Origin: Escherichia coli
Lineage (GTDB): Bacteria; Pseudomonadota; Gammaproteobacteria; Enterobacterales; Enterobacteriaceae
Direction: 5' to 3' (one strand)
NCBI RefSeq assembly: GCF_041248615.1
Contig: NZ_CP158426.1
Length of the DNA stretch: 64,000 bases
Shown here: piece after piece, positions 1-64,000 of the stretch
Numbering within the stretch: position 1 is the stretch's first letter
How the letters are laid out: every line of letters starts with the position of its first letter
Notes under the pieces: model-generated
What the model was told of the DNA's origin: nothing
The model's input: the letters and a program-made list of their open reading frames with translations, nothing else
The model's database searches: none
Translations under genes and position numbers: made by a program

Positions 1-1453
1 CGGTCGTACCTCCACCTTCCTGGATGTGTACATCGAACGTGACCTGAAAGCTGGCAAGATCACCGAACAAGAAGCGCAGGAAATGGTTGACCACCTGGTC
101 ATGAAACTGCGTATGGTTCGCTTCCTGCGTACTCCGGAATACGATGAACTGTTCTCTGGCGACCCGATCTGGGCAACCGAATCTATCGGTGGTATGGGCC
201 TCGACGGTCGTACCCTGGTTACCAAAAACAGCTTCCGTTTCCTGAACACCCTGTACACCATGGGTCCGTCTCCGGAACCGAACATGACCATTCTGTGGTC
301 TGAAAAACTGCCGCTGAACTTCAAGAAATTCGCCGCTAAAGTGTCCATCGACACCTCTTCTCTGCAGTATGAGAACGATGACCTGATGCGTCCGGACTTC
401 AACAACGATGACTACGCTATCGCTTGCTGCGTAAGCCCGATGATCGTTGGTAAACAAATGCAGTTCTTCGGTGCGCGTGCAAACCTGGCGAAAACCATGC
501 TGTACGCAATCAACGGCGGCGTTGACGAAAAACTGAAAATGCAGGTTGGTCCGAAGTCTGAACCGATCAAAGGCGATCTCCTGAACTACGATGAAGTGAT
601 GGAGCGCATGGATCACTTCATGGACTGGCTGGCTAAACAGTACATCACTGCACTGAACATCATCCACTACATGCACGACAAGTACAGCTACGAAGCCTCT
701 CTGATGGCGCTGCACGACCGTGACGTTATCCGCACCATGGCGTGTGGTATCGCTGGTCTGTCCGTTGCTGCTGACTCCCTGTCTGCAATCAAATATGCGA
801 AAGTTAAACCGATTCGTGACGAAGACGGTCTGGCTATCGACTTCGAAATCGAAGGCGAATACCCGCAGTTTGGTAACAACGATCCGCGTGTAGATGACCT
901 GGCTGTTGACCTGGTAGAACGTTTCATGAAGAAAATTCAGAAACTGCACACCTACCGTGACGCTATCCCGACTCAGTCTGTTCTGACCATCACTTCTAAC
1001 GTTGTGTATGGTAAGAAAACTGGTAACACCCCAGACGGTCGTCGTGCTGGCGCGCCGTTCGGACCGGGTGCTAACCCGATGCACGGTCGTGACCAGAAAG
1101 GTGCAGTAGCCTCTCTGACTTCCGTTGCTAAACTGCCGTTTGCTTACGCTAAAGATGGTATCTCCTACACCTTCTCTATCGTTCCGAACGCACTGGGTAA
1201 AGACGACGAAGTTCGTAAGACCAACCTGGCTGGTCTGATGGATGGTTACTTCCACCACGAAGCGTCCATCGAAGGTGGTCAGCACCTGAACGTTAACGTG
1301 ATGAACCGTGAAATGCTGCTCGACGCGATGGAAAACCCGGAAAAATATCCGCAGCTGACCATCCGTGTATCTGGCTACGCAGTACGTTTCAACTCGCTGA
1401 CTAAAGAACAGCAGCAGGACGTTATTACTCGTACCTTCACTCAATCTATGTAA
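1..1453 (+). CDS. pflB: pyruvate formate-lyase, 3' portion (CDS begins upstream of window)
   Basis: ORF open from window edge to stop at 1453; C-terminal glycyl-radical region (RVSGYAVRF); followed by pflA as in E. coli. Confidence 0.95.
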
Positions 1454-1495
1454 TTAGATTTGACTGAAATCGTACAGTAAAAAGCGTACAATAAA

Positions 1496-1522
1496 GGCTC
1501 CACGAAAGTGGGGCCTTTTTTA
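1496..1522 (+). terminator. intrinsic terminator after pflB
   Basis: GC stem AGGCTCCAC/GTGGGGCCT followed by T-run, just after pflB stop. Confidence 0.5.
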
Positions 1523-1644
1523 GCACGAGAGCCTTTTTTGTCAGCTATCTATACTTTAAGGTGACTGCCAAAACAGACTCGACGTAGCCTTCGAGCTGCG
1601 CACCAACACGGCCTCAGATGGGCCACATCTGGAGAAACACCGCA

Positions 1645-2385
1645 ATGTCAGTTATTGGTCGCATTCACTCCTTTGAATCCTGTGGAACCGTAGACGGCCC
1701 GGGTATTCGCTTTATCACCTTTTTCCAGGGCTGCCTGATGCGCTGCCTGTATTGTCATAACCGCGACACCTGGGACACGCATGGCGGTAAAGAAGTTACC
1801 GTTGAAGATTTGATGAAGGAAGTGGTGACCTATCGCCACTTTATGAACGCTTCCGGCGGCGGCGTTACCGCATCCGGCGGTGAAGCAATCCTGCAAGCTG
1901 AGTTTGTTCGTGACTGGTTCCGCGCCTGCAAAAAAGAAGGCATTCATACCTGTCTGGATACCAACGGTTTTGTTCGTCGTTACGATCCGGTGATTGATGA
2001 ACTGCTGGAAGTAACCGACCTGGTAATGCTCGATCTCAAACAGATGAACGACGAGATCCACCAAAATCTGGTTGGAGTTTCCAACCACCGCACGCTGGAG
2101 TTCGCCAAATATCTGGCGAACAAAAATGTGAAGGTGTGGATCCGCTACGTTGTTGTCCCAGGCTGGTCTGACGATGACGATTCAGCGCATCGCCTCGGTG
2201 AATTTACCCGTGATATGGGCAACGTTGAGAAAATCGAGCTTCTCCCCTACCACGAACTGGGCAAACACAAATGGGTGGCGATGGGTGAAGAATACAAACT
2301 TGATGGTGTTAAACCACCGAAGAAAGAGACCATGGAACGCGTGAAAGGCATTCTTGAGCAGTACGGTCATAAGGTAATGTTCTAA
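1645..2385 (+). CDS. pflA: pyruvate formate-lyase activating enzyme (radical SAM)
   Basis: 246-aa product from ATG 1645 ([23 protein letters not shown]); CxxxCxxC motif CLMRCLYC; in frame with track ORF 1618. Confidence 0.95.
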
Positions 2386-2395
2386 TTTCCCCGTA

Positions 2396-2428
2396 AAGCG
2401 GCAACTTTTTTGAGTTGCCGCTTTTTTA
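2396..2428 (+). terminator. intrinsic terminator after pflA
   Basis: stem AGCGGCAACT/AGTTGCCGCT with flanking T-runs. Confidence 0.55.
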
Positions 2429-2594
2429 TTCCGCGCTGCATAAATAATTCAGAGCTCTATTTCTAACGCCCTTACAGCACAGCTTCCAAATGTATTACCC
2501 AAACCGCCAGTATATGTCCTGCGGCTTGCGCGCATTTCTCGATTATGTAAAAACGGGTCAGATCTGCCAGAGTCAGCGTCACCGGCCACAATAA

Positions 2595-4025
2595 TTATTT
2601 GCTATTCGCTTTACGCGCCAGCAGCGGGAATATCAGCCCTAATCCTACCAGCACAAACGGCGTTGCAACATTCAGCGCCAACTGGAATGTCCACTCTGCG
2701 GTGAAGGCTTCCATTTTCGGGAAAATACCAGTCAGGCAGGCAAAAGCGGTAAAGGCAAAACACCAAATTCCGACGGTCATTGCCAGCGGCTTATTACGAA
2801 TAAAGACATATTCTGGTTTATATTTCTGCGCCAGGCGAACAACTGCAATAAATGCAACAAATACCCATAAATAACGCAGCGGCATCACTACCGAGTTAAG
2901 ATTCAACAGCCATTTATAGAGATTGTTCATATCACCAATGCCGAGAGTCGGTAGCATTATCAGGATCGCCACCAGCACCAGGGTCAGAAAATAGCCATTA
3001 ACGGGCGTACCAGAAGCGTTGGTACGACATAAACTGGCTGGAATATATTTGCTGTCAGCATCGCCTAATAACACTTTAAGCGGCGCATCAATCGAGAATA
3101 CCAGCGCAGCTACTTGTCCCAGGGTATTCGCAATGGCATAAATCACCATTAAAGTATTACCCATGTTGTAATACTCGCCCAGCTTCTGAAAGGCGTAATA
3201 CTGACCGTTAGTCATTAAGTCATCCGGGATATTACGCGAGTCAAACATCATCCCCATCGCCAGTGAGCCCAGAATGGCACAAACCGCAACCATCACCGCC
3301 AGGCATAACATCCCTTTTGGAAATTCTTTTCCTGGGTTGCGCGTTTGATTAACGTAAGGAGAAATCTTCTCTGCTCCGCCAACCGCGAAAACCAGCATTG
3401 AAATAGTGGTAATGTAGGTAAAGTCGATATGAGGAATGAACGTTTCCCAGGTAATGTTTGTGGTCGCAATATGCACTTCAGTAATTGCAGGCGCGGTTAC
3501 CGCCATCGCCACATACAGGAGCGACATAACAAACATCGCAATCCCTGCCACAGAACCGACGATTTTCAGCGATTTCATACCGCGTGAAGCAACCCACATA
3601 AAGAAGATAAACAGCACCAGCGTTAACCCCTGTAACGCTACGACTGAATATTCTTTGATTAACGAACCGTCGCCTTTCATCGCCCAACCGAGCGCAATCA
3701 GTATTGCCTGGGGTTTTTGTGCCAGATAGGGAATATGCACTACCCAGTAGGTCCACGCGGCGAGGTAAGCCAGTCCGGGTCCCATCGTGTGTTTAATCCA
3801 GGTACTGACCCCGCCCTTCCCATCTTTGAAGGTCGAGCCTAACTGACCAACAATTAGCGCATAAGGTGTGAAATAGAGCGCAAAGATAAACACCCATGAA
3901 AAAACAACCACCAGCCCCTGGTTGGCGTAGTTATTAACAACGTTGCCAAAACCCCAGACAGTGATAAAAGACATCAGCGCAATGTTGTACCATCGCAGCT
4001 GTTTTTCCTGAACATTCCCAGCCAT
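2595..4025 (-). CDS. ycaM: APC-family inner-membrane transporter
   Basis: 476 aa from MAGNVQEKQLRWYN; about 12 hydrophobic segments; the longer track ORF (to 4217) has an unsupported N-terminal extension. Confidence 0.85.
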   Translation of the reverse strand: MAGNVQEKQLRWYNIALMSFITVWGFGNVVNNYANQGLVVVFSWVFIFALYFTPYALIVGQLGSTFKDGKGGVSTWIKHTMGPGLAYLAAWTYWVVHIPYLAQKPQAILIALGWAMKGDGSLIKEYSVVALQGLTLVLFIFFMWVASRGMKSLKIVGSVAGIAMFVMSLLYVAMAVTAPAITEVHIATTNITWETFIPHIDFTYITTISMLVFAVGGAEKISPYVNQTRNPGKEFPKGMLCLAVMVAVCAILGSLAMGMMFDSRNIPDDLMTNGQYYAFQKLGEYYNMGNTLMVIYAIANTLGQVAALVFSIDAPLKVLLGDADSKYIPASLCRTNASGTPVNGYFLTLVLVAILIMLPTLGIGDMNNLYKWLLNLNSVVMPLRYLWVFVAFIAVVRLAQKYKPEYVFIRNKPLAMTVGIWCFAFTAFACLTGIFPKMEAFTAEWTFQLALNVATPFVLVGLGLIFPLLARKANSK

Positions 4026-4234
4026 AGACAAATCCTTCGCCAAAATTAAAGGGGCATCTGTAAAACGAGGGATTATGCGCGGCAAATAAGAAGTGCGGAA
4101 ATAGCGAAATGCAAAATTATAACCTGCTGCACATTTTATTTTTAAACGAATAAAATTTGGAATAAAGCAAGTCAGATAGAAGAAACAAAAAAGCAGAGTG
4201 TGAAACAGTAAGTTCACACTCTGCTTGAATTCAT

Positions 4235-5383
4235 TTACACGTGAGCAACGGGTTTCGGCGTATGACCGGCGTTGCGAAGCAGCATCAGCAAATAGATAAA
4301 CGATACGCTGGCGATCATGATAAACAATAAATTATCGGAGAAATTCTGCATTAGCATGGCAGTAAATGACGGGCCAAGCAGACTTCCCACGGTATAGCTC
4401 AACAGTAAGGCCTGGTTCATCGCCACCAGTTGATGATGTTCAACTTTCTCGCAAGCCCATGCCATCGCCACCGGATATAGCGTAAAGCCAGCGGCACCGA
4501 GGATGAATAACGCTGGGGCCATCGCCGCCTGGCTAAGCATCGCGATACTGCCGAGAATGACGACAAAGACCTGAACACGCAACACCAGCAGTCGACCAAA
4601 CTTATCCGCCAGACGTCCAATCGGCCATTGTCCAAGGATACCCGCACTGACCAGTACCGCCATCCAGAAACCAATGCTGGCATTGCTCACCCCTTTGTGA
4701 TTGAGGTACAGCGGCATCAGGCCATATAGAGATCCCAGAACGATTCCTGAGATAATGCAGCCATTCACGCCAAGCCGCGCCTGACGGAGTTTTAGCATTG
4801 ACGTAATTGACGTCGAATCATGGTTTTCAGCCTGCTGATTCAGCACACGCGTAAACAACAGCGGTAAGATCCCTGCCAACGTCAAACCTGTAACCCACGG
4901 CAATACGGACATCAGCTCGGTTGAAACTTTGCTGACCAGTAACTGGCCTAAAAACGTTCCCACGTAATAAACCATCATATACGCAGCAAGCAAACGCCCA
5001 CGGTTACGTGACGTCCCACTGCACATCAGCGCGCTCTCAACAACCACCCAAATCATGGCACAGCCGACGCCGGCGACAAAACGCCAAGCCAACCAGCTCC
5101 AGAATCCAATCATCAGGCCAAGGCCGGCACAGCCAGCGGCAAAAATGAAGGAGGCCAGATAATAGCTGCGGTTAAAGCCAATGCGCTTAATGACATACCC
5201 TGTCAGCAATGTACCGACCAGGTTGCCGGTAAAATAGGATGAGCTGACAACACCTACCTGCCATGTGGACATGTGTTCCTGGGCGAGCCAAAGCGGCACG
5301 AGTGTATTTAACACTGCGATCGCCAGAGTCAACAAAAGCAGGCCAGACAGCAAAAGCATGACAGGCCGGGTATACGTGGACAT
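4235..5383 (-). CDS. ycaD: MFS transporter
   Basis: 382-aa multi-TM protein; position between ycaM and ycaC. Confidence 0.85.
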
Positions 5384-5697
5384 GAATTAAAACCGTGAGG
5401 AAGTTCAAATTTCATGCGCATCATGCCACCGCCAAAAACATTGTCAATGGGTGAAAATACGCGCATATCGCAGCTGAGGTATTATCGATTTATATTACTC
5501 ATTCATAACGCTAATGCTGGAGAGACGATTAATCTCATCTGATTGTTTTTAATGATCTAACACAAATTTCATACGCTTCGTTCAGTCGAAAAATTTCATG
5601 GTCACAGCAAACTCATATTTCCCGTCTATGCTTTCAGGGCAATGCATCGCGTCTGACCGATTTCAGACGTACCACTGACTCTCGAAAGGAGAAGAGG

Positions 5698-6324
5698 ATG
5701 ACCAAACCGTATGTTCGTCTTGATAAAAATGATGCTGCCGTTTTGCTTGTTGATCACCAGGCTGGTTTACTTTCCCTTGTACGGGATATCGAACCCGATA
5801 AGTTTAAAAATAACGTGCTGGCGCTGGGCGACCTGGCTAAGTATTTCAACTTACCTACTATTCTTACCACCAGTTTTGAAACCGGTCCTAACGGCCCATT
5901 AGTTCCAGAACTGAAAGCACAGTTTCCCGATGCACCTTACATTGCTCGCCCGGGAAATATTAACGCCTGGGATAACGAAGATTTTGTAAAAGCTGTCAAA
6001 GCGACAGGTAAAAAACAGTTAATTATTGCCGGTGTGGTAACCGAAGTTTGCGTGGCATTCCCGGCGCTTTCAGCCATTGAAGAAGGGTTTGACGTCTTTG
6101 TCGTGACTGACGCGTCAGGGACCTTTAATGAAATTACCCGGCATTCGGCGTGGGATCGCATGTCGCAAGCTGGTGCGCAATTGATGACATGGTTCGGCGT
6201 GGCTTGCGAGCTGCATCGCGACTGGCGTAATGATATTGAAGGACTGGCGACGTTGTTCTCTAACCATATTCCTGATTATCGTAATTTGATGACCAGTTAT
6301 GACACGTTAACGAAGCAGAAATAA
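5698..6324 (+). CDS. ycaC: isochorismatase-family hydrolase
   Basis: 208-aa ORF with RBS GGAGAAGAGG; conserved neighbour of dmsC. Confidence 0.85.
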   Translation: MTKPYVRLDKNDAAVLLVDHQAGLLSLVRDIEPDKFKNNVLALGDLAKYFNLPTILTTSFETGPNGPLVPELKAQFPDAPYIARPGNINAWDNEDFVKAVKATGKKQLIIAGVVTEVCVAFPALSAIEEGFDVFVVTDASGTFNEITRHSAWDRMSQAGAQLMTWFGVACELHRDWRNDIEGLATLFSNHIPDYRNLMTSYDTLTKQK

Positions 6325-6358
6325 AAGAGAACCGGGGCCGAAACCCCGGTTGTTATGA

Positions 6359-7222
6359 TTAGCTTGCGACGGCCATCCCCACGGTCATATGCAAACCATA
6401 GAATACGCCACGACCGATTAATTCCCCTGCCAGAAGCAGAATGAATGATACGGAAAGTAGCGGAACCGCAGGCTGATAACCTTTTAGCTGTGGTGCAATC
6501 CACAAGCACAGGGCAACAGCCAAAAGCACGATCCGCCAGGACATCAGCGCACCATAGTCCGGCACCAGCGCTGCGGCCTGCTGCACAGAACTATGAATAG
6601 TCGCCAGCTCTGCGCCCTGCATCACTGACATCACGCCACTCACTACCAGTGCCAGTACAGAAATGGCTGGCAGCAGACGCATCGCCCAGCCATCGACGCC
6701 AGCCAGACTCAGCAACAGGTAACCCAGTAACGGGCCGCCCATAAACATCGTCAGGAAGAAGCCCATCGGCGTCCAGATGCTGTACCAGGTCGGAACGGTA
6801 TCAATGCTGTTATACACACGCACCATCATCCAGACAAAGATGACGCCAAGAACCATCGTCACTATCAGCCACAGCGTACGCAATGCCGGTGACAGCTTTT
6901 TCAGCATTGCCAGCAACCAGCCGATGCCACCAACAGCAAAAAAGATCGAACCGCTGGCGATTTCGTTACTGAGTGCTGAAGCCCCTACCCGGTTGAGCGA
7001 GTTAAAGGCGCGCATCGGTGAACCAAGATGAAGCATAGAGGCGATAAAGCCAATGCCCATCAGCACCCATAAACCAAACATGCAGGCAATAACACGCTGC
7101 TGGGCTTCTGCTCGCAGGTCGCCTTTGAGCAGCGCCAAAGCCAGAACGATAAAACCACCCGCTACACATTGCCCGAAGACCGTGAAGATCATCAGCGGCC
7201 ATTCATGCCATCCACTTCCCAT
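6359..7222 (-). CDS. dmsC: DMSO reductase membrane anchor subunit
   Basis: 287 aa from MGSGWHEWPLMIF; polytopic; immediately downstream of dmsB. Confidence 0.9.
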   Translation of the reverse strand: MGSGWHEWPLMIFTVFGQCVAGGFIVLALALLKGDLRAEAQQRVIACMFGLWVLMGIGFIASMLHLGSPMRAFNSLNRVGASALSNEIASGSIFFAVGGIGWLLAMLKKLSPALRTLWLIVTMVLGVIFVWMMVRVYNSIDTVPTWYSIWTPMGFFLTMFMGGPLLGYLLLSLAGVDGWAMRLLPAISVLALVVSGVMSVMQGAELATIHSSVQQAAALVPDYGALMSWRIVLLAVALCLWIAPQLKGYQPAVPLLSVSFILLLAGELIGRGVFYGLHMTVGMAVAS

Positions 7223-7223
7223 C

Positions 7224-7841
7224 TCACACCTCCTTCGGGTTTGCCAGATAGCCAGTGGTATCCCCGGTCGGGCGGCTGTTGGCATTGGGTTTGATCACAA
7301 TATTCGGTTTGGTAAAGTGAGCTCGCGGCAACGGCGCAACGGCCGCCAGATCGCCATGTTTTTTACGCAGCTCGTCGATAGGGCCGAAATCCAGCGCCCG
7401 CAGCGGGCAAGATTCAACACAGATCGGCTTTTTCCCCTCCGCAACACGGTCATAACAACCATCGCATTTGGTCATATGGCCTTTCGTTTCGTTATATTGC
7501 GGTGCGCCATACGGGCAAGCCATATGGCAGTAGCGGCAGCCAATGCACACATCTTCATCGACTACAACAAAACCATCTTCACGTTTATGCATCGCACCAC
7601 TCGGGCAGACTTTAGTACAAGCCGGATCTTCGCAGTGGTTACATGAAATCGACAGATAGTAGGCAAACACGTTCTGATGCCAGACACCGTTATCTTCCTG
7701 CCAGTCACCGCCAGCATATTCATAAATGCGGCGGAAGCTGACTTCCGGCGTCAGATCTTTATAGTCTTTACAGGCCAGCTCGCAGGTTTTGCAACCGGTG
7801 CAACGGCTGGAATCAATAAAAAATCCATACTGGGTTGTCAT
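7224..7841 (-). CDS. dmsB: DMSO reductase iron-sulfur subunit
   Basis: 205 aa with four ferredoxin-type Cys clusters (CxxCxxCxxxCP). Confidence 0.95.
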   Translation of the reverse strand: MTTQYGFFIDSSRCTGCKTCELACKDYKDLTPEVSFRRIYEYAGGDWQEDNGVWHQNVFAYYLSISCNHCEDPACTKVCPSGAMHKREDGFVVVDEDVCIGCRYCHMACPYGAPQYNETKGHMTKCDGCYDRVAEGKKPICVESCPLRALDFGPIDELRKKHGDLAAVAPLPRAHFTKPNIVIKPNANSRPTGDTTGYLANPKEV

Positions 7842-7851
7842 CGGTTACTCC

Positions 7852-10296
7852 TTACACCTTTTCAACCTGAACAAGGTTTGTATGTGACGGATTCCCCTTA
7901 GCGAGAGGAGACGGACGTTGAGTGGTCAGTACGTTGATACAACCGCCCTTATCGACACGTTTTGCATCCGGGTCATACCAGGCACCTTCACCCAGTGCGA
8001 CCACACCCGGCATCATTCGTGGCGTCACTTTCGCCTCAATATGAACCTCACCACGATCGTTAAAGATCCTGACTTTATCGCCGTTGTTGATACCGCGTTT
8101 TTGTGCATCAAGCGGGTTGATCCACATTTCCTGACGGCAAGCTGCTTTCAGCACATCAACGTTGCCGTAAGTTGAGTGAACGCGAGATTTGTAGTGGAAG
8201 CCAGTAAGCTGCAGCGGATATTGTTTGTTCAGCGGATCCTGATAACTTTCAAAGCCCGGCGTATAGATCGGCAGTGGATCGATCACATCGCCTTCTGGCA
8301 ATTCCCAGGTCGCGGCAATGTCAGCCAGCGCCTGCGAATAAATCTCAATTTTACCCGATGGCGTGGTCAGTGGATTTGCCTGAGGATCTTCACGGAAAGC
8401 TTTATAAGCAACGTGGTGCCCTTGTGGGTCGCGCTTTTTAAAGATCCCCTGCTTGCGGAACTCTTCAAACGTTGGCAGTTCAGGAATCGCTTCCCGCGAC
8501 TGGGCATACAGATGCCGCATCCACTCTTCCTGTGTACGGCCTTCAGTAAACTGTTGCTCAACGCCAAGACGTTTTGCCAGTTCGCTGGTCATTTCATAGA
8601 TGGTCTTACATTCAAAGCGCGGTTTAATCACCTGATCGTTGAAAATCACGTAAGACATATTCCCGCAGGATGCATCCAGTGCAAAGTCCATCTGTTCGGA
8701 AGCGGTGCAGTCAGGCAGCAGGATGTCAGCATATTTCGCTGATGAGGTCATGTGGCAGTCGATAACCACAATCAGCTCGCACTTCTTATCATCCTGAAGG
8801 ATTTCATGGGTACGGTTGATTTCAGAATGCTGGTTAATCAGGCAGTTACCGGCATAGTTCCAGATCATTTTGATCGGCACATCCAGCTTATCTTTCCCGC
8901 GCACACCATCACGCAGCGCTGTCATTTCCGGGCCACGTTCAATGGCATCGGTCCACATAAACATCGAAATGCTGGTCTGGATCGGGTTTTCGAGGGTCGG
9001 CATACGGACAAACGGTAAGCTGTATGAACCTTCACGCGCGCCGCTGTTCCCCCCGTTAATACCAACGTTACCGGTCAGAATCGCCAGCATCGAGATAGCA
9101 CGGGTTGCGATTTCACCGTTAGCGTGACGCTGCGGGCCCCATCCCTGGCTGATAAACGCCGGTTTGGTACTGCCGATTTCACGAGCCAGTTTGATGATTT
9201 TGTCTGCCGGAACACCGGTGATTTGCGAGGCCCATTCCGGCGTTTTAGCCACGCCATCTGGCCCTTCACCCAGAATATAAGCTTTATAGTGACCATTTTT
9301 CGGCGCACTGGCTGGCAGTGTTTTCTCGTCGTAGCCAACGCAATATTTATCGAGGAATGCCTGATCCACCAGGTTTTCGGTGATCATGACATACGCCAGA
9401 CCGTTAACCAGTGCGGCATCTGTTCCCGGACGAATGGGGATCCACTCATCTTCGCGCCCGGCTCCGGTGTCGGTATAGCGCGGATCGATGATGATCATGC
9501 GAGCATTAGATTTCTGACGCGCCTGTTCAAGATAGTAAGTCACCCCACCGCCACTCATTCGCGTTTCGCCAGGGTTATTACCAAACAGCACTACCAGTTT
9601 ACTGTTTTCGATATCCGACGGGCTGTTACCATCTGCCCAGCCGCCGTAGGTATAGTTCAAACCTTCCGCAATTTGCGCGGAAGAGTAGTCACCGTAATGG
9701 TTCAGATAACCGCCGCAGCAGTTCATCAGGCGAGCGACCAGGGTATTTCCCGGCGGCCAGGAGCGGGTCATGGTGCCGCCCAGCGTACCGGTGCCATAGT
9801 TCAGATAGATAGACTCGTTGCCGTACTCTTTGATCAGGCGCTGCATATTGGTCGCGATGATGTCGTAGGCTTCTTCCCAGCTAATGCGCTCGAATTTGCC
9901 TTCACCGCGCGCCCCGACTCGTTTCATCGGATATTTCAGGCGGTCCGGATTGTAGACACGGCGACGCATGGAACGCCCACGCAGACAGGCGCGCACCTGG
10001 TGCAGGCCGTCATAGTTGTCATCGCCGGTATTATCCGTTTCAACATATTTAATTTCACCGTCCACAACGTGCATACGTAGCGGGCAGCGACTACCACAGT
10101 TAACTGTACAGGCGCTCCAGATAACCTTTTCGTCTGATTTTGTTGGAATGGCGCTATCGACAGCGTGCGCAATCCGACTAAAAGGTAATGTTAATGCGCT
10201 GCTGGCCATTGCCAGGCCGCCGATCGCTGTCGTTTTTACCAAACCACGGCGACTCACCTCAGCAGCCAATACCGCATCAGGGATTTTCGTTTTCAT
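7852..10296 (-). CDS. dmsA: DMSO reductase catalytic molybdopterin subunit
   Basis: 814 aa; N-terminal Tat signal (SRRGLVKTTAIGGLAMA); molybdopterin oxidoreductase architecture. Confidence 0.95.
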   Translation of the reverse strand: MKTKIPDAVLAAEVSRRGLVKTTAIGGLAMASSALTLPFSRIAHAVDSAIPTKSDEKVIWSACTVNCGSRCPLRMHVVDGEIKYVETDNTGDDNYDGLHQVRACLRGRSMRRRVYNPDRLKYPMKRVGARGEGKFERISWEEAYDIIATNMQRLIKEYGNESIYLNYGTGTLGGTMTRSWPPGNTLVARLMNCCGGYLNHYGDYSSAQIAEGLNYTYGGWADGNSPSDIENSKLVVLFGNNPGETRMSGGGVTYYLEQARQKSNARMIIIDPRYTDTGAGREDEWIPIRPGTDAALVNGLAYVMITENLVDQAFLDKYCVGYDEKTLPASAPKNGHYKAYILGEGPDGVAKTPEWASQITGVPADKIIKLAREIGSTKPAFISQGWGPQRHANGEIATRAISMLAILTGNVGINGGNSGAREGSYSLPFVRMPTLENPIQTSISMFMWTDAIERGPEMTALRDGVRGKDKLDVPIKMIWNYAGNCLINQHSEINRTHEILQDDKKCELIVVIDCHMTSSAKYADILLPDCTASEQMDFALDASCGNMSYVIFNDQVIKPRFECKTIYEMTSELAKRLGVEQQFTEGRTQEEWMRHLYAQSREAIPELPTFEEFRKQGIFKKRDPQGHHVAYKAFREDPQANPLTTPSGKIEIYSQALADIAATWELPEGDVIDPLPIYTPGFESYQDPLNKQYPLQLTGFHYKSRVHSTYGNVDVLKAACRQEMWINPLDAQKRGINNGDKVRIFNDRGEVHIEAKVTPRMMPGVVALGEGAWYDPDAKRVDKGGCINVLTTQRPSPLAKGNPSHTNLVQVEKV

Positions 10297-10466
10297 AATG
10301 GCTCACTCAAGCTTGCTCACGATTGATTCCAGTAACAAACCGTATTGTGTAATTATTTCTATAGCAGTTCGCTATATAGGCTTGTATACATCGAATAATT
10401 TGAAAATCAAAGAGATAGGTAGATTTTCACTCGAAAGTAGTATTACGTGTAAGTGAGGAGTAATTA

Positions 10467-10480
10467 TTGTTCGGTATCAA
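10467..10480 (-). promoter_or_regulatory. FNR-type site (TTGAT-N4-ATCAA class) in dmsA promoter region
   Basis: reverse complement reads TTGATACCGAACAA, about 170 bp upstream of dmsA ATG. Confidence 0.45.
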
Positions 10481-10491
10481 AGGGAGACAAA

Positions 10492-10506
10492 AAAAGCGCC
10501 CGCAGG
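10492..10506. repeat. attL core (direct repeat AAAAGCGCCCGCAGG)
   Basis: identical 15-mer at 50468-50482; GGTACTTA at 10516-10523 mirrors TAAGTACC at 50456-50463. Confidence 0.55.
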
Positions 10507-10592
10507 AGATTTAACGGTACTTACTCCTCTTGCTGATTTCCTTATTTTTCAATAAGTAAACAAAAACAAGGGGAGCAAATTATCACAAATAA

Positions 10593-11588
10593 TTACTGGT
10601 CGATGGACAGTTTATGGACACTTTCAGCCAGCGGATTAAAGCTGATCGCATCCTGTAAAAAGTCCGGTGAAAAATGCGCATACGTCATCGTTTGCTGAAT
10701 CGTGGCGTGACCCAGGATCCTCTGCAACGTGACGATGTTCCCGCCGTTCATCATGAAATGCGTGGCGAACGTGTGCCGCATGACATGCGTGGCCTGCCCT
10801 TTGGGTAAGTCGGGCTTCACCTCCTGAAGGATCTCCCTGAAACTGAGATAATCAACCTGATATAACAGGCCGGTCCGGCGGGTTTTAATTAACGGCACAA
10901 CGGAATCAGCTACAGGAACCGAGCGCGATTTCCCGTTCTTTGTGTTAAAGAACGTCACCCTGTTACCCACGATGTGTTCCCCGCGAAGCGTTGACGCCTC
11001 TTTCCATCTGGCCCCGGTCGAAAGGCACAGAATGGCAATGCGTCGTGCATCACCCTCAAGCCGTTTCAGAAGGCGATCAATCTCGTCATCTGAAAGAAAG
11101 GCCATTTCTGTATTCTGAACCTTGAGTTTACGTATTCCGCGCACAGGGTTTTCGTTATGATAAACCTCCGCGTCAATTAACAACGAAAACATCGCAGATA
11201 AGGCGCACAGGTCGCGATTGATACTGGACGGCATCAGTCCCGCCTGCAACTTATCCGAGCGATACTCAATCACGAATTTTCGTGTCATCTGGCTGGCGCG
11301 CGGGTCCCCCATTTCACGTATCACCTTCTCCAGTCTGGTTCTGTAGGTATCACCATATGCCTGATTACGACCATCAAGCATCCACCACACCTCAATCAGT
11401 TCTGATAACCGCCGTTGATCGGCGGGCCTTGCCTGCCACGGGTTATTGTGGAAATTCTGAAGAACGTATCTTTCGAATTCCTGCGCCTTTGATTTCAGGG
11501 TGAAAATCTTACGAATCCGCCTTCCTCCCGCCCCCTGAGGCCTTACATCAACCTGATAACGTCCGTCTTTGAGTTGCTTAATCGACAT
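10593..11588 (-). CDS. int: P2-type tyrosine integrase
   Basis: 331 aa from ATG with SD GGAGGTG; N-terminus MSIKQLKDGRYQVDVRP and C-terminal HxLRHxFAT...Y catalytic region; resemblance to P2 Int is from memory. Confidence 0.9.
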   Translation of the reverse strand: MSIKQLKDGRYQVDVRPQGAGGRRIRKIFTLKSKAQEFERYVLQNFHNNPWQARPADQRRLSELIEVWWMLDGRNQAYGDTYRTRLEKVIREMGDPRASQMTRKFVIEYRSDKLQAGLMPSSINRDLCALSAMFSLLIDAEVYHNENPVRGIRKLKVQNTEMAFLSDDEIDRLLKRLEGDARRIAILCLSTGARWKEASTLRGEHIVGNRVTFFNTKNGKSRSVPVADSVVPLIKTRRTGLLYQVDYLSFREILQEVKPDLPKGQATHVMRHTFATHFMMNGGNIVTLQRILGHATIQQTMTYAHFSPDFLQDAISFNPLAESVHKLSIDQ

Positions 11589-11657
11589 GATCAGCACCTC
11601 CGACGGATAAACCTGTTAACCCCTGCTTACTGAACGCCGCCCGTTCAATATACAGCG

Positions 11658-11999
11658 TCAGCCAGCATTGCGGCCTGATTGGGGTGATTTTTGGGTATTG
11701 CGGGTTGAAACCTGATCGTCCTCCGACTGCGTGGAGCCATCAAGAGAGAGAGCCGGGGCGATCTGACCGGCAACAGGTAGCGTCTTATCTTTGATTAGCC
11801 AGAACATATATTTTTCAAACCGATCCACTTGAAGGACGGCCTCAACAATCTTTGCTCTGGCGATCTTTTGCCCTGACTCATAATTCCTGACAGTTGCCAG
11901 AGATAACCCTGTAATATCAGCAAATTGCTTTTGAGTTAGCCCTTCCGTCTTGCGTATCAAACGCAACTTTTTCGCATAGTCTATTGACAAGATACTCAT
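11658..11999 (-). CDS. P2 C-type immunity repressor (HTH)
   Basis: 113 aa; HTH near N-terminus; C-terminal GQIAPAL motif recalled from P2 C; divergent from cox-like gene. Confidence 0.8.
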   Translation of the reverse strand: MSILSIDYAKKLRLIRKTEGLTQKQFADITGLSLATVRNYESGQKIARAKIVEAVLQVDRFEKYMFWLIKDKTLPVAGQIAPALSLDGSTQSEDDQVSTRNTQKSPQSGRNAG

Positions 12000-12048
12000 T
12001 TGGGGATTAATCTCCTACAAAAGATAACCGTACGATTATCTTTACAAG

Positions 12049-12068
12049 TCATCAAAAATCATCAAAAG
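12049..12068. promoter_or_regulatory. candidate repressor operator, two adjacent 10-bp direct repeats TCATCAAAA(A/G)
   Basis: direct repeats in the C/cox-like divergent promoter region. Confidence 0.4.
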
Positions 12069-12102
12069 GCGCAACAAGCGCACCAATGCAAGAGGATAAC
12101 AA

Positions 12103-12624
12103 ATGCGGGAGATTATTGCCGACAAAGAGTTATCTGGCGCTCAACCGGTTCAGGATGATGGCGCGGACAATGAATTCATTGAAGCTGCCAACGACAACGA
12201 ACACCTGGAAACCAAAACCAGACCGTCCTACAAAAAGGGCGCAACCCTACGACTGGACGGCCCAGTCGCAGGACTTGTGTCACTGGAAAAAGGGGCTGCC
12301 TATCTGGGGGTAACAAAATCTGCGCTACGCGCCGCCATTCAGCGCGGGCAGATGCCGGGTCACAAAACGCGCTCAAATCCCGAAGATGAAAAGTCAGACG
12401 GTACATGGTGGTTTAACGCCAAAGCCTGGGACGAACTAGCCGACGAACTACTGGAGTGCGAACCGCCAGAGTGGCACAACTGGAAAAGCTACTGGACGTA
12501 CGACCGCAAGAAAAGAAAGTTTTCACCGGCAAACAAGGAGGACTGCCAGACCGTTAAAGGTAAGCAGGTTTACTCCCCCAGAGTTTCAAAACTGGAGCAA
12601 CTCAAAAACAACCAGCCCGGCTAA
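12103..12624 (+). CDS. Cox/excisionase-like DNA-binding protein (early operon first gene)
   Basis: 173-aa ORF with SD GAGGAT; divergent from repressor. Confidence 0.55.
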   Translation: MREIIADKELSGAQPVQDDGADNEFIEAANDNEHLETKTRPSYKKGATLRLDGPVAGLVSLEKGAAYLGVTKSALRAAIQRGQMPGHKTRSNPEDEKSDGTWWFNAKAWDELADELLECEPPEWHNWKSYWTYDRKKRKFSPANKEDCQTVKGKQVYSPRVSKLEQLKNNQPG

Positions 12625-12632
12625 ACACGAAA

Positions 12633-12839
12633 ATGACCAGCAATATCATCAATGCCGTTTTGAACATTATATTCCTGGAATTAGGCGTAGTAGTGATTTA
12701 TCTGCTTGGCAAGCTAACAGGACAAAAAGAACGTTTTATTGTCCTCAACGTTCATTACGTCGCAGCTTATTCTAAAGGGCTTTTTCCAATAGTTGTTGGC
12801 GCGGGACTTACAGCGTTTGTCATCTGGCTCATCAGGTAG
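12633..12839 (+). CDS. small 2-TM membrane protein (hypothetical)
   Basis: 68 aa, two hydrophobic helices; AT-rich with rare codons; weak RBS. Confidence 0.35.
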   Translation: MTSNIINAVLNIIFLELGVVVIYLLGKLTGQKERFIVLNVHYVAAYSKGLFPIVVGAGLTAFVIWLIR

Positions 12840-13121
12840 AGGCACACAACGTAATCATTCGTAGCTATATTTCCGCAATAGTATTCAAGTAAAGGAAGAC
12901 AACAACATGAAACCAAGACAAAGATTAACCTCCAGAAGTAGTGACGCATTGCACTTTAAAGCAAAAGACATAATAGCCACAACAAAGGTAGGAGCATAAG
13001 TCTATATACACTTTCAGAATTTCTATCTGGAGAGAACATTAAAAACGGAAGAGGAAGCCAATGAGTATTTGTTATTCATGAAAGATTGCATAGAAGGAAA
13101 AATAAGCGCAGGAGATAAATA

Positions 13122-13430
13122 ATGCGAAAACATTATTCACAGCCACATTTCCGCAACAGTGCACCACGCAGCAATAACCGCTGGAGCCTGCGCGAAACAC
13201 ACGCAACGCCGGGCGGTCATGCTGTAAAACAGACTGGTCAACACACCTGGCTGATTGAGCAGGCCGGACTCGTGATCCACAGATGCCACCGCAATCCGTT
13301 TACCGGAAACCGCATTTTTGCACTGAGCAGCGGCGACAATCAGTTCGGACAGGATTTCACACTGCACGAAGCCTTGCGAACTGCCGACCGCTTAATCGAG
13401 GGGCGCAGCTTTCAGCATACCGACTACTAA
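13122..13430 (+). CDS. hypothetical early protein
   Basis: 102-aa ORF with SD AGGAG upstream. Confidence 0.45.
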   Translation: MRKHYSQPHFRNSAPRSNNRWSLRETHATPGGHAVKQTGQHTWLIEQAGLVIHRCHRNPFTGNRIFALSSGDNQFGQDFTLHEALRTADRLIEGRSFQHTDY

Positions 13431-13468
13431 GGCAAAAGGAGTCTTAATAAGACAGAAGAGGCAGCAAG

Positions 13469-13711
13469 ATGAAAAGAGCCTATAAAGAACTCATTAACGA
13501 CGCGCTTCAGAATTACCATTACGGACTTACAAGCCGTGGCACTAACGGTGACGCTGTTTCACTTGCAGCACTGACTACAGCAATCAAGGGCCTGACCTGT
13601 TGCGCCTTTGGTTCCGGAGATAATGAAGCTCTGACGGAATTACAGGCCATTAATAAAGACCTGTCTGAAGGAAACGTAATAACCCCCTTTGTAATTCAGG
13701 AGGAAGCATGA
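13469..13711 (+). CDS. hypothetical early protein
   Basis: 80-aa ORF with SD; translationally coupled (ATGA) to next small ORF. Confidence 0.5.
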   Translation: MKRAYKELINDALQNYHYGLTSRGTNGDAVSLAALTTAIKGLTCCAFGSGDNEALTELQAINKDLSEGNVITPFVIQEEA

Positions 13712-13833
13712 GCGTATTTATGTCATGGTTAATTCTTATCCTTGCCATTATTTGCGCTGTGGGGATTATGCGGGTAATTAACAGCATTAACACCATTGAA
13801 TCGTTATTTACTGGCGATAAGCGCCGTAAATAA
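13708..13833 (+). CDS. 41-aa hydrophobic peptide (single TM)
   Basis: strong SD AGGAGG 6 nt upstream of ATG; MSVFMSWLILILAIICAVGIMRVINSINTIESLFTGDKRRK; below track length cutoff. Confidence 0.45.
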   Translation: MSVFMSWLILILAIICAVGIMRVINSINTIESLFTGDKRRK

Positions 13834-13913
13834 ACAGGCGTTTAACACCAGAAACAACCAGAAACATCCGCTCACGCGGAGGGGTTGACCCGCTCAAAAA
13901 GGAGAAATCAGGA

Positions 13914-14207
13914 ATGCTTAATAATAAAAAAAACCGAATCATTGATAACAGTGAACAGGTCAACAAAATAATCGAAGGCACAAACAAATTAATTAAGAAA
14001 AAAAACAAACTAAGCCGTGAATTAATGGAACATCCGGAAGAAATATTATTAGCCATGATGCACCAGACAGAAGCGATAGCCATCGCCCTTGCCGTGCAGG
14101 CGCTTTCTGAGTTCCGGGAAGAAAACATCAGGCTGGCTCAGGAGCTGAAAAACCTCAGACGTCAGCTTCAGAGCACTGAGGCTGGCACGTCATCACGAAT
14201 ACACTGA
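13914..14207 (+). CDS. hypothetical coiled-coil protein (AT-rich)
   Basis: 97 aa; SD AAGGAG; markedly AT-rich 5' half. Confidence 0.5.
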   Translation: MLNNKKNRIIDNSEQVNKIIEGTNKLIKKKNKLSRELMEHPEEILLAMMHQTEAIAIALAVQALSEFREENIRLAQELKNLRRQLQSTEAGTSSRIH

Positions 14208-14217
14208 GGGCCACACC

Positions 14218-14427
14218 ATGACTGCAATTCTGAGAAGACGCAATAAAACGCTTTTTACCGATACATCCGGGATGGAATACGAAGTGGAAAGCAGTGTCAT
14301 CGCCACCACCACCCGATGCCCGGCAGGTGACGAACTGATTTACGTCCACCTGACGGACGGGTCACAGATAACCGTCCTGACAGAGTCATGGCGCGAACTC
14401 GAGATAATAAGCGAGGTAAGAACATGA
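14218..14427 (+). CDS. hypothetical early protein
   Basis: 69-aa ORF with SD GAGGG. Confidence 0.45.
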   Translation: MTAILRRRNKTLFTDTSGMEYEVESSVIATTTRCPAGDELIYVHLTDGSQITVLTESWRELEIISEVRT

Positions 14428-14636
14428 GCAGCAAACACGATACCAACGCACGCAGACCAGGCAAAGAGGCGCGTCACCATATCGCCGTAATGCGCAACCT
14501 GCTTATGAGTGAAATCGACGATTTTGTGGCAGGCCTGGGGCAACCGGGCGAACCAGCAACACCAGGCCAGATACACAGGGAATTACGCCGCCGCGTGGAA
14601 AACGTCGTGGATTACGTCATAAACCCGAACGACTGA
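14424..14636 (+). CDS. hypothetical early protein
   Basis: 70 aa from ATG overlapping previous stop (ATGA); SD GAGGT. Confidence 0.45.
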   Translation: MSSKHDTNARRPGKEARHHIAVMRNLLMSEIDDFVAGLGQPGEPATPGQIHRELRRRVENVVDYVINPND

Positions 14637-14675
14637 CGGGAACATGGCGAGCGTCAGATGACACACGCAGGGCAC

Positions 14676-15158
14676 TTATCGGGAAAAACCGATCGTAATG
14701 GCAGCCATCATCTTTTCAGCGAAAGAGAGAGATTCACGATGACTGATATTCAGAGACATACAGGCTTTGTTGTACGCCACATTTTCCATGCATTCCAGGA
14801 CAGGAGAGTCATGCATCTCAAGCTCTGGAAGGCGTGCCAGCAGAGCTTCCGTACTGAGGAGGGCGCTTTTGGTAATCAACTCATTGTAGCGATGGGCATG
14901 CTCACTCGCCGCCTGCGCACGTTGCCCGAAACGACATATGAAATTACAGGCTCCGAGAACCACCACCACTGCCCCAAGCACCCAGCCGAAATGCCAGCCG
15001 GCTACGATGAACGCACCCGCCGCAAGGATCAAAATGTTGATGATCGCATCAAGGCGACGATTGAATACCGCCGCGATGCGCTCCAGCCAGTAGCTGTACC
15101 AGAGACGGAACATGACCTCATCCCGTTCTCTCGATTTTTTACGTTGGTTGTTTTGCAT
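14676..15158 (-). CDS. 2-TM membrane protein, opposite strand to early operon (candidate exclusion/abortive-infection protein)
   Basis: 160 aa; SD GAGGGA; two TM helices then soluble domain; host-like codon usage, unlike the overlapping plus-strand ORF. Confidence 0.6.
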   Translation of the reverse strand: MQNNQRKKSRERDEVMFRLWYSYWLERIAAVFNRRLDAIINILILAAGAFIVAGWHFGWVLGAVVVVLGACNFICRFGQRAQAASEHAHRYNELITKSALLSTEALLARLPELEMHDSPVLECMENVAYNKACMSLNISHRESLSFAEKMMAAITIGFSR

Positions 15159-15392
15159 GGTGTTTTATCCCTCATCGTCATCGCTCTGCCCCTAATCAGC
15201 GCAGAGTGCAGGGTAACCTGGCTCGTGGAATTTTTGCAGCCAGACATCTTTACCCCCGGGCGTGTTGAACAAAGTGTCCGCCAGATCCACTGAACGGCGG
15301 ATTCATCAATGCTAACACGCCCTTCTTTTCCGGTTGAAGGCGAAAAAACCGGACCATTACCCCGACACAAAACAGAACAACGGAGAACAACT

Positions 15393-15947
15393 ATGCCCGC
15401 ACTTAAACCTATGGGTGTATCAGGTGTACCACCGAAGCATGTCAGAGCCTGGACACAACAGGAAGATGCTCTACTGGTCGGTTTATACCCCTCCCACACC
15501 GTACCAGAACTGACAAAACACTTTCAGAGAACCGGGCCAGCAATACGAAGCCGCATCCGTCTTTTGCTCTCTCAGGGGGTTATCCACACCAAACAACCCC
15601 CCCTGAATACAAAAGAACTCAACACGCTCATCAGGAATCGCCACACAAAAACCATCCGGGAACTCGCGAATGAACTGGGGCGCTCGACATCCACGGTGGG
15701 ACTGAACCTGAGAAAAAGAGGGTACCGGTTCAGGAAATACGGGGAACTCCACCACAGAGCCAGATACAGCGATCACCTGGTGGAGTTGGTAACTGAACTG
15801 CGCGATGAACAGGGGATGACATTCAGCGAAATCAGAAAGTACATCCGGGACATGGCCGGGATATCCCTTAAAAGATGGGTCCTCGCCCGGCTTTACGCAC
15901 GATATACCGCCGCTGACACCGTGCTTTGCGAACTGCTACCGGACTGA
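15393..15947 (+). CDS. HTH/Myb-like DNA-binding protein
   Basis: 184 aa from ATG with SD GGAG; W-x2-EDALLVGLY Myb/SANT-like segment; divergent from the membrane-protein gene. Confidence 0.55.
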   Translation: MPALKPMGVSGVPPKHVRAWTQQEDALLVGLYPSHTVPELTKHFQRTGPAIRSRIRLLLSQGVIHTKQPPLNTKELNTLIRNRHTKTIRELANELGRSTSTVGLNLRKRGYRFRKYGELHHRARYSDHLVELVTELRDEQGMTFSEIRKYIRDMAGISLKRWVLARLYARYTAADTVLCELLPD

Positions 15948-16174
15948 GTAACCACTATGCACACACAAAAAAACCGCTTGCCATGCCGCAATCAGTCAGG
16001 TTACATTTCCGCTGCACCTCATAAAACGGGTGCCGGGATTGCAACCCCCGCTGACAACTACAGCGCACAACCGCGCCAGCGGTTTTTTTGTGCGTACCGT
16101 ATCGCCACGTCTTTTTCGCGCCAGAATTATGGCGGGGCGTATGGGGCCGACTTCGGTCGGGCCGGTTTCTGTAG

Positions 16175-16242
16175 TTGCCGGTGGTTGCAACCCTGTACGT
16201 CTCGCCACCCAGAATTGCAACCTCTGGATGGTGAGTTTTCAA
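16175..16242. promoter_or_regulatory. three phased TTGCAAC(C) boxes; a fourth copy at 16029-16036
   Basis: TTGCAA palindromic cores at 16175, 16205, 16236 (30-31 bp apart), upstream of ORF 16268. Confidence 0.35.
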
Positions 16243-16267
16243 AACTTGCAACTACAGAGGCCACACC

Positions 16268-16492
16268 ATGGCAAACCGCAAACAACAGCGCGCATACGCT
16301 GCGCGTCGTCACATCCAGACTGAAATCAACCGCAGACTTTTCCGCGCATTCCGCGTCGCGCATATCATGCACATCAATATGCTGCATGAGCGCAGCCACG
16401 CACTGTCAAACATGTATTCCGCCGCTGTATTCAGCTACCTGGCGGATGACCTGCGCGAGCTGCAGGACCTCATTAACCAGCACCACCACTAA
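16268..16492 (+). CDS. small basic protein (hypothetical)
   Basis: 74 aa; SD AGAGG; basic N-terminus. Confidence 0.45.
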   Translation: MANRKQQRAYAARRHIQTEINRRLFRAFRVAHIMHINMLHERSHALSNMYSAAVFSYLADDLRELQDLINQHHH

Positions 16493-16560
16493 TCAACATC
16501 CCGGAGCCATCCCGCCCCCGTACGCGGGAGGCTTCCGCACGTCCGTTTCCGGAGGTTCTC

Positions 16561-16974
16561 ATGAAGAGCGTTAAGGGACTTTCAGATATTCAGGATTTTT
16601 TTAACTGGATGTGGGCGGTGGATCCACGCCTCGCTTCCCGTCTCAATGACCTGCACGACTATTACCGCCGCGCCTGTAAACAGGCAGCCCGCAGCGCTGC
16701 CACATACGGGGATTTTTCCTTCACCGTTGACGACCGTTACCGCGTGGATGTCAGAGACCAGAACCACAGCCTGGAGCTGGGCCTGTTCCACATCAACGGG
16801 TGCGACAGCAGCGTTATCAGCTGGTCATCGTCAGAAATGGTGCTCGTTCTGGAAATGACCACCCACAGCGTGGTCGTGAAAGGGATTAAAACAGCAGAAG
16901 ACTTTATCGCTGAATACCAGCGCCTTCTTGTGCTGTACCGGGCTGCATTTCAGAAGGCAACAGCAGGGGAGTAA
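16561..16974 (+). CDS. hypothetical protein upstream of gpA
   Basis: 137 aa; SD GGAGG; 5 bp before gpA. Confidence 0.6.
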   Translation: MKSVKGLSDIQDFFNWMWAVDPRLASRLNDLHDYYRRACKQAARSAATYGDFSFTVDDRYRVDVRDQNHSLELGLFHINGCDSSVISWSSSEMVLVLEMTTHSVVVKGIKTAEDFIAEYQRLLVLYRAAFQKATAGE

Positions 16975-16979
16975 GCGGA

Positions 16980-19490
16980 ATGAGCCATCACCACACGCAC
17001 CTGGCGTACCCGTGGAACGCCCCGCTGCCGGTTATTGATCCTGAGACATTCGGCAGAGCATTACCGCAGAAGCCAACCGCATTACAACGGGCAATCCGTG
17101 ACTACCTCACCGAAGACATTCGCACTGAGGCCCGGCTGGATGAAGAAACCGTGGCCTTCCTGACAACCACGGACAAAGGTAAGCAAATTAATTCACACCT
17201 TCACCGGGACGAAGAGCGGCAGATAAGGCTGGATAAGCTGGCACGACACAGACGCGAAAATCCGCCAACGGCGGTATCGGAGGCGATAGCCGAACTTCGC
17301 ACCCTGCCCTCGTTTCTTGCCAGTGTGTTGATCCGTGATCTGGCACGACTGAACCGGAAACAGCAAAGTGCCCGCAGTGAAGGTGTAAAAAACAACAGCG
17401 CATACGTGGCCGATAATTTCGTTCGCCGTGGACTGCGTGCGCGCCTGAAACGTATTGAAAGGGTTAACGACCGCTTTGCAACGCCGGCATTCAAAACCAC
17501 CGTCGTGCGCCATCGCCTTGAAGAACTGCTCACACTGCCGCAACTCACCCGTGACGAAATCCAGCGCATCGCCACACTGACAGCCCAGGCATTCGCCGCA
17601 GAATTTGAACGCATATGTGATGAAGTTCTTGAACGGACAGGCAAGGATAATGACAGCCCGGTTATCTGGCTGCTGGCCTACCAGAAGGTGGCACGCACAG
17701 CCTTAATTCTGGGCATGGTCCCGCCATACTGGCCGGAACTCGAAATCAGGCACAACCGACGCACACCGCCGGACCCTGAACGGGTTCCGGGTGCGGTACT
17801 GCGCATCACCTGCGCGACCTGGTGGAACAACCAGTTACGCCACGTCGCCGATCTCTGGCGGGAGGAGTTACTGCGCGCCGCCGGCAGAGTGTCACGTAAA
17901 CAATCCCCCTATATCAGCCATGAGTCACTACTGGAGTTCCGCGAGAAGCGCCAGCGCACCTGTGACTTTCTCAAAAGCTGGGATATTGAAAACGAAGACG
18001 GCGAGCGCCTGAGTCTGGAGGACGTGTACTGGGCTGGCCTGGGTAATCCACGCAACCGCCGCAATGAAATGATGGTCTGCGTCAGAGGGATGGAGATGGT
18101 GGCCGAATTACGGGCTGACGTCGCATTCTTCATCACAGTAACCACCCCTTCCCGCTTTCACAGCGTGAACGAGAACGGCAGCCTGAACCCGAAATACAAC
18201 GGTGCCACAGTACGAGATGCCAGTGATTATCTGGTTTACGACTTCTTCGCAGCCGTAAGAAAAAAAATAAAAAAAGAGGGGCTGGGCTGGTACGGCGTGC
18301 GAACCGCTGAGCCACACCATGACGGCACGCCACACTGGCATATGCTGGTATTCACTTCCCCGGAGAACGCAGAGCGCATCATCGAAATTATGCGCGAAGC
18401 AGCAATTAAATCAGATCGCCACGAACTGGGGGACGATATTTCACCGCGCTTTAAATGCGAGAAGATAGACCCGGAAAAAGGCACACCGGCAAGCTATATC
18501 GCAACCTATATCGGTAAGAACCTGGACGCCAGCGCTTTCCACAACAATGATCCGAAAACCGGAAAACCTTACGTTGATGAGGAATCCGGGAAAACCATGG
18601 CGGAAACCGTGGAGAACGCCATTGCCTGGGCAAGCCTTCACCGCATCCGTCAGTTCCAGTTTTTCGGCATTCCGCCCCGCCAGGTATGGCGTGAACTCCG
18701 CCGCCTTGCAAGCCAGATGGAGCGCAACCCGGCATCACCGAAGCACCTCGATCATGACGATATTGACGCCATTATGGCTGCCGCAGATGTGGGATGTTTT
18801 GCCACCTACATCATGAAACAGGGTGGTGTGCTCATTCCGCGCAACCAGTATCTGGTCCGCACCGCATACGAAACCGCAGACGAAGCCAACGACTACGGTG
18901 AATTCCCTCAACGTATCTACGGAATCTGCGCCCCGTCGCTCGGAGAGCGGTACACCATATGCACCCATCCGGACGAGTGGAAACTGGTTAAAAAAGAAAC
19001 AACACCAGACAACCGCACGGGCGAGGGTTTTGACCTTCATGGCGACCCCGTCGCCCCTTGGACTCGTGGCAATAACTGTCCCCGGGATGAAAAAACAGAC
19101 AATCACGGACCAGAAAACAGGCAGGACCCCGGACGACTGACGCTTCCCGAAGAGAACCTGGAAAGCTGGCTGAATACGTTAAGCAGGGGCGATCGGAGAA
19201 AACTGCGTAATCAGATTAAAAATCAGCCGTCGGGCGCAAAAACCGGACAAAACGACACCACACCGGCATCTGACACCCCTGTAAGGGTGGGGATTGTCGT
19301 GCCTGCGGATACCGCGACGGACACGCAAATCGCCCGCGAACTTGATGCGCTGGGTGTGCAGTTGCCTGACGCGGCCATCATCTCCGTGCGTAACGGTGCC
19401 CGTGTGCGTCTGGATAACGGGGGAACAGCGTACTGGGATGAGTCAGCCCGTCACATCATCACAGAGCAGCCAGTGGAGGCGGGAGCATGA
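16980..19490 (+). CDS. rolling-circle replication initiator (P2 gpA-like)
   Basis: 836 aa; HUH-type motif HHDGTPHWHMLVF; size and position match P2 gene A. Confidence 0.9.
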   Translation: MSHHHTHLAYPWNAPLPVIDPETFGRALPQKPTALQRAIRDYLTEDIRTEARLDEETVAFLTTTDKGKQINSHLHRDEERQIRLDKLARHRRENPPTAVSEAIAELRTLPSFLASVLIRDLARLNRKQQSARSEGVKNNSAYVADNFVRRGLRARLKRIERVNDRFATPAFKTTVVRHRLEELLTLPQLTRDEIQRIATLTAQAFAAEFERICDEVLERTGKDNDSPVIWLLAYQKVARTALILGMVPPYWPELEIRHNRRTPPDPERVPGAVLRITCATWWNNQLRHVADLWREELLRAAGRVSRKQSPYISHESLLEFREKRQRTCDFLKSWDIENEDGERLSLEDVYWAGLGNPRNRRNEMMVCVRGMEMVAELRADVAFFITVTTPSRFHSVNENGSLNPKYNGATVRDASDYLVYDFFAAVRKKIKKEGLGWYGVRTAEPHHDGTPHWHMLVFTSPENAERIIEIMREAAIKSDRHELGDDISPRFKCEKIDPEKGTPASYIATYIGKNLDASAFHNNDPKTGKPYVDEESGKTMAETVENAIAWASLHRIRQFQFFGIPPRQVWRELRRLASQMERNPASPKHLDHDDIDAIMAAADVGCFATYIMKQGGVLIPRNQYLVRTAYETADEANDYGEFPQRIYGICAPSLGERYTICTHPDEWKLVKKETTPDNRTGEGFDLHGDPVAPWTRGNNCPRDEKTDNHGPENRQDPGRLTLPEENLESWLNTLSRGDRRKLRNQIKNQPSGAKTGQNDTTPASDTPVRVGIVVPADTATDTQIARELDALGVQLPDAAIISVRNGARVRLDNGGTAYWDESARHIITEQPVEAGA

Positions 19491-19918
19491 CGCGATTTTG
19501 CTGCACCATGCAGCGCCCACAGTTTGAGGCCATCATGCGCCAGCGTATGCCGGTGCTGACACTGTTCAGGCCTGCCACAAGGCCACAACCGGGCGACGAG
19601 CTGGAAATCACGATAGTCAGCCCCGATCGCACCACGGAGACCACCATCGCCGACATACTCAACAGGCGGCCGGGCAGCGAGAGCCATAGCTGGACTGTCG
19701 TCATTCGTCCGCGCCGTTCGCCGGAGGAACCGGAGCCGTGCACGCCTGCCGGGAAAATCATGCAGAGATATCACGAAGAGCGGACACGCAGGCACAACGG
19801 CGGACTGGCCAGAACACTGAACACAGTCAATCACAAGGCCGCGCTGGCGCGAATGGTCTTTTCACCACAACGCAATTCATTCGCCAGACCAGCACAGAAC
19901 GGGAGGAAACAACAGTGA
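19487..19918 (+). CDS. hypothetical protein (P2 orf91 position)
   Basis: 143 aa; ATG overlaps gpA stop (ATGA); SD GGAGG. Confidence 0.5.
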   Translation: MTRFCCTMQRPQFEAIMRQRMPVLTLFRPATRPQPGDELEITIVSPDRTTETTIADILNRRPGSESHSWTVVIRPRRSPEEPEPCTPAGKIMQRYHEERTRRHNGGLARTLNTVNHKAALARMVFSPQRNSFARPAQNGRKQQ

Positions 19919-20109
19919 GCAGAATATTACTTTTTCTGCTGTTTTTCGCGCCATTCGCACAATCAGCCACGCCGAACTGCGTAGCGAAAAAGAGCAACAC
20001 CGTTGTCATTGTCCAGTGTGATGACGGCACGGTAACAATCACCGACTCGAGCAAAGGAAGCGTCATTGTCTGCCGTAAAGAGAAACCCTGTCAGCGAACC
20101 GAACTTTGA
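19915..20109 (+). CDS. small secreted Cys-containing protein (signal peptide)
   Basis: GTG start overlapping upstream stop (GTGA), SD GGAGG; 64 aa, MSRILLFLLFFAPFAQS signal then 4 Cys. Confidence 0.5.
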   Translation: MSRILLFLLFFAPFAQSATPNCVAKKSNTVVIVQCDDGTVTITDSSKGSVIVCRKEKPCQRTEL

Positions 20110-20120
20110 AGGAAAAATAT

Positions 20121-20435
20121 ATGAACAGGAAACAGAAGCAGGAACTGAAAGGCTTCTTACGTAAAGAAATTGCCAGGCTGGAAGATGTGGAATCTCAGTC
20201 ATCAGATATTCCATTCGGAATGGATATCAACGACGCCTGTATGCTCCAGGTATACCGCATAGCTCAGGCTGCACTACAGGCAAAACCGTCAGATGGACTG
20301 GTTAGAGCAGTACGTTTCTATGAACTGGTAAAGCGTGAGAATCCGCCAGTCGAAACCGGAGCATGGCAAGACGCTGTTGACTGGGTGCTCAAAGAGGCTT
20401 GTCAGGTTGTAAACACTGGCATCAAAGGAGACTGA
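20121..20435 (+). CDS. hypothetical protein, cargo operon gene 1
   Basis: 104 aa from ATG with SD AAGGA (track uses upstream TTG at 20106). Confidence 0.55.
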   Translation: MNRKQKQELKGFLRKEIARLEDVESQSSDIPFGMDINDACMLQVYRIAQAALQAKPSDGLVRAVRFYELVKRENPPVETGAWQDAVDWVLKEACQVVNTGIKGD

Positions 20436-20436
20436 T

Positions 20437-20646
20437 ATGGCTATTGCCGCAAGTTACACCATGCATCTCTATTGTGATTGTCGCCAGTGTACAAATGGTA
20501 AATATCAAACGCCAGACTTCGGTGAATATATCGGTACGTCATGGACTGGCTGTGCAAAAGAGGCGCGTAAGGATGGCTGGCGAATAAGCAAAGACAAAAC
20601 TCGTGCTTTTGCGCCCGGGCATAAAGTTTTGAGGATTAACAAATGA
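20437..20646 (+). CDS. small Cys-rich protein, cargo operon gene 2
   Basis: 69 aa; SD AAGGAG; CDCRQC plus later Cys; 1-nt gap to gene 1. Confidence 0.55.
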   Translation: MAIAASYTMHLYCDCRQCTNGKYQTPDFGEYIGTSWTGCAKEARKDGWRISKDKTRAFAPGHKVLRINK

Positions 20647-21044
20647 CCACTATAACCAAAGAGCGACTACTGACAATCAGGCAGTGGCGCGAAACATACG
20701 GACCTGGTAGCAACGTTGTACTGCCAGCCGAAGAAGCGGAAAAACTGGCACGGATTGCTTTGGCATCGCTGGAAGCAAAACCAATAGGTGCTTTCCACAT
20801 TGCAGAACAGCAGGTCGATGGCACAAGTGACTACATCAAGGATGGGGAGTACCGCTTGCTGACATCTGAAGAACAAAAGATAGCCCAACTTTTAGGCGAT
20901 GCATGGAACCTGTATTTTACATTGCCAGTTGAGCATCCAATGGGTAGAGATGAATTTTGCCGGGCAATTCATCATTGCCAAAATATGGTGTTGGCACGCC
21001 CTGCCATCAGGGCGCTGGCCAGTAAGGGGCAAGGCTATAAATAG
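20643..21044 (+). CDS. hypothetical protein, cargo operon gene 3
   Basis: 133 aa; ATGA overlap with gene 2; followed by intrinsic terminator. Confidence 0.6.
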   Translation: MTTITKERLLTIRQWRETYGPGSNVVLPAEEAEKLARIALASLEAKPIGAFHIAEQQVDGTSDYIKDGEYRLLTSEEQKIAQLLGDAWNLYFTLPVEHPMGRDEFCRAIHHCQNMVLARPAIRALASKGQGYK

Positions 21045-21050
21045 ATGAGC

Positions 21051-21078
21051 AAAACGCCCTCCTCCAGGGCGTTTATTT
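21051..21078 (+). terminator. intrinsic terminator ending the 3-gene cargo operon
   Basis: stem AACGCCCT/AGGGCGTT, loop CCTCC, then T-rich tract. Confidence 0.5.
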
Positions 21079-21081
21079 CAA

Positions 21082-21108
21082 TGCACAATAGTGCACAAAT
21101 TTGCACAA
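21082..21108. promoter_or_regulatory. three TGCACAA direct repeats at 10-bp phase
   Basis: TGCACAA at 21082, 21092, 21102, one helical turn apart. Confidence 0.4.
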
Positions 21109-21534
21109 TTTTTTTGAACGACTTTTTGCCCTTCCGGCCCGTGTGGCGTCTGGATCCGTCGGGGATCCGTGCGTGCACGAAAAAAGGCCTTTTTCTGCGC
21201 GCAGGTGACGGGGGAACAGCCCGCGTTTCAGGGGGTAAATAGCATTCCCTGAACGATGTTGCAGCGACACAACAGAATGGCTGTATTTCTCACGCTGAGC
21301 GTAAAAAAGACGTAAAAGCTTGATTTGATGGGGGTGAAAGATAAGGCCGTCAAAATCGCACTGAGGCAGCGAGAATATGTCGTCAGAGTTGCGGGGTTGC
21401 GTAAGCATCCGCCCGGCGATGATGGCTACAAGGTTGGAGATGTTGTGAAATTATCTGAAGGAATAACCAGCTTGCAGGAGAACCCGGGCAAAGTCAGAAT
21501 AGCGGCAGGCATCAACTCAAAAGAGGATAATGTC

Positions 21535-21636
21535 ATGAGCCACTTTAATGATTTATGCCAGATCAATCGTGAAGCTGAAGAAAAACGCGCTGAGGCAGCT
21601 CAAATTTTGCGGGATGAAGCGGCAAGGCTGATTGAT
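21535..21636 (+). pseudogene. 5' part of cargo ORF interrupted by the IS21-family element
   Basis: ORF with SD AGAGGA runs into the IS left end; reading frame resumes in-frame at 24224; alternative start 21325. Confidence 0.6.
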
Positions 21637-21829
21637 TGCGTATTTTCATGAAAGGAGATCACTCAATAACTTCCATCGAGATCGGGTAATAACATTTGAA
21701 CAGATCGCTGAATAACATCGATGGAGATCACTTTTGACTCATTTTGTTATTCAGTGATCTCCATCAATGTTATTGGAACTTCACAGGTGTGTTGATCTGT
21801 ATCTTTTGCCATTCCGGTAAAGGATACCT

Positions 21830-23371
21830 ATGCCAACAGTTCCAATTTCTATGAGAAAACTTAAAGAAATTCTTAGGCTTAAATACGGTGTTGGACTCAG
21901 CCATCGACAAATTGGTCGTAGTCTTGCAATCTCCCCTTCCGTTGTATCCAGATATGCTAATCGGGCGGCTCAACTTGGCATAAAGCAGTGGCCCTTACCT
22001 ACAGGATGGGATGATACAAAACTAAAACATGCGTTCCTTCAGACCCAGGTTAAGATGAAGAAGCACTCTCTGCCTGACTGGGCTACAGTACACCGGGAAC
22101 TGCGTAATAAATGCGTGACGCTGCAGCTACTCTGGGAAGAATACTGTGAGCGTAATCCAGGCGGTTTTTACAGCTATAACCATTACTGCCGGATGTACCG
22201 TGAATGGCTCAAAACCACTTCACCATCAATGCGTCAGGTACATAAAGCTGGCGAAAAACTTTTCGTTGATTACTGTGGACCTACCGTTGGCGTTACCGAC
22301 CCTGAGACCGGAGAAATAAGAACTGCTCAGGTCATCGTAGCTGTTCTCGGGGCATCAAGTTACACATGGGCAGAGGCCACCTGGTCTCAGCAGCTTGAAG
22401 ACTGGGTGATGAGTCATGTTCGCTGCTTCCAGTGGTTGGGTGGCGTTCCTGAACTTGTTGTTCCGGACAATCTGAAAAGCGCCACATCCAGGGCATGTAA
22501 GTATGATCCTGACGTTAACCCTACCTACCAGCAGATGCTTGAGCATTATAATGTCGCAGTTTTGCCTGCGCGGCCACGTAAACCGAAAGATAAAGCCAAA
22601 GCTGAAGTTGGCGTTCAGGTTGTTGAACGCTGGATCATGGCCCGAATCAGGCATGAGATCTTCTACAGCCTTGCATCGCTTAATCAGCGCATTCGGGAGT
22701 TGCTGGAAAGACTGAATAACAAAATAATGCAGAAGTTGGGTTATTCACGTGCAGAACTCTTCATCCAGCTTGATAAACCCGCACTGAAGCCTCTTCCTGA
22801 AGCCAGTTACAGTTACACCCTGGTGAAGAAAGTCAGAGTTCATGCCGATTACCACGTGGAAATCGACAAACATTACTACTCGGTTCCATGTTCGCTGTTA
22901 GGCCAGCAACTGGAAGCATGGATCTCCGGAGAACTGGTAAGACTCTTCAATCAGGGGCAGGAGGTTGCTGTGCACCCGCGCAAGCGTACTTATGGCTACA
23001 GTACCCGCAACGAGCACATGCCTGAAGCTCATCGACAGCATGCCACCTGGACGCCAGAGCGTCTTCTGGAATGGGCGGGGCACATAGGCAGTGAAACTCA
23101 TAGTTATGTGCTTCATATACTGAACTCTCGTCCACATCCGGAACAAAGCTATCGCTTCTGCCTTGGACTCCTGAACCTTCATAAAAAATACAGTAAAGCC
23201 AGACTTAATGCAGCATGTGCAAGAGCTCTGAAAACAAAGGTATGGCGTCTGTCAGGTATTAAATCGATCCTGGAAAAAGGTCTGGATAAACAACCTGTTC
23301 AGGATCCAAAACCAGATCTGTTATCCACGATGGAACACGAAAACGTACGCGGCAGTGAGTATTACCACTGA
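21830..23371 (+). CDS. istA: IS21-family transposase IstA
   Basis: 513 aa; N-terminal HTH; DDE-type integrase core; followed by istB. Confidence 0.9.
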   Translation: MPTVPISMRKLKEILRLKYGVGLSHRQIGRSLAISPSVVSRYANRAAQLGIKQWPLPTGWDDTKLKHAFLQTQVKMKKHSLPDWATVHRELRNKCVTLQLLWEEYCERNPGGFYSYNHYCRMYREWLKTTSPSMRQVHKAGEKLFVDYCGPTVGVTDPETGEIRTAQVIVAVLGASSYTWAEATWSQQLEDWVMSHVRCFQWLGGVPELVVPDNLKSATSRACKYDPDVNPTYQQMLEHYNVAVLPARPRKPKDKAKAEVGVQVVERWIMARIRHEIFYSLASLNQRIRELLERLNNKIMQKLGYSRAELFIQLDKPALKPLPEASYSYTLVKKVRVHADYHVEIDKHYYSVPCSLLGQQLEAWISGELVRLFNQGQEVAVHPRKRTYGYSTRNEHMPEAHRQHATWTPERLLEWAGHIGSETHSYVLHILNSRPHPEQSYRFCLGLLNLHKKYSKARLNAACARALKTKVWRLSGIKSILEKGLDKQPVQDPKPDLLSTMEHENVRGSEYYH

Positions 23372-23382
23372 TACGGGATCCA

Positions 23383-24132
23383 ATGATGAATCATCTTTAC
23401 GAACAACTGACCGCACTTAAACTCACCGGCTTCCGTGATGCGCTTAAAAAGCAACTTGCTCAGCCGGGCACATACCAGGAGCTGGGCTTCGAAGAACGCC
23501 TGTCATTACTGACAGCAGAAGAACTAACCTGCCGTGAAAACAGGAAGGCAGAGCGTCTGATCAAACATGCACGGTTCAGACTTAATGCTGAGTTATCAAA
23601 GCTGGATTATCGTAACAATAGAGGGCTGGACAGGGCCCTCATCCGTTCACTCAGTCAGGGAAACTGGTTAACCCTGAAACAAAATATTTTACTGACCGGG
23701 GCCACCGGCAGCGGTAAAACGTTCCTGGCATGTGCACTTGGTCATAATGCCTGCCGACAGGGATACAAGGTCTACTATTATCGCCTTAAAGCGCTGATGG
23801 AACAGTGCTATCAGGGGCATGCTGATGGAAGATACAGCAAACTTTTGACCAGGCTGAATAATAGCGATCTGCTGCTTCTGGATGACTGGGGGCTGGAACC
23901 TCTCTCATCAGAACAGCGTAGCGACCTGCTGGAAATAGTGGATCTGATGTACCAACGAGGCTCAATCATCGTAGTGAGCCAGTTGCCGGTGGAAAACTGG
24001 TACAAAATGATCGGAGACTCCACACATGCGGATGCCATCCTAGATCGACTGGTTCATGGCAGTATCAAGATCGAACTTAAAGGAGAATCAATGCGGAAAA
24101 TACAATCTCCGTTGACCGAAGGAGATCAGTGA
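23383..24132 (+). CDS. istB: IS21-family ATP-binding helper IstB
   Basis: 249 aa; Walker A GATGSGKT. Confidence 0.9.
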   Translation: MMNHLYEQLTALKLTGFRDALKKQLAQPGTYQELGFEERLSLLTAEELTCRENRKAERLIKHARFRLNAELSKLDYRNNRGLDRALIRSLSQGNWLTLKQNILLTGATGSGKTFLACALGHNACRQGYKVYYYRLKALMEQCYQGHADGRYSKLLTRLNNSDLLLLDDWGLEPLSSEQRSDLLEIVDLMYQRGSIIVVSQLPVENWYKMIGDSTHADAILDRLVHGSIKIELKGESMRKIQSPLTEGDQ

Positions 24133-24223
24133 AGGTAATTTAAAAACGGTTCTGTGAAAGTGACACGAACCGATCTCCATCGATGTTACTCACCGATCTC
24201 CTTCACGGTAATACGCAATTGAT

Positions 24224-24625
24224 TTCTATGAAGAATGGCTGGGGCTTCCATCCATGTACTGGGAAGACGATGATGGCGACCTGCACCGCTACGTGGAGAC
24301 AGGCTTGCCATGTAAGACAGCGGCGGATTTTAGTCCTCTTTCAGTCCACAATATCGCATCTGCACCAGACAATATTTTCCGCATGGCCGTGCGAACCTGG
24401 GTTAAGTCATCTGACAGCAGCTACCCGGTAAGCGTGGTTATTGCACTTGAATTATATTCAGTAGATGCGGAACGGGTGTCTCTGAGAGTCCGGGTGGAAG
24501 ACGATATTTCTGTTCGCGTATTTATCAATAAACCCAGCGAAGAAGCCTGGGGCGATGTTGTTATGCACATGAAAAAGCACATCGCTAATCACCTGAAAAA
24601 GCGAGCGCCATCAGCACTTCGTTAA
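24224..24625 (+). pseudogene. 3' part of cargo ORF interrupted by the IS21-family element
   Basis: in-frame continuation of 21535-21636 once IS and one ATTGAT copy are removed; ends 66 bp before gpQ stop. Confidence 0.6.
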
Positions 24626-24691
24626 GCAGAGCTGGAGAGTCGGGGCATAAATTTTTTATGCCCCGGCGAAGCAGCAGACAAGCGAAGCGCG

Positions 24692-25747
24692 TCAGGATAT
24701 GGGCTGGGTGTCTAACAGTGCGTAAGGGTTAAAACGGATCACCTCTTCGCCCAGCCAGTCGTTGACGTGTTTCATTGCTTCCATGACGGGCATCAGTTCG
24801 TTAATGGCAAACACACGGGCTGCCTTCTCCACATCCCCGAATGACCCCTTCTCACCCGGCATGGCCCCCATCAGCTGCGGCGGTACACGGTGCACGGACA
24901 GCACATCATCACGCGATGCAGCCTTGACGTTCATGAACTCATCCTTTGCGGTGATTTGCTGAAACGGCAAAATCTGTACGCCATCCTTACCACCTCCCGC
25001 CGCGTGGATGAGCAGATTTTTAAACGCCCCGCCACCACGCGCGCTTTGCAGTGTTTCCCGCAGTTTTTCCATGCTTTCACGGTCAACCTGCGCCGCACCG
25101 ATGTAGACAATACAGCCCGCGTGTGAGCCGTTATCGTAGTAGAGCTTGCGGAAGATATCGGCGGAATGTGACAGGCTGGCAGACAGCAGGCCGCCCAGGT
25201 AATCCGGCATCCCGTAAATCTCCTGGTTGATATCAGGATTCATCAGGTGGCATATCGTCCCCTCACGAAAGCGGTACTCTTCCTGTCCTTCCTGTATATA
25301 CCACCATGATTTCATATCGCTGCCACGTCGCATGTATTTCGCCAGCGCCCGGCGCAGGGCCAGCGGTTCGCCAAGCATGTTGCGCCGCAGCTCAAGACAG
25401 GCATTACCGAACACAAACCAGTCCATCGCCACCCCGGCGAACTCCTGGCGGGACAGCAGAGGATGTGGAATATAGCAGCCCAGCAGCACATTACGTTTGA
25501 AGCTGAGCGCCGACTGGTGCCAGGACGTCTGGCGGGCAGCCCGTGCCAGTCCGTACCAGTCAACGGGCGTTTCAAACCACCGCCCGTTGTCGGCGCAGTA
25601 CATGCTGTCCAGCAGGTCGGCCCCTGACAGCCGGTAAGGTCCTTCAAACGTGAAGGCACTCAGTGTCGGGTCGCTTCGCAGGGAATCCGCAAGGCTGCCC
25701 TGCGCTGCGCGGGCGTTCGTACGTCGTTGTTTATTTTTTCTGCTCAT
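24692..25747 (-). CDS. portal protein (P2 gpQ-like)
   Basis: 351 aa; start overlaps terminase stop; position next to gpP. Confidence 0.85.
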   Translation of the reverse strand: MSRKNKQRRTNARAAQGSLADSLRSDPTLSAFTFEGPYRLSGADLLDSMYCADNGRWFETPVDWYGLARAARQTSWHQSALSFKRNVLLGCYIPHPLLSRQEFAGVAMDWFVFGNACLELRRNMLGEPLALRRALAKYMRRGSDMKSWWYIQEGQEEYRFREGTICHLMNPDINQEIYGMPDYLGGLLSASLSHSADIFRKLYYDNGSHAGCIVYIGAAQVDRESMEKLRETLQSARGGGAFKNLLIHAAGGGKDGVQILPFQQITAKDEFMNVKAASRDDVLSVHRVPPQLMGAMPGEKGSFGDVEKAARVFAINELMPVMEAMKHVNDWLGEEVIRFNPYALLDTQPIS

Positions 25748-27498
25748 CAGAACTCCGTAACACTGAAGGGGGCGGCATCATGTTCACCGCCGACAGGTTC
25801 GTTGATAACGGCCAGCATGGTGGCCCATGCAAGATCGCCATGGCTTACGCCTCTTGCGCGATCTGTTTCGTAGGTGATAAATCCGGCCTGCGTTTTTGTT
25901 TTGCGTACCGCGTTAAAGGCGCTCACCAGTTCGCGCTCGCTGCGGTCGTACTCCCACCGCCCGGCGCGCATGAGCTGCAGCATCTTCAGAACCAGCGTGC
26001 GCTTTGATGACAGGGTGAAGGTGTAGGGAATGGCTGCCGGAAAAAAGCGCTTCACAATCTGATACACCGCATCCCCGTGACCGCCGGTTACGTCAATACC
26101 GATATGCTCAACGTTATAGCGAAAGGTGAACTCTTCAATCACCTTCGCCTGCGCCTCAAACTCCAGCCCCTGCACCCGCCGCGTCTCCACGGTGCGAAAA
26201 CGCCCGCCCGGTACGGCTGGCGGCACCACCACGACAACCGCCCCGCTGTCACCGTTCCCGCTACTGCCGTTGGCGTCGTACCCAATCCACACAGGGCGGT
26301 TCCCCATCGGACGCGGTGCAAACGGCTTCCAGTCCGGCCACTCGTCGTATCCGTCAACACCGCAGCCAATCAGGATATTCAGGTTAAATGCCGATTCCCC
26401 TTCGCGAGCAAATTCACACATGTAGAGATTGCGGAACTCGTCTTCAGTGTTATTGCGCCGGATTTTGTCAATGTTGGTTAACGTCCATCCCTGACTGACC
26501 ACATCTTCCAGCGTCACAATTTGCCGCCAGATATAGTCAGGACAGATAAGGCCGTTATGAAGCGCATTCCAGCTCACATCAAAATGCTGACGTTTATGAG
26601 TACGAAGCCCTTCATTCCAGTGATCGCCGTTCCAGTATGCATACGCCTCATGTGTTTCACTTGATGGCGTGGAAAAATAGGTACACCGCAAACCATCCAG
26701 CGTTGCCATAGCAGCAGCCACCTTGCGCAGCTCTGCGAAACGCCCCGTCCAGAAAAACTCATCAAAATACAGATTCCCTGTGTACGCTTGCGCGGTGGCC
26801 GCAGAAGTGCCGAGAAAATGCAGCTCTGCACCGTTGGAGAGGATGACTTTATCGCCCCCTTTCAGTTCCACATCAACTTCAGATGCAGCCTTCTGAATAA
26901 TGCTTTTAAACTGGAGCGCCTGACGACGAGACGCAGACAAAAAAATCTGGTTACGCTGGTAAGGTTGTGCCACATCGTCACGCAGCGCCATCAGCAGCGC
27001 TTCCTGCGCAAAATACCAGGTCGCCCCAATCTGGCGGGATTTCAGGATCATCCTGTCAGTAATTCCGGCACGCTCACAGGCACCGATAGCATCAAGCCAT
27101 TTGCGCTGGTGTCCGGCCAGCCTGTCGGTAATTTTTTCCCGCAGCGCCGCGATCTGTTCCGGCGTGAAATGATTTTTGTGTTTTTTCGCCCGGCCTTTCT
27201 TTCCTGTTGCCGTCTCATCCGGCAGACCGTCATGCAGCTTTTTAAGCTGACGGGTCAGCAAATCAATTTCCTTAAAGTCCCCGCCTGTTTTATTCTGTTT
27301 TTCCGTGAGCTGAATGAGTCGCGCATCCATGGACTGCGTGACACGCTGAACCGGGGGCGTCTCATCCCACTGGTCGCGTTTTTTCCACGAATGGATCGTG
27401 TTCTGGTTGATACCCATAAGGCGGGAAATTTCCGCAACAGGGTAACCCTGCCAGTACAGCTGGCGTGCCCGCTGGCGAACAAATGTATCCTGAATCAT
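25747..27498 (-). CDS. terminase large (ATPase) subunit (P2 gpP-like)
   Basis: 583 aa; divergent from gpO across a late promoter region. Confidence 0.85.
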   Translation of the reverse strand: MIQDTFVRQRARQLYWQGYPVAEISRLMGINQNTIHSWKKRDQWDETPPVQRVTQSMDARLIQLTEKQNKTGGDFKEIDLLTRQLKKLHDGLPDETATGKKGRAKKHKNHFTPEQIAALREKITDRLAGHQRKWLDAIGACERAGITDRMILKSRQIGATWYFAQEALLMALRDDVAQPYQRNQIFLSASRRQALQFKSIIQKAASEVDVELKGGDKVILSNGAELHFLGTSAATAQAYTGNLYFDEFFWTGRFAELRKVAAAMATLDGLRCTYFSTPSSETHEAYAYWNGDHWNEGLRTHKRQHFDVSWNALHNGLICPDYIWRQIVTLEDVVSQGWTLTNIDKIRRNNTEDEFRNLYMCEFAREGESAFNLNILIGCGVDGYDEWPDWKPFAPRPMGNRPVWIGYDANGSSGNGDSGAVVVVVPPAVPGGRFRTVETRRVQGLEFEAQAKVIEEFTFRYNVEHIGIDVTGGHGDAVYQIVKRFFPAAIPYTFTLSSKRTLVLKMLQLMRAGRWEYDRSERELVSAFNAVRKTKTQAGFITYETDRARGVSHGDLAWATMLAVINEPVGGEHDAAPFSVTEF

Positions 27499-27560
27499 TT
27501 CTCCCCCTCATGTGATTCAGGCAGTTTACTCACCCCTTACAGGCCTCCTGCCATGCCCGG

Positions 27561-27585
27561 TGTTGTCGGCATTCGCTTACAACAA
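27561..27585. promoter_or_regulatory. Ogr-type late-promoter dyad (TGT-N12-ACA) between divergent gpP and gpO
   Basis: TGTTGTCGGCATTCGCTTACAACAA; centre about 76 and 80 bp from the two start codons. Confidence 0.5.
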
Positions 27586-27652
27586 ACGCACTTTGTCTGT
27601 CCCTGCCCCGTTTTGCCATCATGAGACAAACGATCATCACGAGGGCCCGACA

Positions 27653-28489
27653 ATGCCTGAACAGAAAAAAACATCCCGTAAAACATTCCGCGTGGCCGTT
27701 TCCGGTCCCACCGCAGACGGTCGCGAAATCAGTGCCGCAGATTTGCGCGCGGCGGCCAGTAACTTCAACCCTGAGATTTACGGCGCACGCGTGAACGTGG
27801 AGCACTGGCTTTCACCGGTTCCGTCCAGTGAATTTTCCGCCATGGGTGATGTGACGGCACTGAGCACAGAAGAAATCACCGAAGGTCCGCTGGTCGGTCG
27901 TACTGCGCTGTATGCGGAAATCGAACCCACCGACCGCATGAAAAATCTGGTCTCCCGGGGTAAGAAAATTTACTCCAGTATTGAGCTGGCACGAAATTTC
28001 ACCCCTACGGGCACCCCGTATCTTATTGGCCTTGCCATGACAGACACCCCGGCAAGCATCGGCACGGAGCGTCTTCAGTTCGCCCTGCAGCAGCGCCGTT
28101 CGGTCATGACCTTCAATAATCAGCAGACGGAAGCACCGATGTTCTCTGACGCCATTGAGGCTGAAGTGATCGAACTGACGGAGCGCCGCAGCGAGGAAGG
28201 TGCGCAGTGGCTTAACCGCGTGATGAACATGATTGGGCGAGGACGCAGGGCTGACGACACCCGGTTCTCCCGCATTCATGACGCCGTTGAGGGGATAGCC
28301 TCATCGCATGCCGACCTTCTCGACCGCTTCAGTGCACTGGAATCGCGCCATCAGGCAGACAGACAGAAAATCGCCACCCTGTCCACTGAGCTGGCAGAGC
28401 TGAAAAACAGACTGCGCGGACTGGACGCTGATCAGGAAAGTCGTTTTACGGCAACCGGCGGGCAGTCCAGACAACTGGCTGACTACTGA
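27653..28489 (+). CDS. capsid scaffold protein (P2 gpO-like)
   Basis: 278 aa from ATG 27653; precedes major capsid gene. Confidence 0.85.
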   Translation: MPEQKKTSRKTFRVAVSGPTADGREISAADLRAAASNFNPEIYGARVNVEHWLSPVPSSEFSAMGDVTALSTEEITEGPLVGRTALYAEIEPTDRMKNLVSRGKKIYSSIELARNFTPTGTPYLIGLAMTDTPASIGTERLQFALQQRRSVMTFNNQQTEAPMFSDAIEAEVIELTERRSEEGAQWLNRVMNMIGRGRRADDTRFSRIHDAVEGIASSHADLLDRFSALESRHQADRQKIATLSTELAELKNRLRGLDADQESRFTATGGQSRQLADY

Positions 28490-28517
28490 CAGAAATAACC
28501 ACAAGAGGTGATAACCG

Positions 28518-29657
28518 ATGAATCTGATCATGAGCGATGCCGCGCGGGCCGAGCTTTTTGCTTACCAGGCACAACAGGCGGAGATGAATAACATCACGAT
28601 ATCTGCGCTCTCCTCCCGCTTTTCGGTACAGCCGGCAGTGCAGCAGAGATTTGAAAACGCATCAAAGGAAAGCCATGATTTTCTTCAGAAAGCCAACAGC
28701 ATTGGTGTGACAGAGCAGAAAGGTGAAAAGGTACTCCTGGACACCACCGGGCCGGTTGCGCGCACGAACAGCAGTTATGACGGTACAAATCGTCGTAACC
28801 CGCTGAATGTGGTGGACATGAAAGCGCGACGCTATGAGTGCGAGCAGGTGAACTACGACACCTTCATCTCCTACCCTCAGCTTGACATGTGGGCCGGACA
28901 CCCTGACTTCCAGCTGCGTGTGAGTCGCCAGATTGCCAGACAGGTGGCACTTGATCGCATCATGACAGGTTTTAACGGTACGCACCATGCGGAAGTCTCG
29001 GATATAAAAAAACACCCGCGACTTGAGGACGTCAATAAGGGGTGGCTGCAGGATATCAGGGACCAGGCCCCGCAACGCGTCATGAAAGACGTGATGCTGA
29101 CTGCGCGCAATATGGACAATTCGGTGGCATACACAGGCAGATACGCCAATCCCGATGCACTGGTCCAGGATGCACGCTCATCCCTGCTTGACGAATGGCA
29201 CAAGGACGCAGACGACCTCGTTGTCATCATGGGGCGAAACCTCTTTAACTCCCTGCGCCTGCCGGTCCTGAACAGTATCAGCATGCAGAATGCGAATGCC
29301 GAACTGCTTGCCGGACAGCTCATTGTGTCAACGCGGACCATTGGCGGCCTTGATGTGTACCTTGCGCCATTTTTCCCGGCTCAGTCAATGCTCATCACCT
29401 CATTCAGCAACCTGTCGGTTTACTGGCAGAAGGGGTCCATGCGTCGTCTCATGAAGGATGAGCCCGAATACAACCGTATCGCCATCTATCAGTCCGTTAA
29501 CGACTGCTATGTGGTTGAGGACCATGGTAAGTGCGCACTGATTGAGAATATCAGCTTTGCCACATATGACCATGACGCGCCGGACTGGTACCGGGAGGGC
29601 ATAAAAGCACTGTCAGCGCAGGCTGAAGACAAGGATGCAGGGGAAGAGGAGGATTAA
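28518..29657 (+). CDS. major capsid protein (P2 gpN-like)
   Basis: 379 aa; SD AGAGGTG. Confidence 0.85.
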   Translation: MNLIMSDAARAELFAYQAQQAEMNNITISALSSRFSVQPAVQQRFENASKESHDFLQKANSIGVTEQKGEKVLLDTTGPVARTNSSYDGTNRRNPLNVVDMKARRYECEQVNYDTFISYPQLDMWAGHPDFQLRVSRQIARQVALDRIMTGFNGTHHAEVSDIKKHPRLEDVNKGWLQDIRDQAPQRVMKDVMLTARNMDNSVAYTGRYANPDALVQDARSSLLDEWHKDADDLVVIMGRNLFNSLRLPVLNSISMQNANAELLAGQLIVSTRTIGGLDVYLAPFFPAQSMLITSFSNLSVYWQKGSMRRLMKDEPEYNRIAIYQSVNDCYVVEDHGKCALIENISFATYDHDAPDWYREGIKALSAQAEDKDAGEEED

Positions 29658-29659
29658 CC

Positions 29660-30436
29660 ATGCTGACACCGGCACAGGCTCATTTCCAGCACGTGATGGC
29701 TTTACGGGCAGGAACGGCAGCAGAAAACGAGGATATCGTGGCCCGCACGGCTCATGAGCAGGTCCTTCACCGTCTGCGCCTGGCACAGCAACGCATAAAG
29801 GGCGTCCAGGCAAAAGCGGCAAAGGCCGCGCTCAAGCGTGAAATGCTGCCGGGTTTTGCAGGCTGGATAGACGGCACGCTGGAAGCCGACGGCGGACAGC
29901 AGGATGAGGTGATAGCCACACTCATGGTGTGGGCCGTGGACTGTGGCGACCTGGCGCTTGCACTGCGCATCGGGGATTATGTGGTTCGCCACAACCTCAC
30001 GATGCCTGACAACTTCGGGCGTACGGCAGCCACGGTACTGACCGAGGAAATCTGCAACCCTGTTCTGACACAGGCCGGAACGGATGCACACGCCGATTTG
30101 TCCGGCTACATCGAACCGCTGGACACCCTCTGGCAAATTGTCGCGAACCGGGACATGCCCGATGAGGTCCGCGCCAAGCTGTGCAAGGCATGCGCCTTTG
30201 CCCGTCGTGGCCTGACCGATGCCGACAGCATGGCGGTGAGTCTGAAGCTGTTCCGTGAGGCAATGCACCTTAACCCGAATGCGGGGGTAAAACGTGAGAT
30301 TGCCACGCTTTCACGGGCCCTGAAAAAGGCCGGACAGGATGAAGCCGCTGCCGCACAGGAGCCTGCGGCACAGAAAGATACAACCAGAGAACAGACCACG
30401 ACGCCGAAGGCGAAAGCGAAGGCGAAACGTGGTTAA
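29660..30436 (+). CDS. terminase small/endonuclease subunit (P2 gpM-like)
   Basis: 258 aa; conserved DMPDEVRAKL region recalled from P2 M. Confidence 0.85.
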   Translation: MLTPAQAHFQHVMALRAGTAAENEDIVARTAHEQVLHRLRLAQQRIKGVQAKAAKAALKREMLPGFAGWIDGTLEADGGQQDEVIATLMVWAVDCGDLALALRIGDYVVRHNLTMPDNFGRTAATVLTEEICNPVLTQAGTDAHADLSGYIEPLDTLWQIVANRDMPDEVRAKLCKACAFARRGLTDADSMAVSLKLFREAMHLNPNAGVKREIATLSRALKKAGQDEAAAAQEPAAQKDTTREQTTTPKAKAKAKRG

Positions 30437-30538
30437 CGGCTGACCCCGTCAGAAGGCGGCGTGCCGGGCGTTCCGGTTACGGTTTTCCGTTCCCCTTACA
30501 CCCGGCACCCACCGCCTTTTTTTCTGAAGGAGCGATTT

Positions 30539-31033
30539 ATGAGCATGGTCGCAAGACCGGAAGCCGCCCCTGCACGGGACGATATCCCCGACACCGACGA
30601 CGGCGACGCCACCATCACCGCCGGGGCATTCTGGCCGGAGATTGTGCTGCGGGAGCTGCGCCTTGCAGTACGCCTGCCGGGCCGCATCACCTCCACACGT
30701 CTGGCGCACGTTGCCACGGGAGCCGTGGCTCACGTCACGCGGGAGCTGGAAGAGTGGCAGAAGGCGCAGTCTGCCGCAGGGTTCAGCATCCTCGCAGAAG
30801 TGCCTGCCGCCACCATCAACGGTGAGAGCGTCAACGTATGGCATTACCGCAACGCCGTCTACAGCGCCACCCGCGCCCTGATTCTGGAACGCTGGCGGGA
30901 TGTGGACACCACTGATAAAGGGGACCGCCGGGCTGACGCACTGGATGAGCAGATGGAAGACTTATGGCGCGATGTGCGCTGGTCCGTGGCAGATATTCTG
31001 GGTCGCCCCCGTCTTTTTGCGGAGCTGGTGTGA
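30539..31033 (+). CDS. head completion protein (P2 gpL-like)
   Basis: 164 aa from ATG 30539 with SD GAAGGAG. Confidence 0.8.
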   Translation: MSMVARPEAAPARDDIPDTDDGDATITAGAFWPEIVLRELRLAVRLPGRITSTRLAHVATGAVAHVTRELEEWQKAQSAAGFSILAEVPAATINGESVNVWHYRNAVYSATRALILERWRDVDTTDKGDRRADALDEQMEDLWRDVRWSVADILGRPRLFAELV

Positions 31034-31230
31034 TGAAAGTGAGGGCACTCCAGGGGGATACCGTCGATTTACTCTGTTTCCGGCACTACGGCACCACGCA
31101 GGGGGTGACCGCACAGGTACTTGATGCCAATCCAGGGCTCTGCCGCCAGGTAATTCTGGAAGCGGGACAGGAGGTGGAAATGCCGGAGCCGGAAAGGAAA
31201 CAGCAACGCGAAAAGGTAAAGCTATGGTGA
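31033..31230 (+). CDS. tail protein X (LysM-like, P2 gpX-like)
   Basis: 65 aa MKVRALQGDTVDLLCFRHYG; ATG overlaps gpL stop. Confidence 0.85.
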   Translation: MKVRALQGDTVDLLCFRHYGTTQGVTAQVLDANPGLCRQVILEAGQEVEMPEPERKQQREKVKLW

Positions 31231-31514
31231 CGGGATTTTTTCAGCGCGTCAGTGACTGGATCACCTTCTGGGCGTCAGTGACGGCAACAACCATTGGTGT
31301 TATGACCATCAGCGAAAAAATTGCGCTGGCCGGGCTGCTTCTGGGGTCACTTTCCGCCATCCATGCCTGGTGCCACCGCAGGCGTACGGAGCAGGCAATG
31401 AAGCGCCGCAATGACCTTATCGCCCGCATCCTGGCACGTTCAGAAAACCGCGAGCTTCACGACGGTGAGAGACGGGCACTGGACAGCGTGAGACAGGACG
31501 GAGAAGAGCGGTGA
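31224..31514 (+). CDS. holin (pinholin-like, 2 TM)
   Basis: 96 aa; two TM segments then charged C-terminus; immediately upstream of endolysin. Confidence 0.7.
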   Translation: MVTGFFQRVSDWITFWASVTATTIGVMTISEKIALAGLLLGSLSAIHAWCHRRRTEQAMKRRNDLIARILARSENRELHDGERRALDSVRQDGEER

Positions 31515-32056
31515 AACTGCCGGTAAAACGTTATGCGGTGGCGGCCATTGTGGCGCTGGGCGTCTCCATGGCACCCGGTGAACTGAGAACCTCACGGGAA
31601 GCACAGATAAAAATCGCCACCCGGGAAGAGTGCCGGGCGACACCGTACCGTGATATTGCAGGAGTAATGACCGTGGGATGTGGTTCAACAGGGGGCGTGG
31701 AGAACCGGGTTTACGGAGAAAAGGAGGTGGCCCGCCGCTGGGTGAATGACCTGCGGCACGCGGAAAACTGTATCAACCAGAACTTCAGCGGTGCCGCCAT
31801 GCCCCAGTCCGCCTTTGAGGCGATGACCGACGCGGCGTTCAACGTCGGCTGTACCGGCCTGATGTGGTACCGGGACAGGAGCGGCAACCGGCAGCGCACC
31901 ACCATCTGGAAGCACGCACAGGCGCACCGCTGGGTGGCGATGTGCGGGAGACTGACCGATTTTGTCAACAGTGGCGGACGCCGCTCACAGGGGCTGGTTA
32001 ACCGCCGGGAGGAGTTCAGACAGTGGTGTCTTCGCGACACGGGAGGCAGCACATGA
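31511..32056 (+). CDS. SAR endolysin (T4/P21-type lysozyme, GH24-like)
   Basis: 181 aa; N-terminal signal-anchor; motifs YRDIAGVMTVGCG and NVGCTG; REEFRQWC tail as in phage-21 lysozyme. Confidence 0.8.
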   Translation: MKLPVKRYAVAAIVALGVSMAPGELRTSREAQIKIATREECRATPYRDIAGVMTVGCGSTGGVENRVYGEKEVARRWVNDLRHAENCINQNFSGAAMPQSAFEAMTDAAFNVGCTGLMWYRDRSGNRQRTTIWKHAQAHRWVAMCGRLTDFVNSGGRRSQGLVNRREEFRQWCLRDTGGST

Positions 32057-32460
32057 GACCGGTTTACGCCGTGATTGTTGCCCTCATGGTGACCACCCTG
32101 ACGGCGGCGGCCATGTGGCAGTCATACCGGCTGGGGCGTGCCGGTGAGGCACGTGACGCCGCAGAGCAGCAGCTGGGCGAATACAGCCGGGCGCTGCGTG
32201 AGTCCTCCGCCGTTATCAGCGATGCCTCCGCCGTACTGCATGAGGTGATGACGCAGCGACAGAAAAGGGCACAGGAAGGAGAAGTCAGACGTGAACAGCT
32301 TCGCGAAATTGCTGCGACGGATGAGTGCGCCGGCACTCTTCCTGACCACCGTTTTACTGACCGGCTGCGCGAACACACGGAACGCGCCACTGCCCGCGCC
32401 CTCCTTCCGGTTCATTCCGGCGGGACTGACGACGGGAACACGGCCCCCGCCCTTCCCTGA
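32053..32460 (+). CDS. i-spanin (Rz / P2 LysB-like)
   Basis: 135 aa; ATGA overlap with endolysin; N-terminal TM then coiled coil. Confidence 0.7.
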   Translation: MRPVYAVIVALMVTTLTAAAMWQSYRLGRAGEARDAAEQQLGEYSRALRESSAVISDASAVLHEVMTQRQKRAQEGEVRREQLREIAATDECAGTLPDHRFTDRLREHTERATARALLPVHSGGTDDGNTAPALP

Positions 32461-32605
32461 ACACCCCACCTGGGGAAATATCGGGATATGGAGCGACAGC
32501 CTCCTGGATGCACTGGAAACCTGCAACGCAGACAAACGGGCCATTGAGGCGATGGAGCGCCGGAGACTCAACCGACAGAACGGAGAGGCGCATGCTGAAA
32601 AGTAA
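32291..32605 (+). CDS. o-spanin lipoprotein (Rz1 / P2 LysC-like), out of frame within and beyond the i-spanin gene
   Basis: GTG start with SD AGGAAGGAG; signal peptide with lipobox LLTGC; Pro-rich. Confidence 0.65.
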   Translation: MNSFAKLLRRMSAPALFLTTVLLTGCANTRNAPLPAPSFRFIPAGLTTGTRPPPFPEHPTWGNIGIWSDSLLDALETCNADKRAIEAMERRRLNRQNGEAHAEK

Positions 32606-33056
32606 ATCCCTGAGCACACACATGAGTACAGCGTGCCGGTGGTGCAGGGCCAACCCGGAAAAGTTCACCGTGTTCATTGAACGTGGCGGGATAGAGACCA
32701 CCGGCGAGACGCCGACGTTCGTGTACAACTACCGGCTGGTGATGTTCGTGATGGACTACACGGGCGATCTGGACAACCTGACGCTTCCACTGATTGTCTG
32801 GCTGGCAGAGAACCAGCCGCAGTTGCTGCTTAATCCTGAGCGCAACAACGATATTCAGTTCACGGCGGCCATTAACGACGACGACAGCGCGGACGTGCTG
32901 TTTGAGCTGCCGTTACGTGAACGCGTGCGCGTCACCCGCAGGGATGACGGCACCCTCATGACAGAACATCTACCGGAGCCGAAATCACGCATCCCGCAGG
33001 ACGGCGACTGGTCACACATTCTGGAGGATGTGACGTGGAACATTGTCACCGGATAA
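32592..33056 (+). CDS. tail completion protein (P2 gpR-like)
   Basis: 154 aa from ATG 32592 with SD GGAGAGG. Confidence 0.8.
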   Translation: MLKSKSLSTHMSTACRWCRANPEKFTVFIERGGIETTGETPTFVYNYRLVMFVMDYTGDLDNLTLPLIVWLAENQPQLLLNPERNNDIQFTAAINDDDSADVLFELPLRERVRVTRRDDGTLMTEHLPEPKSRIPQDGDWSHILEDVTWNIVTG

Positions 33057-33071
33057 CACGCGGAGAATGTT

Positions 33072-33728
33072 ATGGGGAAACTGAGATACCGTAACCTCGT
33101 TCCCGCTGAAGGAATGAGTAACATGTTTGTCAATATCCGGCTGGCAACCAGCCCGCAGGCAGTGAAGCGCATTGCCGCGCATGTGGGTAAGGAGCTGCGG
33201 CGCGTGAACCAGAGCCGGATGCGCGCCCAGAAAGCGCCGGACGGTTCGGTGTGGACACGCCGTAAACGCCGTATATCACGCCTTCAGGAGCGCATCAGCT
33301 TTATCTGGCAAAACCAGAACCGCACCCTGAAAAACTGGCATCACGGTTCAGGAAAATACGGCCAGACCATCACCGGCTGGGATGAAGACCGGAGCGGCAT
33401 ACGTACCTTTTACCGGAGTGATATCCTCCGTTTCCTTGAAATCAGGACACGCCGCATCAACCGTGACACCACAAAAACGGTGCCGATGTTTGCGAAGCTG
33501 CGCACGGCCCGTTATCTGAAAGTGAAGGCGGACGCATCAGGCGTGACGGTGGGCTACAGCGGCGTGGCGGCACGCATTGCCCGCGTTCACCAGTTCGGGG
33601 AGCGCGACCGGGTGGCCGCAGGGATGTATACGGATTATCCGGCCCGTGAACTTCTTGGAATAACACCGGCAGATGAACGACTTATTCAGCGTATCATTAT
33701 GGACAATATCGCGAGGGCTGTGGCATGA
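33072..33728 (+). CDS. virion morphogenesis / tail completion protein (P2 gpS-like)
   Basis: ORF open from 33072 (SD GGAG); true start may be internal (33114) giving a shorter product. Confidence 0.7.
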   Translation: MGKLRYRNLVPAEGMSNMFVNIRLATSPQAVKRIAAHVGKELRRVNQSRMRAQKAPDGSVWTRRKRRISRLQERISFIWQNQNRTLKNWHHGSGKYGQTITGWDEDRSGIRTFYRSDILRFLEIRTRRINRDTTKTVPMFAKLRTARYLKVKADASGVTVGYSGVAARIARVHQFGERDRVAAGMYTDYPARELLGITPADERLIQRIIMDNIARAVA

Positions 33729-34306
33729 ACGCGGAATTAATGCGCCTTATCAGCAACATCATCAGAACCGGCGTGATTTTCGACGTGAACCCGCAGACCT
33801 GGGAGGTCCGGGTGCGCAGTGGCGGACTGGAGACAGGCTGGCTTCGCTGGAGCACCGCGCGGGCGGGCGCGTTCAGTGTCTGGGTGCCGCCAGCCACCGG
33901 TGAACAGGTGGCGTTCGTCTGTATCGGTGGTAATCCCGAAACCGCGATAATCATCGGCAGCCTCTGGAGCGATGATATCCCGGCACCGGGCAGCACACTG
34001 AAGGAAATCATCATGACAGCACCGGACGGTGCGGTATTCCGCTACGATGCAGACGCCGGTGCACTGGAGGTTAAGGGGATTAAAACAGCCAGCATTCAGG
34101 CCGACACGCGCATCACCCTGGACACGTCGGAGGTGGTGTGTACCCGCAAACTTATCACCGCCACCCTGGAGGTGCAGAACGGCGGCGAGATGCGCGGCAG
34201 CATATCCCACAGCGGCGGCAGCCTGACATCCAACGGTATCACCGTTCATACGCACACCCACGGTGGCGTCAGGACGGGCCCGGGCACCACGGGAGGCCCG
34301 CAATGA
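33725..34306 (+). CDS. baseplate spike protein (P2 gpV-like)
   Basis: 193 aa; ATGA-coupled to gpS. Confidence 0.85.
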   Translation: MNAELMRLISNIIRTGVIFDVNPQTWEVRVRSGGLETGWLRWSTARAGAFSVWVPPATGEQVAFVCIGGNPETAIIIGSLWSDDIPAPGSTLKEIIMTAPDGAVFRYDADAGALEVKGIKTASIQADTRITLDTSEVVCTRKLITATLEVQNGGEMRGSISHSGGSLTSNGITVHTHTHGGVRTGPGTTGGPQ

Positions 34307-34653
34307 CCGCTGTTTACAGGGGGATGAACCCGCAGGGAACCGGCACGCTGAGCGACAGCGAACACCTGAAAAACAGCGTGCGGGATATCCTGACCACACC
34401 GCCAGGCAGCCGGGTGATGCGCCGCGAATACGGCAGCCTGTTACCGGACCTCATCGACGAGCCCATGAACGACACCACGCGTTTACAGTGCATGAGCGCC
34501 ACGGTGACTGCGCTGGCGCGCCATGAACCCCGTATAGCACTGCAGAACGTCGATGTGAACTGGCGGGCTGGCGGACGCGCCGTGGTGACGTTATCCGGCA
34601 TCATCACCGAAACCATGCAGAACATCACATTCAGTATCACCCTGAGGGAGTAA
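34303..34653 (+). CDS. baseplate wedge protein (P2 gpW-like)
   Basis: 116 aa from ATG 34303 overlapping gpV stop. Confidence 0.85.
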   Translation: MTAVYRGMNPQGTGTLSDSEHLKNSVRDILTTPPGSRVMRREYGSLLPDLIDEPMNDTTRLQCMSATVTALARHEPRIALQNVDVNWRAGGRAVVTLSGIITETMQNITFSITLRE

Positions 34654-34656
34654 ATC

Positions 34657-35553
34657 ATGCCTTCCGTTGACCTGTCACAGTTACCGGAACCGGCCATCAT
34701 CGCGCAGCCGGATTTTGAGTCCATCCTGGCAGACATTAAAACCATGATGGTGAGCTCCTTCCCGGAAGAATACCGCGCCGCCGTCACCCGTGCCCTTACT
34801 CTGGAATCCGAGCCATTGAACATCATTTCCCAGGCCATGGCCTTTCGTGAAATGCTGCTTCGCCAGCGCATCAATGAAGCCGCCCGCGCCTGCATGCTCA
34901 GCCACAGCCGGGGCAGTGACCTGGACAATCTGGCCGCCAACAACAACACCCGCCGCCTGGTCATTCATCCGGCCACTGATACCACGGAAGCAGTGATGGA
35001 AAGCGACACATCGCTGCGTCTGCGTGCCCAGTCAGCCTGGGACGGCCTGAGTGTGGCCGGACCGTCCGGCGCGTATGAGTATTTTGCCCGGAGCGCAAGC
35101 GGTCTTGTCCGTGATGCGCGCGCCATCAGCCCGTCACCGGCCACAGTCACCGTCTCCATCCTGTCAGCAGACGGTGACGGCACCGCCGGTGAGGCGTTAC
35201 TGAACACGGTGCGCACCGCCCTGAATGCCGAGAACGTGCGCCCGGTTGCCGACCGCCTGACTGTGCAGAGTGCTACCATCGTGAACTGGGTAATGGAAGC
35301 GAAGCTGTATTTTTATCCAGGGCCGGAGTCTGAACCCATGCTTGCGGCCGCTGACGCCGCTTTCCGTGCATGGCTGGCAGACCAGGGCCGTATCGGTCAG
35401 GACGTGGCCCTGTCAGCCATCACTGCAGCGCTGCATGTTCACGGTGTCCAGCGCGTTGAGGTCATAAAACCCACGCAGAACATCACCATCAGTGACACTC
35501 AGGCAGCCAGATGTACCACATTCAGCATCAGCGAAGGAGGACGCAATGAGTGA
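34657..35553 (+). CDS. baseplate protein (P2 gpJ-like)
   Basis: 298 aa. Confidence 0.85.
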   Translation: MPSVDLSQLPEPAIIAQPDFESILADIKTMMVSSFPEEYRAAVTRALTLESEPLNIISQAMAFREMLLRQRINEAARACMLSHSRGSDLDNLAANNNTRRLVIHPATDTTEAVMESDTSLRLRAQSAWDGLSVAGPSGAYEYFARSASGLVRDARAISPSPATVTVSILSADGDGTAGEALLNTVRTALNAENVRPVADRLTVQSATIVNWVMEAKLYFYPGPESEPMLAAADAAFRAWLADQGRIGQDVALSAITAALHVHGVQRVEVIKPTQNITISDTQAARCTTFSISEGGRNE

Positions 35554-36109
35554 CAGGAAAAAAACAGACAGCGCACAGCACAGTACATCACTGCTTCCAC
35601 CGTCCGCAGGGCCATTCATGCGCGCCACAGAGGCGACAGGAGTACGCATCAGTACCATACCGGTGGACGCCGACACCCTGTGGTCGCCGGACCGCTGCCC
35701 TGCTCACCTCCTGCCCTACCTTGCATGGGCATGTTCCGTTGACAGCTGGGACCGCAACTGGCCGGAAGAGACCAGGCGACAGGTGATTCGGGACGCATGG
35801 ATGATACATCGCCACAAAGGGACCATCAGTGCACTCCGCCGCATCGTTGAACCACTGGGCTACCTCATCCGTGTATCAGAATGGTGGGAGTTTGACGGCT
35901 CGCCCGGGACCTTCACCATTGAGATTGGCACACTTGAAACCGGAGTAAGTGAAGAGCTGCATGAAGAAATGGAGCGTCTGATTGCCGATGCGCGCCCCGT
36001 CAGCCGCCACCTCGTGGGGCTTAGTATCATCCAGGAAATACACGGTGCCATTTACGCCGCTGCCGCAGGTTACGACGGCGACATCATCACCATTTACCCG
36101 GAAGACTGA
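35546..36109 (+). CDS. baseplate protein (P2 gpI-like)
   Basis: 187 aa from ATG 35546 overlapping gpJ stop. Confidence 0.8.
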   Translation: MSDRKKTDSAQHSTSLLPPSAGPFMRATEATGVRISTIPVDADTLWSPDRCPAHLLPYLAWACSVDSWDRNWPEETRRQVIRDAWMIHRHKGTISALRRIVEPLGYLIRVSEWWEFDGSPGTFTIEIGTLETGVSEELHEEMERLIADARPVSRHLVGLSIIQEIHGAIYAAAAGYDGDIITIYPED

Positions 36110-36112
36110 ACC

Positions 36113-38347
36113 ATGAGCACGAGAAAATTCAGAACCCTTATCACCGACATCGGGCTGGCAAAGCTGGCCGCAACAACGGCGCCTGGCGGTAGACCTGTAC
36201 GCCTTACGCACATGGCTGTAGGGGACGGCAATGGAGAGCTTCGTCAGCCGCAGAAAAACCAGACATCGCTTTACAATGAGGTTTGGCGCCAGTCTGTCAA
36301 CCGCGTCTTCACCGACCCGGAGAACCCGAACCGCCTCATCGCCGAACTGGTCATTCCTCCTGAAACCGGCGGATTCTGGGTGCGTGAAATTGGTGTGTTT
36401 GATGATACAGGTACAATGATTGCAGTAGGAAATACCGCTGAAAGTTACAAGCCCACCAGAGAGGAAGGTTCAGGGCGGGCGCAGATATTCCGTGCAGTAA
36501 TCACCGTCACCTCCGACGCCGTGGTGGAACTGGTCATGGACACAACAACAATTCTGCCGACCACGGACTACATTGATGAGAAAATGGCGGAACACGCACG
36601 TTCCCGTAACCACCCTGACGCGACACTGACAGAAAAAGGATTCACCCAACTGAGCAGCGCCACAAACAGCACCTCTGAAACACTGGCCGCCACACCGAAG
36701 GCCGTCAAGGCTGCATATGACCTTGCAGCCGGTAAAGCACCCGCCAGCCACACCCACCCGTGGAATCAGATAACTGGTGTGCCATCAGCCTCGCTGACGG
36801 CAAAAGGCACCGTACAGCTGAGCAGTGCCACAAACAGTGAGTCAGAGACTGAGGCGGCCACCCCCAAAGCGGTTAAAGCCTTACACGATATGGTGACGAG
36901 CAAGTATACAGGACAGGATGCAACCACCGGACGCAAAGGCATCGTACAGCTGAGCAGCGCCACAAACAGCAATTCCGAAACACTGGCGGCCACACCGAAG
37001 GCAGTAAGTGATGCACTGAGCATGGCGTTCGTGAAGCCAACAACATCCCTGGGGGAAACAGACCTGAACACTCTGGGGCGTAAGGAAGACGCGGGAGATT
37101 ATTACCAGCAGAGTGACTCAGGTGCGAGAACAGACAGAAACTATCCTGTAGAGAAGGCAGGAGAGTTACGCATCCGTGTTGGTGCATGGGGATTCTGCCA
37201 GCATGAATACACGAGCTGGGATCCGCCACGAAAATTTATCAGGACAGTTACCGGAAACTTTAACGGTAACGGCCCATGGTCAGAGTGGGTGGAGGTGACA
37301 AACACAGATGCAACAACTGGACGCAAAGGCATCGTACAGCTGAGCAGCGATACAAACAGCAATTCCGAAACGCTGGCGGCCACACCAAGAGCCGTCAAGG
37401 CTGCATATGACCTTGCAGCCGGTAAAGCACCCGCCAGCCACACCCACCCGTGGAATCAGATAACAGGTGTGCCATCAGCCTCGCTGACGGCAAAAGGCAC
37501 CGTACAGCTGAGCAGTGCCACAAACAGTGAGTCAGAGACTGAGGCCGCCACCCCCAAAGCGGTTAAAGCCTTACACGATATGCTGACGAGCAAGTATACA
37601 GGACAGGATGCAACCACCGGACGCAAAGGCATCGTACAGCTAAGCAGCGCCACAAACAGCAATTCCGAAACGCTGGCGGCCACACCAAAAGCTGTTAAAG
37701 CTGCGTATGACCTTGCCAACAGCAAAGCCTCGGCAGCCCACACTCATCGCTGGGCTCAGATCACAGACGCCCCTGTTTTTTCGTCTGTTGCCCGCGTCAT
37801 CATGGGTAAACAAAGCATAAAAGATATTCTTGATTACTTTGGTTTAGGAGAAGGCTCGACGCTGCCAGTTGGCGTACCCGTTCCGTGGCCTTCGTCAAGA
37901 CCACCTGAGGGGTGGTTACAGTGCAACGGTGCCGCATTCACGCGTACAAAATACCCAAAACTGGCGGTGGCCTACCCTGACCTCAGGCTACCAGATTTGC
38001 GCGGGGAATTTATTCGTGGATGGGATGACCTGCGAATGATTGACAGGGGACGCTTATTGTTATCCACACAGGAAGCAACATATATTTGTACCGCCATACA
38101 GGCGTACCACGGCGTAGCGGGAGGTGCAGATATTCAGGCAGGGATTTCATTTGCATCACATGATAACGACATCATAAACATAACCCCTGATCAACCCAGA
38201 ACCGGTAACGGCATCCTGTACGGCACAAAACCAGTTGACAGATGGGCAATAGCCAGAGCCGGTAAGCTGGTGAGTAATGAAAAAGACAGATGGATAGCGA
38301 TCAGACCGCGCAATATCGCTTTTAATTATATTGTGAGGGCAGTTTAA
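36113..38347 (+). CDS. tail fibre protein (P2 gpH-like) with internal repeats
   Basis: 744 aa; repeated 35-aa units (GRKGIVQLSSATNSxSETLAATPKAVKA); divergent lower-GC C-terminal tip. Confidence 0.85.
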   Translation: MSTRKFRTLITDIGLAKLAATTAPGGRPVRLTHMAVGDGNGELRQPQKNQTSLYNEVWRQSVNRVFTDPENPNRLIAELVIPPETGGFWVREIGVFDDTGTMIAVGNTAESYKPTREEGSGRAQIFRAVITVTSDAVVELVMDTTTILPTTDYIDEKMAEHARSRNHPDATLTEKGFTQLSSATNSTSETLAATPKAVKAAYDLAAGKAPASHTHPWNQITGVPSASLTAKGTVQLSSATNSESETEAATPKAVKALHDMVTSKYTGQDATTGRKGIVQLSSATNSNSETLAATPKAVSDALSMAFVKPTTSLGETDLNTLGRKEDAGDYYQQSDSGARTDRNYPVEKAGELRIRVGAWGFCQHEYTSWDPPRKFIRTVTGNFNGNGPWSEWVEVTNTDATTGRKGIVQLSSDTNSNSETLAATPRAVKAAYDLAAGKAPASHTHPWNQITGVPSASLTAKGTVQLSSATNSESETEAATPKAVKALHDMLTSKYTGQDATTGRKGIVQLSSATNSNSETLAATPKAVKAAYDLANSKASAAHTHRWAQITDAPVFSSVARVIMGKQSIKDILDYFGLGEGSTLPVGVPVPWPSSRPPEGWLQCNGAAFTRTKYPKLAVAYPDLRLPDLRGEFIRGWDDLRMIDRGRLLLSTQEATYICTAIQAYHGVAGGADIQAGISFASHDNDIINITPDQPRTGNGILYGTKPVDRWAIARAGKLVSNEKDRWIAIRPRNIAFNYIVRAV
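36640..37700 (+). repeat. near-identical ~330-bp duplication inside the tail fibre gene
   Basis: segments around 36640-36990 and 37300-37690 almost identical at DNA level. Confidence 0.7.
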
Positions 38348-38958
38348 TGAGTAACACTGCAGTTCTGGATGAAAACGGTATCGCCACTTTCGCAGGCGAT
38401 ATCACTGTATATCACTATGATGAGGAAACCCGGGAATACACCTCATCCTCTGTGGAGTATCTCGCCCTGGGGGTGGGTACCCCGGCACATTCATGCGCCG
38501 ATGCCCCGCCAGAGGCAATGCCGGGTTACGTGATTTGCCGGACGTCCACGCTGGACGGGTGGGAGTATGTCCCCGATCATCGTGGAGAGACGGTATACAG
38601 CACAGAGAACGGTAATCCGGTCCAGATTACCCAACCAGGTGACTACCCGGAAGGGACAACGACAAAACAGCCTGCCACACCATGGGATACCTGGAACGGT
38701 GAGGCGTGGGTAACCGATACAGAACGGCAGCAAGCCGAAGAGCTGGAGGTTGCCAGACAGCAACGCAAGGAACGGGTGGATCAGGCGATGAAGTCCATCG
38801 ACCTCATCAACCTTAAGTTGCGGGCAGGTCGCAGTCTGACACCAGAAGAAACGGCAAAACTGAATGCCGTGCTGGATTATATCGACGAGCTGAACGCACT
38901 GGATATCAGCACGGAGCCTGAAATAAGCTGGCCGGAAACACCACCAGAAATGGAATGA
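38347..38958 (+). CDS. tail fibre assembly chaperone (P2 gpG-like)
   Basis: 203 aa; ATG overlaps gpH stop. Confidence 0.8.
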   Translation: MSNTAVLDENGIATFAGDITVYHYDEETREYTSSSVEYLALGVGTPAHSCADAPPEAMPGYVICRTSTLDGWEYVPDHRGETVYSTENGNPVQITQPGDYPEGTTTKQPATPWDTWNGEAWVTDTERQQAEELEVARQQRKERVDQAMKSIDLINLKLRAGRSLTPEETAKLNAVLDYIDELNALDISTEPEISWPETPPEME

Positions 38959-39028
38959 GCGGGGAAAAGGAACGGGCATTCATAAATAATTCATCATGCA
39001 GGTGCCGCAAGAATGCGGCACATTACCT

Positions 39029-39517
39029 TCACATCAGATCATTTACGCCGCTTACTGTGGTATTCCAGACCGAACTTAACTTCCCTTTCATTCCCGAAAG
39101 CATATCAGACACCGGCGACGAGGCCATACTCTCCCGCAAATCCTCATCACAGCGTTCCAGACTGACAGTGAACTCAATTTTTTTGGCCTTACCGTGGCGG
39201 TCAAGTTCGCTTCGCGTTGTGCGGACAGCCGTTATCACATACATGCCGTATATCTGCCCCACACCGTCAATCAGCGGCCATGGGCGACCAGTGTAAGCCT
39301 GCGTCGTTAAAAGGCTGAGGGAAACCTCACCGCCGGTAATTTCGGGATAAAGCACACCGGACAACGTGATCTGGTCGTCACCCGCCCCGATATACTGCCA
39401 GCTGGCCGAACGATTGATGCGTTCATTTTTAACGTGGCGCCAGGTTTTATTATGTTGCAGTTGTTGATGAGGCAGCGTACGCAACTCAAAAACAAACATG
39501 CCGTAAATCATCATCAT
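39029..39517 (-). CDS. tail protein (P2 gpU-like)
   Basis: 162 aa; last gene of the reverse-oriented tail block. Confidence 0.8.
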   Translation of the reverse strand: MMMIYGMFVFELRTLPHQQLQHNKTWRHVKNERINRSASWQYIGAGDDQITLSGVLYPEITGGEVSLSLLTTQAYTGRPWPLIDGVGQIYGMYVITAVRTTRSELDRHGKAKKIEFTVSLERCDEDLRESMASSPVSDMLSGMKGKLSSVWNTTVSGVNDLM

Positions 39518-39528
39518 GCGAGGTACTC

Positions 39529-42500
39529 CTAATCTCTGTCACGGAAACTACCGACTGTCTGGCGGATACGGCGTTCCATTTCCGCACGGACGGCATCACC
39601 CACCATTTTTGCCAGTTCGCGCGGGTTTTGCGTGTGAACATCATGCAGGTGAATATGCAGTTCGCCAGTTAATCCCCATGGTGCCGGCTCACTCTGGCGC
39701 GGTCGGGGCGATGCGGGGGATATGGGCTGGCGCACAGCCTCAACCACCGGACGGGATGTTGCCGCCATCACTGGTGTCATTAGCGGGGAGAACGTCGGCA
39801 TGACATCGTGAGTCATAACCGGTTTGATCACCGGCGGAACCACTGGCGTAATATTACCGGACAGTACCGGACGGACGACCGGAGGAATAACCGGCACATT
39901 ATTCACGGACACCACCGGCTTCACGACCGGCGACACGTTCGCCGTGGTGGATATCAGCGGCGAAACACTGACAGGCGGTGGCGCTGGCAGCGGTGGCAAC
40001 GAAGGCACACTGACCGACGGCACCTGCGGCAGTCTGACAGGTGGCTCACTGACACTACCCGGTAACAGGGAAGCTGCTCGGTTAAAGCGTTCCTCCTTCC
40101 ACTCACCACGAACGGCCAGCGCTTCCGGCAGGTTTTTAAAGATAATATCGCCGGGACCAGCGCGTTTTTTCGCCTGTTTCGCCTCATCCAGCAGACCACC
40201 GGTGTTATCGACGATTTTGTTCAGGCGGCGCATAGTGCCGGTATTCTCCCCCGTCAGGGGTGGTTGCCCCCCTTTGGGTTTTTCGCCGTCTTTTTTATCC
40301 TCGTCCTTTTTCGGCGGATTAATGACGTTAACATCCGCCAGAAGCATGGCAGCTTTCTCGTTCAGCAACTCCTTCTGTTTTAGTTCTTCCGCCTTTTTCC
40401 GGGCGCGCTCAACCGCCGACGGAATCAGCCCGAGTTTTTCCAGCACCCGGGTTAATGAGTCAATCAGCAGCGTAACCGGACCGGTCACCAGATTGCTGAT
40501 AAACTCCCCTACCTTCTGCCCGAACGTACGCCCGGCTTCCGTGCACTTGTCCAGCTCATCCTTTGTTGTGCTTACCGGCGCGAACAAATCCACGAACCAC
40601 TGCCACACACGCCCGATTGTCTGCCCGACATACTCAAACAGCGGTCCCAGTGGTGCCACAGCCTCGCGCAGTGGCGTAAGCCCCTGCCACAGGCCGGACA
40701 AGAACCCGCCCACGACAGCCTTCAGCTGGTCCCAGTGCCGCCAGATAAGCACTGCCGCACCGACCAGTGTCGCCACCACAAGGCCCACCGGACTTAACAG
40801 AAAACCCAGCGCCCCGCCAAGTGCGCCCACCGCACCACTCACCATCCCCCACAGTGCGGGCAGACCTGACAGTCTGAGCGCCAGTATTCCGATACCGCGC
40901 CCCAGTGAAATCAGTGCGCCGCCAGGTGAAGTGAACGCAGCCAGCAGACCACCACGCAGCGCGCCAAGTCCCGCCTGCACACCACGAAGCCGCCCCGCAA
41001 CTACGCCCAGCAGTGCAGCAAACCGTCCGGCACCGGAGGTGATACCGACAAACAGCACGCGCCAGCCACCGATACCGCCCAGCGGACCACCGAGTACGCC
41101 GCGCAGCTGCGTCAGTAACGGCAGCGCACGACCGAGGCCGGATGTGCCGGTCAGCAGGGCAAACCCAAGACGCAGTTTTGCCAGCGGCCCCATCAACACA
41201 CCAGTGGCAAGTGACAGCGCCCCCATGGCCGCAACCGCAGCCAGCAGTACACCACCGGCAATCAGCAGTTGTTTTGTCAGTTCAGGGTGCGCCTGAGCCA
41301 GCGCGGTGACTTTCGCAATAACCCGGGTGAACGACTGCGTGACAGAACGCAGCGGCCCGTCAACGAGGTCAGCGACACGGATACGCAGTCCTTCCCATGC
41401 GCTGTTCAGTGATTTCAGGTCACCGTCCAGGTTATCAGCCATAACACGGGCAGTGTGATTAAGTTCCCCGGTGGCCAGTTCAATCTCCTGCGTAAGACGG
41501 GGAAGATTATTTTCCCCCGCCGCAGTGACAAGATTCATCAGGGAAACATAGGACTCCTGCCCGGCAATAGCCCTGAAAAAGGAGACCTGCGCGGCATTAC
41601 CGTATTTTCGGGTGGCCTGGTACAGCTCATTCAGGATATTTTCCATCCGGCGCATGTTCCCGTAAGCATCCTGCGTCTCCACGCCAAGCTCTTTCAGTGC
41701 CATTGCAGCGGCCTTCGGCGGATCAACCAGACGTGACAGACTGGCACGCAGCGCCGTACCTGCATCACTTCCACGGATCCCCACACTGCCAAGGACACCC
41801 GTCATGGCTGCCGCCTGTTCAAGGGACAGGCCAAGTGAAGCTGCAACCGGACCCGTGTACTTCATGGTTTCACCCAGTGAACGGAGATCCGTATTGGTTC
41901 GTGTGAAGGTGGCGGCCAGCGTGTCACCCACGCGATCCATCTGGTCAGCGGACAGACCAAACTGTGTGAGGATATTCGAACTGATATCGGCAGTCTGTCC
42001 CAGGTCCATCCCTGCAGCCATTGCCAGATCAAGCACGCCGGGTAGCGCCGCCTGTATGGCCTGTGGTGTGAAGCCGGCCATGGCAAGGAACGCCTGACCG
42101 CTGGCAGCATCACCGGCGGTAAACTGCGTTTCAGAGCCCAGCTTAATGGCCTGTTCGCGCAGCGCCTTAAACTGCGGACTGTTTTTGTCAATACGGGTCA
42201 GCGCCTGGACGCGTGACATCTCCTTACCAAAACTGACCGCCGGTTGCAGGAAACGTCCGGCCGCATAGCCGCCTGCCGCCGCCGTACCAACCGCCGTAAG
42301 TCCGACCGTTTTAAGTTTTCCCGCCGTCTCCTGAGCACGGGAATATTGCTGGCGTGCCTGCGTGACACGTGCCAGCGCCTGCCGTTCGCGTTCCAGCTGG
42401 TCGTTGTATTGCTGTGTTCGCCGTATGGCCTGTTGAATGGTGTTGTCACTGCCGGAAAGCGCAATACCGTGGCGCCGCAGCTCACCACCCAGTTCGCGCA

Positions 42501-42840
42501 TTCGCTGAACTTCACGCGCACGGACCTCATTGAGACGCTCAAGTTTGAGGCTCAAATCGTTCATCAGCTTTTTCTGTTTGTCAGACAGCACGGTTCCGGC
42601 GCGCTGAATTTGCTGAAGTGCGCTTAACTGGCGTTGCGCCCTGACAATGCCGTTTCCGGCCTTGTTTGCAGCCTCGCGGGCGCGATCAAATGAACGGGCG
42701 TAGCGTTCCAGGTTTTTGATCGCACCCTGCGTTCTCTGTATGGAGTCGCCAAGCTGGCCCATCATGCGACGGGCGTTTTCGGTGGGACGGGTCAGCCTGT
42801 CAACAGCGCTGAAGGCGACCCGTATATCAAGCGTTTTCAT
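39529..42840 (-). CDS. tail tape measure protein (P2 gpT-like)
   Basis: 1103 aa from ATG 42838-42840; coiled-coil/Ala-Gly-rich core; Pro/Val-rich C-terminus. Confidence 0.85.
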   Translation of the reverse strand: MKTLDIRVAFSAVDRLTRPTENARRMMGQLGDSIQRTQGAIKNLERYARSFDRAREAANKAGNGIVRAQRQLSALQQIQRAGTVLSDKQKKLMNDLSLKLERLNEVRAREVQRMRELGGELRRHGIALSGSDNTIQQAIRRTQQYNDQLERERQALARVTQARQQYSRAQETAGKLKTVGLTAVGTAAAGGYAAGRFLQPAVSFGKEMSRVQALTRIDKNSPQFKALREQAIKLGSETQFTAGDAASGQAFLAMAGFTPQAIQAALPGVLDLAMAAGMDLGQTADISSNILTQFGLSADQMDRVGDTLAATFTRTNTDLRSLGETMKYTGPVAASLGLSLEQAAAMTGVLGSVGIRGSDAGTALRASLSRLVDPPKAAAMALKELGVETQDAYGNMRRMENILNELYQATRKYGNAAQVSFFRAIAGQESYVSLMNLVTAAGENNLPRLTQEIELATGELNHTARVMADNLDGDLKSLNSAWEGLRIRVADLVDGPLRSVTQSFTRVIAKVTALAQAHPELTKQLLIAGGVLLAAVAAMGALSLATGVLMGPLAKLRLGFALLTGTSGLGRALPLLTQLRGVLGGPLGGIGGWRVLFVGITSGAGRFAALLGVVAGRLRGVQAGLGALRGGLLAAFTSPGGALISLGRGIGILALRLSGLPALWGMVSGAVGALGGALGFLLSPVGLVVATLVGAAVLIWRHWDQLKAVVGGFLSGLWQGLTPLREAVAPLGPLFEYVGQTIGRVWQWFVDLFAPVSTTKDELDKCTEAGRTFGQKVGEFISNLVTGPVTLLIDSLTRVLEKLGLIPSAVERARKKAEELKQKELLNEKAAMLLADVNVINPPKKDEDKKDGEKPKGGQPPLTGENTGTMRRLNKIVDNTGGLLDEAKQAKKRAGPGDIIFKNLPEALAVRGEWKEERFNRAASLLPGSVSEPPVRLPQVPSVSVPSLPPLPAPPPVSVSPLISTTANVSPVVKPVVSVNNVPVIPPVVRPVLSGNITPVVPPVIKPVMTHDVMPTFSPLMTPVMAATSRPVVEAVRQPISPASPRPRQSEPAPWGLTGELHIHLHDVHTQNPRELAKMVGDAVRAEMERRIRQTVGSFRDRD

Positions 42841-43045
42841 GCTCTGCGTTCCCGCTGCGAAGGGCCGCCCGCTCACGCCAGGCGACCACCTCGCCGGGAT
42901 CCATCAGGAAGATTTCAGCGGGAGACCAGTTGAAAATAACGGCGATATCCGCCACAAAGTCTTCAATGTGCTCAAAGGGCACGACGGTTATCAGCCTGCC
43001 GTCGCCGCCCCGCTCTTCCCGCCAGAGTCCTGACCGGCCAAAAAA
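42827..43045 (-). CDS. gpE' extension reached by programmed -1 frameshift
   Basis: slippery TTTTTTG (plus-strand 43039-43045); -1 frame open until a stop overlapping the gpT start. Confidence 0.5.
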   Translation of the reverse strand, partial: FFGRSGLWREERGGDGRLITVVPFEHIEDFVADIAVIFNWSPAEIFLMDPGEVVAWRERAALRSGNAEHENA

Positions 43046-43353
43046 TTAACCGCCACCCCGCACAGCTGAATAAAATCAGCGGACCCCATGCGCTTAAGCA
43101 GAACCTCGTCCAGTCGCGGCGAAGTGACGCGCGGGAGTAACTCAAACATCGCGTCCGTTTTCATGTTCAGCACGTCAAGCAGTGACAGCCCGCGCAGTGA
43201 ACCGGCCTGCTGTACAGCAGGCGTGATTTCCACATACGTGATTTTTTTGTTACCGAGCACAAGGGGCGTTTTCAGCGTCACGCCGCGCTCACTGGTCACG
43301 TCCGCCGCATCAGCACCGTCAGTAACAGGGGCAACAACCGGATTTTCTTTCAT
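42991..43353 (-). CDS. tail assembly chaperone (P2 gpE-like)
   Basis: 120 aa; slippery heptamer TTTTTTG near 3' end. Confidence 0.75.
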   Translation of the reverse strand: MKENPVVAPVTDGADAADVTSERGVTLKTPLVLGNKKITYVEITPAVQQAGSLRGLSLLDVLNMKTDAMFELLPRVTSPRLDEVLLKRMGSADFIQLCGVAVNFLAGQDSGGKSGAATAG

Positions 43354-43403
43354 GCATAAAACCTCAAATCAGGGGGCGACGCCGCGCGCCGCCGTGGGAA
43401 ACA

Positions 43404-43922
43404 TTAACCACCAAGACCAATCGCCGAGCGCACGCGGTCCGGGAAGACGTTTTTGCCGTCCTTGCGTTCGATGTGGTTCAGTAAATCAATCTCCAGCACC
43501 GGACGGTCGTTAATGCTGAGTTTGTAGTAGGTACTCCTGACCGCATAGGTGTGAGACGTGACCTCACCCTGTTTTGCCTCCCCCGTATCAATTTCCGTCA
43601 CGCGGCCGCGAAGCTCAATTTCATACAGGTCGCTCTGCTCTTCATCGTTGTAGTACTCACCGACAAAGCGCAGCAGCGTACCGTCGATCGTGCCGCCGTA
43701 CTTAAGGAACAGTTCGCGGGTCGGCCCGCCCATGGTGAAACTCGCATCCAGCGCGCCGTCATCCAGACCAAGGTCGATATTCACCGCGCCGGCCATACCA
43801 CCACCGCGATAGGCTTCCGTTTTACGGGTCAGTTTGGGGGGCGTGAAGCCGGTCACCCTGCCAATCTGGTTCACCCCGTCAGTAAACAGCGTGAACACCC
43901 TGAGATTTTTTGGTACGGCCAT
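43404..43922 (-). CDS. tail tube protein (P2 gpFII-like)
   Basis: 172 aa; conserved KLTRK and EIDTGE regions. Confidence 0.85.
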   Translation of the reverse strand: MAVPKNLRVFTLFTDGVNQIGRVTGFTPPKLTRKTEAYRGGGMAGAVNIDLGLDDGALDASFTMGGPTRELFLKYGGTIDGTLLRFVGEYYNDEEQSDLYEIELRGRVTEIDTGEAKQGEVTSHTYAVRSTYYKLSINDRPVLEIDLLNHIERKDGKNVFPDRVRSAIGLGG

Positions 43923-45205
43923 TAAGCACCTCCAAGCGTCGCAAATGCAGGACCAAAGAATTCATCAGTAAACGCCTGGTAAAGTTCCATATCCTCAAGC
44001 GGCGGAACGGGCGTGTACTTGTAGCGGATACGCACGCGTCCCTGACGAAGTTCCGTGGTGCTGTTATCCACCACGTCATACCAGCACTCCGCACCAATGA
44101 GACGTCCTGACGTAACCAGCGCATCCAGTTTTGCGCGAATTGCGCTTAACACGTCTTTCACATTAGCAGGGGTCAGCGGGGCATCAATCGTTTCAAACTG
44201 CGCTTCCGCAATGGAATCAGCCAGCACCTGAGCGGTTCGCGTGTACACCTCAAAGATATACGCCTTCGTTTCCGGCGTACGGTTGCCCCAGAAGCGGAAA
44301 CCGTTACGGCAAATGATGGTAGTGATTTCCTTGTTGTTGAGATTGTTGGCATCGCTGTCTTCGGACTGAAGGGACCAGAACACCGGGCTGGAAATACCCA
44401 GCACATTTCTTACCGGCACGTTGGACAGCGATTTATGCCAGCCCTGTTCGTGGTCAATACGTGCACGTAAACCGCAGGCGTACGCCGCAGCCGGGAAGAC
44501 CTCATTAGCGCCGGATTTCGGGTTATGGGCGATGAAGTCCGGCCAGACCAGCATAAGTTCGCGCTCGTTAAATCTGGCGCGGTAGCTGATTGCATCGGCG
44601 GGCTTCTTGCAGTTGTGACAGCCCGCGTAGACAAATGCGCGAAGTTTTTCTGCAATTACACACAGGGATTTTGTGACAGCTTCAGTATCCAGTCCGGGAG
44701 CTGCGATGATGCGCGGACGGTAACCGATGGCATCATCCTGTTCAGCTATCAGAAGTGCATACATACCGGTATAATTACCGTCGCCATCCGTGCCACCAAT
44801 GACATACTGGTCCTGCGTTTTGTGTGGGTATACAGGATGTGCATCTTCAGACTCATCAATACCAAAAAATGCCCTGTCTTCAGGATCCAGATGACCGAAT
44901 GATGTAACTCCTGTATCCGGGGCGCCCTGAGAACTGGCATCAGGAACGCGCACCACAATCACCTTCGTGCTCACCTGGTCGGCGACAGCCTTAAGCGATT
45001 TGTAAAGCGTCCCCTTTGTGCCGGCCTTACCCAGCACATCACTGACGCGGGTCAGCAGTGTGGGTTTGTTCAGCGGGAACAGAGTTTCATCCGCGTCATC
45101 TGCCGTAGCCACAATACCAATAACACTGGAATCCACATCATTAATGGCGGTGGCAAGGCCGGTACTTTCCCTTACGCGCGCACCATGAAAGCGTGTTTCA
45201 CTCAT
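43922..45205 (-). CDS. tail sheath protein (P2 gpFI-like)
   Basis: 427 aa from ATG 45203-45205 (MSETRFHGARV); track ORF start at 45352 is an unsupported extension. Confidence 0.85.
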   Translation of the reverse strand: MSETRFHGARVRESTGLATAINDVDSSVIGIVATADDADETLFPLNKPTLLTRVSDVLGKAGTKGTLYKSLKAVADQVSTKVIVVRVPDASSQGAPDTGVTSFGHLDPEDRAFFGIDESEDAHPVYPHKTQDQYVIGGTDGDGNYTGMYALLIAEQDDAIGYRPRIIAAPGLDTEAVTKSLCVIAEKLRAFVYAGCHNCKKPADAISYRARFNERELMLVWPDFIAHNPKSGANEVFPAAAYACGLRARIDHEQGWHKSLSNVPVRNVLGISSPVFWSLQSEDSDANNLNNKEITTIICRNGFRFWGNRTPETKAYIFEVYTRTAQVLADSIAEAQFETIDAPLTPANVKDVLSAIRAKLDALVTSGRLIGAECWYDVVDNSTTELRQGRVRIRYKYTPVPPLEDMELYQAFTDEFFGPAFATLGGA

Positions 45206-45278
45206 ATGTTTCACCCTTGTCTGGCTGGTTGATTTTGCGTAATCATTACCCACACACGCGGTAATCTCACCCCTTTGA

Positions 45279-45302
45279 TGTTGTCTCCTGACAGCGACAA
45301 CA
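45279..45302. promoter_or_regulatory. Ogr-type late-promoter dyad between divergent gpFI and gpD
   Basis: TGTTGTCTCCTGACAGCGACAACA; centre about 85 and 76 bp from the two start codons. Confidence 0.5.
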
Positions 45303-45366
45303 AAACAGCCATTCAACGCCGCTGCGGTGCATGAAACCATTACAGAACGCACCAGGAGAGAACACC

Positions 45367-46458
45367 ATGAAAGAGCTGTCAGTTACCGTTCCGTCACCGG
45401 ATATCGACATCACCATCAACAACAACACACTGGCAAACCTCACAGAGCGACTCATGACGCTGACCCTGACGGATAACCGGGCCTTTGAGGCAGACCGCGT
45501 CACCCTCACCCTTGACGATACGGACGGGCAGTTACAGTTGCCACCACGTGGCGCACGCCTGAGAGTGATGATTGGCTGGCGAGGAGAATCACTGGTTAAC
45601 AAGGGCACCTACGTCGTTGATGAGGTTGCGTGGGAAGGACCTCCAGATAAACTGATCATCACCGCCAGCAGCGCAGATTTTCGGGAAGAGTTCAACGTGA
45701 GGCGGGAGGTATCCTGGCACGACGTGACCGTAAAACAGGTTGTGTCAGCCATCGCTCACCGCTACGGCCTGAAGACACAGATAAGCGAAATCCTCATGGA
45801 TATCGAAATTGACCACGCTGACCAGACCGAAGAGAGCGATATATCCTTCCTGACCCGCATGGCTGAAATGCTGGGTGCGATTGCCACCGTAAAAAACGGC
45901 AGCCTGTTATTCATTCTGCCGGGTGGCGGAACCGGGCCGGACGGAAGAGCCCTGCCTTCGTTCGCCATTACCCGCAGCAGCGGCGACAGTCACCGCTTTC
46001 GCATTGCTGACCGTGATGCGTATACGGGGGTCCGGGCGCACTGGCTCGATCTGAAGTTCGGGCACAAGAAAAAAGTGAACGTGAAGCGACGCAGGGAAGC
46101 CGGGAAACAGAAACAGGAGAAGAGCAGCAGCCGGGAGGGTGATTACATGGAAGGCGCGGAAGGGAACGTCTACGTTCTGCGCAGGACTTACCAGAATGAA
46201 GAAACCGCACGACGTGCAGCTGCGGCAAAGTGGCAGGAGTTACAGCGGGGAGCAGCGGCATTCTCCATCACTCTGGCACGGGGTCGTGCCGACCTGTATC
46301 CCGAAATGCACGGCAGGGTAACAGGTTTTAAAAGCGAGGTGGACAATCAGGACTGGATTATTGCCAGGGTGGAGCACATCATAGATGAAAGCGGCTTCAC
46401 CACACAACTGGAGCTGGAAGCGAAAATCCCCGAATGGATAGCAGATTCAGGCGGATAA
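45367..46458 (+). CDS. tail protein D (P2 gpD-like)
   Basis: 363 aa from ATG 45367 with SD AGGAGAG; N-terminus MKELSVTVPSPD. Confidence 0.8.
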   Translation: MKELSVTVPSPDIDITINNNTLANLTERLMTLTLTDNRAFEADRVTLTLDDTDGQLQLPPRGARLRVMIGWRGESLVNKGTYVVDEVAWEGPPDKLIITASSADFREEFNVRREVSWHDVTVKQVVSAIAHRYGLKTQISEILMDIEIDHADQTEESDISFLTRMAEMLGAIATVKNGSLLFILPGGGTGPDGRALPSFAITRSSGDSHRFRIADRDAYTGVRAHWLDLKFGHKKKVNVKRRREAGKQKQEKSSSREGDYMEGAEGNVYVLRRTYQNEETARRAAAAKWQELQRGAAAFSITLARGRADLYPEMHGRVTGFKSEVDNQDWIIARVEHIIDESGFTTQLELEAKIPEWIADSGG

Positions 46459-46501
46459 AATTAAAATGAGCCATCTCCACTCAGCCAGATAAGGAGAAGC
46501 C

Positions 46502-46753
46502 ATGTTCCGTTGTCCCCTATGCGGTGCATCCGCACGTATCCGCACCAGTCGCAATGAAAATGATTCAGGCACAGTTCGCCTGAAGTACTACCAGTGCAAT
46601 AACCTCGAATGCGGGATCGGCTTTACCACACTGGAGGGTTTTAACAAATTCACATCAAAACGCGCCCCGTCGCCGCAGGGTACAGAGCGGATACCGTGGG
46701 AAGATTTTCCGGGATCTCACAGGGGGAATACTCAGATTAATCTTGATATTTAA
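46502..46753 (+). CDS. ogr: Ogr/Delta-family zinc-finger late activator
   Basis: 83 aa; MFRCPLCG...YYQCNNLEC four-Cys finger; SD AAGGAG. Confidence 0.85.
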   Translation: MFRCPLCGASARIRTSRNENDSGTVRLKYYQCNNLECGIGFTTLEGFNKFTSKRAPSPQGTERIPWEDFPGSHRGNTQINLDI

Positions 46754-46759
46754 GAACAA

Positions 46760-46897
46760 TAATCAGGTTGAGAGGACATCATAAGGCAAGTAGATTAACG
46801 GCAGATACTTTCCCGCAACCACGGGCAAGTATTTAATTATCCATGATGAAATATGACCTAAATTGTTTTTTGCCCGCCGGAAAGCGGGCATTTTTTT
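46760..46897 (+). repeat. repeat unit 1 (partial) ending in bidirectional intrinsic terminator
   Basis: shares GTTGAG...AGTAGATTA...CCATGAT...TTTTGCCCGCCGGAAAGCGGGCATTTTTTT with four downstream units. Confidence 0.55.
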
Positions 46898-47111
46898 ATT
46901 CTTTTGTGGTTATGGGGTCATCAGGAACCACGTGCAGATTATATTTTTGTTTTTTTGGCGTTCCTCCGGCAGCAACGAGTTCATCAATAAGACACTGACA
47001 CGCCTGAACATCCCGGGCATGTCTTAGTTTCACCTTTATTGATTTAACCTTATCCTCACCGGAGGAGAAATGCAGTTCAATCTCAATATCGTTTCTTCGG
47101 AACAATCTCAT
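46896..47111 (-). CDS. small protein of unknown function
   Basis: 71 aa (MRLFRRNDIEIELHF...); two decayed copies downstream; palindrome upstream. Confidence 0.5.
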   Translation of the reverse strand: MRLFRRNDIEIELHFSSGEDKVKSIKVKLRHARDVQACQCLIDELVAAGGTPKKQKYNLHVVPDDPITTKE

Positions 47112-47206
47112 ACGCCCCCTGAATATATCAGAAATACTAGTATCGAAAAATGAGAAAACAGTTAGACAGGAGAAACATATTAACACAAATCATTTATACC
47201 TATAGA

Positions 47207-47222
47207 TGAAATTATAATTTCA
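47207..47222. promoter_or_regulatory. perfect 16-bp palindrome TGAAATTATAATTTCA upstream of the small gene
   Basis: palindromic; related inverted repeats upstream of the two decayed copies. Confidence 0.35.
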
Positions 47223-47331
47223 TTCATGAATATGATAGATAACTATATTGTGAACAAAATGAAAAATGGCTAAATTAAAAATGGGCATGGAGGAATGCCC
47301 GGTTATCAATATAATGTGACGTAGATCATTG

Positions 47332-47562
47332 TTTTGCCCGCCGGAGAGCGGGCATTTTTTTTGCGCCTGCCATCGAGGCGCCTTCCCTGGCGCACACAAA
47401 GCAGCCCTGATTTTCCATGAAAACTTCAGGGTTGAGCTGCGGGCACAAAGTGAGTAGATTAGCTACGGGTACCTCCCCCTGACAACAGGAAGGGTGTCCA
47501 TTATCCATGATATACAAACGAAAAGTCTTGTTTTTTGCCCGCCGAAGCGCGGGCATTTTTTT
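47332..47562 (+). repeat. repeat unit 2, terminator-to-terminator (candidate structured sRNA)
   Basis: bounded by GCCCGCCGGAGAGCGGGC and GCCCGCCGAAGCGCGGGC hairpins with T-runs; internal conserved hairpin CCCTGATTTTCCATGAAAACTTCAGGG. Confidence 0.5.
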
Positions 47563-47688
47563 ATGCATCAGACAAGATACAGCCCACCCCAACTGACACC
47601 TGAAATATTGCCGCAACAAAAAGAAACAGTTAAATTACGCGCGGGTGCCTTTCGGCTGATGGCCGGAGGGAAAACCTGAAGGCCGGAT

Positions 47689-47922
47689 GTGGAAAGGCCC
47701 CGGAAAACATTTCTGTTTAACCGAGGCCCTAACCGCATTACCTTGACAAGTGAAAGGTTAGCGCCTCTCCGGAAAAGGAGCAAGTGCTATGTCGCAAAAA
47801 TCGCTTACGGCCATCACGTTCTGCGTGACGGCAATCCTCATCATCTGGATATTGCACGGTTCGCTGTGCGAAATACGGATGAGCTTCTGGGGAGCGGAGT
47901 TTGCGGCGTTCTTACAATGTAA
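47689..47922 (+). CDS. mok-like overlapping reading frame of hok locus 1
   Basis: 77-codon frame starting upstream of and overlapping hok, as in hok/mok/sok loci. Confidence 0.35.
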   Translation: MERPRKTFLFNRGPNRITLTSERLAPLRKRSKCYVAKIAYGHHVLRDGNPHHLDIARFAVRNTDELLGSGVCGVLTM

Positions 47923-47929
47923 GAAGTAA
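47789..47929 (+). CDS. hok: Hok/Gef-family type I toxin
   Basis: 46 aa MSQKSLTAITFCVTAILIIWILHGSLCEIRMSFWGAEFAAFLQCKK; SD AAGGAG; single TM plus conserved LCE and AAF motifs. Confidence 0.7.
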   Translation: MSQKSLTAITFCVTAILIIWILHGSLCEIRMSFWGAEFAAFLQCKK

Positions 47930-48015
47930 GGAAACCGCGACGGGGGAGCAATCCCCCGTCAATCGGTTGCCAGGGTAAGGTCGATAAGGCACCCTATCTC
48001 ACAGACATGAACAAC

Positions 48016-48050
48016 AAACCCGCAGCATAAAAACTGCGGGTTTTCTTTTT
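48016..48050 (+). terminator. intrinsic terminator of hok locus 1
   Basis: stem CCCGCAG/CTGCGGG followed by TTTTCTTTTT. Confidence 0.5.
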
Positions 48051-48181
48051 GGTGTCCTCACCGACTTGAAACAGTGATCAGACTATAAGACAAAGCCCGC
48101 AATGTTGCGGGCTTACTCTACCTCTCGAAAATGTGGTCACTGCGTGGACATACGCTGATACAAATCCTTTATATCAATAAA

Positions 48182-48280
48182 TTAAATCTTTGTTTTTTTC
48201 ATCAACAATGATTTAACCTTATCCTCACCGGAGGAGAAATGCAGTTCAATCTCAATATCGTTTCTGTGGAACAGCCTCAT
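48182..48280 (-). pseudogene. truncated copy of the 71-aa small gene
   Basis: first 24 codons near-identical to 46896-47111 copy, then diverges to early stop. Confidence 0.45.
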
Positions 48281-48501
48281 AAGACAACCTCCTGAATTCA
48301 TCAGAAACACAGTCAACTGAAAACCAGAAAGCAGACAAACAGTGGACACACATTAATACAAATCATTTATACCTATAGATGAAATTGCAGTTTCATCTAT
48401 AACATGACAGGTAACAATATTGTGAAAAAACTCAAAACTCGTTAGATTAAAGACGGACAGAGCAATGCTACTTTATCAATAACATGTAACCTGTACTTCC
48501 T

Positions 48502-48732
48502 TATTTTGCCCGCCGAAGCACGGGCATTTTTTTTGCGCCTGCCATCGAGGCGCCTTCCCTGGCGCACACAAAGCAGCCCTGATTTTCCATGAAAACTTCA
48601 GGGTTGAGCCAAAAGCACAAAGACAGTAGATTAACCACGGGTGCCTTCCACCTGACAACAGGAAGGGTGTCCAGTATCAATGACAGACAACTCACATTGC
48701 TGTTTTGCCCGCCGGAAAGCGGGCATTTTTTT
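48502..48732 (+). repeat. repeat unit 4, terminator-to-terminator
   Basis: same architecture and sequence family as unit 2. Confidence 0.5.
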
Positions 48733-48734
48733 AT

Positions 48735-48936
48735 TCTTTTGTGGTTATTGGGTCATCAGGAACAACATGCAGATTATGCTTTGATTTTTTTGGTGTTATT
48801 ACAGCAGCAACGAGTTTATTAATAAGACACTGACATGCCTGAACATCCCTGACATATCATAATTTCACTTTATTTTTTTAGCTTGTCCTTTCTGGAGCAG
48901 AAATATCTCAACATCGTTTCTGTGGAACAACCTCAT
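48735..48936 (-). pseudogene. degenerate copy of the 71-aa small gene
   Basis: nucleotide homology to 46896-47111 across its length but reading frame disrupted. Confidence 0.35.
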
Positions 48937-49151
48937 TTGCCCCTGAATGTATCATAAATATCAGCATCGGAAAACCAACAGCAATACAGAAGAAACATGT
49001 TAATGCAAATCACTTATACCTATAGATGAAATTACAGTTTTGTTCATAAATATGATAAGTAACTATATTGTGAATAAAATGAAAACTAGCTAAATTAAAC
49101 GTGGGCATGGTGGAATGCCTCGTAATCAATAATACATGATCCGTACTTCCT

Positions 49152-49380
49152 TGTTTTGCCCGCCGGAAAGCGGGCATTTTTTTGGCGGTTACCATCGCCT
49201 CACCTTCCTGGTTCACATGAAGCAACCCTGATTTTCCATGAAAACTTCAGGGTTGAGACAAAAGCACAAAGACAGTAGATTAACCACGGGTACCTTCCAC
49301 CTGACAACAGGAAGGCTGTCCAGTATCAATGACAGACAACTCACATTGCTGTTTTGCCCGCCGGAAAGCGGGCTTTTTTT
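49152..49380 (+). repeat. repeat unit 6, terminator-to-terminator
   Basis: same family; 5' hairpin region diverged, 3' region conserved. Confidence 0.5.
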
Positions 49381-49582
49381 GGCAGTTATCATAGCCGCAC
49401 CTTCCTGGCACATATGAAGCAACCCTGATTTTCCATGAAAACTTCAGGGTTGAGACAAAAGCACAAAAACAGTAGATTAACCACGGGTGCCTGCCACCTG
49501 ACAACAGGAAGGGGTGTCCATTATCCATGATATACAAACGAAAAGTCTTGTCTTTTGCCCGCCAAAGCGCGGGCATTTTTTT
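49351..49582 (+). repeat. repeat unit 7, terminator-to-terminator (shares a terminator with unit 6)
   Basis: same family; directly upstream of hok locus 2. Confidence 0.5.
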
Positions 49583-49793
49583 ATGCATCAGACAAGATAC
49601 AGCCCACCCCAACTGACACCTGAAATATTGCCGCAACAAAAAGAAACGGATGCCTTTCGGCTGATGGCCGGAGGGAAAACCTGAAGGCCGGATGTGGAAA
49701 GGCCCCGGAAAACATCTGTGTTTAACCGAGGCCTGACCCTTCCTACCGTGACAAGTGGAAGGTTAGCGCCTCTTTGTAAAAGGAGCAAGCGCT

Positions 49794-49934
49794 ATACCGC
49801 AAAAAACGATTATTGTTGGCATTTTATGCCTGACAATAACCCTGGTCATCTGGATGGTCCACGATTCGTTATGTGAATTCAGCTTTGATATCTGGGGAGC
49901 GCGTTTTGCGGCGTTCTTGCAGTGTAAACCGTAA
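49794..49934 (+). pseudogene. hok-like toxin gene copy 2 with ATA in place of ATG
   Basis: encodes IPQKTIIVGILCLTITLVIWMVHDSLCEFSFDIWGARFAAFLQCKP; no canonical in-frame start; mok-like frame 49694-49876 overlaps. Confidence 0.45.
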
Positions 49935-50084
49935 GAAACCGCAGCGGGGGAGAAATTCCCCGCTATCCGGTTGTTGGGGTGGGCCGATATGGCGCCCTTT
50001 CCCTGTAGAGACAAAACAAAAAACCAGATTTGCCCGCCATTGAGAGGGCTTTTTTGTCACCCTCACCAGTGAGGGCATCATCAT

Positions 50085-50312
50085 TCAGAGGCGCGTAAGC
50101 CACCCGGCGTTAACATCCTGCCTGTCAACCCTGGCCGCAGAGTCTGAACGGCAGGTACCGGAAGGAGTACCAAAAACATCCCTGACAAGTTCCGCCACCT
50201 TCCCGATATCATCAGGTGTCACATTCCTCACCTCGGCCGTGATCCGTGGCGTACCATCATCGTTAACAAGAGTGGCTTTAAAGCTGGTGCGAAGGGAAAA
50301 CAACATCAACAT
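50085..50312 (-). CDS. hypothetical 75-aa protein at prophage right end
   Basis: strong SD GGGAGGGG before ATG; no recognisable motif. Confidence 0.5.
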   Translation of the reverse strand: MLMLFSLRTSFKATLVNDDGTPRITAEVRNVTPDDIGKVAELVRDVFGTPSGTCRSDSAARVDRQDVNAGWLTRL

Positions 50313-50423
50313 CCCCTCCCTTTGGTTCGTTGCACTGACGGCACGACACCATCAGGAAAAAGAAAAGCCCACAACGTCAGTATTGTGGACTTTTTTCTTC
50401 AAAGATGGACATTATCTGGACAC

Positions 50424-50450
50424 ATGAAAATAAAATCCATTTATTTTCAT
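50424..50450. promoter_or_regulatory. perfect 11-bp-arm inverted repeat ATGAAAATAAA/TTTATTTTCAT next to attR
   Basis: perfect palindrome, 5-bp spacer, 17 bp from the att core. Confidence 0.35.
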
Positions 50451-50467
50451 ATAGTTAAGTACCATGC

Positions 50468-50482
50468 AAAAGCGCCCGCAGG
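50468..50482. repeat. attR core, overlapping the serS intrinsic terminator
   Basis: identical to 10492-10506; continues into GCGCTTTTT terminator 3' of serS. Confidence 0.55.
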
Positions 50483-50510
50483 CGCTTTTTAGATTCAGAA
50501 AAATTGGGTA

Positions 50511-51824
<1,314 letters not shown>

Positions 51825-51893
51825 TTAAATGGGAGATGTGGCCACAGCCTGCGACCACAGGGATACAGTAACAACATTACCGCAACGATAACA

Positions 51894-53237
51894 TTAACGG
51901 TAGCGTTTTATGGGGCTATTTTGATCCTGTTCAGCCAGCCAGGCGAGCTTTTCGCCAATCTTGCCTTCAAGGCCCCTGTTTGTCGGGAAATAATAGCGTG
52001 TTTGTGCTATTTCCGGCGGGAAGTAAACCTCACCGGCAGCATAAGCGTTTGCTTCATCATGAGCGTAACGATATTCCTGCCCGTAGCCCATTTCCTTCAT
52101 TAATTTCGTCGGCGCATTACGCAAATGAACCGGCACGTCATAATCCGGACGTTCGCGAGCATCCGCCAGCGCGGCTTTAAACGCAGTGTAGACAGCGTTG
52201 CTTTTTGGCGCGCAGGCCAGGTAAACAATCGCCTGAGCAATGGCGCGTTCTCCTTCCGCCGGGCCAACTCGGGTAAAGCAATCCCAGGCCGCAATTGCCA
52301 CCTGCATCGCTCGTGGATCAGCATTACCCACATCTTCCGACGCTATCGCCAGACAGCGACGCGCGACATATAACGGATCGCCACCGGCAGTAATAATTCG
52401 CGCATACCAGTACAGCGCCGCATCGGGTGCGCTACCACGTACCGACTTATGCAGTGCGGAAATGAGATCGTAAAAGCGATCGCCTTTGTTATCAAAGCGG
52501 GCGCTACGTTCACCGGCGATTTCGGTCAGTAATTCAGGCTTCAGGACCCGCTTACCGCTATCATCGACTTCGGCCATATCCGCCATCATTTCCAGCGTAT
52601 TTAACGCCCGGCGCGCGTCGCCATTCACCAGTTCAGCAATGGCGCGTCGCGTTTCATCTGGCAGAACTATATCCTGACCACCATAGCCACGGGTTTTGTC
52701 TTCCATCGCCTGAGTAAGCACCTGCTCAATATCCTCTGTACTCAGGGATTTCAGCAGATAGACACGGGCACGGGAAAGCAGTGCCGAGTTAAGTTCAAAC
52801 GACGGGTTTTCAGTGGTTGCGCCAATAAAAGTGATGGTGCCGTCTTCAATATGTGGCAGAAATGCATCCTGCTGGCTTTTGTTGAATCGGTGAACTTCGT
52901 CAACAAAAAGAATAGTGCGGCGACCAGCATTGCGGTTTTGCCGAGCGCGCTCGATCGCCTCGCGAATCTCTTTCACGCCAGAAGTAACGGCAGAAATACG
53001 TTCCACATCAGCGTTCGCATAGCGGGCAATCACTTCAGCGAGGGTTGTTTTGCCGGTACCCGGTGGCCCCCAGAGGATCATAGAATGCAAATGCCCGGCT
53101 TCGATAGCACGCGGCAACGGCTTCCCCGCAGCCAACAAATGTTGCTGGCCGATATACTGTGCTAAATTTTCTGGCCGCATACGCGCGGCCAGAGGTTGAA
53201 AAGTATTATCCGAAAAATCGAGCGACAGATTGCTCAC
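51894..53237 (-). CDS. rarA: replication-associated recombination protein A (AAA+ ATPase)
   Basis: 447 aa; Walker [10 protein letters not shown]. Confidence 0.9.
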
Positions 53238-53247
53238 TCAGGTGCCT

Positions 53248-53859
53248 CTACTTACGTTGATCATCTACCGTTACGCCTTGCGGCGGGGTGAAGGTAAATT
53301 TCGCTGCATCCACAGTCCCATTTTGCTGGGATTTCAGCTGATAACTGCTGCGCTGATCGTCCTGCTCCACCGCGCTAAACTGATGGATTGTGCCATCACG
53401 TCCCACGTTAATGGTGAACTGCTTCAGATTGCCATTGCTGGCTTTCGGCGTCAGGACAAAGTCATCGCCATTCTGTTTGATATTGTACTGCTGCCAGTCG
53501 CTGGACTGGTTGCGGGCAATCAGCATAAACGGCGTATTACCGGTGGCATCTTTCAGCCAGGTTGCCGTAGCTTGCTCAACGAACGGGTTATAGAACCACA
53601 GTGTTTTACCGTCAGAAACCAGAATGCTTTCATCAGGTTGAGTCATATGCCAGTTGAATAAGTTTGGACGTTTCACCCACAGATCGCCCTGGCCTTCCTG
53701 CACCGCCGCGCCGCTACCGTCAGTCACTTTTTGTGTGAAGCTGGCGTGGAAGCTGCTGACTTTATCCAGGCGGCTTTTAAGATCGCTTGCGGCATCAGCC
53801 CAAACGCTGCTTGCTACTAAGCTTGAGAGTAATGCACAGGTGATGGCAATTTTTTTCAT
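53248..53859 (-). CDS. lolA: outer-membrane lipoprotein carrier protein
   Basis: 203 aa with signal peptide [21 protein letters not shown]. Confidence 0.9.
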
Positions 53860-54017
53860 CATTATTCCTCAAATTACGTCACTCCCGATCGGGAGTTCCC
53901 TCTACTCTCTATTCCAGGCTAATAATCAGCTTGAGGAAAGAAGAAAATACTGAATTTTCAGTTGTTAGAGTGCCGGATGCGACGCTACCGAGCCTTATCC
54001 GGCCTACGATGCATTAA

Positions 54018-57000
54018 TTAGTCAAACGGCGGTGGGGCCAGCACTTCACGATTACCGTTGTGCCCCTGTTCGCTGACAATCCCCTGCGCTTCCATCTGTT
54101 CGATAATACGCGCTGCACGGTTATAACCAATGCGGAACTGACGCTGTACGCCAGAAATTGATGCTTTGCGTTTTTCAGTGACAAACTGCACCGCCTGATC
54201 GAACAACGGATCCAGCTCTTCAGCGCCATCGAAACCGCCCGCGCCACCTTCGCTTTCGCTGTCGGAGGTGATGCCATCAACATACTGTGGGCGACCACGC
54301 GCTTTCCAGTCCTGCACCACGGCATGAACTTCCTGATCGCGAACAAAAGCACCATGGACACGTACCGGCAACGTGGAGTTCGGCCCAGAGTAGAGCATAT
54401 CCCCCATACCCAGCAGTGATTCCGCACCAGCCTGATCAAGAATGGTACGTGAGTCAATCTTACTGGATACGGTAAAGGCGATACGGGTCGGAATATTCGC
54501 TTTAATCAGACCAGTAATAACATCAACCGATGGACGCTGCGTTGCCAGTACGAGGTGGATACCCGCGGCACGGGCTTTTTGCGCCAGACGTGCTATAAGC
54601 TCTTCCACTTTTTTACCTACCGTCATCATCAGGTCGGCAAATTCGTCCACCAACACCACAATGTACGGTTCTTTTTTCAGCACCGGATGCTGGGCATCCA
54701 TACTGTCACCCGGCTTCCAGTACGGGTCTGGAATCGGACGCATCATGCGATCGGCTTCAGCAATTTTTTCGTTATAACCCGCCAGATTACGCACACCTAG
54801 GGCGGACATCAGCTTATAACGACGTTCCATTTCATTTACGCACCAGCGCAAAGCGTTGGCAGCATCTTTCATGTCGGTAACGACTTCCGTTAACAGATGC
54901 GGAATGCCTTCATAAACCGAAAGCTCCAGCATTTTCGGGTCGATCATGATGAAACGCACATCTTCTGGCTGTGCTTTATAAAGCATGCTCAGGATCATCG
55001 CGTTCACCCCGACAGACTTACCGGAACCGGTAGTCCCCGCAACCAACAAGTGCGGCATTTTCGCCAGATCGGCAACCACCGGCTCACCGGCGATATCTTT
55101 ACCCAGCACCACGGTTAATGGCGACGGATTATCGCGGAATTTGGCGTTATCCAATACTTCGCGCAGATAAACGGTTTGTCGTTTTTTATTCGGTAACTCC
55201 AGACCTACATAGGGTTTGCCAGGAATAACTTCAACGACACGCACCGCCACCGTCGAAAGTGAACGGGCAAGGTCCCGTGACAAGTTAGAAATGCGCGCCG
55301 CTTTTACGCCCGGTGCCAGGTTAAGTTCAAAGCGAGTGATAACCGGCCCCGGAGAGTAATTGACGACATCGGCTTTAATACGGAAATCAGCCAGACGCGC
55401 TTCCACCAGACGCGCCATTTGTTCAAGCGCAAAGGTATCTACCGGCTCCACTTCGCTCGGCGGCGGTGTCAGCAAATCCAGAGAAGGCAGCGGCGTCGTC
55501 GGTTTATGCAACGGACGGCTGTCACCATTGCGCATCAACAGCGGATGAAGCAGGGTATCATGCGGCTGCGGCGCAACTGGCTGTTGCGGCTGCTGATATT
55601 GCGGCTGCTGTGCAACCGGCTGTTGCGGCTGCTGATATTGCTGCTGCGGCGCAACCGGTTGTTGTGGCTGCTGATATTGCTGCTGCGGTGCAACCGGCTG
55701 TTGCGGCTGCTGATACTGCGGCTGCGGCGCAACTGGTTGCTGCGGCTGCTGATACTGTTGCTGCGGTGCAATCGGTTGTTGCGGCTGCTGTACAGGTTCA
55801 ACAATTGGCGTAAACAGCGGTTCGTGTGGACCATCATCCAGCAACGCTTTCATTGGCGAAAATTCAAAATCATCCAGCGTGAACGGATTCGCCCCAGCCG
55901 GTTGTTCGCCGGAATAACGTTGTTGTTGAGTTTGAGCAAACTGACGAGCCAGTTCAGCCTCTGCCGCAGCATCTGCATCTTCTGCGTTCGCGGGCACATC
56001 ATGTTGATACTGTTCGCCATAGCGTTGCTGCTGTGTCTGGGCGAACTGACGTGCCAGTTCATCCTGCTGCATCGCATCGATTTCATCATCGTTATAATGA
56101 TCGCCGGAATCGTACTGATTGCGCTGGGCTTCACGGGCTTTTTCTTCTGCCGCACGCTGTGAGGGCAGCTTAATACCGTAAGACGCCAGTTCACGACGAG
56201 TTGGCACGCGGATACGTTGCGGTCGTGGCAACTGCGGGCCAATCCCCTCTTTGACCTGCGGACGCGGTCCAGCGCTATTTGCCAGACTGAAGACTGGCGC
56301 GGCAACGGTTGCGGCAGCCCCCGTCGCCAGTGTCGCTTTTTTCACGCCAGATGCCAGAGGGGAAACAGCGGCAGCGGCTTCCACTGGAGGTACTGCTGCA
56401 ACAGAAGGTGCTTTCAGCGAAGATTTGATCGGTTCTGGTTCTTTAACCGGTTCAGGAATCGGTTGATACCAGGCCGCAAGTTGTTCACGTTCACGGGCAC
56501 GCTTCTCTTCCACTTCTTCAAAATAGTAAAGCGGCGGACGCGCGGGTTTTGTTTCTTCTACAACGGGTTCAGGCTCCACAACAGGCTGCTGTTCAACGGG
56601 TTGCGGCTGTTGGTACAACGGCTCCTGAACGGCTGGCTGCTGATAAGTTTGCTCAGTCTGGTATGTAGACTGTGGAGCAAAAGTGGATTGCTGCTCTTCG
56701 GCTTGCCAGGCGTTACCTGCCGCCGATTGTTCTGGCGCAGGGGCGTAATACGGCTGTTGCGCAGACTGTTCCGCCGCAGTTGCGTAATACGGCTGCTGAA
56801 CAGGTTGTTCCGCCGCAGGAGCGTAGTAAGGTTGTTGCACAGGTTGTTCCGCTGCTGGCGCATAATACGGCTGCTGTGGCTGTACAGGTTGTTGCAGCGG
56901 CTCATTATATTGCACTGCAGGCTGCGCATATTGTAGCTGCTGTGGATAACCTTCCGGTGCAGGAGCAATAACCGGCTCTCCCGTTTGTGGCCCCGGTACA

Positions 57001-58085
57001 GGCTGCCAGGCTACTGTAGGTTGTGCAGGTGGAACATCAACAGAGGCAACAGGCGGCGTCTGAGTCACAGGTTCAACCGGCGCAGCCCAGCTTTGTGTCG
57101 CAGTGGTAGCAGCAGCTGCTACAGCAACAGGTTCGGTAATTGGCGCACCGTTTAATAATGGATCGTATTCGTCATATTCTGGCTGCGTTGCACGATTGCC
57201 CGAAAAGAGGACGTCGTCAGGGTCGGCAGCCACACCGCGTGCAGTGTAGGTAATCTCTTCTTCATCATCCATCCGCTTACCGGAGAACAACGCAGCATCT
57301 GTTTGCCGCCCCATCGGATTAATGAATTTTTCCGCCAACCGTTTACGACGCGCTAGCGCGCCGCGAAGAATACGGGCACGGCGTGATTCATGCTGTTTGC
57401 CGTGATTTTCATCTTCATACTCTTCGTCGTCTTCATACTCATCTTCATCGACCCAGGTATCATCGCGACGGGTACGATTACTGGCGAAGGTGAGAATATT
57501 TAAAATCCAGCCGCCGAGTTTTTCAGCAATGGTCACCCATGACCAACCGGTGAACAGCGTCAGACCCGCAGCCCAAACGCAGAGCAGCGCAATAGTTCCC
57601 CCGCTACTGTGTAGCAGTGGTTGTAGCGTAGTGCTTAGTAAGCTGCCAATGACGCCACCGGAGGCAAAATACCAGATATCGTCAGCGTTGATTGCCGCCA
57701 GACCACAGGAGGTAAGGATGAGCGCCAAAACGCCAATGATGCGTAGCGAAACGGCAAAATAATCAATGTATTCGTCGCTGGACTGATGACGCCAGGCAAA
57801 CCAACAACCGCCGACAATAATGACGGGAATGGTGTAAGCCATCACGCCAAAAATAAAGAACAGCGTATCTGCCAGCCATGCACCGGGCATCCCACCTAAA
57901 TTATGGATAGGTTCATGCCAGGCCGTTTGCGACCAGCTGGGGTCCGAAGGGTTAAAGCTTAGTAAGGCAGCCATCAACCAGACGGCAAACAGGACAATAA
58001 GGATCAGCAACGCCTCCAGAAGGCGGCGGCCGCTACTTAACTTTGTCAATGTGACTTCTTTGTCTTCAGTGTATTCCTGGCTCAA
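54018..58085 (-). CDS. ftsK: DNA translocase FtsK
   Basis: 1355 aa; N-terminal TM domain, Pro/Gln-rich linker, C-terminal motor with Walker A GTTGSGKS. Confidence 0.95.
55560..55800. repeat. tandem ~48-bp repeats encoding the Gln/Pro-rich FtsK linker
   Basis: repeated [14 protein letters not shown] units; antisense long ORFs here are artefacts. Confidence 0.6.
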
Positions 58086-58219
58086 GAAAGGCTCTCCAGG
58101 TTACAGGCTTTTCCTGCCCGATGCTAAAACGGACAACAGTACCAGGTTACCCCAGTACTGTTGCTGTATGGATTAACAGGAGTGTAATCAAAATACGCCG
58201 ATTTTGCACCTGTTCCGTG

Positions 58220-58714
58220 TTAGCGCGTCTTAATAACCAGACGATTACTCTGCTTGACTTCTTCCATAACAACGTATGTCCGTGTGTCATTGACGCCAGG
58301 CAGACGCAGCAGGGTTTCCCCCAGCAACTTACGGTAAGCTGACATATCCGGCACGCGTGTTTTCAACAGGTAGTCGAAATCACCGGATACTAAATGACAC
58401 TCCTGAATTTCTTCAAGTTTTTGTACAGCGGTATTGAATTGTTCAAACACATCCGGTGCGCCACGATTCAGAGTAATCTCAACGAATACCAGAAGTGATG
58501 CATCCAGATAATGGGGGTTCAGCAGCGCCGTATAGCCCTGAATAAACCCTTGTCTTTCCAGCCGACGCACACGCTCAAGGCACGGCGTTGGGGAAAGTCC
58601 CACACGTTTAGAAAGCTCGACGTTAGAAATACGCCCATCCTTTTGCAACTCATTAAGAATGTTACGATCGATACGGTCGAGATCTTTGCCAGGGCGCTTC
58701 TTGCTATCTACCAT
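58220..58714 (-). CDS. lrp: leucine-responsive regulatory protein
   Basis: 164 aa from MVDSKKRPGKDLDRIDRNIL; track ORF has an 18-codon upstream extension. Confidence 0.95.
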   Translation of the reverse strand: MVDSKKRPGKDLDRIDRNILNELQKDGRISNVELSKRVGLSPTPCLERVRRLERQGFIQGYTALLNPHYLDASLLVFVEITLNRGAPDVFEQFNTAVQKLEEIQECHLVSGDFDYLLKTRVPDMSAYRKLLGETLLRLPGVNDTRTYVVMEEVKQSNRLVIKTR

Positions 58715-59140
58715 TATTATTGTCTCTCTGTATTCCTTCCCTACTCCTGTCTGACCCTGAAACATCACTGTTCAGAGTCGCTACCCGTCACGATAGACCG
58801 AAATCATGAAGATTCACGGCGCGCAATGCCTGGGTCTACGGTGAGAAGACCGTTGCCTTGTGGCAGCTATCGACATCACGAATGGCGTCTGTCCACGCCA
58901 TACGTAGATTTCACTAGCACGGTAAACATGGTATTTACATGCATGGTTATGCGCATATAAGAATACTGTTTTTTTCTTCCTCGAATGTTTTCGCAAAACA
59001 CCAGGGGATTGTCAAAGCAAAACATCGATTTTTAGTACAACATGCCAGATATTCATTAACAGGAGCGTTTATTCATCATTTAATCGGCTTATAAAGCGGG
59101 AAATTTAAGTAGCAGAGGTGATAATGACGGGAGAATTTGA

Positions 59141-60223
<1,083 letters not shown>

Positions 60224-60345
60224 TTTTACAAATCAGTAACAAAAGTAAAGAAGGCGACACCATGCGACTATGGGTCGCCTTTATTTTTTCCTCGTTGTAA
60301 CATTGCTCTGCAAATAATTCTGATAACTCACCTGCTAAGCGTGCA

Positions 60346-62112
60346 ATGAATAAATCCCGTCAAAAAGAGTTAACCCGCTGGTTAAGACAGCAAAGCGTCA
60401 TCTCCCAACGTTGGCTGAATATTTCTCGTCTGCTGGGCTTTGTGAGCGGCATATTGATCATTGCCCAGGCCTGGTTCATGGCGCGAATTCTGCAACATAT
60501 GATTATGGAGAATATTCCCCGTGAAGCCCTGCTGCTTCCCTTTACGTTACTGGTTCTGACCTTTGTACTGCGCGCATGGGTGGTCTGGTTACGCGAACGG
60601 GTGGGTTATCACGCCGGGCAGCATATCCGCTTTGCCATCCGCCGTCAGGTTCTCGACCGTCTGCAACAAGCAGGGCCAGCGTGGATTCAGGGTAAACCGG
60701 CGGGGAGCTGGGCGACGCTGGTACTCGAGCAAATTGACGATATGCATGATTACTATGCACGCTACCTGCCGCAAATGGCGCTGGCAGTGTCGGTGCCGTT
60801 GCTGATTGTGGTGGCTATCTTCCCCTCTAACTGGGCTGCGGCGCTGATTCTGCTGGGCACTGCTCCGTTAATTCCGTTGTTTATGGCGCTGGTTGGAATG
60901 GGGGCTGCCGATGCTAACCGACGTAACTTTCTCGCTCTTGCTCGCTTAAGTGGGCATTTTCTCGATCGCCTGCGCGGCATGGAAACATTGCGTATTTTTG
61001 GTCGTGGTGAAGCTGAAATTGAAAGTATTCGTTCTGCTTCGGAAGATTTCCGCCAACGGACAATGGAAGTGCTACGGCTGGCGTTTTTATCCTCCGGCAT
61101 TCTCGAATTTTTTACCTCGCTGTCAATTGCTCTGGTGGCGGTCTACTTTGGTTTTTCCTATCTCGGCGAGCTGGATTTTGGTCACTACGATACTGGCGTG
61201 ACGCTGGCTGCGGGTTTTCTGGCCCTGATCCTTGCGCCGGAGTTTTTCCAGCCATTACGCGATCTCGGTACGTTTTATCATGCTAAAGCCCAGGCTATTG
61301 GTGCAGCTGACAGTTTGAAAACGTTTATGGAAACCCCGCTTGCCCATCCGCAGCGTGGTGAGGCGGAATTAGCATCGACCGATCCGGTGACCATTGAAGC
61401 CGAGGAGCTGTTTATTACATCACCAGAAGGTAAAACGCTGGCCGGACCGCTGAACTTTACTTTGCCAGCAGGCCAACGTGCCGTGTTGGTTGGTCGCAGC
61501 GGTTCAGGTAAAAGCTCACTGCTGAACGCGCTTTCTGGTTTTCTCTCATATCAGGGATCGCTACGAATCAACGGGATAGAATTACGCGATTTATCACCGG
61601 AATCATGGCGTAAACATCTCTCCTGGGTTGGGCAAAACCCACAATTACCAGCAGCAACACTACGGGATAACGTACTACTGGCACGACCTGATGCCAGCGA
61701 ACACGAGTTACAAACAGCGCTGGATAACGCCTGGGTCAGTGAGTTTCTACCGCTCCTGCCACAAGGCGTTGATACGCCTGTTGGCGACCAGGCTGCCCGC
61801 CTTTCCGTGGGGCAGGCACAGCGCGTGGCGGTGGCCCGAGCATTACTAAATCCCTGTTCGCTATTACTGTTGGATGAACCCGCTGCCAGCCTTGATGCTC
61901 ACAGTGAACAGCGCGTAATGGAGGCGCTTAATGCCGCCTCTCTGCGCCAGACAACGTTAATGGTCACCCACCAGTTAGAAGATCTTGCTGACTGGGATGT
62001 CATTTGGGTTATGCAGGATGGCCGGATTATTGAGCAAGGACGTTACGCGGAATTAAGTGTGGCTGGTGGCCCATTCGCCACATTACTGGCCCATCGTCAG
62101 GAGGAGATTTAA
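60346..62112 (+). CDS. cydD: ABC transporter CydD (cysteine/glutathione export)
   Basis: 588 aa; six TM then ABC ATPase (GRSGSGKSS). Confidence 0.9.
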   Translation: MNKSRQKELTRWLRQQSVISQRWLNISRLLGFVSGILIIAQAWFMARILQHMIMENIPREALLLPFTLLVLTFVLRAWVVWLRERVGYHAGQHIRFAIRRQVLDRLQQAGPAWIQGKPAGSWATLVLEQIDDMHDYYARYLPQMALAVSVPLLIVVAIFPSNWAAALILLGTAPLIPLFMALVGMGAADANRRNFLALARLSGHFLDRLRGMETLRIFGRGEAEIESIRSASEDFRQRTMEVLRLAFLSSGILEFFTSLSIALVAVYFGFSYLGELDFGHYDTGVTLAAGFLALILAPEFFQPLRDLGTFYHAKAQAIGAADSLKTFMETPLAHPQRGEAELASTDPVTIEAEELFITSPEGKTLAGPLNFTLPAGQRAVLVGRSGSGKSSLLNALSGFLSYQGSLRINGIELRDLSPESWRKHLSWVGQNPQLPAATLRDNVLLARPDASEHELQTALDNAWVSEFLPLLPQGVDTPVGDQAARLSVGQAQRVAVARALLNPCSLLLLDEPAASLDAHSEQRVMEALNAASLRQTTLMVTHQLEDLADWDVIWVMQDGRIIEQGRYAELSVAGGPFATLLAHRQEEI

Positions 62113-63834
62113 ATGCGCGCTTTGCTACCCTATCTGGCACTGTATAAACGTCATAAATGGATGTTAAGTCTTGGTATTGTGCTGGCAATTGTCACGCTGC
62201 TCGCCAGTATCGGTCTGTTGACACTTTCCGGCTGGTTCCTCTCCGCCTCAGCGGTAGCGGGGGTTGCCGGACTGTATAGCTTCAACTATATGCTACCCGC
62301 TGCGGGCGTGCGTGGCGCAGCAATCACCCGAACTGCCGGGCGCTATTTTGAACGTCTGGTAAGTCACGACGCGACTTTCCGCGTGTTGCAGCATCTGCGC
62401 ATTTACACCTTCAGCAAATTGCTGCCCCTATCCCCTGCCGGACTGGCGCGCTATCGTCAGGGCGAATTGCTCAACCGCGTGGTGGCGGATGTTGATACGC
62501 TCGATCATCTTTACCTGCGCGTTATCTCGCCGCTGGTGGGCGCTTTTGTGGTGATTATGGTGGTGACAATCGGGTTAAGTTTCCTTGATTTCACCCTCGC
62601 CTTTACGCTGGGCGGCATTATGTTACTGACGCTTTTCCTGATGCCACCACTGTTTTATCGTGCGGGGAAAAGCACCGGGCAAAATCTGACTCATCTTCGC
62701 GGGCAGTATCGCCAACAACTGACGGCCTGGCTGCAAGGGCAAGCTGAGCTGACCATTTTTGGTGCCAGCGATCGTTATCGCACGCAGTTAGAGAATACCG
62801 AAATTCAGTGGCTGGAAGCGCAACGTCGTCAATCTGAACTCACCGCATTATCGCAAGCGATAATGCTGCTCATTGGCGCGTTAGCGGTGATCCTGATGCT
62901 GTGGATGGCGTCTGGCGGCGTTGGCGGCAATGCTCAACCCGGCGCGTTAATTGCCCTGTTTGTCTTCTGCGCGTTAGCCGCGTTTGAAGCACTGGCACCA
63001 GTAACGGGTGCATTTCAGCATCTGGGGCAAGTCATTGCCTCTGCCGTACGGATCACTGACTTAACGGATCAAAAACCGGAGGTCACCTTCCCTGATACCC
63101 AAACTCGTGTTGCCGATCGCGTTTCGCTGACGTTACGGGATGTTCAGTTCACTTATCCGGAGCAATCCCAACAGGCACTTAAAGGGATTTCTCTTCAGGT
63201 AAACGCCGGGGAACATATAGCGATTCTCGGGCGAACCGGATGCGGCAAATCAACACTGTTACAACTGCTGACCCGCGCATGGGACCCGCAACAGGGCGAG
63301 ATTTTGCTTAACGGTAGCCCCATAGCCAGCCTGAATGAAGCGACTCTACGACAGACCATCAGCGTTGTTCCTCAGCGAGTGCATCTGTTTAGCGCCACGC
63401 TGCGTGATAATCTGTTACTCGCCTCGCCTGGCAGTAGTGATGAGGCTCTGGCGGAGATCTTACGTCGCGTTGGTCTGGAGAAGCTGCTCGAGGATGCAGG
63501 TCTCAACAGTTGGTTAGGTGAAGGCGGACGCCAGCTCTCCGGTGGTGAACTGCGCCGTCTGGCTATCGCCCGTGCGCTGTTACATGATGCGCCGCTGGTA
63601 TTGCTGGATGAACCTACAGAAGGCTTAGATGCCACAACCGAAAGTCAGATCCTTGAATTGCTTGCAGAAATGATGCATGAGAAAACGGTGTTAATGGTCA
63701 CCCATCGACTTCGCGGACTCTCTCGTTTCCAACAAATAATAGTGATGGACAACGGGCAAATTATTGAGCAAGGTACTCACGCAGAACTGCTTGCCAGACA
63801 GGGGCGTTATTACCAGTTTAAGCAGGGTTTGTAA
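62113..63834 (+). CDS. cydC: ABC transporter CydC
   Basis: 573 aa; TMD plus ABC ATPase (GRTGCGKST); start abuts cydD stop. Confidence 0.9.
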   Translation: MRALLPYLALYKRHKWMLSLGIVLAIVTLLASIGLLTLSGWFLSASAVAGVAGLYSFNYMLPAAGVRGAAITRTAGRYFERLVSHDATFRVLQHLRIYTFSKLLPLSPAGLARYRQGELLNRVVADVDTLDHLYLRVISPLVGAFVVIMVVTIGLSFLDFTLAFTLGGIMLLTLFLMPPLFYRAGKSTGQNLTHLRGQYRQQLTAWLQGQAELTIFGASDRYRTQLENTEIQWLEAQRRQSELTALSQAIMLLIGALAVILMLWMASGGVGGNAQPGALIALFVFCALAAFEALAPVTGAFQHLGQVIASAVRITDLTDQKPEVTFPDTQTRVADRVSLTLRDVQFTYPEQSQQALKGISLQVNAGEHIAILGRTGCGKSTLLQLLTRAWDPQQGEILLNGSPIASLNEATLRQTISVVPQRVHLFSATLRDNLLLASPGSSDEALAEILRRVGLEKLLEDAGLNSWLGEGGRQLSGGELRRLAIARALLHDAPLVLLDEPTEGLDATTESQILELLAEMMHEKTVLMVTHRLRGLSRFQQIIVMDNGQIIEQGTHAELLARQGRYYQFKQGL

Positions 63835-63875
63835 GCTATTATTGAACGATCCGACTTGCGTGGAGTTTTGCGGTC

Positions 63876-64000
63876 ATGCGCCTGGTTCAGCTTTCTCGCC
63901 ATTCAATAGCCTTCCCTTCCCCGGAAGGCGCATTACGTGAGCCTAACGGCCTGCTGGCACTTGGGGGCGATCTTAGCCCTGCACGCCTGTTAATGGCTTA
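63876..64000 (+). CDS. aat: leucyl/phenylalanyl-tRNA--protein transferase, 5' portion (continues past window)
   Basis: ATG 63876; N-terminus [38 protein letters not shown]. Confidence 0.8.

What the first reader, a model, noticed from the sequence alone, without database searches (positions are those of the whole stretch)
42827..43353. Programmed -1 frameshift site for gpE/gpE' with E' stop overlapping the tape-measure start
TTTTTTG lies near the 3' end of gpE, and the -1 frame is open from there to a stop that overlaps the gpT ATG. This is the conserved tail-chaperone frameshift arrangement and gives an internal consistency check for the reverse-strand block.
Basis: partly seen in the sequence, partly recalled or inferred. 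Interest (0 to 1): 0.25.

Follow-up and report, generated by a model that had tools for sequence, protein, structure and literature searches.

The report
P2-type tail chaperone frameshift site
This is the usual programmed -1 ribosomal frameshift that P2-like phages use to make two versions of a tail-assembly chaperone, here in a P88-like prophage of E. coli; it is real and conserved, but already well known.

Summary
On the minus strand, a gpE-like ORF (43353..42991, 120 aa) contains T_TTT_TTG at 43045..43039 in the correct X_XXY_YYZ phase. The -1 frame opens exactly at that heptamer and runs 73 codons to TGA at 42829..42827. The predicted fusion is 175 aa. Its -1-frame part matches Pfam Phage_P2_GpE (4e-12). 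The whole fusion aligns with P2 E+E' (BLASTP 2e-27), and the Phe-Leu junction falls in the same alignment column.

All 17 phage relatives examined and all 75 distinct IMG/VR relatives carry an in-phase slippery heptamer there. Substitutions in the 55-nt overlap fall mainly on third positions of the -1 frame.

One detail is loose. The E' stop lies 11 nt past the tape-measure ATG (42840), so the ORFs overlap by 14 nt; the stop and the ATG do not overlap.

No downstream RNA structure exceeds chance. RefSeq annotates E as "hypothetical" and E' as a separate 51-aa GTG ORF, so the finding corrects the annotation.

Verdict: a new member of a known kind, of low interest. Two minor points: this lineage keeps only the second of two tandem heptamers seen in P88, and it has an SD-like GGGGTGG 7 nt upstream.

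The parts
42991..43353 (-). gpE-like tail assembly chaperone ORF (zero frame), 120 aa, ending in the double stop TGA TAA (42993..42988)
   Evidence: ORF list and translation. PHROG 103 'tail protein', 4.7e-31. BLASTP against P2 gpE: 2e-14, 35% identity. No Pfam PF10109 match. RefSeq calls it 'hypothetical protein' WP_000662443.1.
43039..43045 (-). Slippery heptamer T_TTT_TTG (E-frame codons AAT TTT TTG = Asn-Phe-Leu)
   Evidence: Phase checked. The same heptamer is in phase at the homologous position in P2, 186 and 11 other phage loci and in 45 of 75 distinct IMG/VR relatives.
42827..43039 (-). E' segment: -1 frame read after the slip (G 43039 re-read), 70 codons plus TGA at 42829..42827
   Evidence: Pfam PF06528 Phage_P2_GpE, 4e-12. 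PHROG 1756, 1e-32. Substitutions against P88, Chuche and 4B11 concentrate on -1-frame third positions.
42827..43353 (-). Predicted gpE+E' fusion product, 175 aa (junction ...AVNFL|GRSGLW...)
   Evidence: Built. BLASTP against P2 E+E': 2e-27 across the junction. Family alignment A1. AlphaFold2 mean pLDDT 85.9, at least 90 across the junction.
42980..42982 (-). GTG that RefSeq uses as the start of a stand-alone 51-aa 'GpE family' ORF; probably not a real start
   Evidence: Annotation. Weak anti-SD pairing upstream (-5.7 kcal/mol, 20 nt away). The codon is GCG or CTG in Kp4861-1 and phiT5282H, while -1-frame conservation continues upstream to the heptamer.
39529..42840 (-). Tape measure gene gpT, 1103 aa, in the same frame as E. 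ATG at 42840..42838, 14-nt overlap with E'.
   Evidence: Pfam PF10145, 6e-53. The N-terminus MKTLDIRVAFSAVDRLTRP is identical to that of P88 T, and the V-D-x-x-T-R-P motif is shared with P2 and 186.
43053..43059 (-). SD-like GGGGTGG, 7 nt 5' of the heptamer (possible 5' stimulator; function not shown)
   Evidence: Predicted pairing to the 16S 3' end is -9.5 kcal/mol. Only ~1.5% of 9-mers in the tail block reach -8 or lower. Similar elements occur in about one third of distinct contexts but not in the P88 group.
43404..43922 (-). Tail tube gene FII, immediately upstream of E (context)
   Evidence: Pfam PF04985, 1.8e-44.

Best explanation
The region encodes the P2-type tail assembly chaperone pair of a P88-like (Xuanwuvirus, Peduoviridae) prophage.

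Most ribosomes translate gpE (120 aa) and stop at TGA TAA (42993..42988). A minority slip back one base on T_TTT_TTG (43045..43039). In that slip, tRNA-Phe in the P site moves from UUU to UUU, and tRNA-Leu in the A site moves from UUG to UUU. These ribosomes continue in the -1 frame to TGA at 42829..42827 and make the 175-aa gpE+E'.

By analogy with P2 E/E+E' and lambda G/GT, the shared N-terminal domain would coat the tape measure protein gpT, whose gene starts 14 nt before the E' stop. The E' domain would recruit tail tube subunits. The frameshift efficiency would fix the ratio of the two products.

Shown here: the sequence anatomy, the homology, the conservation of the signal and the coding constraint in the -1 frame. 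Inferred: that the shift happens in this prophage, how efficient it is, and the chaperone roles.
For: - Anatomy: the heptamer is in X_XXY_YYZ phase, and the -1 frame opens exactly at it and stays open for 73 codons.
- Homology: the E' part matches Pfam PF06528 (4e-12) and PHROG 1756 (1e-32); the E part matches PHROG 103 (4.7e-31). The fusion against P2 E+E' gives 2e-27, with the FL junction aligned.
- tblastn of the fusion hits 396 phage records. In 58 of the 60 rows listed, the match is split into two pieces, as a frame change would produce.
- Gene order is tube, E/E', tape measure, U.
- Every one of 17 phage loci and 75 distinct IMG/VR relatives has an in-phase heptamer at the homologous site: TTTTTTG 45/75, AAATTTT only 15, CCCTTTC 13, TTTTTTA 2.
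- The codon before the Phe codon always ends in T, although it encodes six different amino acids (Asn, Gly, Ser, Pro, Thr, Asp) (contexts).
- In the 55-nt E/E' overlap, 7 of 11 substitutions against P88 fall on -1-frame third positions (which are second positions of the E frame). Downstream the count is 15 of 25.
- P2 is reported to shift at TTTTTTG, giving 91-aa and 142-aa products (PMC3091744). The P2 locus reconstructed the same way gives those lengths.
- Phage 186 and Burkholderia phage FLC5 records annotate the same frameshift.
Against: - There is no direct evidence of expression or of the fusion protein for this prophage.
- No 3' stimulatory RNA structure was found (z = -0.27 and 0.02). 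The literature reports none for P2 either (PMC3091744).
- Pfam PF10109 (Phage_TAC_7) and NCBIfam do not recognise the E part.
- A GTG at 42982 could in principle start E' independently, as RefSeq annotates.
- This prophage copy carries an IS21-family insertion at 21.6-24.2 kb. It may therefore be defective and the genes seldom expressed.
Confidence: 0.93

Rival explanations
1. E' is a separate small gene whose translation starts at GTG 42982, as RefSeq/PGAP and the P88 record annotate it. No frameshift occurs.
For: An in-frame GTG exists 9 nt after the E stop. It is annotated as the start of the 51-aa 'GpE family phage tail protein' WP_001115715.1, and likewise in P88, Chuche and P88_4B11.
Against: - Anti-SD pairing upstream is weak and badly spaced (-5.7 kcal/mol, 20 nt upstream).
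- The codon is not a start codon in Kp4861-1 (GCG) or phiT5282H (CTG) (contexts).
- The 19 -1-frame residues upstream of the GTG (GRSGLWREERGGDGRLITV) are conserved in relatives. They show third-position substitutions in the -1 frame and are modelled with pLDDT of at least 90.
- The PHROG 1756 profile match starts at fusion residue 98, before the GTG.
Confidence: 0.04
2. The longer product arises by transcriptional slippage: RNA polymerase adds one U in the T6 run. The ribosome does not shift.
For: A one-base insertion in the run would put E' in frame and give the same protein. Slippage on homopolymer runs is known in other phage and IS genes (own knowledge; reviewed in PMC5009743).
Against: - Six T is short for efficient polymerase slippage (own knowledge).
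- Relatives keep the X_XXY_YYZ pattern without a long homopolymer run: A_AAT_TTT in 15 and C_CCT_TTC in 13 of 75. That fits tandem tRNA re-pairing, not polymerase stuttering.
- The phase of the heptamer relative to the E frame is invariant. Polymerase slippage would not need that.
Confidence: 0.02
3. The arrangement is a chance open frame or a decayed, frameshift-mutated pseudogene with no function.
For: The prophage carries an IS21-family insertion. PGAP flags the neighbouring T gene as incomplete in two other genomes.
Against: - The same two-frame layout occurs in all 92 relatives examined, including inducible phages such as P88 and P2.
- There is a strong Pfam match in the -1 frame.
- T is an intact 1103-aa ORF in this window.
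Confidence: 0.01

Closest known systems
Phage P2 gpE / gpE+E' (Christie et al. 2002, J Bacteriol 184:6522, as cited in PMC3091744 and PMC5009743)
   Same: Same position between FII and T. Same T_TTT_TTG heptamer at the aligned Phe-Leu codons. E' has a PF06528 domain and its ORF runs into the start of T. No detectable 3' structure.
   Different: Only 36% identity. E is 120 aa against 91, with a 19-residue N-terminal extension. The linker after the slip is 10 residues longer (LWREERGGDG). The E'/T overlap is 14 nt against 8. The E part falls below Pfam PF10109. The whole FI-U block is inverted relative to H/G and D/ogr.
Escherichia phage P88 and other Xuanwuvirus (Peduoviridae)
   Same: Closest sequenced phages: about 74% nucleotide identity, 73% fusion identity, the same inverted tail block and the same 14-nt E'/T overlap.
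   Different: P88 has two overlapping heptamers (A_AAT_TTT_TTG) and P88_4B11 only the first (A_AAT_TTT). The window has only the second (T_AAT_TTT_TTG), with a -1-frame TAA abutting it. The window also has an SD-like GGGGTGG that P88 lacks. None of these records annotates the frameshift.
Phage lambda gpG / gpGT tail assembly chaperones (Levin 1993; Xu, Hendrix, Duda 2004, 2013, 2014; summarised in PMC5009743)
   Same: Two overlapping ORFs between the major tail gene and the tape measure gene, joined by a low-level -1 shift. The ratio of the products matters for assembly, and neither product is in the virion (PMC5009743).
   Different: Siphovirus, with a different heptamer (G_GGA_AAG, own knowledge). 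Sequence similarity to lambda G was not tested here.
E. coli dnaX -1 frameshift cassette (A_AAA_AAG with a 5' SD-like element and a 3' hairpin; PMC3711429)
   Same: Tandem-slippage heptamer. The window also has a 5' SD-like element.
   Different: The spacer is 7 nt, not 10. No 3' hairpin exceeds chance. The outcome is an extended fusion rather than early termination.

Membership tests
P2-type gpE / gpE+E' frameshifted tail chaperone pair | Located between the tail tube gene (FII) and the tape measure gene (T) of a contractile-tail phage | tested here: met
   FII PF04985 at 43404-43922. T PF10145 at 39529-42840. U PF06995 at 39029-39517. All on the minus strand.
P2-type gpE / gpE+E' frameshifted tail chaperone pair | The upstream ORF is homologous to P2 gpE | tested here: met
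   BLASTP against P2 gpE: 2e-14. PHROG 103: 4.7e-31. Caveat: Pfam PF10109 is not matched even at E <= 10, although 13 of 17 aligned family members match it.
P2-type gpE / gpE+E' frameshifted tail chaperone pair | The -1 frame extension carries the E' domain (Pfam PF06528 Phage_P2_GpE) | tested here: met
   E = 4e-12, 45.8 bits against a cut-off of 23, fusion residues 134-169. 17 of 17 family members match.
P2-type gpE / gpE+E' frameshifted tail chaperone pair | In-phase slippery heptamer (T_TTT_TTG in P2) near the 3' end of E at the homologous position | tested here: met
   43045..43039 in X_XXY_YYZ phase. The FL junction is aligned with that of P2. Present in all relatives.
P2-type gpE / gpE+E' frameshifted tail chaperone pair | E' lacks its own translation start | tested here: inconclusive
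   A GTG exists at 42982 and is used by RefSeq. It has weak SD pairing, is not conserved outside the clade, and coding conservation extends upstream of it.
P2-type gpE / gpE+E' frameshifted tail chaperone pair | The E' reading frame ends overlapping the start of T | tested here: met
   14-nt overlap (ATG 42840, TGA 42829..42827). The overlap in relatives ranges from -40 to +14 nt.
P2-type gpE / gpE+E' frameshifted tail chaperone pair | The fusion protein is made at a low percentage, and both products are required for tail assembly | not testable with these tools
   Needs a reporter assay, proteomics and complementation.
dnaX-type stimulated -1 frameshift cassette | 5' SD-like element about 10 nt upstream of the heptamer | tested here: inconclusive
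   GGGGTGG has a 7-nt spacer and -9.5 kcal/mol. Across the family such elements are variable in presence and in spacing (4-16 nt).
dnaX-type stimulated -1 frameshift cassette | 3' stimulatory hairpin or pseudoknot 5-9 nt downstream | tested here: not met
   Folding of 45 and 90 nt downstream gives z = 0.02 and -0.27 against dinucleotide shuffles. Relatives give -0.94 to +0.54; P2 gives -2.04, but from helices more than 30 nt downstream.

The most novel reading that the evidence does not exclude
The ratio of E to E+E' may be tuned lineage by lineage through interchangeable signal parts. P88 has two overlapping heptamers (A_AAT_TTT_TTG). This prophage lost the first: AAA became TAA, which also places a -1-frame stop against the site. 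In the same few codons it gained an SD-like GGGGTGG 7 nt upstream, which may act as a dnaX-like 5' stimulator to compensate. SD-like elements upstream of the slip site in about a third of gpE contexts (including P2 and 186) would then be an unrecognised, variable stimulator of tail-chaperone frameshifting.
Probability: 0.15. Interest if true: 0.35.

Novelty: new member of a known kind. Interest (0 to 1): 0.12.

Why it matters
Biologically it matters little. The site confirms that the tail module of this prophage is intact and organised like that of P2 and P88.

Practically, it shows that RefSeq/PGAP and several phage records mis-annotate this locus, calling E a "hypothetical protein" and E' a free-standing 51-aa GTG ORF, instead of E plus a 175-aa frameshift product. 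The same correction applies to the roughly 29 E. coli genomes that carry this prophage and to the Xuanwuvirus reference records.

The natural series of one, the other or both heptamers in close relatives offers a small ready-made test of how signal strength sets chaperone stoichiometry.

Tried and rejected
- Downstream stimulatory RNA structure: folding 45 and 90 nt after the heptamer in the window and five relatives gave nothing above shuffles in the window.
- Independent E' start at GTG 42982: rejected as the main route.
- Transcriptional slippage: considered unlikely, because relatives keep heptamers without homopolymer runs.
- Pfam PF10109 and NCBIfam recognition of E: no match.
- PDB sequence search: nothing relevant; the best hit was a lactate dehydrogenase at E = 0.34.
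- Foldseek of the AlphaFold model against PDB: no match at E <= 0.001. Against BFVD: only two unnamed 83-89-aa viral proteins at 3e-4, and weak hits to proteins named tail assembly chaperone. The fold therefore adds little.
- The primary P2 paper (PMC135442) is not held in the library. P2 facts are taken from PMC3091744 and PMC5009743, and otherwise from my own knowledge.
- The P88 paper (PMC5285337) does not mention the frameshift.
- Alternative T start at GTG 42876: it has a strong SD-like GAGGTGG, but upstream starts are absent in P2, 186, YenM, phi52237 and the Ralstonia phage, and the conserved N-terminus begins at the ATG. ATG 42840 is kept.

Full report
**Context.** The window is E. coli chromosome. 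Megablast of 42700-43500 finds 100% matches in several complete genomes, and 29 of 5,426 genomes cover at least 80% of the query at 95% identity or more. It carries a P2-like prophage whose closest sequenced phages are P88 and other Xuanwuvirus (Peduoviridae), at about 74% nucleotide identity over this region.

On the minus strand lie the sheath gene (45205..43922), tube gene FII (43922..43404, PF04985), a 120-aa ORF (43353..42991), the tape measure gene T (42840..39529, PF10145) and gpU (39517..39029, PF06995).

**Checking the observation.** On the minus strand the 120-aa ORF reads ...GTT AAT TTT TTG GCC..., so TTTTTTG (43045..43039) is in the X_XXY_YYZ phase. It lies 15 codons before the double stop TGA TAA.

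The -1 frame has a TAA directly 5' of the heptamer and is then open for 73 codons to TGA at 42829..42827. A -1 slip at the heptamer predicts a 175-aa product with the junction ...AVNFL|GRSGLW.... The stated coordinates (42827-43353) run exactly from the E start to the E' stop.

TTTTTTG occurs 26 times on both strands of the window. An in-phase copy in the last third of E would therefore be expected by chance less than about 1% of the time.

One detail is inexact. The E' stop is 11 nt downstream of the T ATG (42840), so the ORFs overlap by 14 nt; the stop codon and the ATG do not overlap. P88, Chuche, P88_4B11 and phiT5282H have the same 14-nt overlap. P2 and 186 have 8 nt, and two betaproteobacterial phages have the 4-nt ATGA form.

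**What it is.** The -1-frame part matches Pfam PF06528 (Phage_P2_GpE, 4e-12) and PHROG 1756 (1e-32). The zero-frame part matches PHROG 103 (4.7e-31). The fusion aligns with P2 E+E' at 2e-27 (36% identity) straight through the junction, and E alone aligns with P2 gpE at 2e-14.

Pfam PF10109 (Phage_TAC_7) and NCBIfam do not recognise the E part, although 13 of 17 aligned family members match PF10109. This explains why RefSeq calls E "hypothetical".

tblastn of the fusion hits 396 phage records. In 58 of the 60 rows listed, the match is split into two pieces, which is the signature of a frame change.

**Conservation of the signal.** I reconstructed E, the -1 ORF and the in-phase heptamers in 17 phage loci and in 80 IMG/VR loci, which gave 75 distinct sequences. 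Every one has a canonical heptamer at the aligned Phe-Leu position.
- T_TTT_TTG: 45 of 75, and also in P2, 186, P88, FLC5, phi52237 and others.
- A_AAT_TTT alone: 15.
- C_CCT_TTC: 13.
- T_TTT_TTA: 2.

The codon preceding Phe always ends in T, although it encodes six different amino acids (contexts). My P2 reconstruction gives 91 and 142 aa, the lengths reported for E and E+E' (PMC3091744). The phage 186 and FLC5 records annotate the frameshift explicitly.

**Coding constraint.** Against P88, Chuche and P88_4B11, substitutions upstream of the heptamer fall mainly on third positions of the E frame (for example 29/27/54 at positions 1/2/3). In the 55-nt overlap they fall on third positions of the -1 frame: 7 of 11, which are second positions of the E frame. 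After the E stop they again follow the -1 frame (15 of 25). Selection therefore tracks the -1 frame from the heptamer onward, not only from the GTG that RefSeq uses as the E' start.

That GTG (42982) has poor anti-SD pairing and is GCG or CTG in Kp4861-1 and phiT5282H. The 19 residues between the heptamer and the GTG are conserved, and the AlphaFold2 model places them in a confident beta-hairpin (mean pLDDT 85.9, at least 90 across the junction).

**Mechanism.** The best explanation is tandem -1 slippage of tRNA-Phe (P site, UUU to UUU) and tRNA-Leu (A site, UUG to UUU). This yields a minor fraction of gpE+E' alongside gpE.

By analogy with lambda G/GT (ratio about 30:1; G binds the tape measure and the T domain recruits the tube protein; PMC5009743) and with P2, the shared domain would coat gpT and the E' domain would recruit FII. 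These roles and the efficiency are inferred, not shown.

No 3' structure exceeds chance (z = -0.27 and 0.02), in line with what is reported for P2 and the BCC phages (PMC3091744).

Transcriptional slippage is unlikely to be the main route. Relatives keep the heptamer logic and the phase without any long homopolymer run.

**Lineage-specific details.** Within the Xuanwuvirus-like clade the site exists in three states:
- A_AAT_TTT_TTG, two overlapping heptamers (P88 type).
- A_AAT_TTT_ATG, the first heptamer only (P88_4B11 type).
- T_AAT_TTT_TTG, the second heptamer only (the window and IMG/VR locus L020).

The window also has an SD-like GGGGTGG 7 nt upstream (-9.5 kcal/mol; only ~1.5% of 9-mers in the tail block reach -8 or lower). 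P88 lacks it.

Comparable SD-like elements sit upstream of the site in about a third of distinct contexts, including P2 (AAGGTGG) and 186 (TAAGGTGAT). In 14 of 45 contexts this element falls in the strongest 5% of equally sized sliding ranges in the rest of the gene; in most of those 14 no other range matched it. Spacing varies from 4 to 16 nt and the sequences are not independent. I found no paper linking SD-like stimulators to tail-chaperone frameshifts. This remains a lead only.

**The T start.** ATG 42840 is supported by an N-terminus identical to that of P88 T and by the conserved A-V-D-x-x-T-R-P motif shared with P2 and 186. An upstream GTG (42876) with a strong SD-like GAGGTGG exists. 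It is clade-specific, and many relatives have no upstream start.

**Structure searches.** The model has no significant match in the PDB. In BFVD it has only two unnamed small viral proteins at 3e-4, plus weak hits to proteins named tail assembly chaperone. No solved homologue was found by sequence.

**Verdict.** This is a new, un-annotated member of the well-known P2 E/E+E' frameshift family. It is of low intrinsic interest, useful mainly as an annotation correction and as a sign that the tail module is intact.

Noticed in passing
window 21638-24217: An IS21-family insertion sequence (istA-like 513-aa ORF at 21830-23371, istB-like 249-aa ORF at 23383-24132) sits inside the prophage. It is absent from the otherwise 99.98%-identical prophage in E. 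coli TUM1886 (NZ_CP128970.1), where the site lies in a hypothetical gene. This copy may be defective. The IS21 assignment is from ORF size and order and my reading of the sequences, not from a family search.
   Followed up: partly
window 36113-46753: The FI-FII-E-E'-T-U block (45205..39029) is on the opposite strand to the flanking tail fibre genes H/G (36113-38958, +) and to D/ogr (45367-46753, +). This is inverted relative to the P2 order. Phage P88 has the same layout, so it is a Xuanwuvirus trait, not a rearrangement of this copy.
   Followed up: partly
window 39529-42840 (-): The tape measure ORF is intact here (1103 aa), with a long Pro/Val-rich C-terminal third. PGAP flags the same gene as 'incomplete, missing C-terminus' in two genomes. 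P88 T is 935 aa, 55% identical. The pseudogene flags look like annotation artefacts of an unusually long, divergent C-terminus.
   Followed up: partly
window 43039-43048 (-); L002 4699-4708; L007 1494-1500: Close relatives show three states of the slip site: tandem A_AAT_TTT_TTG, A_AAT_TTT only, and (in the window) T_TTT_TTG only, with a -1-frame TAA abutting it. This is a natural series for testing heptamer redundancy.
   Followed up: yes
window 43053-43059 (-): SD-like GGGGTGG lies 7 nt 5' of the heptamer. SD-like elements recur upstream of the slip site in P2, 186, FLC5, Ralstonia, Vibrio and other relatives, but not in the P88 group. This may be a variable 5' stimulator.
   Followed up: partly
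window 43375-43393 (-): An 8-bp GC-rich hairpin lies in the FII-E intergenic spacer, at the position where phage 186 annotates the partial terminator tI. P88 has a 9-bp equivalent. No U-run follows it here, and it is not above shuffles in this GC-rich stretch.
   Followed up: partly
window 46862-49998: Several 0.5-0.7 kb direct repeats (80-87% identical) lie just beyond ogr, in an AT-rich stretch that holds a Hok/Gef family gene (47789-47929). Twelve of the window's 26 TTTTTTG matches fall between 46866 and 50056. These may be repeated hok/sok-like modules.
   Followed up: no
window 10387-10521, 16014-16089, 16125-16212: Rfam matches above gathering score: STnc130 sRNA between dmsA and the prophage integrase, and isrK plus a C4 antisense RNA side by side in the prophage early region.
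   Followed up: no
window 42874-42876 (-): A GTG 36 nt upstream of the T ATG, in the T frame, is preceded by a strong SD-like GAGGTGG (-10.4 kcal/mol), whereas the ATG has a weak one (-4.3). It is conserved only in the Xuanwuvirus/phiT5282H clade. An N-terminally extended T cannot be excluded.
   Followed up: partly

Follow-up and report, generated by a model that had tools for sequence, protein, structure and literature searches.

A recombination-built cargo locus with a family of sRNA-like units between ogr and the right attachment site of a P2-like prophage of Escherichia coli

The 3.7 kb between ogr and the right attachment site of a P2-like prophage of E. coli are real phage cargo, and the locus is a recombination-built patchwork in which eight paralogous units each most likely form an independent gene for an RNA of ~80–100 nt. 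We give a probability of roughly 60% to the reading that this segment is the accessory ('moron') right end of the prophage, built by accretion and kept fluid by homologous recombination, with the units as likely RNA genes. The prophage (Peduoviridae, distantly P88-like, 39,976 bp) sits between dmsA and serS in a window of 64,000 nt, the whole stretch of DNA analysed, to which all coordinates refer (Table 1).

The segment is prophage cargo

The 15-bp repeat AAAAGCGCCCGCAGG is found exactly twice in the window, with 0.03 matches expected by chance. When the flanks 10292–10506 and 50483–50700 are joined, the resulting sequence is contiguous in 5077 of the 5426 complete E. coli genomes, at identities of up to 100%, and this empty site carries the annotation dmsA/serS. 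Therefore 10507–50482 is an insertion and 46754–50466 lies inside it, as a sequence-only reading of the window had proposed; its placement of the att core away from the end of ogr was confirmed by the exact core search. The same modules follow ogr in related prophages at the copA side, the zapB side, a tRNA-Leu gene and serS, so that the cargo accompanies related prophages at no fewer than four attachment sites. In phage P2 the ogr stop codon, terminator, Int P-arm sites, IHF site and attP core are all packed within ~100 nt, in line with the earlier remark that canonical P2 has ogr beside attP, and the distance from ogr to the att core is thus ~100 nt in P2 versus 3.7 kb here. The ogr of the window matches phrog_603 and NF007241.

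Table 1. Features of the ogr–attR locus and its attachment sites.
Feature	Position	Strand	Evidence or description
attL copy of core	10492-10506		second exact copy of the 15-bp repeat
ogr, late transcription activator	46502-46753	+	left border of cargo; ORF; RefSeq ogr/Delta-like zinc finger protein
B0, sRNA-like unit	46768-46897	+	covariance model 87.9 bits, E = 6e-17; fold z = -3.4
A1, intact 71-aa gene	46896-47111	-	RefSeq WP_001236182.1
P-arm-like relic, upstream of A1 gene	47169-47223		similar to X/A2 P-arm relic, z = 5.3
As1, sRNA-like unit	47248-47362	+	covariance model from B units only: full length, 44.4 bits, E = 2.6e-7
B1, sRNA-like unit	47432-47562	+	alpha-type linker UUAUCCAUGAUAUACAAACG...; 113 bits
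C1, apparently intact hok/mok/sok-type locus	47608-48050	+	Rfam, phrog_251, RefSeq Hok/Gef
Fossil attR	48069-48214	+	hairpin, Int arm-type repeats, IHF-like site, core remnant
A2, truncated 71-aa gene copy	48182-48280	-	first 24 codons, then reads into fossil att (...DKVKS/LLMKKTKI, stop)
As2, sRNA-like unit	48420-48534	+	TTGTGA, 17 nt, TAGATT; 32.9 bits, E = 9e-5
B2, sRNA-like unit	48604-48732	+	beta-type linker GUAUCAAUGACAGACAACUCACAUUGCUG; 111 bits
A3, frameshifted 71-aa gene copy	48731-48937	-	8-nt and 2-nt deletions
As3, sRNA-like unit	49068-49183	+	41.8 bits, E = 1e-6
B3, sRNA-like unit	49253-49380	+	beta-type linker; 102 bits
B4, sRNA-like unit	49450-49582	+	alpha-type linker; 116 bits
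C2, decayed hok locus	49628-50060	+	alignment to C1; Rfam sok 40.7 bits, E = 1.5e-6
Y, attP-proximal segment	50061-50466		75-aa ORF and functional P arm
75-aa ORF in Y	50085-50312	-	doubtful gene; RefSeq annotates homologue only in copA-side variant
attR core	50468-50482		left half of serS terminator hairpin

Small gene and hok loci

The 71-aa gene and its two decayed copies are present as described in the sequence-only reading, with A1 intact and A2 and A3 dead copies. The A1 protein is hydrophilic and represents the short form of the phrog_14142 family (E = 4.9e-12, profile positions 72–127 of 128), with no Pfam, NCBIfam or PADLOC match; modelling gave a low-confidence structure (pLDDT 59.7) with generic ferredoxin-like matches only. 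The family, which is uncharacterised, is found in Enterobacterales (Salmonella, Citrobacter, Enterobacter, Klebsiella, Yersinia, Pectobacterium and Sodalis) in a long form of ~128 aa and a short form of ~57 aa, beside ogr and attP in other P2-like phages. At loci L013/L014 a long-form gene of 133 aa is convergent to ogr and directly adjoins P-arm-like sequence and the host fabB gene.

Both hok/mok-like loci noted earlier exist, but C2 is a pseudogene, a dead copy. C1 has a promoter (TTGCCG at 47608, 17 nt, TAAATT at 47631) with the mRNA start at ~47643, mok at 47689–47922, a 46-aa hok at 47789–47929 and a terminator at 48016–48050, and its 5' GGGUGCCUU (47643–47651) is complementary over 9 nt to AAGGCACCC (47986–47994). 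It matches phrog_251 'MokW-like host killing' with E = 8.5e-22, shares 90–95% identity with the hok loci of phages P88 and PhiR44_2 and of prophage Q5, and scores 46.2 bits (E = 5e-8) against Rfam sok RF01794, below the gathering score of 59. The sok promoter of C1 is not obvious by eye. In C2 a 15-nt deletion takes out the -10 element together with the start of transcription, hok begins with ATA in place of ATG, mok is cut to 60 aa and the 9-nt complementarity between the ends is lost; a promoter scan found a retained consensus-like antisense (sok) promoter at 49836–49809 on the - strand. Judging from its family, C1 would produce a stable folded hok mRNA that a labile antisense RNA keeps silent. 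Once the element is lost or its transcription shut off, Hok would be freed and kill the cell, and the locus would in this way stabilise the prophage or abort infections. A hok gene directly after ogr has already been sequenced and annotated in P88-like phages and prophages (P88, PhiR44_2, prophage Q5), and hok in this slot is thus already known, not new. The sequence-only reading had raised the prospect that the locus is a known described element, and this holds for the hok component only.

A fossil right end within a fluid array

The fossil attR contains a terminator-like hairpin (48093–48114), Int arm-type repeats ATGTGGTCACTGCGTGGACA (48131–48150) and an IHF-like AT-rich site. Functional phage right ends are homologous to it as far as ...CATCAACAA/TGATTTAACC (48200–48218), the alignment breaking exactly where the small-gene sequence of A2 begins. 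It is 95% identical to the segment that serves as right end in a P88-like prophage next to flk in strain Q5 (in the order ogr, hok, com, methyltransferase, right-end segment, flk), 85–94% identical to the end of the PhiR44_2 record, and similar to the P2 P arm with z = 9.7. These alignments identify it as the right end of a flk-site-type P88-like phage, fused to internal sequence of a 71-aa gene copy. The P-arm-like relic upstream of A1 holds a perfect 18-bp palindrome, ATGAAATTATAATTTCAT (47206–47223). The functional P arm in Y, with Int repeats at 50404–50423 and an IHF-like site up to ~50460, resembles that of P2 with z = 5.1 and that of L013 with z = 8.1. The 75-aa ORF of the sequence-only reading is also found in Y, with differences between its two alleles that are mostly non-synonymous.

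A repeat search returned 15 direct-repeat families in 4.2 kb, a 40-nt terminator repeat being present in 9 copies and a 174-nt unit, together with its shorter core, in 4–5 copies. Segments 47492–47627 and 49512–49647, spanning the junction of B unit and hok, are 99% identical. At least five module orders are explained by crossovers in shared units, and the array comes in variants of 1.3, 2.5, about 2.5 and 3.7 kb, the smallest of which retains four units; in two other contigs IS1 is inserted in the A2 small-gene copy. The size of the array changes by homologous recombination. Tandemly duplicated modules, as proposed earlier, are only part of the description: repeated modules do exist, but the array holds the fossil attachment site as well. 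The module map suggests, short of proof, that two phage right ends were fused and then reshaped by unequal homologous recombination.

Eight sRNA-like units conserved amid decay

The eight units lie within one 2.8-kb stretch and are built alike: a sigma-70-type promoter, which is conserved, is followed by a 5' hairpin, a linker that varies and an intrinsic terminator. Five homologous terminator-delimited units had been counted before; the family is real, but its members number eight, five 'B' units and three 'As' units inside the small-gene modules, all three of the latter being recovered full length by a covariance model built from B units only. In the loci searched, the other matches to the model at E <= 0.01 were two, both terminator-only and in unrelated phage contigs. 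The promoter of B0 (TTGAGA, 17 nt, TAGATT) begins 15 nt past the ogr stop codon and is followed by the 5' hairpin, a linker with UUAUCCAUGAU and the intrinsic terminator; the unit is convergent with A1, abuts its 3' end and is 100% identical across all array variants. As1, divergent from A1, has TTGTGA, 17 nt and TAAATT, the hairpin GGGCAUGGAGGAAUGCCC, a linker UUAUCAAUAUAAUG... and a terminator. Promoter-like sites in the region are not above shuffles (9 versus 7.7 ± 2.9), so the promoter call rests on conservation among the paralogues. Gene conversion could also maintain promoter conservation among them. No ORF is conserved in the units on either strand, since indels shift every frame.

Could the whole locus be debris? 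It might be a graveyard of att flanks and duplicated fragments in which promoters and terminators are relics homogenised by gene conversion, with maybe only C1 active. Much of the locus fits such an origin: two of the three small-gene copies and one of the two hok loci are dead, the fossil attR and P-arm-like relics are present, IS1 has inserted, the array varies freely in size, the 75-aa ORF changes mostly non-synonymously, As2 has a degenerate or lost 5' hairpin, and half of the surrounding protein-coding content is decaying, as drifting junk would. The RNA family is also very rare (30 of 5426 E. coli genomes), and no unit targets were found among the locus transcripts, in the window or in 50,697 phage records. 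However, while coding parts decay, all eight sets of promoter, spacing and terminator are spared, and the promoter and terminator elements of these composite modules, the repetition of which the sequence-only reading had recognised, are conserved rather than randomly decayed. In the most divergent unit, B0, the -10 element is kept at 100% and the -35 element at 92% relative to the other units, whereas the 17-nt promoter spacer has drifted to 50%, the linker to 60% and the hairpin to 48%. Yet this hairpin still pairs, via G-U pairs and three pairs changed on both sides, with 96% of cells paired versus 30–55% when the partners are slid, as counted in an alignment fitted to the model and comprising only 12 distinct sequences. 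Pairing kept at 48% identity points to selection at the RNA level and not to gene conversion, and B0–B3 fold better than their shuffles (z = -2.0 to -3.4). We therefore consider debris an unlikely explanation, albeit one with a good deal in its favour.

Each of the proposed RNA genes combines a sigma-70-type promoter of its own with a 5' stem-loop, a stretch that is single-stranded and an intrinsic terminator with a U tail. The first part of the single-stranded stretch is a conserved UAUC(C/A)AU(G/A)A, beyond which five or six variants occur. By analogy, this architecture appears to be that of trans-acting, chaperone-dependent base-pairing sRNAs, and we infer that the RNAs would be made in the lysogen, rely on a chaperone and pair with host or competitor mRNAs. 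B0 and B2 would additionally be antisense wherever the convergent small-gene transcript reads through. The family is new and previously undescribed: no Rfam family matched (the best, AgvB at E = 0.7 and RyhB at E = 0.5, were both terminator-driven), and a strict pattern scan of 100,044 species-representative genomes did not find it. No significant complementarity of the units to the small-gene, hok, ogr or ORF75 transcripts was detected, and within the window nothing exceeded 13 nt.

These last results bear also on a reading in which the units supply the antitoxin RNAs in a type I array comparable to Sib/Ibs or Rdl/Ldr, with the toxin being either an opposite-strand micro-ORF or the 71-aa protein under a convergent B and a divergent As RNA. 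Type I layouts can be convergent, as in par and bsrG/SR4, or divergent, as in tisB/istR and zor/orz, and the order of B, opposite-strand small gene and As recalls them, with B0 and B2 abutting the small-gene 3' end; moreover, ~190-bp tandem repeats, each with an sRNA-type promoter and terminator, stand beside a bona fide type I system. We nevertheless find such an array very improbable: besides the lack of a conserved ORF on either unit strand, the opposite-strand ORFs start inside the terminator hairpin, change frame and length from copy to copy and are not hydrophobic, the 71-aa protein is itself hydrophilic, other phages carry its long-form relatives on their own, with no such RNAs, and As and B show no significant complementarity to the small-gene 5' region.

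Terminator-like sites are in excess (17 versus 5.3 ± 2.6 in shuffles) and the family terminators are without exception on the + strand. That they and their upstream hairpins merely insulate against late-operon and ogr read-through antisense into serS, with no trans-acting role, has the slimmest chance of all: the family does lie downstream of the late operon and ogr, its first terminator after ogr is that of B0, and P2 has a single one at the same position, annotated 'terminator for ogr transcript and F operon', but one or two would suffice, the minimal array variant still has four units, and eight conserved promoters, each ~100 nt upstream of a terminator, would be left unexplained.

Proposed origin

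For the accessory right end that we favour, the ancestral state, still seen in other P2-like prophages, would be ogr, a convergent phrog_14142-family gene, the Int P arm and the att core. The present E. coli lineage would have added to this slot a hok/sok type I toxin–antitoxin locus, as in P88-like phages, and the small transcription units as a family. Another phage right end, consisting of hok, hairpin, P arm and a flk-site-type core, would then have joined the interior of one small-gene copy, giving the fossil attR. The most economical route may be integration of a sibling phage at a secondary site in the small gene of the resident, followed by collapse of the tandem pair by homologous recombination. 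Nested integration is one of several routes able to give the fossil junction. Since then, unequal recombination between the ~190-bp repeated units and the identical terminators would expand and contract the array.

Comparison with known systems

Like the accessory-gene hotspots of P2, of which tin/old lies between gpA and the portal gene and Z/fun is part of the tail region (Rousset et al. 2022, PMC9122126; bioRxiv 10.64898/2026.02.27.708500), the locus occupies a variable position in a P2-like genome that is otherwise syntenic, with non-essential cargo differing between close relatives. The difference is that this slot lies between ogr and attP. In those passages of the 2026 survey that a term search retrieved, the hotspots named are gpA–portal gene, downstream of gpL, int–att and int–primase; the ogr–att gap is not among them, and the paper nowhere uses the word ogr (bioRxiv 10.64898/2026.02.27.708500). 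Also in contrast to those hotspots, the cargo has no recognisable defence proteins. Phage defence, superinfection exclusion and prophage stabilisation had been named as speculative roles in the sequence-only reading, and PADLOC models matched no protein of the ogr–attR locus.

With other hok/mok/sok loci (R1 parB, chromosomal hokA-E, MokW-like loci of P88-like and Stx phages) C1 shares the 46-aa Hok/Gef-family ORF, the overlapping mok frame, a leader matching the Rfam sok model full length and the complementarity of the 5' and 3' ends. However, its Hok falls short of the NCBIfam equivalogs in length (30.7 bits, where the cutoff is 89), the locus has a second copy that is inactivated, and, unlike in P88-like phages, RNA-like units and the small gene separate hok from ogr. 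The 71-aa protein aligns with the C-terminal 55 residues of phrog_14142, has in common with it the invariant M72, L74, E81, E83, L100, R101, C109 and L112, and is encoded in the same genomic slot as the long form, convergent to ogr and adjoining the P arm. It differs in lacking the N-terminal half, with no detectable remnant of it upstream of the gene, in a unique 16-residue tail and in being only 35–48% identical to relatives outside its own lineage.

The units resemble prophage sRNAs such as DicF of Qin, IpeX and AgvB/AsxR of EHEC Stx prophages in that they too are short cargo genes of a prophage, each with a promoter of its own. Prophage base-pairing sRNAs also share with the units the 5' stem-loop, the pairing region in single-stranded form and, after a U-rich stretch, the U-tailed intrinsic terminator. 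Those are single genes, while here eight paralogues are clustered and match no Rfam family by sequence or covariance model. In their arrangement the units are closer to the QUAD/Sib-Ibs and LDR/Rdl-Ldr repeats of E. coli, clustered or tandem repeats of a few hundred bp, each an sRNA gene with promoter and terminator, whose copy number likewise differs between strains via recombination. Unlike in those repeats, no toxin ORF is conserved within or alongside the units, and the array described here is carried by a phage and not by the core chromosome.

The segment between ogr and attR is phage cargo

The 15-mer att core, AAAAGCGCCCGCAGG, occurs exactly twice in the window, and the identity between the two copies is confined to these 15 bp. 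The sequence to the left of the first copy joined to that on the right of the second makes 433 nt spanning dmsA|serS, which run uninterrupted in 5077 of the 5426 complete E. coli genomes, so that the intervening 39,976 bp represent an insertion. The integrase gene sits just inside attL, and D and ogr are positioned close to attR. In phage P2 the ogr stop codon, terminator, Int P arm, IHF site and attP core are all found in ~100 nt, whereas here 3.7 kb lie between ogr and the P arm. The same modules directly 3' of ogr are present in related prophages at other chromosomal sites, adjoining copA (L002 and L003) or zapB (L004) and at a tRNA-Leu gene (L019), as well as in those at serS (L001, L021 and L022). 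The segment is therefore phage cargo and not host DNA. The sequence-only reading, which placed it inside the integrated element and contrasted it with canonical P2, where ogr is beside attP, was right on these points and in its cargo interpretation.

The area is highly repetitive, with 15 direct-repeat families in 4.2 kb, far above chance, and 17 terminator-like sites as compared to 5.3 +/- 2.6 in shuffled sequences. Only 26% of the late region is matched, at 77% identity, in the closest sequenced phages (Chuche, PhiR44_2 and P88), which places the prophage in a poorly sampled peduovirus lineage. Its tape-measure gene, the first feature of the L001-L004 loci, carries a RefSeq pseudogene flag ('incomplete; missing C-terminus') here and in relatives, despite being an uninterrupted 1115-aa ORF in the window.

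Coordinates of the features discussed (window positions unless a comparison locus is named)
Feature	Position	Strand	Remark
att core, first copy	10492		attL
Integrase gene	10593-11597		just inside attL
Tape-measure gene	39529-42876	-	
Cargo locus	46754-50466		between ogr and attR
71-aa gene (A1)	46896-47111	-	short form of phrog_14142
Near-palindromes, B1-B4	47386-47431, 48558-48603, 49207-49252, 49404-49449		upstream of -35
C1	47608-48050		hok locus
C1 5' pairing element	47643-47651		GGGUGCCUU
C1 mok	47689-47922		77 aa, GTG start
C1 hok	47789-47929		overlapped by mok in a different frame
C1 3' pairing element	47986-47994		AAGGCACCC
Fossil attR	48069-48214		X and first 55 nt of A2
B2 linker 11-mer	48690-48700		CUCACAUUGCU
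B3 linker 11-mer	49339-49349		CUCACAUUGCU
C2	49628-50060		hok pseudogene
C2 antisense promoter	49836-49809		predicted, score 10/12
Y	50061-50466		attP-proximal segment
75-aa ORF	50085-50312	-	in Y
att core, second copy	50468		attR
L019, two-gene operon	1074-1454 and 469-1077	opposite to hok	replaces hok after leader
L020, IS1 left end	13752-13981		within truncated A2
L032, P88-like prophage at flk	3087-4020		com and DNA methyltransferase

A fossil attachment site inside the locus

The modules run in the order ogr, B0, A1, B1, C1, X, A2, B2, A3, B3, B4, C2, Y, attR, where B modules are sRNA-like units, A modules carry copies of a 71-aa gene, C1 and C2 are hok loci and X is the segment 3' of C1. 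X together with the start of A2 shares 95% identity with the sequence at which a P88-like prophage of strain Q5 meets flk on its right side (order: ogr, hok, com, methyltransferase, the homologous segment, flk), and 85-94% with the terminus of phage PhiR44_2. Its layout is that of P2, with a hairpin, Int arm-type repeats ATGTGGTCACTGCGTGGACA and then an AT-rich IHF-type site AAATCCTTTATATCAATAAATT near the core; in P2 the annotated Int P arm and IHF site read ATGTGGTCAATGTGTGGACG and then AAATCCTTTTATTTCAATTTATT, whereas those here are assigned by sequence likeness. On this likeness the stretch is a P2-type attP P arm with putative Int and IHF sites. In a four-way alignment the homology to functional phage ends stops at ...CATCAACAA, where the sequence of the 71-aa gene, TGATTTAACC..., begins, and the intact A1 reads at this position TTTCACCTTTATTGATTTAACC, similar to the phage core. 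Judged by this junction, the stretch represents a fossil attR lying within the small gene. P-arm likeness extends to the intergenic part of every A module, with z = 4-12 in comparison with the X/A2 relic, which fits an ancestor in which the small gene was directly beside attP.

Since a fossil attachment site is found inside it, the locus appears to consist of two fused phage ends. The tandem composite modules seen initially are indeed repeated, but that description was incomplete without the attachment site. The assembly junction is directly observed; for the route that led to it we infer the simplest scenario. A sibling phage whose right end read ...A1, B1, hok, X, P arm would have recombined at a secondary site in the small gene carried by a resident L021-type phage, homologous recombination would then have collapsed the duplicated phage bodies, and later crossovers between near-identical unit starts and terminators would have led to shorter arrays. 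The fossil attR probably marks where one phage's right end was joined to another's cargo gene, and this attachment-site history is a clean worked example of phage-end growth that holds whatever the RNAs do.

The array variants show later resizing by unequal recombination. L021 and L022 contain ogr, B0, an unbroken A gene (A1 part fused to A2 part), B2, A3, B3, B4, C2 and Y, L004 has the same order but with A1, and L002, L003 and L006 contain ogr, B0, A, B, B and Y. In L019 (metagenome contig SKEX01000776.1) hok is interrupted past its leader: only a 5' fragment is left at the array end, and a two-gene operon on the opposite strand, with unrelated ORFs of 126 and 202 aa, takes its place, so the ogr-att slot accepts other cargo. 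The 126-aa protein, which we take by eye to be YafO-toxin-like, has no PADLOC match. P88-like prophages at flk (strain Q5, locus L032) and phage Chuche hold com and a DNA methyltransferase between hok and the P arm, a Mu mom-like arrangement and alternative cargo in the same slot. An IS1 left end (GGTGATGCTGCCAACTTACTGATTTAGTG...) is found within the truncated A2 of L020 and also at the contig end of L005, both being window-type arrays.

One apparently intact and one dead hok locus

C1 contains a 46-aa Hok/Gef ORF matching phrog_251 over the full length (E = 8.5e-22) and named 'Hok/Gef family protein' in RefSeq. It is a divergent member, since it scores only 30.7 bits with NCBIfam HokA against a cutoff of 89. 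The leader aligns with Rfam RF01794 (sok) over positions 1-157 of 157 (46.2 bits, E = 5e-8), below the gathering score of 59, and inspection by eye gave no convincing candidate for an antisense sok promoter. C1 has its own predicted promoter (TTGCCG, 17 nt, TAAATT) and a perfectly complementary 9-nt pairing of the mRNA ends, of the tac/fbi type. Both hok/mok-like loci noted at the outset are thus present, but C2 is, from its sequence, a pseudogene: a 15-nt deletion takes out the -10 element and the start site, the hok ATG is changed to ATA, mok is truncated and no complement of the 5' GGAUGCCUU was found. C2 may still make antisense RNA from its retained promoter. By analogy to its family, C1 hok should act as a post-segregational or abortive killer favouring retention of the prophage. 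This is known biology, since sequenced P88-like phages already have an annotated hok immediately 3' of ogr, and so the hok component, unlike the rest, does turn out to be a previously described element.

The small gene belongs to an unstudied family

Each A module carries a copy of the 71-aa gene on the - strand, intact in A1, truncated past codon 24 in A2 and frameshifted in A3, in agreement with the original description of one gene with two decayed copies. The protein has no match in Pfam, NCBIfam or PADLOC. It does match phrog_14142, a family of hypothetical proteins (E = 4.9e-12), at profile positions 72-127, and since the match is limited to the C-terminal half, it is a short form. Exhaustive and profile searches revealed ~70 relatives (71 by profile search) across Enterobacterales, all annotated as hypothetical, which share invariant residues with the 71-aa protein in the alignment. 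Two forms occur, a long one of ~128 aa and a short one of ~57 aa, the latter beginning at an invariant internal methionine. This Met72 of the 128-aa proteins is where all short forms start, which suggests either an internal start giving two products or repeated independent truncation at this point. No remnant of the N-terminal half is found upstream of the 71-aa gene, and the structure model of the protein is of low confidence, with only generic ferredoxin-like similarity.

The long form is found in other P2-like prophages, convergent to ogr and abutting P-arm-like sequence next to host fabB, while the short form is also present in P4-like satellites. This points to phrog_14142 as a resident of the ogr-attP slot in P2-like phages and of P4-like satellites. 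In the satellites on Logan contigs L009-L012 the 57-aa gene lies downstream of a Toprim primase, separated from it by ~800 nt of AT-rich, repeat-bearing non-coding DNA, and the DNA-level similarity to the E. coli A module continues through the 5' UTR. A possible remnant of a family gene across the PhiR44_2 attP was dropped, as the match was weak (E = 0.23).

The 75-aa ORF in Y, listed in the sequence-only reading, is present, and two alleles with 90% identity both keep it intact. Most nucleotide differences alter the amino acid, it has no family match and it is annotated in one variant only; a conserved gene is improbable here.

An eight-member family of sRNA-like units

The five B units align across ~190 nt, and each A module contains one further unit (As1-As3), divergent from the small gene and of the same build. 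The predicted promoter has a -35 of TTGAGA, TTGAGC or TTGTGA, a spacer of exactly 17 nt and a -10 of TAGATT or TAAATT. A 5' stem-loop starts ~7 nt downstream of the -10 and is followed by a linker, largely unpaired in the consensus fold, which opens with UAUC(C/A)AU(G/A)A and continues into a U-rich run, and by a terminator hairpin GCCCGCC...GCGGGC with 7-8 U. A covariance model trained on B sequences alone recovers full-length As1 (E = 2.6e-7), As3 (1e-6) and As2 (9e-5) and nothing further at E <= 0.01 in the window or other P2-like loci. The family thus has eight members here rather than the five initially counted, although those five are real. Upstream of the -35 of B1-B4, centred ~50 nt before the predicted start, is a 27-nt near-palindrome, CCCTGATTTTCCATGAAAACTTCAGGG, 95% conserved in these units and their relatives and absent from B0; a dimeric regulator might bind here, and we recognised no match to a known operator consensus.

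With the units, no Rfam family reaches its gathering score, the best being Hrs1 (24.6), RyhB (24.4) and AgvB (23.2) against 55-56 bits, and a permissive scan of 44000-53000 returned only sub-threshold sok and terminator-driven noise. The family is present in 30 of 5426 E. coli genomes. None was found in GenBank phages, PLSDB plasmids or, with a 20-base promoter pattern, 100,044 species-representative genomes, and IMG/VR and JGI metagenomes gave only the same E. coli prophage lineage. A terminator-only pattern retrieved two unrelated phages sharing the hairpin alone. In the literature, the unit sequences appear in no paper, and no paper links P2-like phages, ogr and sRNAs.

Are these units genes or remnants? 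The main alternative is that the locus is pure debris. Decay is widespread around the units, and few genomes have the family, with none among species representatives. However, the pattern across the unit elements is selective. When B0, the most divergent unit, is compared with the others, identity is 100% in the -10, 92% in the -35 and 89% in the terminator, as against 50% in the promoter spacer, 48% in the hairpin and 60% in the linker. Yet the hairpin still pairs: in the fitted alignment 96% of cells are paired, compared to 30-55% with partners slid, three pairs are altered on both sides and many are G-U, which are meaningful in RNA only. The covariation score of 0.176 exceeds 0.116 in shuffles and is reached in 0 of 500 of them, these counts coming from an alignment fitted to the model and from only 12 distinct sequences. 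Promoter-like sites by a simple scan are not above shuffles. The selective pattern across the elements is the one expected of expressed structured RNAs, and it bears out the original view of composite modules rather than random decay. Hidden coding capacity was ruled out, as no reading frame is conserved between copies on either strand.

Other explanations fare worse. Repeated terminators might provide transcriptional insulation, but this fails to explain eight conserved promoters. A type I toxin-antitoxin array of the Sib/Ibs or Rdl/Ldr type would have a small hydrophobic toxin ORF in every repeat; the units lack one, their ORFs on both strands varying in frame, length and start between copies, and so this explanation fails as well. 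Nor was a known defence system detected, PADLOC having no match for the 71-aa protein, the 75-aa ORF or the long-form protein.

Possible role of the units

The best-supported reading, which we hold with moderate confidence, is that the units are a family of base-pairing sRNAs, independently transcribed in the lysogen and carrying five or six pairing segments. What would they pair with? Duplex energies with the small-gene, hok, ogr and 75-aa ORF transcripts are no better than for shuffles, within the window complementarity extends to 13 nt at most, as expected by chance, and the concatenated linkers match none of 50,697 phage records. Complements of the conserved motifs are found in the units' own antisense strands and at scattered short sites without obvious meaning. 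An 11-mer, CUCACAUUGCU, in the B2 and B3 linkers also occurs in the RyhB pairing region and accounts for the weak Rfam RyhB match (E = 0.5). With sodB as a target, a 13-bp duplex at the Shine-Dalgarno/AUG can be drawn, but 13% of shuffled linkers do equally well, so that the duplex is not significant and we keep it as a lead only. Mimicry of CRISPR repeats or anticodon loops was dropped by eye because of mismatched stems and loops. B0 and B2 reach precisely as far as the stop codon of the small gene convergent with them, and because no good - strand terminator follows this gene, its read-through would, from the geometry, be antisense to them.

The five or six linker variants are swapped between positions in different prophages. 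One more speculative idea, which we consider quite unlikely, sees the eight units as a 'cassette array' of base-pairing RNAs, phage-borne and driven by recombination, in which a common promoter, 5' hairpin, lead-in motif and terminator would be combined with an exchangeable pairing segment, and which the prophage would diversify so as to silence host or rival-phage transcripts. If true, the array would amount to RNA-guided exclusion or host takeover with little protein involved, unlike either CRISPR or toxin-antitoxin modules. Should the units simply be expressed, they would make up the densest cluster of paralogous sRNA genes on a temperate phage known to us, a family absent from Rfam and a compact system for studying sRNA-gene duplication and diversification of pairing segments.

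Comparison with known systems

Overall, the sequence points to a prophage accessory locus combining a type I toxin-antitoxin system with sRNA-like genes. The ogr-attP slot is not among the accessory sites given in the consulted passages of the P2 hotspot survey (bioRxiv 10.64898/2026.02.27.708500), which suggests that it is an accessory-gene site outside those of that survey. Neither the hok/sok part nor, more generally, cargo at prophage ends is novel. What is new is the undescribed eight-member sRNA-like family, a documented fossil attR within a phage gene and the placement of the uncharacterised phrog_14142 family in the ogr-attP slot.

Follow-up and report, generated by a model that had tools for sequence, protein, structure and literature searches.

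The non-essential lysogenic-conversion genes of phage P2, known as 'morons', are old, tin and Z/fun. P2-like prophages of Salmonella, Klebsiella, Citrobacter, Enterobacter and Yersinia also carry genes for hypothetical proteins of about 128 aa, which make up the family PHROG 14142, labelled 'function unknown'. The family gene stands at the very end of P2-like prophages and P4-like satellites, with no other gene between it and att, and it reads inward, usually convergent with ogr or hok/sok. In Klebsiella the order is yegQ-cyaR, att and the family gene, convergent with ogr; at L009, fabB is followed by the family gene, again convergent with ogr; and in Salmonella (raiA or dsbB site) and E. coli (ytfP site) it converges with hok. 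The P4-like satellites encode true short forms (57 aa, for example P0010), which come after the alpha primase gene and a stretch rich in iterons, read by us as crr-like, and beside a convergent 159-aa gene. The P2 attP right arm, as it appears in the cyaR-ogrK remnant of K-12, comprises the core, an AT-rich palindrome and TGTGGAC-type repeats.

The window analysed here is a 64-kb stretch of E. coli chromosome, and the locus of interest is part of a P2-like prophage that has inserted at the serS terminator. The bounds of the prophage are set by a shared 15-bp att core: attR, AAAAGCGCCCGCAGG (50468-50482), is part of the serS terminator, and the identical 15-mer at 10492-10506 is attL. The attP-arm palindrome, ATGAAAATAAA-ATCCA-TTTATTTTCAT (50424-50450), sits beside TGGACA repeats and has counterparts in Klebsiella, Salmonella, L009 and the K-12 P2 remnant. 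The last core gene of the prophage is ogr, the P2 late activator (46502-46753, plus strand; Pfam Ogr_Delta, E 4.9e-14, and RefSeq). Between ogr and attR there are 3.7 kb of cargo, and it is here that orf71 is found, convergent with ogr and reading inward.

The original prediction placed an intact 71-aa ORF on the minus strand at 46896-47111, and the ORF list, the sequence and the RefSeq CDS all agree with it. The ATG is at 47111 and the TAA at 46898-46896; the start context, AGGGGG-cgt-ATG, includes a strong AGGGGG Shine-Dalgarno sequence, and RefSeq annotates the product as hypothetical protein WP_001236182.1. It was also held that this small gene is real and of unknown function, which is upheld by an hmmscan match to PHROG 14142 at E 4.9e-12, covering profile positions 72-127 of 128. 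The family is not readily detected from Orf71 itself. A word-indexed protein search with the single sequence returned near-identical E. coli entries only, and the family surfaced only with exhaustive phmmer and profile searches. The former gave homologues whose lengths were 128, 133 and 57 aa, the long-form P0009, the 57-aa P0010 and P0011 being among the matches, and the latter 71 family proteins in more than 10 genera across Enterobacterales, mostly of about 128 aa, with the orf71 clusters P0001 and P0002 scoring at E 1e-24 to 1e-25. The long-form P0009 matches PHROG 14142 end to end (E 1.6e-67). Homologues are kept in position and sequence across Enterobacterales, and orf71 is not a shadow ORF, the reading to which a lack of conservation in related elements would have pointed. 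Sequence searches of Pfam, NCBIfam, PADLOC and PDB with Orf71, as single sequence or profile, gave no match, tblastn against phage and plasmid collections returned nothing even at E 10, and nothing relevant was found in the literature on the sequences, the accession or P2 ogr/att cargo. Paralogy with orf75 was considered and set aside, as it rests on one short, unconvincing BLASTP segment.

The family alignment shows that most members consist of a variable N-domain (1-71) and a conserved C-domain (72-128), with M72, L74, E83, L100, R101, C109 and L112 invariant. Orf71 is the C-domain alone, beginning at the invariant Met72, which is preceded by a Shine-Dalgarno sequence of its own; it keeps the invariant residues and is about 44-55% identical to the C-domain of the long forms. 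Unlike these, it has no 71-residue N-domain, and it carries a unique C-terminal tail of 14 residues, which arose when the ancestral stop codon was lost. Its position, after ogr, convergent with it and before att, is that of the long forms, but it lies 3.2 kb from attR rather than about 100 bp from att, and within a repeat array. The DNA upstream of orf71, read in frame, bears no resemblance to the N-domain, so that orf71 is a short form, like the P4-satellite members, which share the C-domain-only structure, the same Met start and upstream DNA without an N-domain, but which are only about 40% identical to it and have no palindrome.

Two further copies of orf71 had been described as decayed paralogues, and both are indeed broken. 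Copy 2 (48182-48280, minus strand), predicted to end at a premature stop, starts with an ATG at 48280 and has 24 codons homologous to orf71, from which they differ by two synonymous substitutions and the replacement R5H, followed by eight unrelated codons and a stop; after codon 24 it reads SLLMKKTKI-stop, ending at 48182. Clusters P0005 and P0006 are fragments similar to this copy. Copy 3, a degenerate full-length copy reported at 48735-48936, is present but spans 48731-48936 on the minus strand, the reported start being a few bases off. It is a frameshifted pseudogene with 8-bp and 2-bp deletions and in-frame stops; its DNA is about 88% identical to orf71 (repeat family D4), with 13, 7 and 14 substitutions at codon positions 1, 2 and 3, respectively.

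The copies belong to a larger repeat system, with 17 direct-repeat families in the interval 46400-50600. What had been taken for repeated duplication of a small gene is instead duplication of a composite unit of about 0.6-1.2 kb, made up of an S unit, orf71, a palindrome and an R unit, as judged from the repeat families, the alignments and comparison with L002 and L003. The broken copies of orf71 are by-products of the duplication of this larger unit. The units are interrupted by two hok/sok cassettes on the plus strand. Cassette 1 (47631-48031) has an intact hok CDS (47789-47929) and is convergent with the truncated copy 2; it matches Rfam sok at E 4.5e-8 and Pfam HOK_GEF with 29 bits against a cut-off of 22, and shares 89-92% identity with the hok/sok cassettes that neighbour family genes in L015, L018 and L019. 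Cassette 2 (49647-49961; family D3, 81%) is decayed, and its hok start codon is ATA. The array varies between strains: L002 has one copy, L003 and L006 are recombinants, and in L006 an intact gene has a copy-2-type 5' end.

The absence of the N-domain, together with the divergence of Orf71, which at about 44% identity is the most divergent family member, means that orf71 could be a surviving fragment. It might accordingly be a non-functional leftover, the C-terminal half of a 128-aa gene that happens to have stayed open in decaying repetitive DNA. Of the three copies, two are broken already, a 5'-truncated relative is present in L018, and among 5426 complete E. coli genomes just 30 carry orf71, their sequences being at least 98.6% identical and too alike for purifying selection to be measured. 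We nevertheless consider this reading unlikely. The start falls exactly at the invariant Met72 behind the strong Shine-Dalgarno sequence. Furthermore, orf71 is intact and annotated in all 30 carriers, in which the phage end bearing it has integrated at three sites (serS, copA and zapB); P4-like satellites have true short forms of independent origin; conservation within the family centres on the C-domain; and a comparison of copies 1 and 2 gives 94% identity for the coding part but only 77% for the upstream intergenic region.

A second reading concerns the palindrome upstream of orf71. A perfect palindrome of 16 bp had been reported, and TGAAATTATAATTTCA is present at 47207-47222, but the perfect symmetry extends to 18 bp, ATGAAATTATAATTTCAT (47206-47223). 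It separates orf71 from the divergent R1 unit, at a distance of 95 nt from the orf71 ATG, ranks top among the tight palindromes of the window, and is a candidate protein-binding site. TATAAT can be read on both strands at its centre. A scan and reading of the sequence gave no convincing sigma-70 -35 element for orf71. The related inverted repeats predicted upstream of the other copies are also there: copy 2 has a 28-bp palindrome, TATAGATGAAATTG/CAGTTTCATCTATA (48374-48401; inverted repeat I9), with 13 of 14 positions paired, and copy 3 a degenerate remnant, ATGAAATTACAGTTTTGTTCAT (49026-49047). An extended palindrome pattern matched twice, at copies 1 and 2 only, against no matches expected from shuffles. 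An operator for the prophage repressor was considered as an explanation of the palindrome, but no further copies occur in the prophage immunity region.

The original prediction regarded orf71 as autoregulated, and Orf71 might bind DNA as a small dimer, repressing its own promoter via the palindrome and perhaps also controlling the divergent R unit. In support of this, the dyad symmetry has been kept in two diverged copies, despite the low identity of the surrounding intergenic region, and the palindrome lies between two divergent promoter-like regions. Regulators with a divergent small RNA exist elsewhere, as in oxyR/oxyS and gcvA/gcvB. However, domain, profile and fold searches detected no helix-turn-helix, ribbon-helix-helix, winged helix or other DNA-binding family or fold in Orf71, such as would mark a small repressor of the Cro, Arc or CopG kind. 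HicB-N-like and AP2/integrase-N-like folds, suggested by the order of secondary-structure elements, were absent among the fold-search matches. As the structure models are weak (pLDDT 76 for orf71 as a single sequence, 59 for the long form with an alignment), the failure to find a DNA-binding fold is only weak negative evidence. In addition, no comparable palindrome is found in copy 3 or in the P4-type relatives, and the half-sites of the orf71 palindrome, ATGAAAT/ATTTCAT, recur in the P2 attP-arm palindrome, including that of the K-12 remnant, where the gene is absent. Autoregulation by Orf71 is, on balance, improbable.

The likeness to the attP arm extends a little further, as copy 2 keeps the GTGTCCAC motif downstream of its palindrome. 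The inner spacing of the orf71 palindrome is however 4 bp, compared with 10-13 bp in the arm, there is no att core beside it, and its flanks are only marginally homologous: when the orf71 5' region was compared with the att arm, the score seen for copy 2 was attained in 5 of 300 shuffles, and that for copy 1 was not significant against shuffles.

The remaining components of the repeat units resemble small-RNA genes, all on the plus strand. R1 (47248-47362), divergent from orf71, has promoter-like hexamers (TTGTGA-17-TAAATT), a 5' hairpin, UUAUCAAUA and a terminator. R2 (48420-48534) was recognised from repeat family D10, alignment and terminator scan, and R3 (49068-49183) from repeats, alignment, terminator scan and folding; across the three copies the -35 and -10 hexamers are conserved and the spacer varies. 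S1 (46766-46897; families D2 and D6) lies in the ogr 3' region, and its terminator abuts the orf71 stop codon, just as that of S3 (48602-48732) abuts the stop codon of copy 3. S2 (47430-47562), S4 (49251-49381) and S5 (49448-49582) were identified from repeats, terminator scan and alignment, and S4 from folding as well. The predicted terminators of the S and R units read GCCCGCCGGAAAGCGGGC-U7. Rfam holds no family for S or R units, only sok being found, and a conserved S-unit 28-mer had no match in a scan of 100,044 species genomes. It is conceivable, if rather doubtful, that the ogr-attR interval is a phage-borne island with as many as eight small-RNA genes not described before (five S and three R, with diversified single-stranded regions), of which Orf71, or the PHROG 14142 C-domain, is the dedicated regulator or partner, acting via ATGAAAT...ATTTCAT palindromes. 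If this were true, the family would be a new att-proximal regulatory module common to P2-like phages and P4-like satellites.

The family protein might instead serve the attachment site, as a recombination accessory, a directionality factor or a palindrome-binding regulator, with orf71 a relocated copy. The family gene is always beside att in P2-like and P4-like elements, the arm palindrome lies 70-100 nt upstream of the long-form genes, and its half-sites are shared with the orf71 palindrome. Yet the arm palindrome is present without such a gene in P2 itself and in the K-12 remnant, and the accessory factors of P2 are Cox and IHF (PMC3936717); with orf71 so distant from attR and no DNA-binding fold found, a role at att is very unlikely. 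Least credible of all is the idea that orf71 is counteracted by the divergent R RNA, or by the S RNAs, as part of a toxin-antitoxin or abortive-infection module, since, for all that hok/sok cassettes are recurrent neighbours and a small-RNA-like gene is divergent from each copy, Orf71 is hydrophilic and has no transmembrane segment, unlike the hydrophobic membrane toxin of a type I system, the R and S units show no complementarity to orf71 mRNA beyond shuffled controls (cognate-unit duplexes fold no better than shuffles), and PADLOC-DB defence models match neither orf71, orf75, the long-form P0009 nor the 159-aa P4-type neighbour.

The favoured explanation takes orf71 for a true accessory gene, coding for a protein and belonging to a P2-like prophage. 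In this E. coli lineage the ogr-attR interval has grown to 3.7 kb by duplication of a unit of about 0.6 kb and acquisition of hok/sok. Unequal homologous recombination between units makes and removes copies in different strains, as the variants L002, L003 and L006 show. The two extra copies of orf71 are casualties of these events: copy 2 breaks off after its 24th codon, where hok/sok cassette 1 lies on one side and the remainder of unit 2 on the other, and copy 3 is frameshifted. Orf71 itself may be a small soluble alpha/beta domain that acts by protein-protein contacts and not by DNA binding; our best guess is that it is probably a 'moron' expressed in the lysogen, with a part in interference between phages or between phage and host. 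It resembles old, tin and Z/fun in layout only, being a small accessory gene outside the essential operons and set against a neighbouring late gene; it has no sequence relationship to them and sits in the ogr-att interval. At the 18-bp palindrome a dimeric factor would bind and control how active the two divergent promoters, of orf71 and of R, are; Orf71 itself is a less likely candidate for this factor than a protein that also binds the related palindrome of the attP arm. Taken together as a single account, this explanation is given a probability of about 0.6.

For orf71 the result is a modest one: it is a conserved hypothetical protein with no pointer to a new mechanism, and the finding is largely ordinary. 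Tandem duplication of units and recombination at a prophage end can yield what look like 'decayed paralogues' of a single gene. The ogr-att interval emerges as another cargo slot of P2-type elements, holding hok/sok, the PHROG 14142 family and small-RNA-like units. The orphan family PHROG 14142, which is common in Salmonella, Klebsiella, Enterobacter, Yersinia and E. coli as cargo of P2-like prophages and P4-like satellites, gains a genomic address and a domain structure.

The window, a stretch of E. coli chromosome 100% identical to NZ_LT599825, carries a P2-like prophage from 10.5 to 50.5 kb, with an integrase gene (10593-11597), gpD (45331-46458) and ogr (46502-46753). Its att cores are identical copies of the 15-mer AAAAGCGCCCGCAGG at 10492-10506 and 50468-50482. 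The second copy forms part of the serS terminator; thus, the phage has integrated in the serS transcription terminator, and all the DNA from ogr up to 50.47 kb belongs to the prophage. In other strains the same phage end, including the locus of the 71-codon gene orf71, lies beside copA (locus L002) or zapB (L003), which indicates that the locus travels with the phage. These ends are close relatives of that in the window.

The open reading frame of the original prediction, orf71, is present on the minus strand at 46896-47111, is annotated in RefSeq as WP_001236182.1 and has the start context AGGGGG-cgt-ATG. The palindrome proposed upstream of it also exists, although it is 18 bp long (ATGAAATTATAATTTCAT, 47206-47223) rather than 16 bp. 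It ranks top among the tight palindromes of the 64-kb window, and an extended form of the pattern matches at the intact copy and copy 2 only, with 0 matches expected by chance. The two decayed copies were likewise recovered. Copy 2 (48182-48280) retains 24 codons, with R5H and two synonymous changes, and then diverges up to a stop, whilst copy 3 (48731-48936) is 88% identical with 8-bp and 2-bp deletions. Both have the inverted repeats claimed upstream, 28-bp and near-perfect at copy 2 and degenerate at copy 3. Copies 1 and 2 are 94% identical in the shared coding part and 77% in the upstream intergenic region; the 30 carrier genomes are too alike for a formal selection test.

The idea that a small gene had been repeatedly duplicated did not hold in that form. 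There are 17 direct-repeat families within 46754-50470, where the elements run in the order ogr, S1, orf71 (minus strand), palindrome, R1, S2, hok/sok1, truncated orf71, palindrome, R2, S3, pseudo-orf71, degenerate palindrome, R3, S4, S5, decayed hok/sok2, orf75 (minus strand), arm palindrome and attR. Since the sRNA-like S and R units repeat along with orf71, it is a composite unit, not the gene alone, that was duplicated. L002 has one unit only and no hok, L003 is without hok1 and the copy-2 segment, and the viral contig L006 has an intact orf71 with a copy-2-type 5′ end and upstream region; these arrangements are the expected products of unequal homologous recombination between units. In L006 an IS10-like end (1-100) breaks the array just beyond an R unit. 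Among 5426 complete E. coli genomes, the 30 that have orf71 are exactly those that have the S unit. The gene lies at the end of the prophage, within an array of repeats that recombine.

orf71 matches PHROG 14142, a family of unknown function, with an E value of 4.9e-12 limited to profile positions 72-127 of 128. An exhaustive phmmer search gave homologs of 128, 133 and 57 aa, and a profile search gave 71 family proteins, every one labelled 'hypothetical', from Salmonella, Citrobacter, Enterobacter, Klebsiella, Raoultella, Yersinia, Pectobacterium, Pantoea, Sodalis and other genera; the family protein P0009 matches PHROG 14142 end to end (E 1.6e-67). The possibility that the frame lacks conservation in related elements is refuted by these homologs, and the gene is real. 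In the family alignment the N-domain is variable, the C-domain (IMGLLNRNDVEIELNLCTRDDEPxTAKVKLRSLKDVEACERLIDKL) is well conserved and Met72 is invariant. orf71 starts at this Met72 and ends in a 14-residue tail of its own. Genuine short forms, with the C-domain only, are also carried by P4-like satellites (L011-L013); of the '57-aa' database entries, some are long forms that were miscalled or truncated at the 5′ end. One such entry, P0059 (L019, 6743-7174), is really a 128-aa gene that begins with GTG and was miscalled. In several long forms (L007, L015, L016 and L021 were compared) the Met72 codon is preceded, at a distance of 5-6 nt, by GAGG or GGGG, and GGGA also occurs at Shine-Dalgarno distance. 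Given these motifs and the invariance of Met72, the conserved C-domain may also be made by internal initiation in long forms.

The orf71 protein is hydrophilic and has no sequence relative in Pfam, NCBIfam, PADLOC or PDB, and a long-form structure model built from the alignment was poor (pLDDT 59). The best-supported reading, we infer, makes it an accessory ('moron') protein that is expressed in the lysogen and acts via protein contacts, while some other dimeric factor would bind the palindrome. The likeliest alternative is autoregulation, with orf71 protein itself binding the palindrome, which recurs upstream of copy 2. Somewhat less likely is that orf71 is a dead remnant, as copies 2 and 3 are; copy 1 itself is intact and belongs to a conserved family.

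A longer palindrome, ATGAAA(A)TAAA-N-TTTATTT(T)CAT, followed by GTCCACA/TGGACA repeats, lies upstream of long-form genes and beside the true attR (50424-50450). The K-12 P2 remnant has the same arrangement between cyaR and ogrK (L025, 313-335) without a family gene, so the longer palindrome is an element of the attP arm of P2-type phages rather than a feature specific to the gene. The AT-rich palindrome and repeats also occur at about 6897-6920 of L021 and are kept beside the differing att cores of P2-like phages at the cyaR, serS, raiA and fabB terminators; they are presumably a protein-binding element of the attP arm. The orf71 palindrome shares its outer half-sites (ATGAAAT/ATTTCAT) but has a 4-bp centre, and no copy of it was found in the prophage immunity region. 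Homology between the orf71 5′ region and the arm is marginal at copy 2, where 5 of 300 shuffles score at least as high, and the copy 1 score is not significant against shuffles; a common origin of the two is a lead, not a result. That orf71 is an att-associated factor ranks lower still, with the shared half-sites on one side and the arm of K-12, complete without the gene, on the other.

Wherever its surroundings were examined, the family gene opens the element: no other gene of the element separates it from the host flank, and it reads inward. In Klebsiella it follows yegQ-cyaR and is convergent with ogr and gpD, and at L009 it follows fabB and is convergent with ogr. At the raiA or dsbB site in Salmonella and the ytfP site in E. 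coli it is convergent with hok, beyond which come tail-fibre genes, and in P4-like satellites it is preceded by the primase gene and by a stretch rich in iterons, read as crr-like. In the window, hok/sok cassette 1 (47631-48031; hok CDS 47789-47929) is an intact type I toxin-antitoxin, and in cassette 2 (49647-49961) the hok start codon is lost (ATA). The cassette beside truncated copy 2 is 89-92% identical to Salmonella and E. coli prophage-end cassettes adjoining PHROG 14142 genes. A toxin-antitoxin role for orf71 itself, for which this proximity might speak, is the least likely reading, the orf71 protein being hydrophilic and without a PADLOC relative. The last gene before attR, orf75 (50085-50312, minus strand), encodes 75 aa and is without annotation in the source record; in L002 it is annotated as a 73-aa hypothetical protein (WP_029490443.1). 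Its PHROG match is weak (E 0.16), Pfam, NCBIfam and PADLOC give none, and the gene moves with the phage end.

The S units (46766-46897, 47430-47562, 48602-48732, 49251-49381 and 49448-49582) and R units (47248-47362, 48420-48534 and 49068-49183) all lie on the plus strand. The eight have invariant -35/-10 hexamers (TTGAGA/TTGTGA-17-TAGATT/TAAATT) with a variable spacer, and each has a 5′ stem-loop, of which the S1 sequence is unlike S2-S5 with pairing kept, and a conserved UAUC(A/C)AU stretch. The terminator GCCCGCCGGAAAGCGGGC-T7 is common to S and R units and is present in nine copies. Directly upstream of the -35 hexamer in S2-S5, and absent at S1, is a 27-nt inverted repeat, CCCTGATTTTC-CAT-GAAAACTTCAGGG (47391-47429, 48563-48601, 49212-49250 and 49409-49447), which may serve as an operator or as a hairpin for processing. 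The 3′ parts of S3 (48679-48732) and S4 (49328-49381) both contain CUCACAUUGCU, a perfect match to 11 nt of the RyhB core; the hit to RyhB in Rfam, which aligns that stretch together with the terminator, falls short of significance (E 0.45). No antisense pairing of R or S units with orf71 mRNA was found. Rfam has no family for either unit, none of the 100,044 species genomes scanned contains a 28-mer taken from the unit, and the units are confined to the 30 orf71-carrying E. coli genomes. orf71 adds a short form to a known but uncharacterised family of prophage genes; of the two, the surrounding array of putative sRNAs stands out as the more unusual.

Follow-up and report, generated by a model that had tools for sequence, protein, structure and literature searches.

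Between 46768 and 49582 of the window (the whole stretch of 64,000 nucleotides that was analysed, part of an Escherichia coli chromosome) there are eight plus-strand cassettes, five long (u0-u4) and three short (s1-s3), each of which is probably a gene for an RNA of 80-100 nt. Judging from promoters, folds and terminators, we give about an even chance to the reading that this array is cargo (a 'moron') of the prophage that carries it, composed of eight paralogous minigenes for Hfq-type sRNAs, with hok as their scaffold. Such a minigene would consist of a sigma-70-type promoter followed by an RNA of 80-98 nt with the layout of the class I Hfq-dependent base-pairing sRNAs. It would be transcribed constitutively, as hok is, its RNA would bind Hfq, and the variable single-stranded regions would act in trans on mRNAs or sRNAs of the host or of foreign phages. 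A candidate sRNA array had been proposed here by an earlier reading of the same DNA (the original prediction), and the layout of promoter, fold and terminator is consistent with it; on the other hand, no Rfam family was found.

The prophage is P2-like (Xuanwuvirus/P88-like), a type that is rare in E. coli, and it is delimited by att cores at 10492 and 50468. Its landmarks are:

10492-10506: attL core (AAAAGCGCCCGCAGG), left end of the prophage and longest exact repeat between both prophage ends
10593-11597, minus strand: integrase ORF, adjoining the attL core
46502-46753, plus strand: ogr/Delta-like late activator gene, an ORF annotated as an ogr/Delta-like zinc finger in an identical genome
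50468-50482: attR core, which is the serS terminator
50511-51803, minus strand: serS

Since the attR core lies beyond the array, the latter is wholly within the prophage, at the cargo end between ogr and attR. The ogr gene is the final conserved phage gene ahead of the cargo region. In the relatives P88 and Chuche, only hok, with or without other cargo, is found between ogr and attP. The array has the marks of a phage moron, being extra DNA in which each cassette has a promoter-like site (its activity is predicted) and a terminator. The cassettes and the other repeated element of the region are the following:

46768-46897, plus strand: cassette u0, promoter TTGAGA-17-TAGATT at 46768-46796, predicted RNA about 46803-46897
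46896-47111, minus strand: orf71, orphan hypothetical protein WP_001236182.1, part of a repeat of about 660 bp
47248-47362, plus strand: short cassette s1, promoter TTGTGA-17-TAAATT at 47248-47276, predicted RNA about 47283-47362 (alignment, fold)
47432-47562, plus strand: cassette u1, promoter TTGAGC-17-TAGATT at 47432-47460, predicted RNA about 47467-47562
48182-48349 and about 48733-48943: decayed copies of orf71
48420-48534, plus strand: short cassette s2, promoter TTGTGA-17-TAGATT, predicted RNA about 48455-48534
48604-48732, plus strand: cassette u2, promoter TTGAGC-17-TAGATT at 48604-48632, predicted RNA about 48639-48732
49068-49183, plus strand: short cassette s3, promoter TTGTGA-17-TAAATT, predicted RNA about 49103-49183
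49253-49380, plus strand: cassette u3, promoter TTGAGA-17-TAGATT, predicted RNA about 49288-49380
49450-49582, plus strand: cassette u4, promoter TTGAGA-17-TAGATT, predicted RNA about 49485-49582

The repeated arrangement is orf71 (minus strand), a short cassette and a long cassette, three times over with a tandem period of about 650-665 bp, with an intact hok locus (hok1) and a hok pseudogene (hok2) interspersed. The original prediction had described the region as a family of units of about 230 bp. Four units of some 200-230 bp are indeed present where it placed them, although the tandem period is different and the boundaries drawn for them do not fit the likely transcription units. A copy also exists at 46760-46897, where a partial unit had been noted; this is u0, a complete promoter-to-terminator cassette that lacks the upstream hairpin only. 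The long copies were thus recovered, whereas the three short cassettes had been overlooked.

A sigma-70-like promoter with a 17-nt spacer precedes the terminator in all eight cassettes (promoter scan, alignments). Long cassettes have TTGAGA/TTGAGC-17-TAGATT and short cassettes TTGTGA-17-TAAATT/TAGATT; the s1 promoter can be aligned to that of hok1. Each predicted RNA (80-98 nt) contains a 5' stem-loop and about 35 variable nucleotides, which are unpaired in both the minimum free energy and the centroid folds; a U-rich stretch comes next, then a GC hairpin with seven or more U behind it. The 5' stem-loop and the terminator are predicted in seven of the eight copies (z from -3.4 to -1.1). The u0 RNA folds at -27.7 kcal/mol (z -3.4), and the u0 cassette is identical across all array variants. 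The exception is the degenerate s2, with both 5' stem and terminator weakened (z -1.05), which may be in decay. Among the five long copies, conservation reaches 1.00 in the -10 hexamer and 0.90 in both the -35 hexamer and the terminator, and it is low in the spacer (0.66) and in the unpaired region (0.64). In u0 the identity of the stem-loop is only 0.50, and the stem-loop fold is still predicted. Double changes affect only 4 of 18 pairs, mostly owing to one divergent copy, and the covariation term of RNAalifold is about 0 with only some 10 distinct alleles anywhere searched; because the family comes from one prophage lineage with about 10 distinct alleles, neither statistical covariation nor long-term purifying selection can be demonstrated. 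Recent duplication or gene conversion, and not selection, could be the reason why promoters and terminators are so alike between copies.

Upstream of four of the long cassettes there is an inverted repeat:

47402-47434, plus strand: 9-bp inverted repeat CAGCCCTGA/TCAGGGTTG, overlapping the -35 hexamer of u1 and including the hairpin of the original prediction
48574-48606, 49223-49255 and 49420-49452: equivalent copies

It is 100% identical among u1-u4, whose flanks are 74-76% identical, and an operator or an RNA hairpin are the candidate roles. The shared hairpin and the conserved core that had been reported are real: the 21-nt hairpin core TGATTTTCCATGAAAACTTCA occurs in exactly four copies in the window (0 expected in shuffles), AGTAGATTA is present in all five long copies and CCTGACAACAGGAAGG in four of the five. 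Elsewhere in the prophage, where it would be expected if it were a shared operator of phage promoters, the upstream hairpin was not found, and it is limited to the four units.

The ORFs inside the units differ among copies, as had been noted, and PGAP annotates no CDS within the units in identical genomes. It is very improbable that the units encode small proteins (for instance, MKTSGL... ORFs starting in the hairpin loop). ORFs of 31-77 aa do begin at the hairpin ATG in u2, u3 and u4; nevertheless, there is no Shine-Dalgarno sequence, the ORFs cross the terminators, their lengths (31, 59 and 77 aa) and C-termini differ by copy, and u0, u1 and the short type have no such ORFs.

The terminator motif TTGCCCGC-N7-CGGGC has nine plus-strand sites, all within 46870-50049, and 15 matches over both strands against 0.2 expected. 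The formula given previously (GCCCGCC-N6-GCGGGC) matches no copy literally, the actual motif being GCCCGCC-N5-GCGGGC. These terminators had also been described as bidirectional, which would imply an A-tract upstream and a T-tract downstream of the hairpin. Instead, the order on the plus strand is T-run, hairpin, T-run (on the minus strand A-run, hairpin, A-run); since T-runs flank the shared hairpin on both sides, termination is expected on the plus strand only, and the terminator scan called array-type terminators on this strand only. The bidirectional assignment is therefore discarded, and a source of misreading, i.e. taking T-runs on both sides of a hairpin for a bidirectional terminator, is corrected. 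True bidirectional terminators exist nearby, at 48016-48043 and at the att core (50468-50492). In all eight cassettes the hairpin is followed by 7-8 T and immediately preceded by 4-6 T in a row. At least seven U and a U-rich 5' flank are the features of Hfq-type terminators (PMC5558911, PMC7367173), and all eight cassettes have the class I Hfq-dependent sRNA terminator so defined. The terminator of hok1 itself has an A-rich 5' flank, unlike the U-rich one of the cassettes. At its end the hok2 pseudogene has one more terminator of the array type, a degenerate ninth copy at 50029-50056.

A series of eight plus-strand terminators downstream of ogr and the late genes might also act at DNA level, by shielding serS and the lysogenic cargo from ogr/late read-through or by providing recombination sites for cargo swapping. 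The module boundaries of the array variants coincide with terminators and the att core of the prophage is itself a terminator, which would fit such a role. We consider it improbable, and the least probable of the readings except that of small proteins, because a single terminator suffices for insulation, homologous recombination by itself would be expected to shuffle repeats, no dedicated function being needed, and the conserved promoters, the 5' stem-loops and the U-rich 5' flanks would be left unexplained.

The hok homology of the unit promoter and 5' end had been overlooked. The two hok loci are:

47608-48050, plus strand: hok1, intact, promoter TTGCCG-17-TAAATT, mRNA about 47643-48050, Hok CDS 47789-47929
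49600-50056, plus strand: hok2 pseudogene (alignment of eight hok loci)

The hok1 locus is annotated as Hok/Gef, its Rfam score for sok (46 bits) is below threshold, and its minimum free energy fold pairs tac (1-15) with fbi (337-352). In hok2 the start codon has changed from ATG to ATA and a 15-nt deletion takes out the -10 hexamer and the transcription start site. The original prediction had placed two units directly upstream of hok loci, which is so for u1 and u4, although the second of these loci is the pseudogene. The window, with its hok loci masked, was searched with a profile built from seven hok loci (nhmmer, 128 kb). The top three matches of the profile were u2 (E 0.003), u4 (0.023) and u3 (0.11), at profile positions 11-81, the best of them, for u2, covering 48596-48665. 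This homology is modest, with profile scores below 10 bits and restricted to the 5' half. Pairwise alignment of cassette and hok gives 23 of 29 identical positions over the -10 and the 5' end, and a 5' hairpin is predicted in hok1 and units alike. By these alignments, the long-type promoter and the first 35 or so transcribed nucleotides are shown to share homology with promoter and 5' leader of hok (tac element, 5' hairpin). The homologous parts of the cassettes are the -35, the A-rich 17-nt spacer, TAGATT/TAAATT and the first 35 or so nucleotides (GGGUGCCUU plus the local hairpin); besides, the cassettes lie on the same strand and at the same prophage position as hok in the relatives. In the predicted unit stem the tac-like 5' arm is paired to the 3' arm, but through four G-U pairs.

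Profile positions 82-400 were unmatched in the cassettes, and a Hok/Gef toxin ORF with an overlapping mok is absent from every one of them, as is the sok-bearing leader region with the antisense Sok gene. Cassettes differ from hok in having no mok/hok ORF, no Sok target and no Sok gene, and in their other terminator type with its U-rich 5' flank. The tail and terminator of the units align only to hok2 of the same array; other hok loci lack this 3' end, and the last 60 or so nucleotides of hok2 were found only in array-bearing genomes. Alignment thus shows the 3' module (UAUC[A/C]AU, variable stretch, U-rich terminator) to be array-specific and common to all eight cassettes and hok2. A 'mini-hok' generated by one internal deletion, in which both ends would be hok-derived, was rejected, being half supported because the 3' module matches hok2 only.

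In another reading the RNAs would be hok modulators: the tac-like GGGUGCCUU (u2) would compete in trans for the 3' fbi of hok1 (AAGGCACCC) and in this way tune how the toxin mRNA is activated or decays. Closure of tac and fbi controls hok activation (PMC9841398), two cassettes abut hok loci, and the u2 stem starts with 9 nt equal to hok1 tac and hence perfectly complementary to hok1 fbi. However, the tac-like segment would be locked in the predicted stem of the RNA itself, there are two mismatches to hok1 fbi in u1 (the neighbour of hok1) and one each in u3 and u4, and GGGUGCCUU is missing from u0 and from the short cassettes. Moreover, of the two hok loci next to cassettes one is a pseudogene, and some 4-cassette arrays (L002, L006 and L043) have no hok in the prophage end, so that this role seems unlikely, if slightly less so than the one at DNA level. 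In duplex and cofold predictions of units with the 3' end of hok1, pairing between the two terminators prevailed. As for other targets, no complementarity of at least 14 nt to the cassette RNAs was found within the 64-kb window (the longest stretch, of 13 nt, falls on a strand that is probably not transcribed), and duplex energies against 206 ORF starts were not above those of shuffled seeds. The pairing with hok or with phage transcripts suggested earlier was not borne out, since nothing exceeded the shuffled controls at hok or at phage translation starts.

Comparison with known RNAs was carried out against Rfam 15 at gathering and permissive thresholds, and nothing in the array reached threshold. 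The best scores (RyhB 24, threshold 55; AgvB 23, threshold 56; rseX 26, threshold 50) were mostly driven by the terminator; those of RyhB and AgvB rest on it together with an 11-nt stretch (RyhB) or a loosely CA-rich one (AgvB). Two of the seeds are similar to those of core sRNAs and serve as leads only: u2 and u3 carry CUCACAUUGCU, an 11-mer as in RyhB, and s2 and s3 carry UACUUCCUU, a 9-mer that resembles FnrS. With so many pairs of sRNA and seed compared, both similarities are at chance level. LhrC1-5 of Listeria, OmrA/B and Qrr1-5 are multicopy sRNA families with their own promoters and terminators, some of them in tandem; they are core-genome regulators of demonstrated expression and share their seeds. 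The array resembles them in having several paralogous units, each with its own predicted promoter and terminator, and it differs in that its seeds differ and it is rare prophage cargo of predicted expression.

Closer precedents are prophage-encoded. AgvB and AsxR of EHEC (RF02702; Tree et al. 2014) are short Hfq-binding sRNAs or anti-sRNAs of 51-60 nt, with a variable 5' region of 14-18 nt that holds the seeds and a conserved 3' region of about 42 nt; their genes lie downstream of PR' in lambdoid prophages, and AgvB carries CACAACA, the GcvB-target motif (PMC4104026). The likeness extends to self-contained promoter-to-terminator RNA genes in prophage cargo with several copies per genome, to paralogs that combine a conserved 3' terminator module with a differing pairing region, and to the terminator sequences (UUGCCCG...CGGGCAUUUUUU). 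The pattern of a conserved 3' end of about 42 nt with variable 5' seeds (PMC4104026) is the precedent for the minigene reading. Nevertheless, the predicted cassette RNAs are longer, at 80-98 nt, and include a large 5' stem-loop of 34 nt. Their genes form a tandem array of eight with hok-type promoters, situated at the ogr-attR end of a P2-like prophage, and CACAACA is absent; membership of the AgvB/AsxR class was rejected on length, phage location and this motif. The Pas sRNAs, which come from lambdoid phages of the Stx type and are found widely in both EPEC and EHEC, are likewise carried by prophages; they have a 3' terminator/Hfq module and vary in copy number as well as in sequence (bioRxiv 10.64898/2026.05.13.724894). 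Identity with them was rejected because distribution and phage type differ (30 of 5426 genomes and a P2-like prophage for the array family).

The cassette family occurs in these 30 of 5426 complete E. coli genomes as arrays of 4, 6 or 8 cassettes, always in a P2-like prophage, and many carrier genomes come from chickens or chicken meat. All the loci examined are at the ogr-attR end of this prophage type. Other occurrences are a few IMG/VR and metagenome contigs, and only the same 10 or so distinct alleles were found in these searches. Viral contigs were searched with two patterns, and the matches in L005, L007 and L008 are due to chance. No match to the family was found in plasmids or in the phage collection, and 100k species genomes gave only singleton generic terminators. 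A known dispersed repetitive element (REP/BIME, ERIC, MITE or IS end), expected in many copies throughout E. coli genomes, was rejected, as matches occur in merely 30 of 5426 genomes. Comparison of array variants shows that recombination shuffles the cassettes into arrays of 4, 6 or 8.

The main rival to sRNA minigenes is decaying hok debris: the cassettes would be relics of hok morons without the toxin/antitoxin core, drifting in the tandem duplication of about 660 bp, and their RNAs would have no role. This is a real possibility, less probable than the minigene reading. The same repeat holds the decaying second and third copies of orf71, the hok2 pseudogene and the weakened s2; copy number varies (4, 6 or 8) among near-identical prophages, one array carrying an IS1 insertion; the distribution is very narrow with low allelic diversity; and no targets were found in the 64-kb window or at the 206 ORF starts. 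Drift fits less well with the retention of hexamers, 17-nt spacing, stem-loop and strong terminator even in u0, which is 50% identical to u1-u4 in the spacer and 50% in the stem, with stem pairing intact. The 3' flank is of the Hfq-type U-rich form and not of the A-rich form of hok1, and every array variant retains at least four cassettes. Besides, the cassettes keep promoter and terminator, in contrast to hok2 and to the second and third orf71 copies, which are broken.

Going beyond the minigene reading, it is conceivable, if doubtful, that a temperate phage has built, from hok promoter and stabilising 5' hairpin (non-coding ends of a toxin mRNA), a scaffold for diversifying, recombination-shuffled Hfq-dependent sRNAs, whose swappable seeds would reprogram host regulons or hinder competing phages. 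If the cassettes are expressed and functional, they would document a route to new regulatory RNAs, in which promoter and 5' hairpin of a toxin mRNA are joined to an Hfq-type terminator module, amplified and shuffled. The concept of prophage sRNAs and anti-sRNAs would then be widened from lambdoid to P2-like phages, and eight paralogs with different seeds would offer a compact natural system in which to study how sRNAs arise and how their seeds turn over. Should the cassettes be inert, the array would still be a clear example of hok-module decay and of terminator repeats driving cargo rearrangement.

The other member of the tandem repeat, orf71, is without a match in Pfam or NCBIfam and is not convincingly similar to orf75; it matches PHROG 14142 (unknown function) with E 5e-12, and its relatives are found in E. 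coli only.

The repeats at the end of the prophage are genuine and restricted to one lineage; they make up an array of eight candidate sRNA minigenes whose 5' end derives from hok. The repetition noticed originally is confirmed and lies far above chance: a 21-nt hairpin core is present exactly four times (0 expected), and the terminator motif has nine sites on the + strand, all of them within 46870-50049 (with both strands counted, 15 matches against 0.2 expected). Other parts of the original prediction have to be amended. The motif is GCCCGCC-N5-GCGGGC, and the N6 spacing proposed for it matches no copy. The terminators had been called bidirectional; on the + strand the GC hairpin lies between two T-runs (repeat family D2). 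The - strand therefore shows an A-run before and after the hairpin and lacks a U-tail, and a consensus scan calls the + strand only. The supposedly partial unit at 46760-46897 does lack the upstream hairpin and is otherwise whole, with promoter-like site, RNA body and terminator. The terminators at 47333, 48505 and 49155 close a second, shorter cassette type, which had been merged into the unit starts. The ~230-bp units do exist as repeats, but they are only sub-parts of a tandem repeat of ~650-665 bp, which consists of orf71 (a - strand ORF), one short (s) and one long (u) cassette (families D1, D4, D5, D7 and D10-D13).

Features of the array and its surroundings
10492 and 50468: attL and attR, 15-nt direct repeat AAAAGCGCCCGCAGG
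45331-46458: gpD, with tail genes, ahead of the array
46502-46753: ogr/Delta-like gene, ahead of the array
46869-47562, ~48182-48732 and 48703-49380: the three ~650-665-bp repeats, followed by one additional cassette of the long type (u4)
46896-47111, - strand: orf71, orphan hypothetical protein
~47643-48050: hok1 mRNA, intact hok toxin locus
49600-50056: hok2, hok pseudogene

All eight terminators have a sigma-70-like promoter at a fixed distance upstream, with a 17-nt spacer: TTGAGA/TTGAGC-17-TAGATT in the long cassettes (u0-u4) and TTGTGA-17-TAAATT/TAGATT in the short ones (s1-s3). The predicted RNAs, taken from ~7 nt past the -10 box up to the T-run, are 80-98 nt long and are predicted to fold into a 5' stem-loop, ~35 unpaired nucleotides and the terminator, except that in s2 the 5' stem and the terminator are both weakened; folding seven u-type alleles to a consensus yields the same two helices. 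Averaged over pairs of the five u copies, identity is 1.00 in the -10 box, 0.90 in both the -35 box and the terminator, 0.66 in the promoter spacer and 0.64 in the unpaired region. In the divergent copy u0 the stem-loop sequence is only 50% identical and an 8+4-bp helix is still predicted (-27.7 kcal/mol, z -3.4). Double changes affect 4 of the 18 consensus pairs, which with ~10 alleles has no statistical weight (covariation term ~0). Four of the nine outer-stem pairs of u2 are G-U, and therefore this helix is possible only in the + strand RNA. The cassettes end in at least seven T with a U-rich 5' flank, features of class I Hfq-binding sRNAs (PMC5558911; PMC7367173), whereas in the intact hok1 the terminator is flanked on its 5' side by A-rich sequence. 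A 9-bp inverted repeat, CA(A/G)CCCTGA/TCAGGGTTG, includes the hairpin initially noticed and overlaps the -35 box of u1-u4; it is 100% identical across these four copies (flanks 74-76%), has no further copy elsewhere within the window, and may be an operator or an RNA hairpin.

The likeliest reading, of middling confidence, is that the cassettes encode a family of base-pairing sRNAs of the Hfq type on a hok scaffold: the hok-type promoters would drive them constitutively, and the RNAs would act by Hfq-dependent base-pairing. AgvB and AsxR, sRNAs of lambdoid prophages, likewise combine a conserved 3' module with a differing pairing region (PMC4104026). The array matches no Rfam family and no earlier description of it was found in the literature searched; it belongs, as a further form, among the already-known prophage-encoded sRNA morons. 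Related to possible targets, no complementarity of at least 14 nt to the cassette RNAs exists in the window, and their duplex energies against 206 ORF starts are not above those of shuffled seeds. u2 and u3 resemble the RyhB core (CUCACAUUGCU) only to a degree expected by chance.

The strongest alternative, clearly less probable, regards the cassettes as non-functional remnants of hok morons in a segmental duplication that is itself decaying. The narrow distribution of the array fits with this, as do the second and third copies of orf71, which are truncated or broken, and hok2, in which a 15-nt deletion has removed the -10 box and start site and the ATG has become ATA. However, divergent cassettes keep the promoter geometry, the stem-loop and the Hfq-type terminator. 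These features are also poorly explained by a role at the DNA level alone, which is very unlikely, or by the coding of small proteins, which is scarcely credible. Regarding orf71 itself, it has no match in Pfam or NCBIfam and matches PHROG 14142, to which no function is assigned there; its relatives are in E. coli only.

The relationship with hok is clearest at the 5' end. After ogr, phage P88 has a hok promoter and mRNA start like those of the u cassettes (TAGATTACGCGCGGGTGCCTTTCGGCTGA in P88 hok and TAGATTAACCACGGGTGCCTTCCACCTGA in u2, 23/29 identical), and the hok1 promoter aligns with the s promoters. When a profile of seven hok loci from phages and plasmids was run with nhmmer on the window after masking of both hok loci, the best three matches in 128 kb were u2, u4 and u3 (E 0.003, 0.023 and 0.11), all on the + strand and covering profile positions 11-81, that is, promoter and 5' leader. 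The 3' half, tail and terminator, aligns solely with the 3' UTR of hok2 (z ~6.7 for u1), which ends in an array-type terminator in place of the usual hok terminator. This 3' end is confined to 26 array-bearing genomes; ~650 others match the query just over its conserved first 49-77 nt. The sequence comparisons support a cassette in which promoter and 5' leader hairpin are of hok type and are joined to an array-specific U-rich terminator module. An origin by one internal deletion of a hok gene is only half supported, the 3' half matching hok2 only. Other phages may carry relatives of the 3' module; an Enterobacter cloacae prophage (L012, L014, L016) has a terminator, GAAAAGTCTTCTTTGCCCGCCAGCGCGCGGGCATTTTT, closely like the u1/u4 end GAAAAGTCTTGTTTTTTGCCCGCCGAAGCGCGGGCATTTTTTT.

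Such a 5' end could also let the RNAs act in trans on hok mRNA through their tac-like segment, given that the predicted fold of hok1 mRNA is closed by canonical tac and fbi, its 5' and 3' elements (PMC9841398). This is quite unlikely: the segment is predicted to be tied up in the stem of the RNA itself, the hok1 fbi is not perfectly matched by u1, u3 or u4, and some arrays are without hok.

The window is an E. coli chromosome segment with the gene order dmsABC, P2-like prophage, serS-rarA-lolA-ftsK, and the DNA relatives of the hok locus beside the array are Peduoviridae of the genus Xuanwuvirus (e.g. P88, P884B11). Given the positions of attL and attR, the entire array (46760-49582) is prophage cargo lying between ogr and attR, a slot that in the relatives P88 and Chuche holds a hok locus and other cargo only. 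The attR copy of the repeat is the serS terminator. The attL core lies at the end of the sRNA STnc130 (10387-10521, 126 bits), whose model positions 106-126 recur at attR (50468-50488); therefore the att core duplicates the common terminator of STnc130 and serS. In the early region, isrK (60 bits) and C4 antisense RNA (80 bits), both at Rfam gathering level, lie side by side at 16014-16212 (+); they are a P1/P7-type immI-like RNA module, which would not be expected in this phage background.

Of 5426 complete E. coli genomes, only 30 contain both cassette types, and many of these come from chickens or chicken meat; the cassettes are always chromosomal and unannotated, in 1-10 places per genome. 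They were not found in phage or plasmid collections, and when viral contigs, 100,044 species genomes and metagenomes were scanned with patterns, no alleles beyond the same ~10 came up. Arrays have four cassettes (L002, L006, L043; without hok, the prophage adjoining copA), six (L045, L047) or eight (the window and L044), with common terminators as module boundaries. In E. coli CM2 (L002, 6476-6900) a sister prophage with such a four-cassette array is integrated directly upstream of the copA promoter and not at serS, so the lineage uses more than one attachment site. The metagenome contig OJKL01000010.1 (L044, ~13750-13981) has the same array as the window with an IS1 at the equivalent of 48276, within a truncated orf71 copy. 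The terminator-pattern scan also returned an unrelated sRNA-like gene that is conserved in four Rahnella genomes (L018, L020, L026, L031) and has the same terminator together with a tataat box and GCGTGCTCACCCCCGAGGGAGTAC. It returned, too, a phage-borne sRNA-like gene in two viral contigs (L010, L011), with the anti-SD-like CUUUCCUUUCUUUU ahead of the terminator.

Upstream of orf71, family D9 (GTGGACAC...ATTTATACCTATAGATGAAAT, palindrome ATGAAATTATAATTTCAT) recurs at 47160-47260, 48140-48400 and 48985-49060. It is related to the sequence beside the attR core (50396-50460, two TGGACA repeats), to which P88 has a similar end, and therefore the ~660-bp unit may have arisen when the attP-proximal arm was duplicated.
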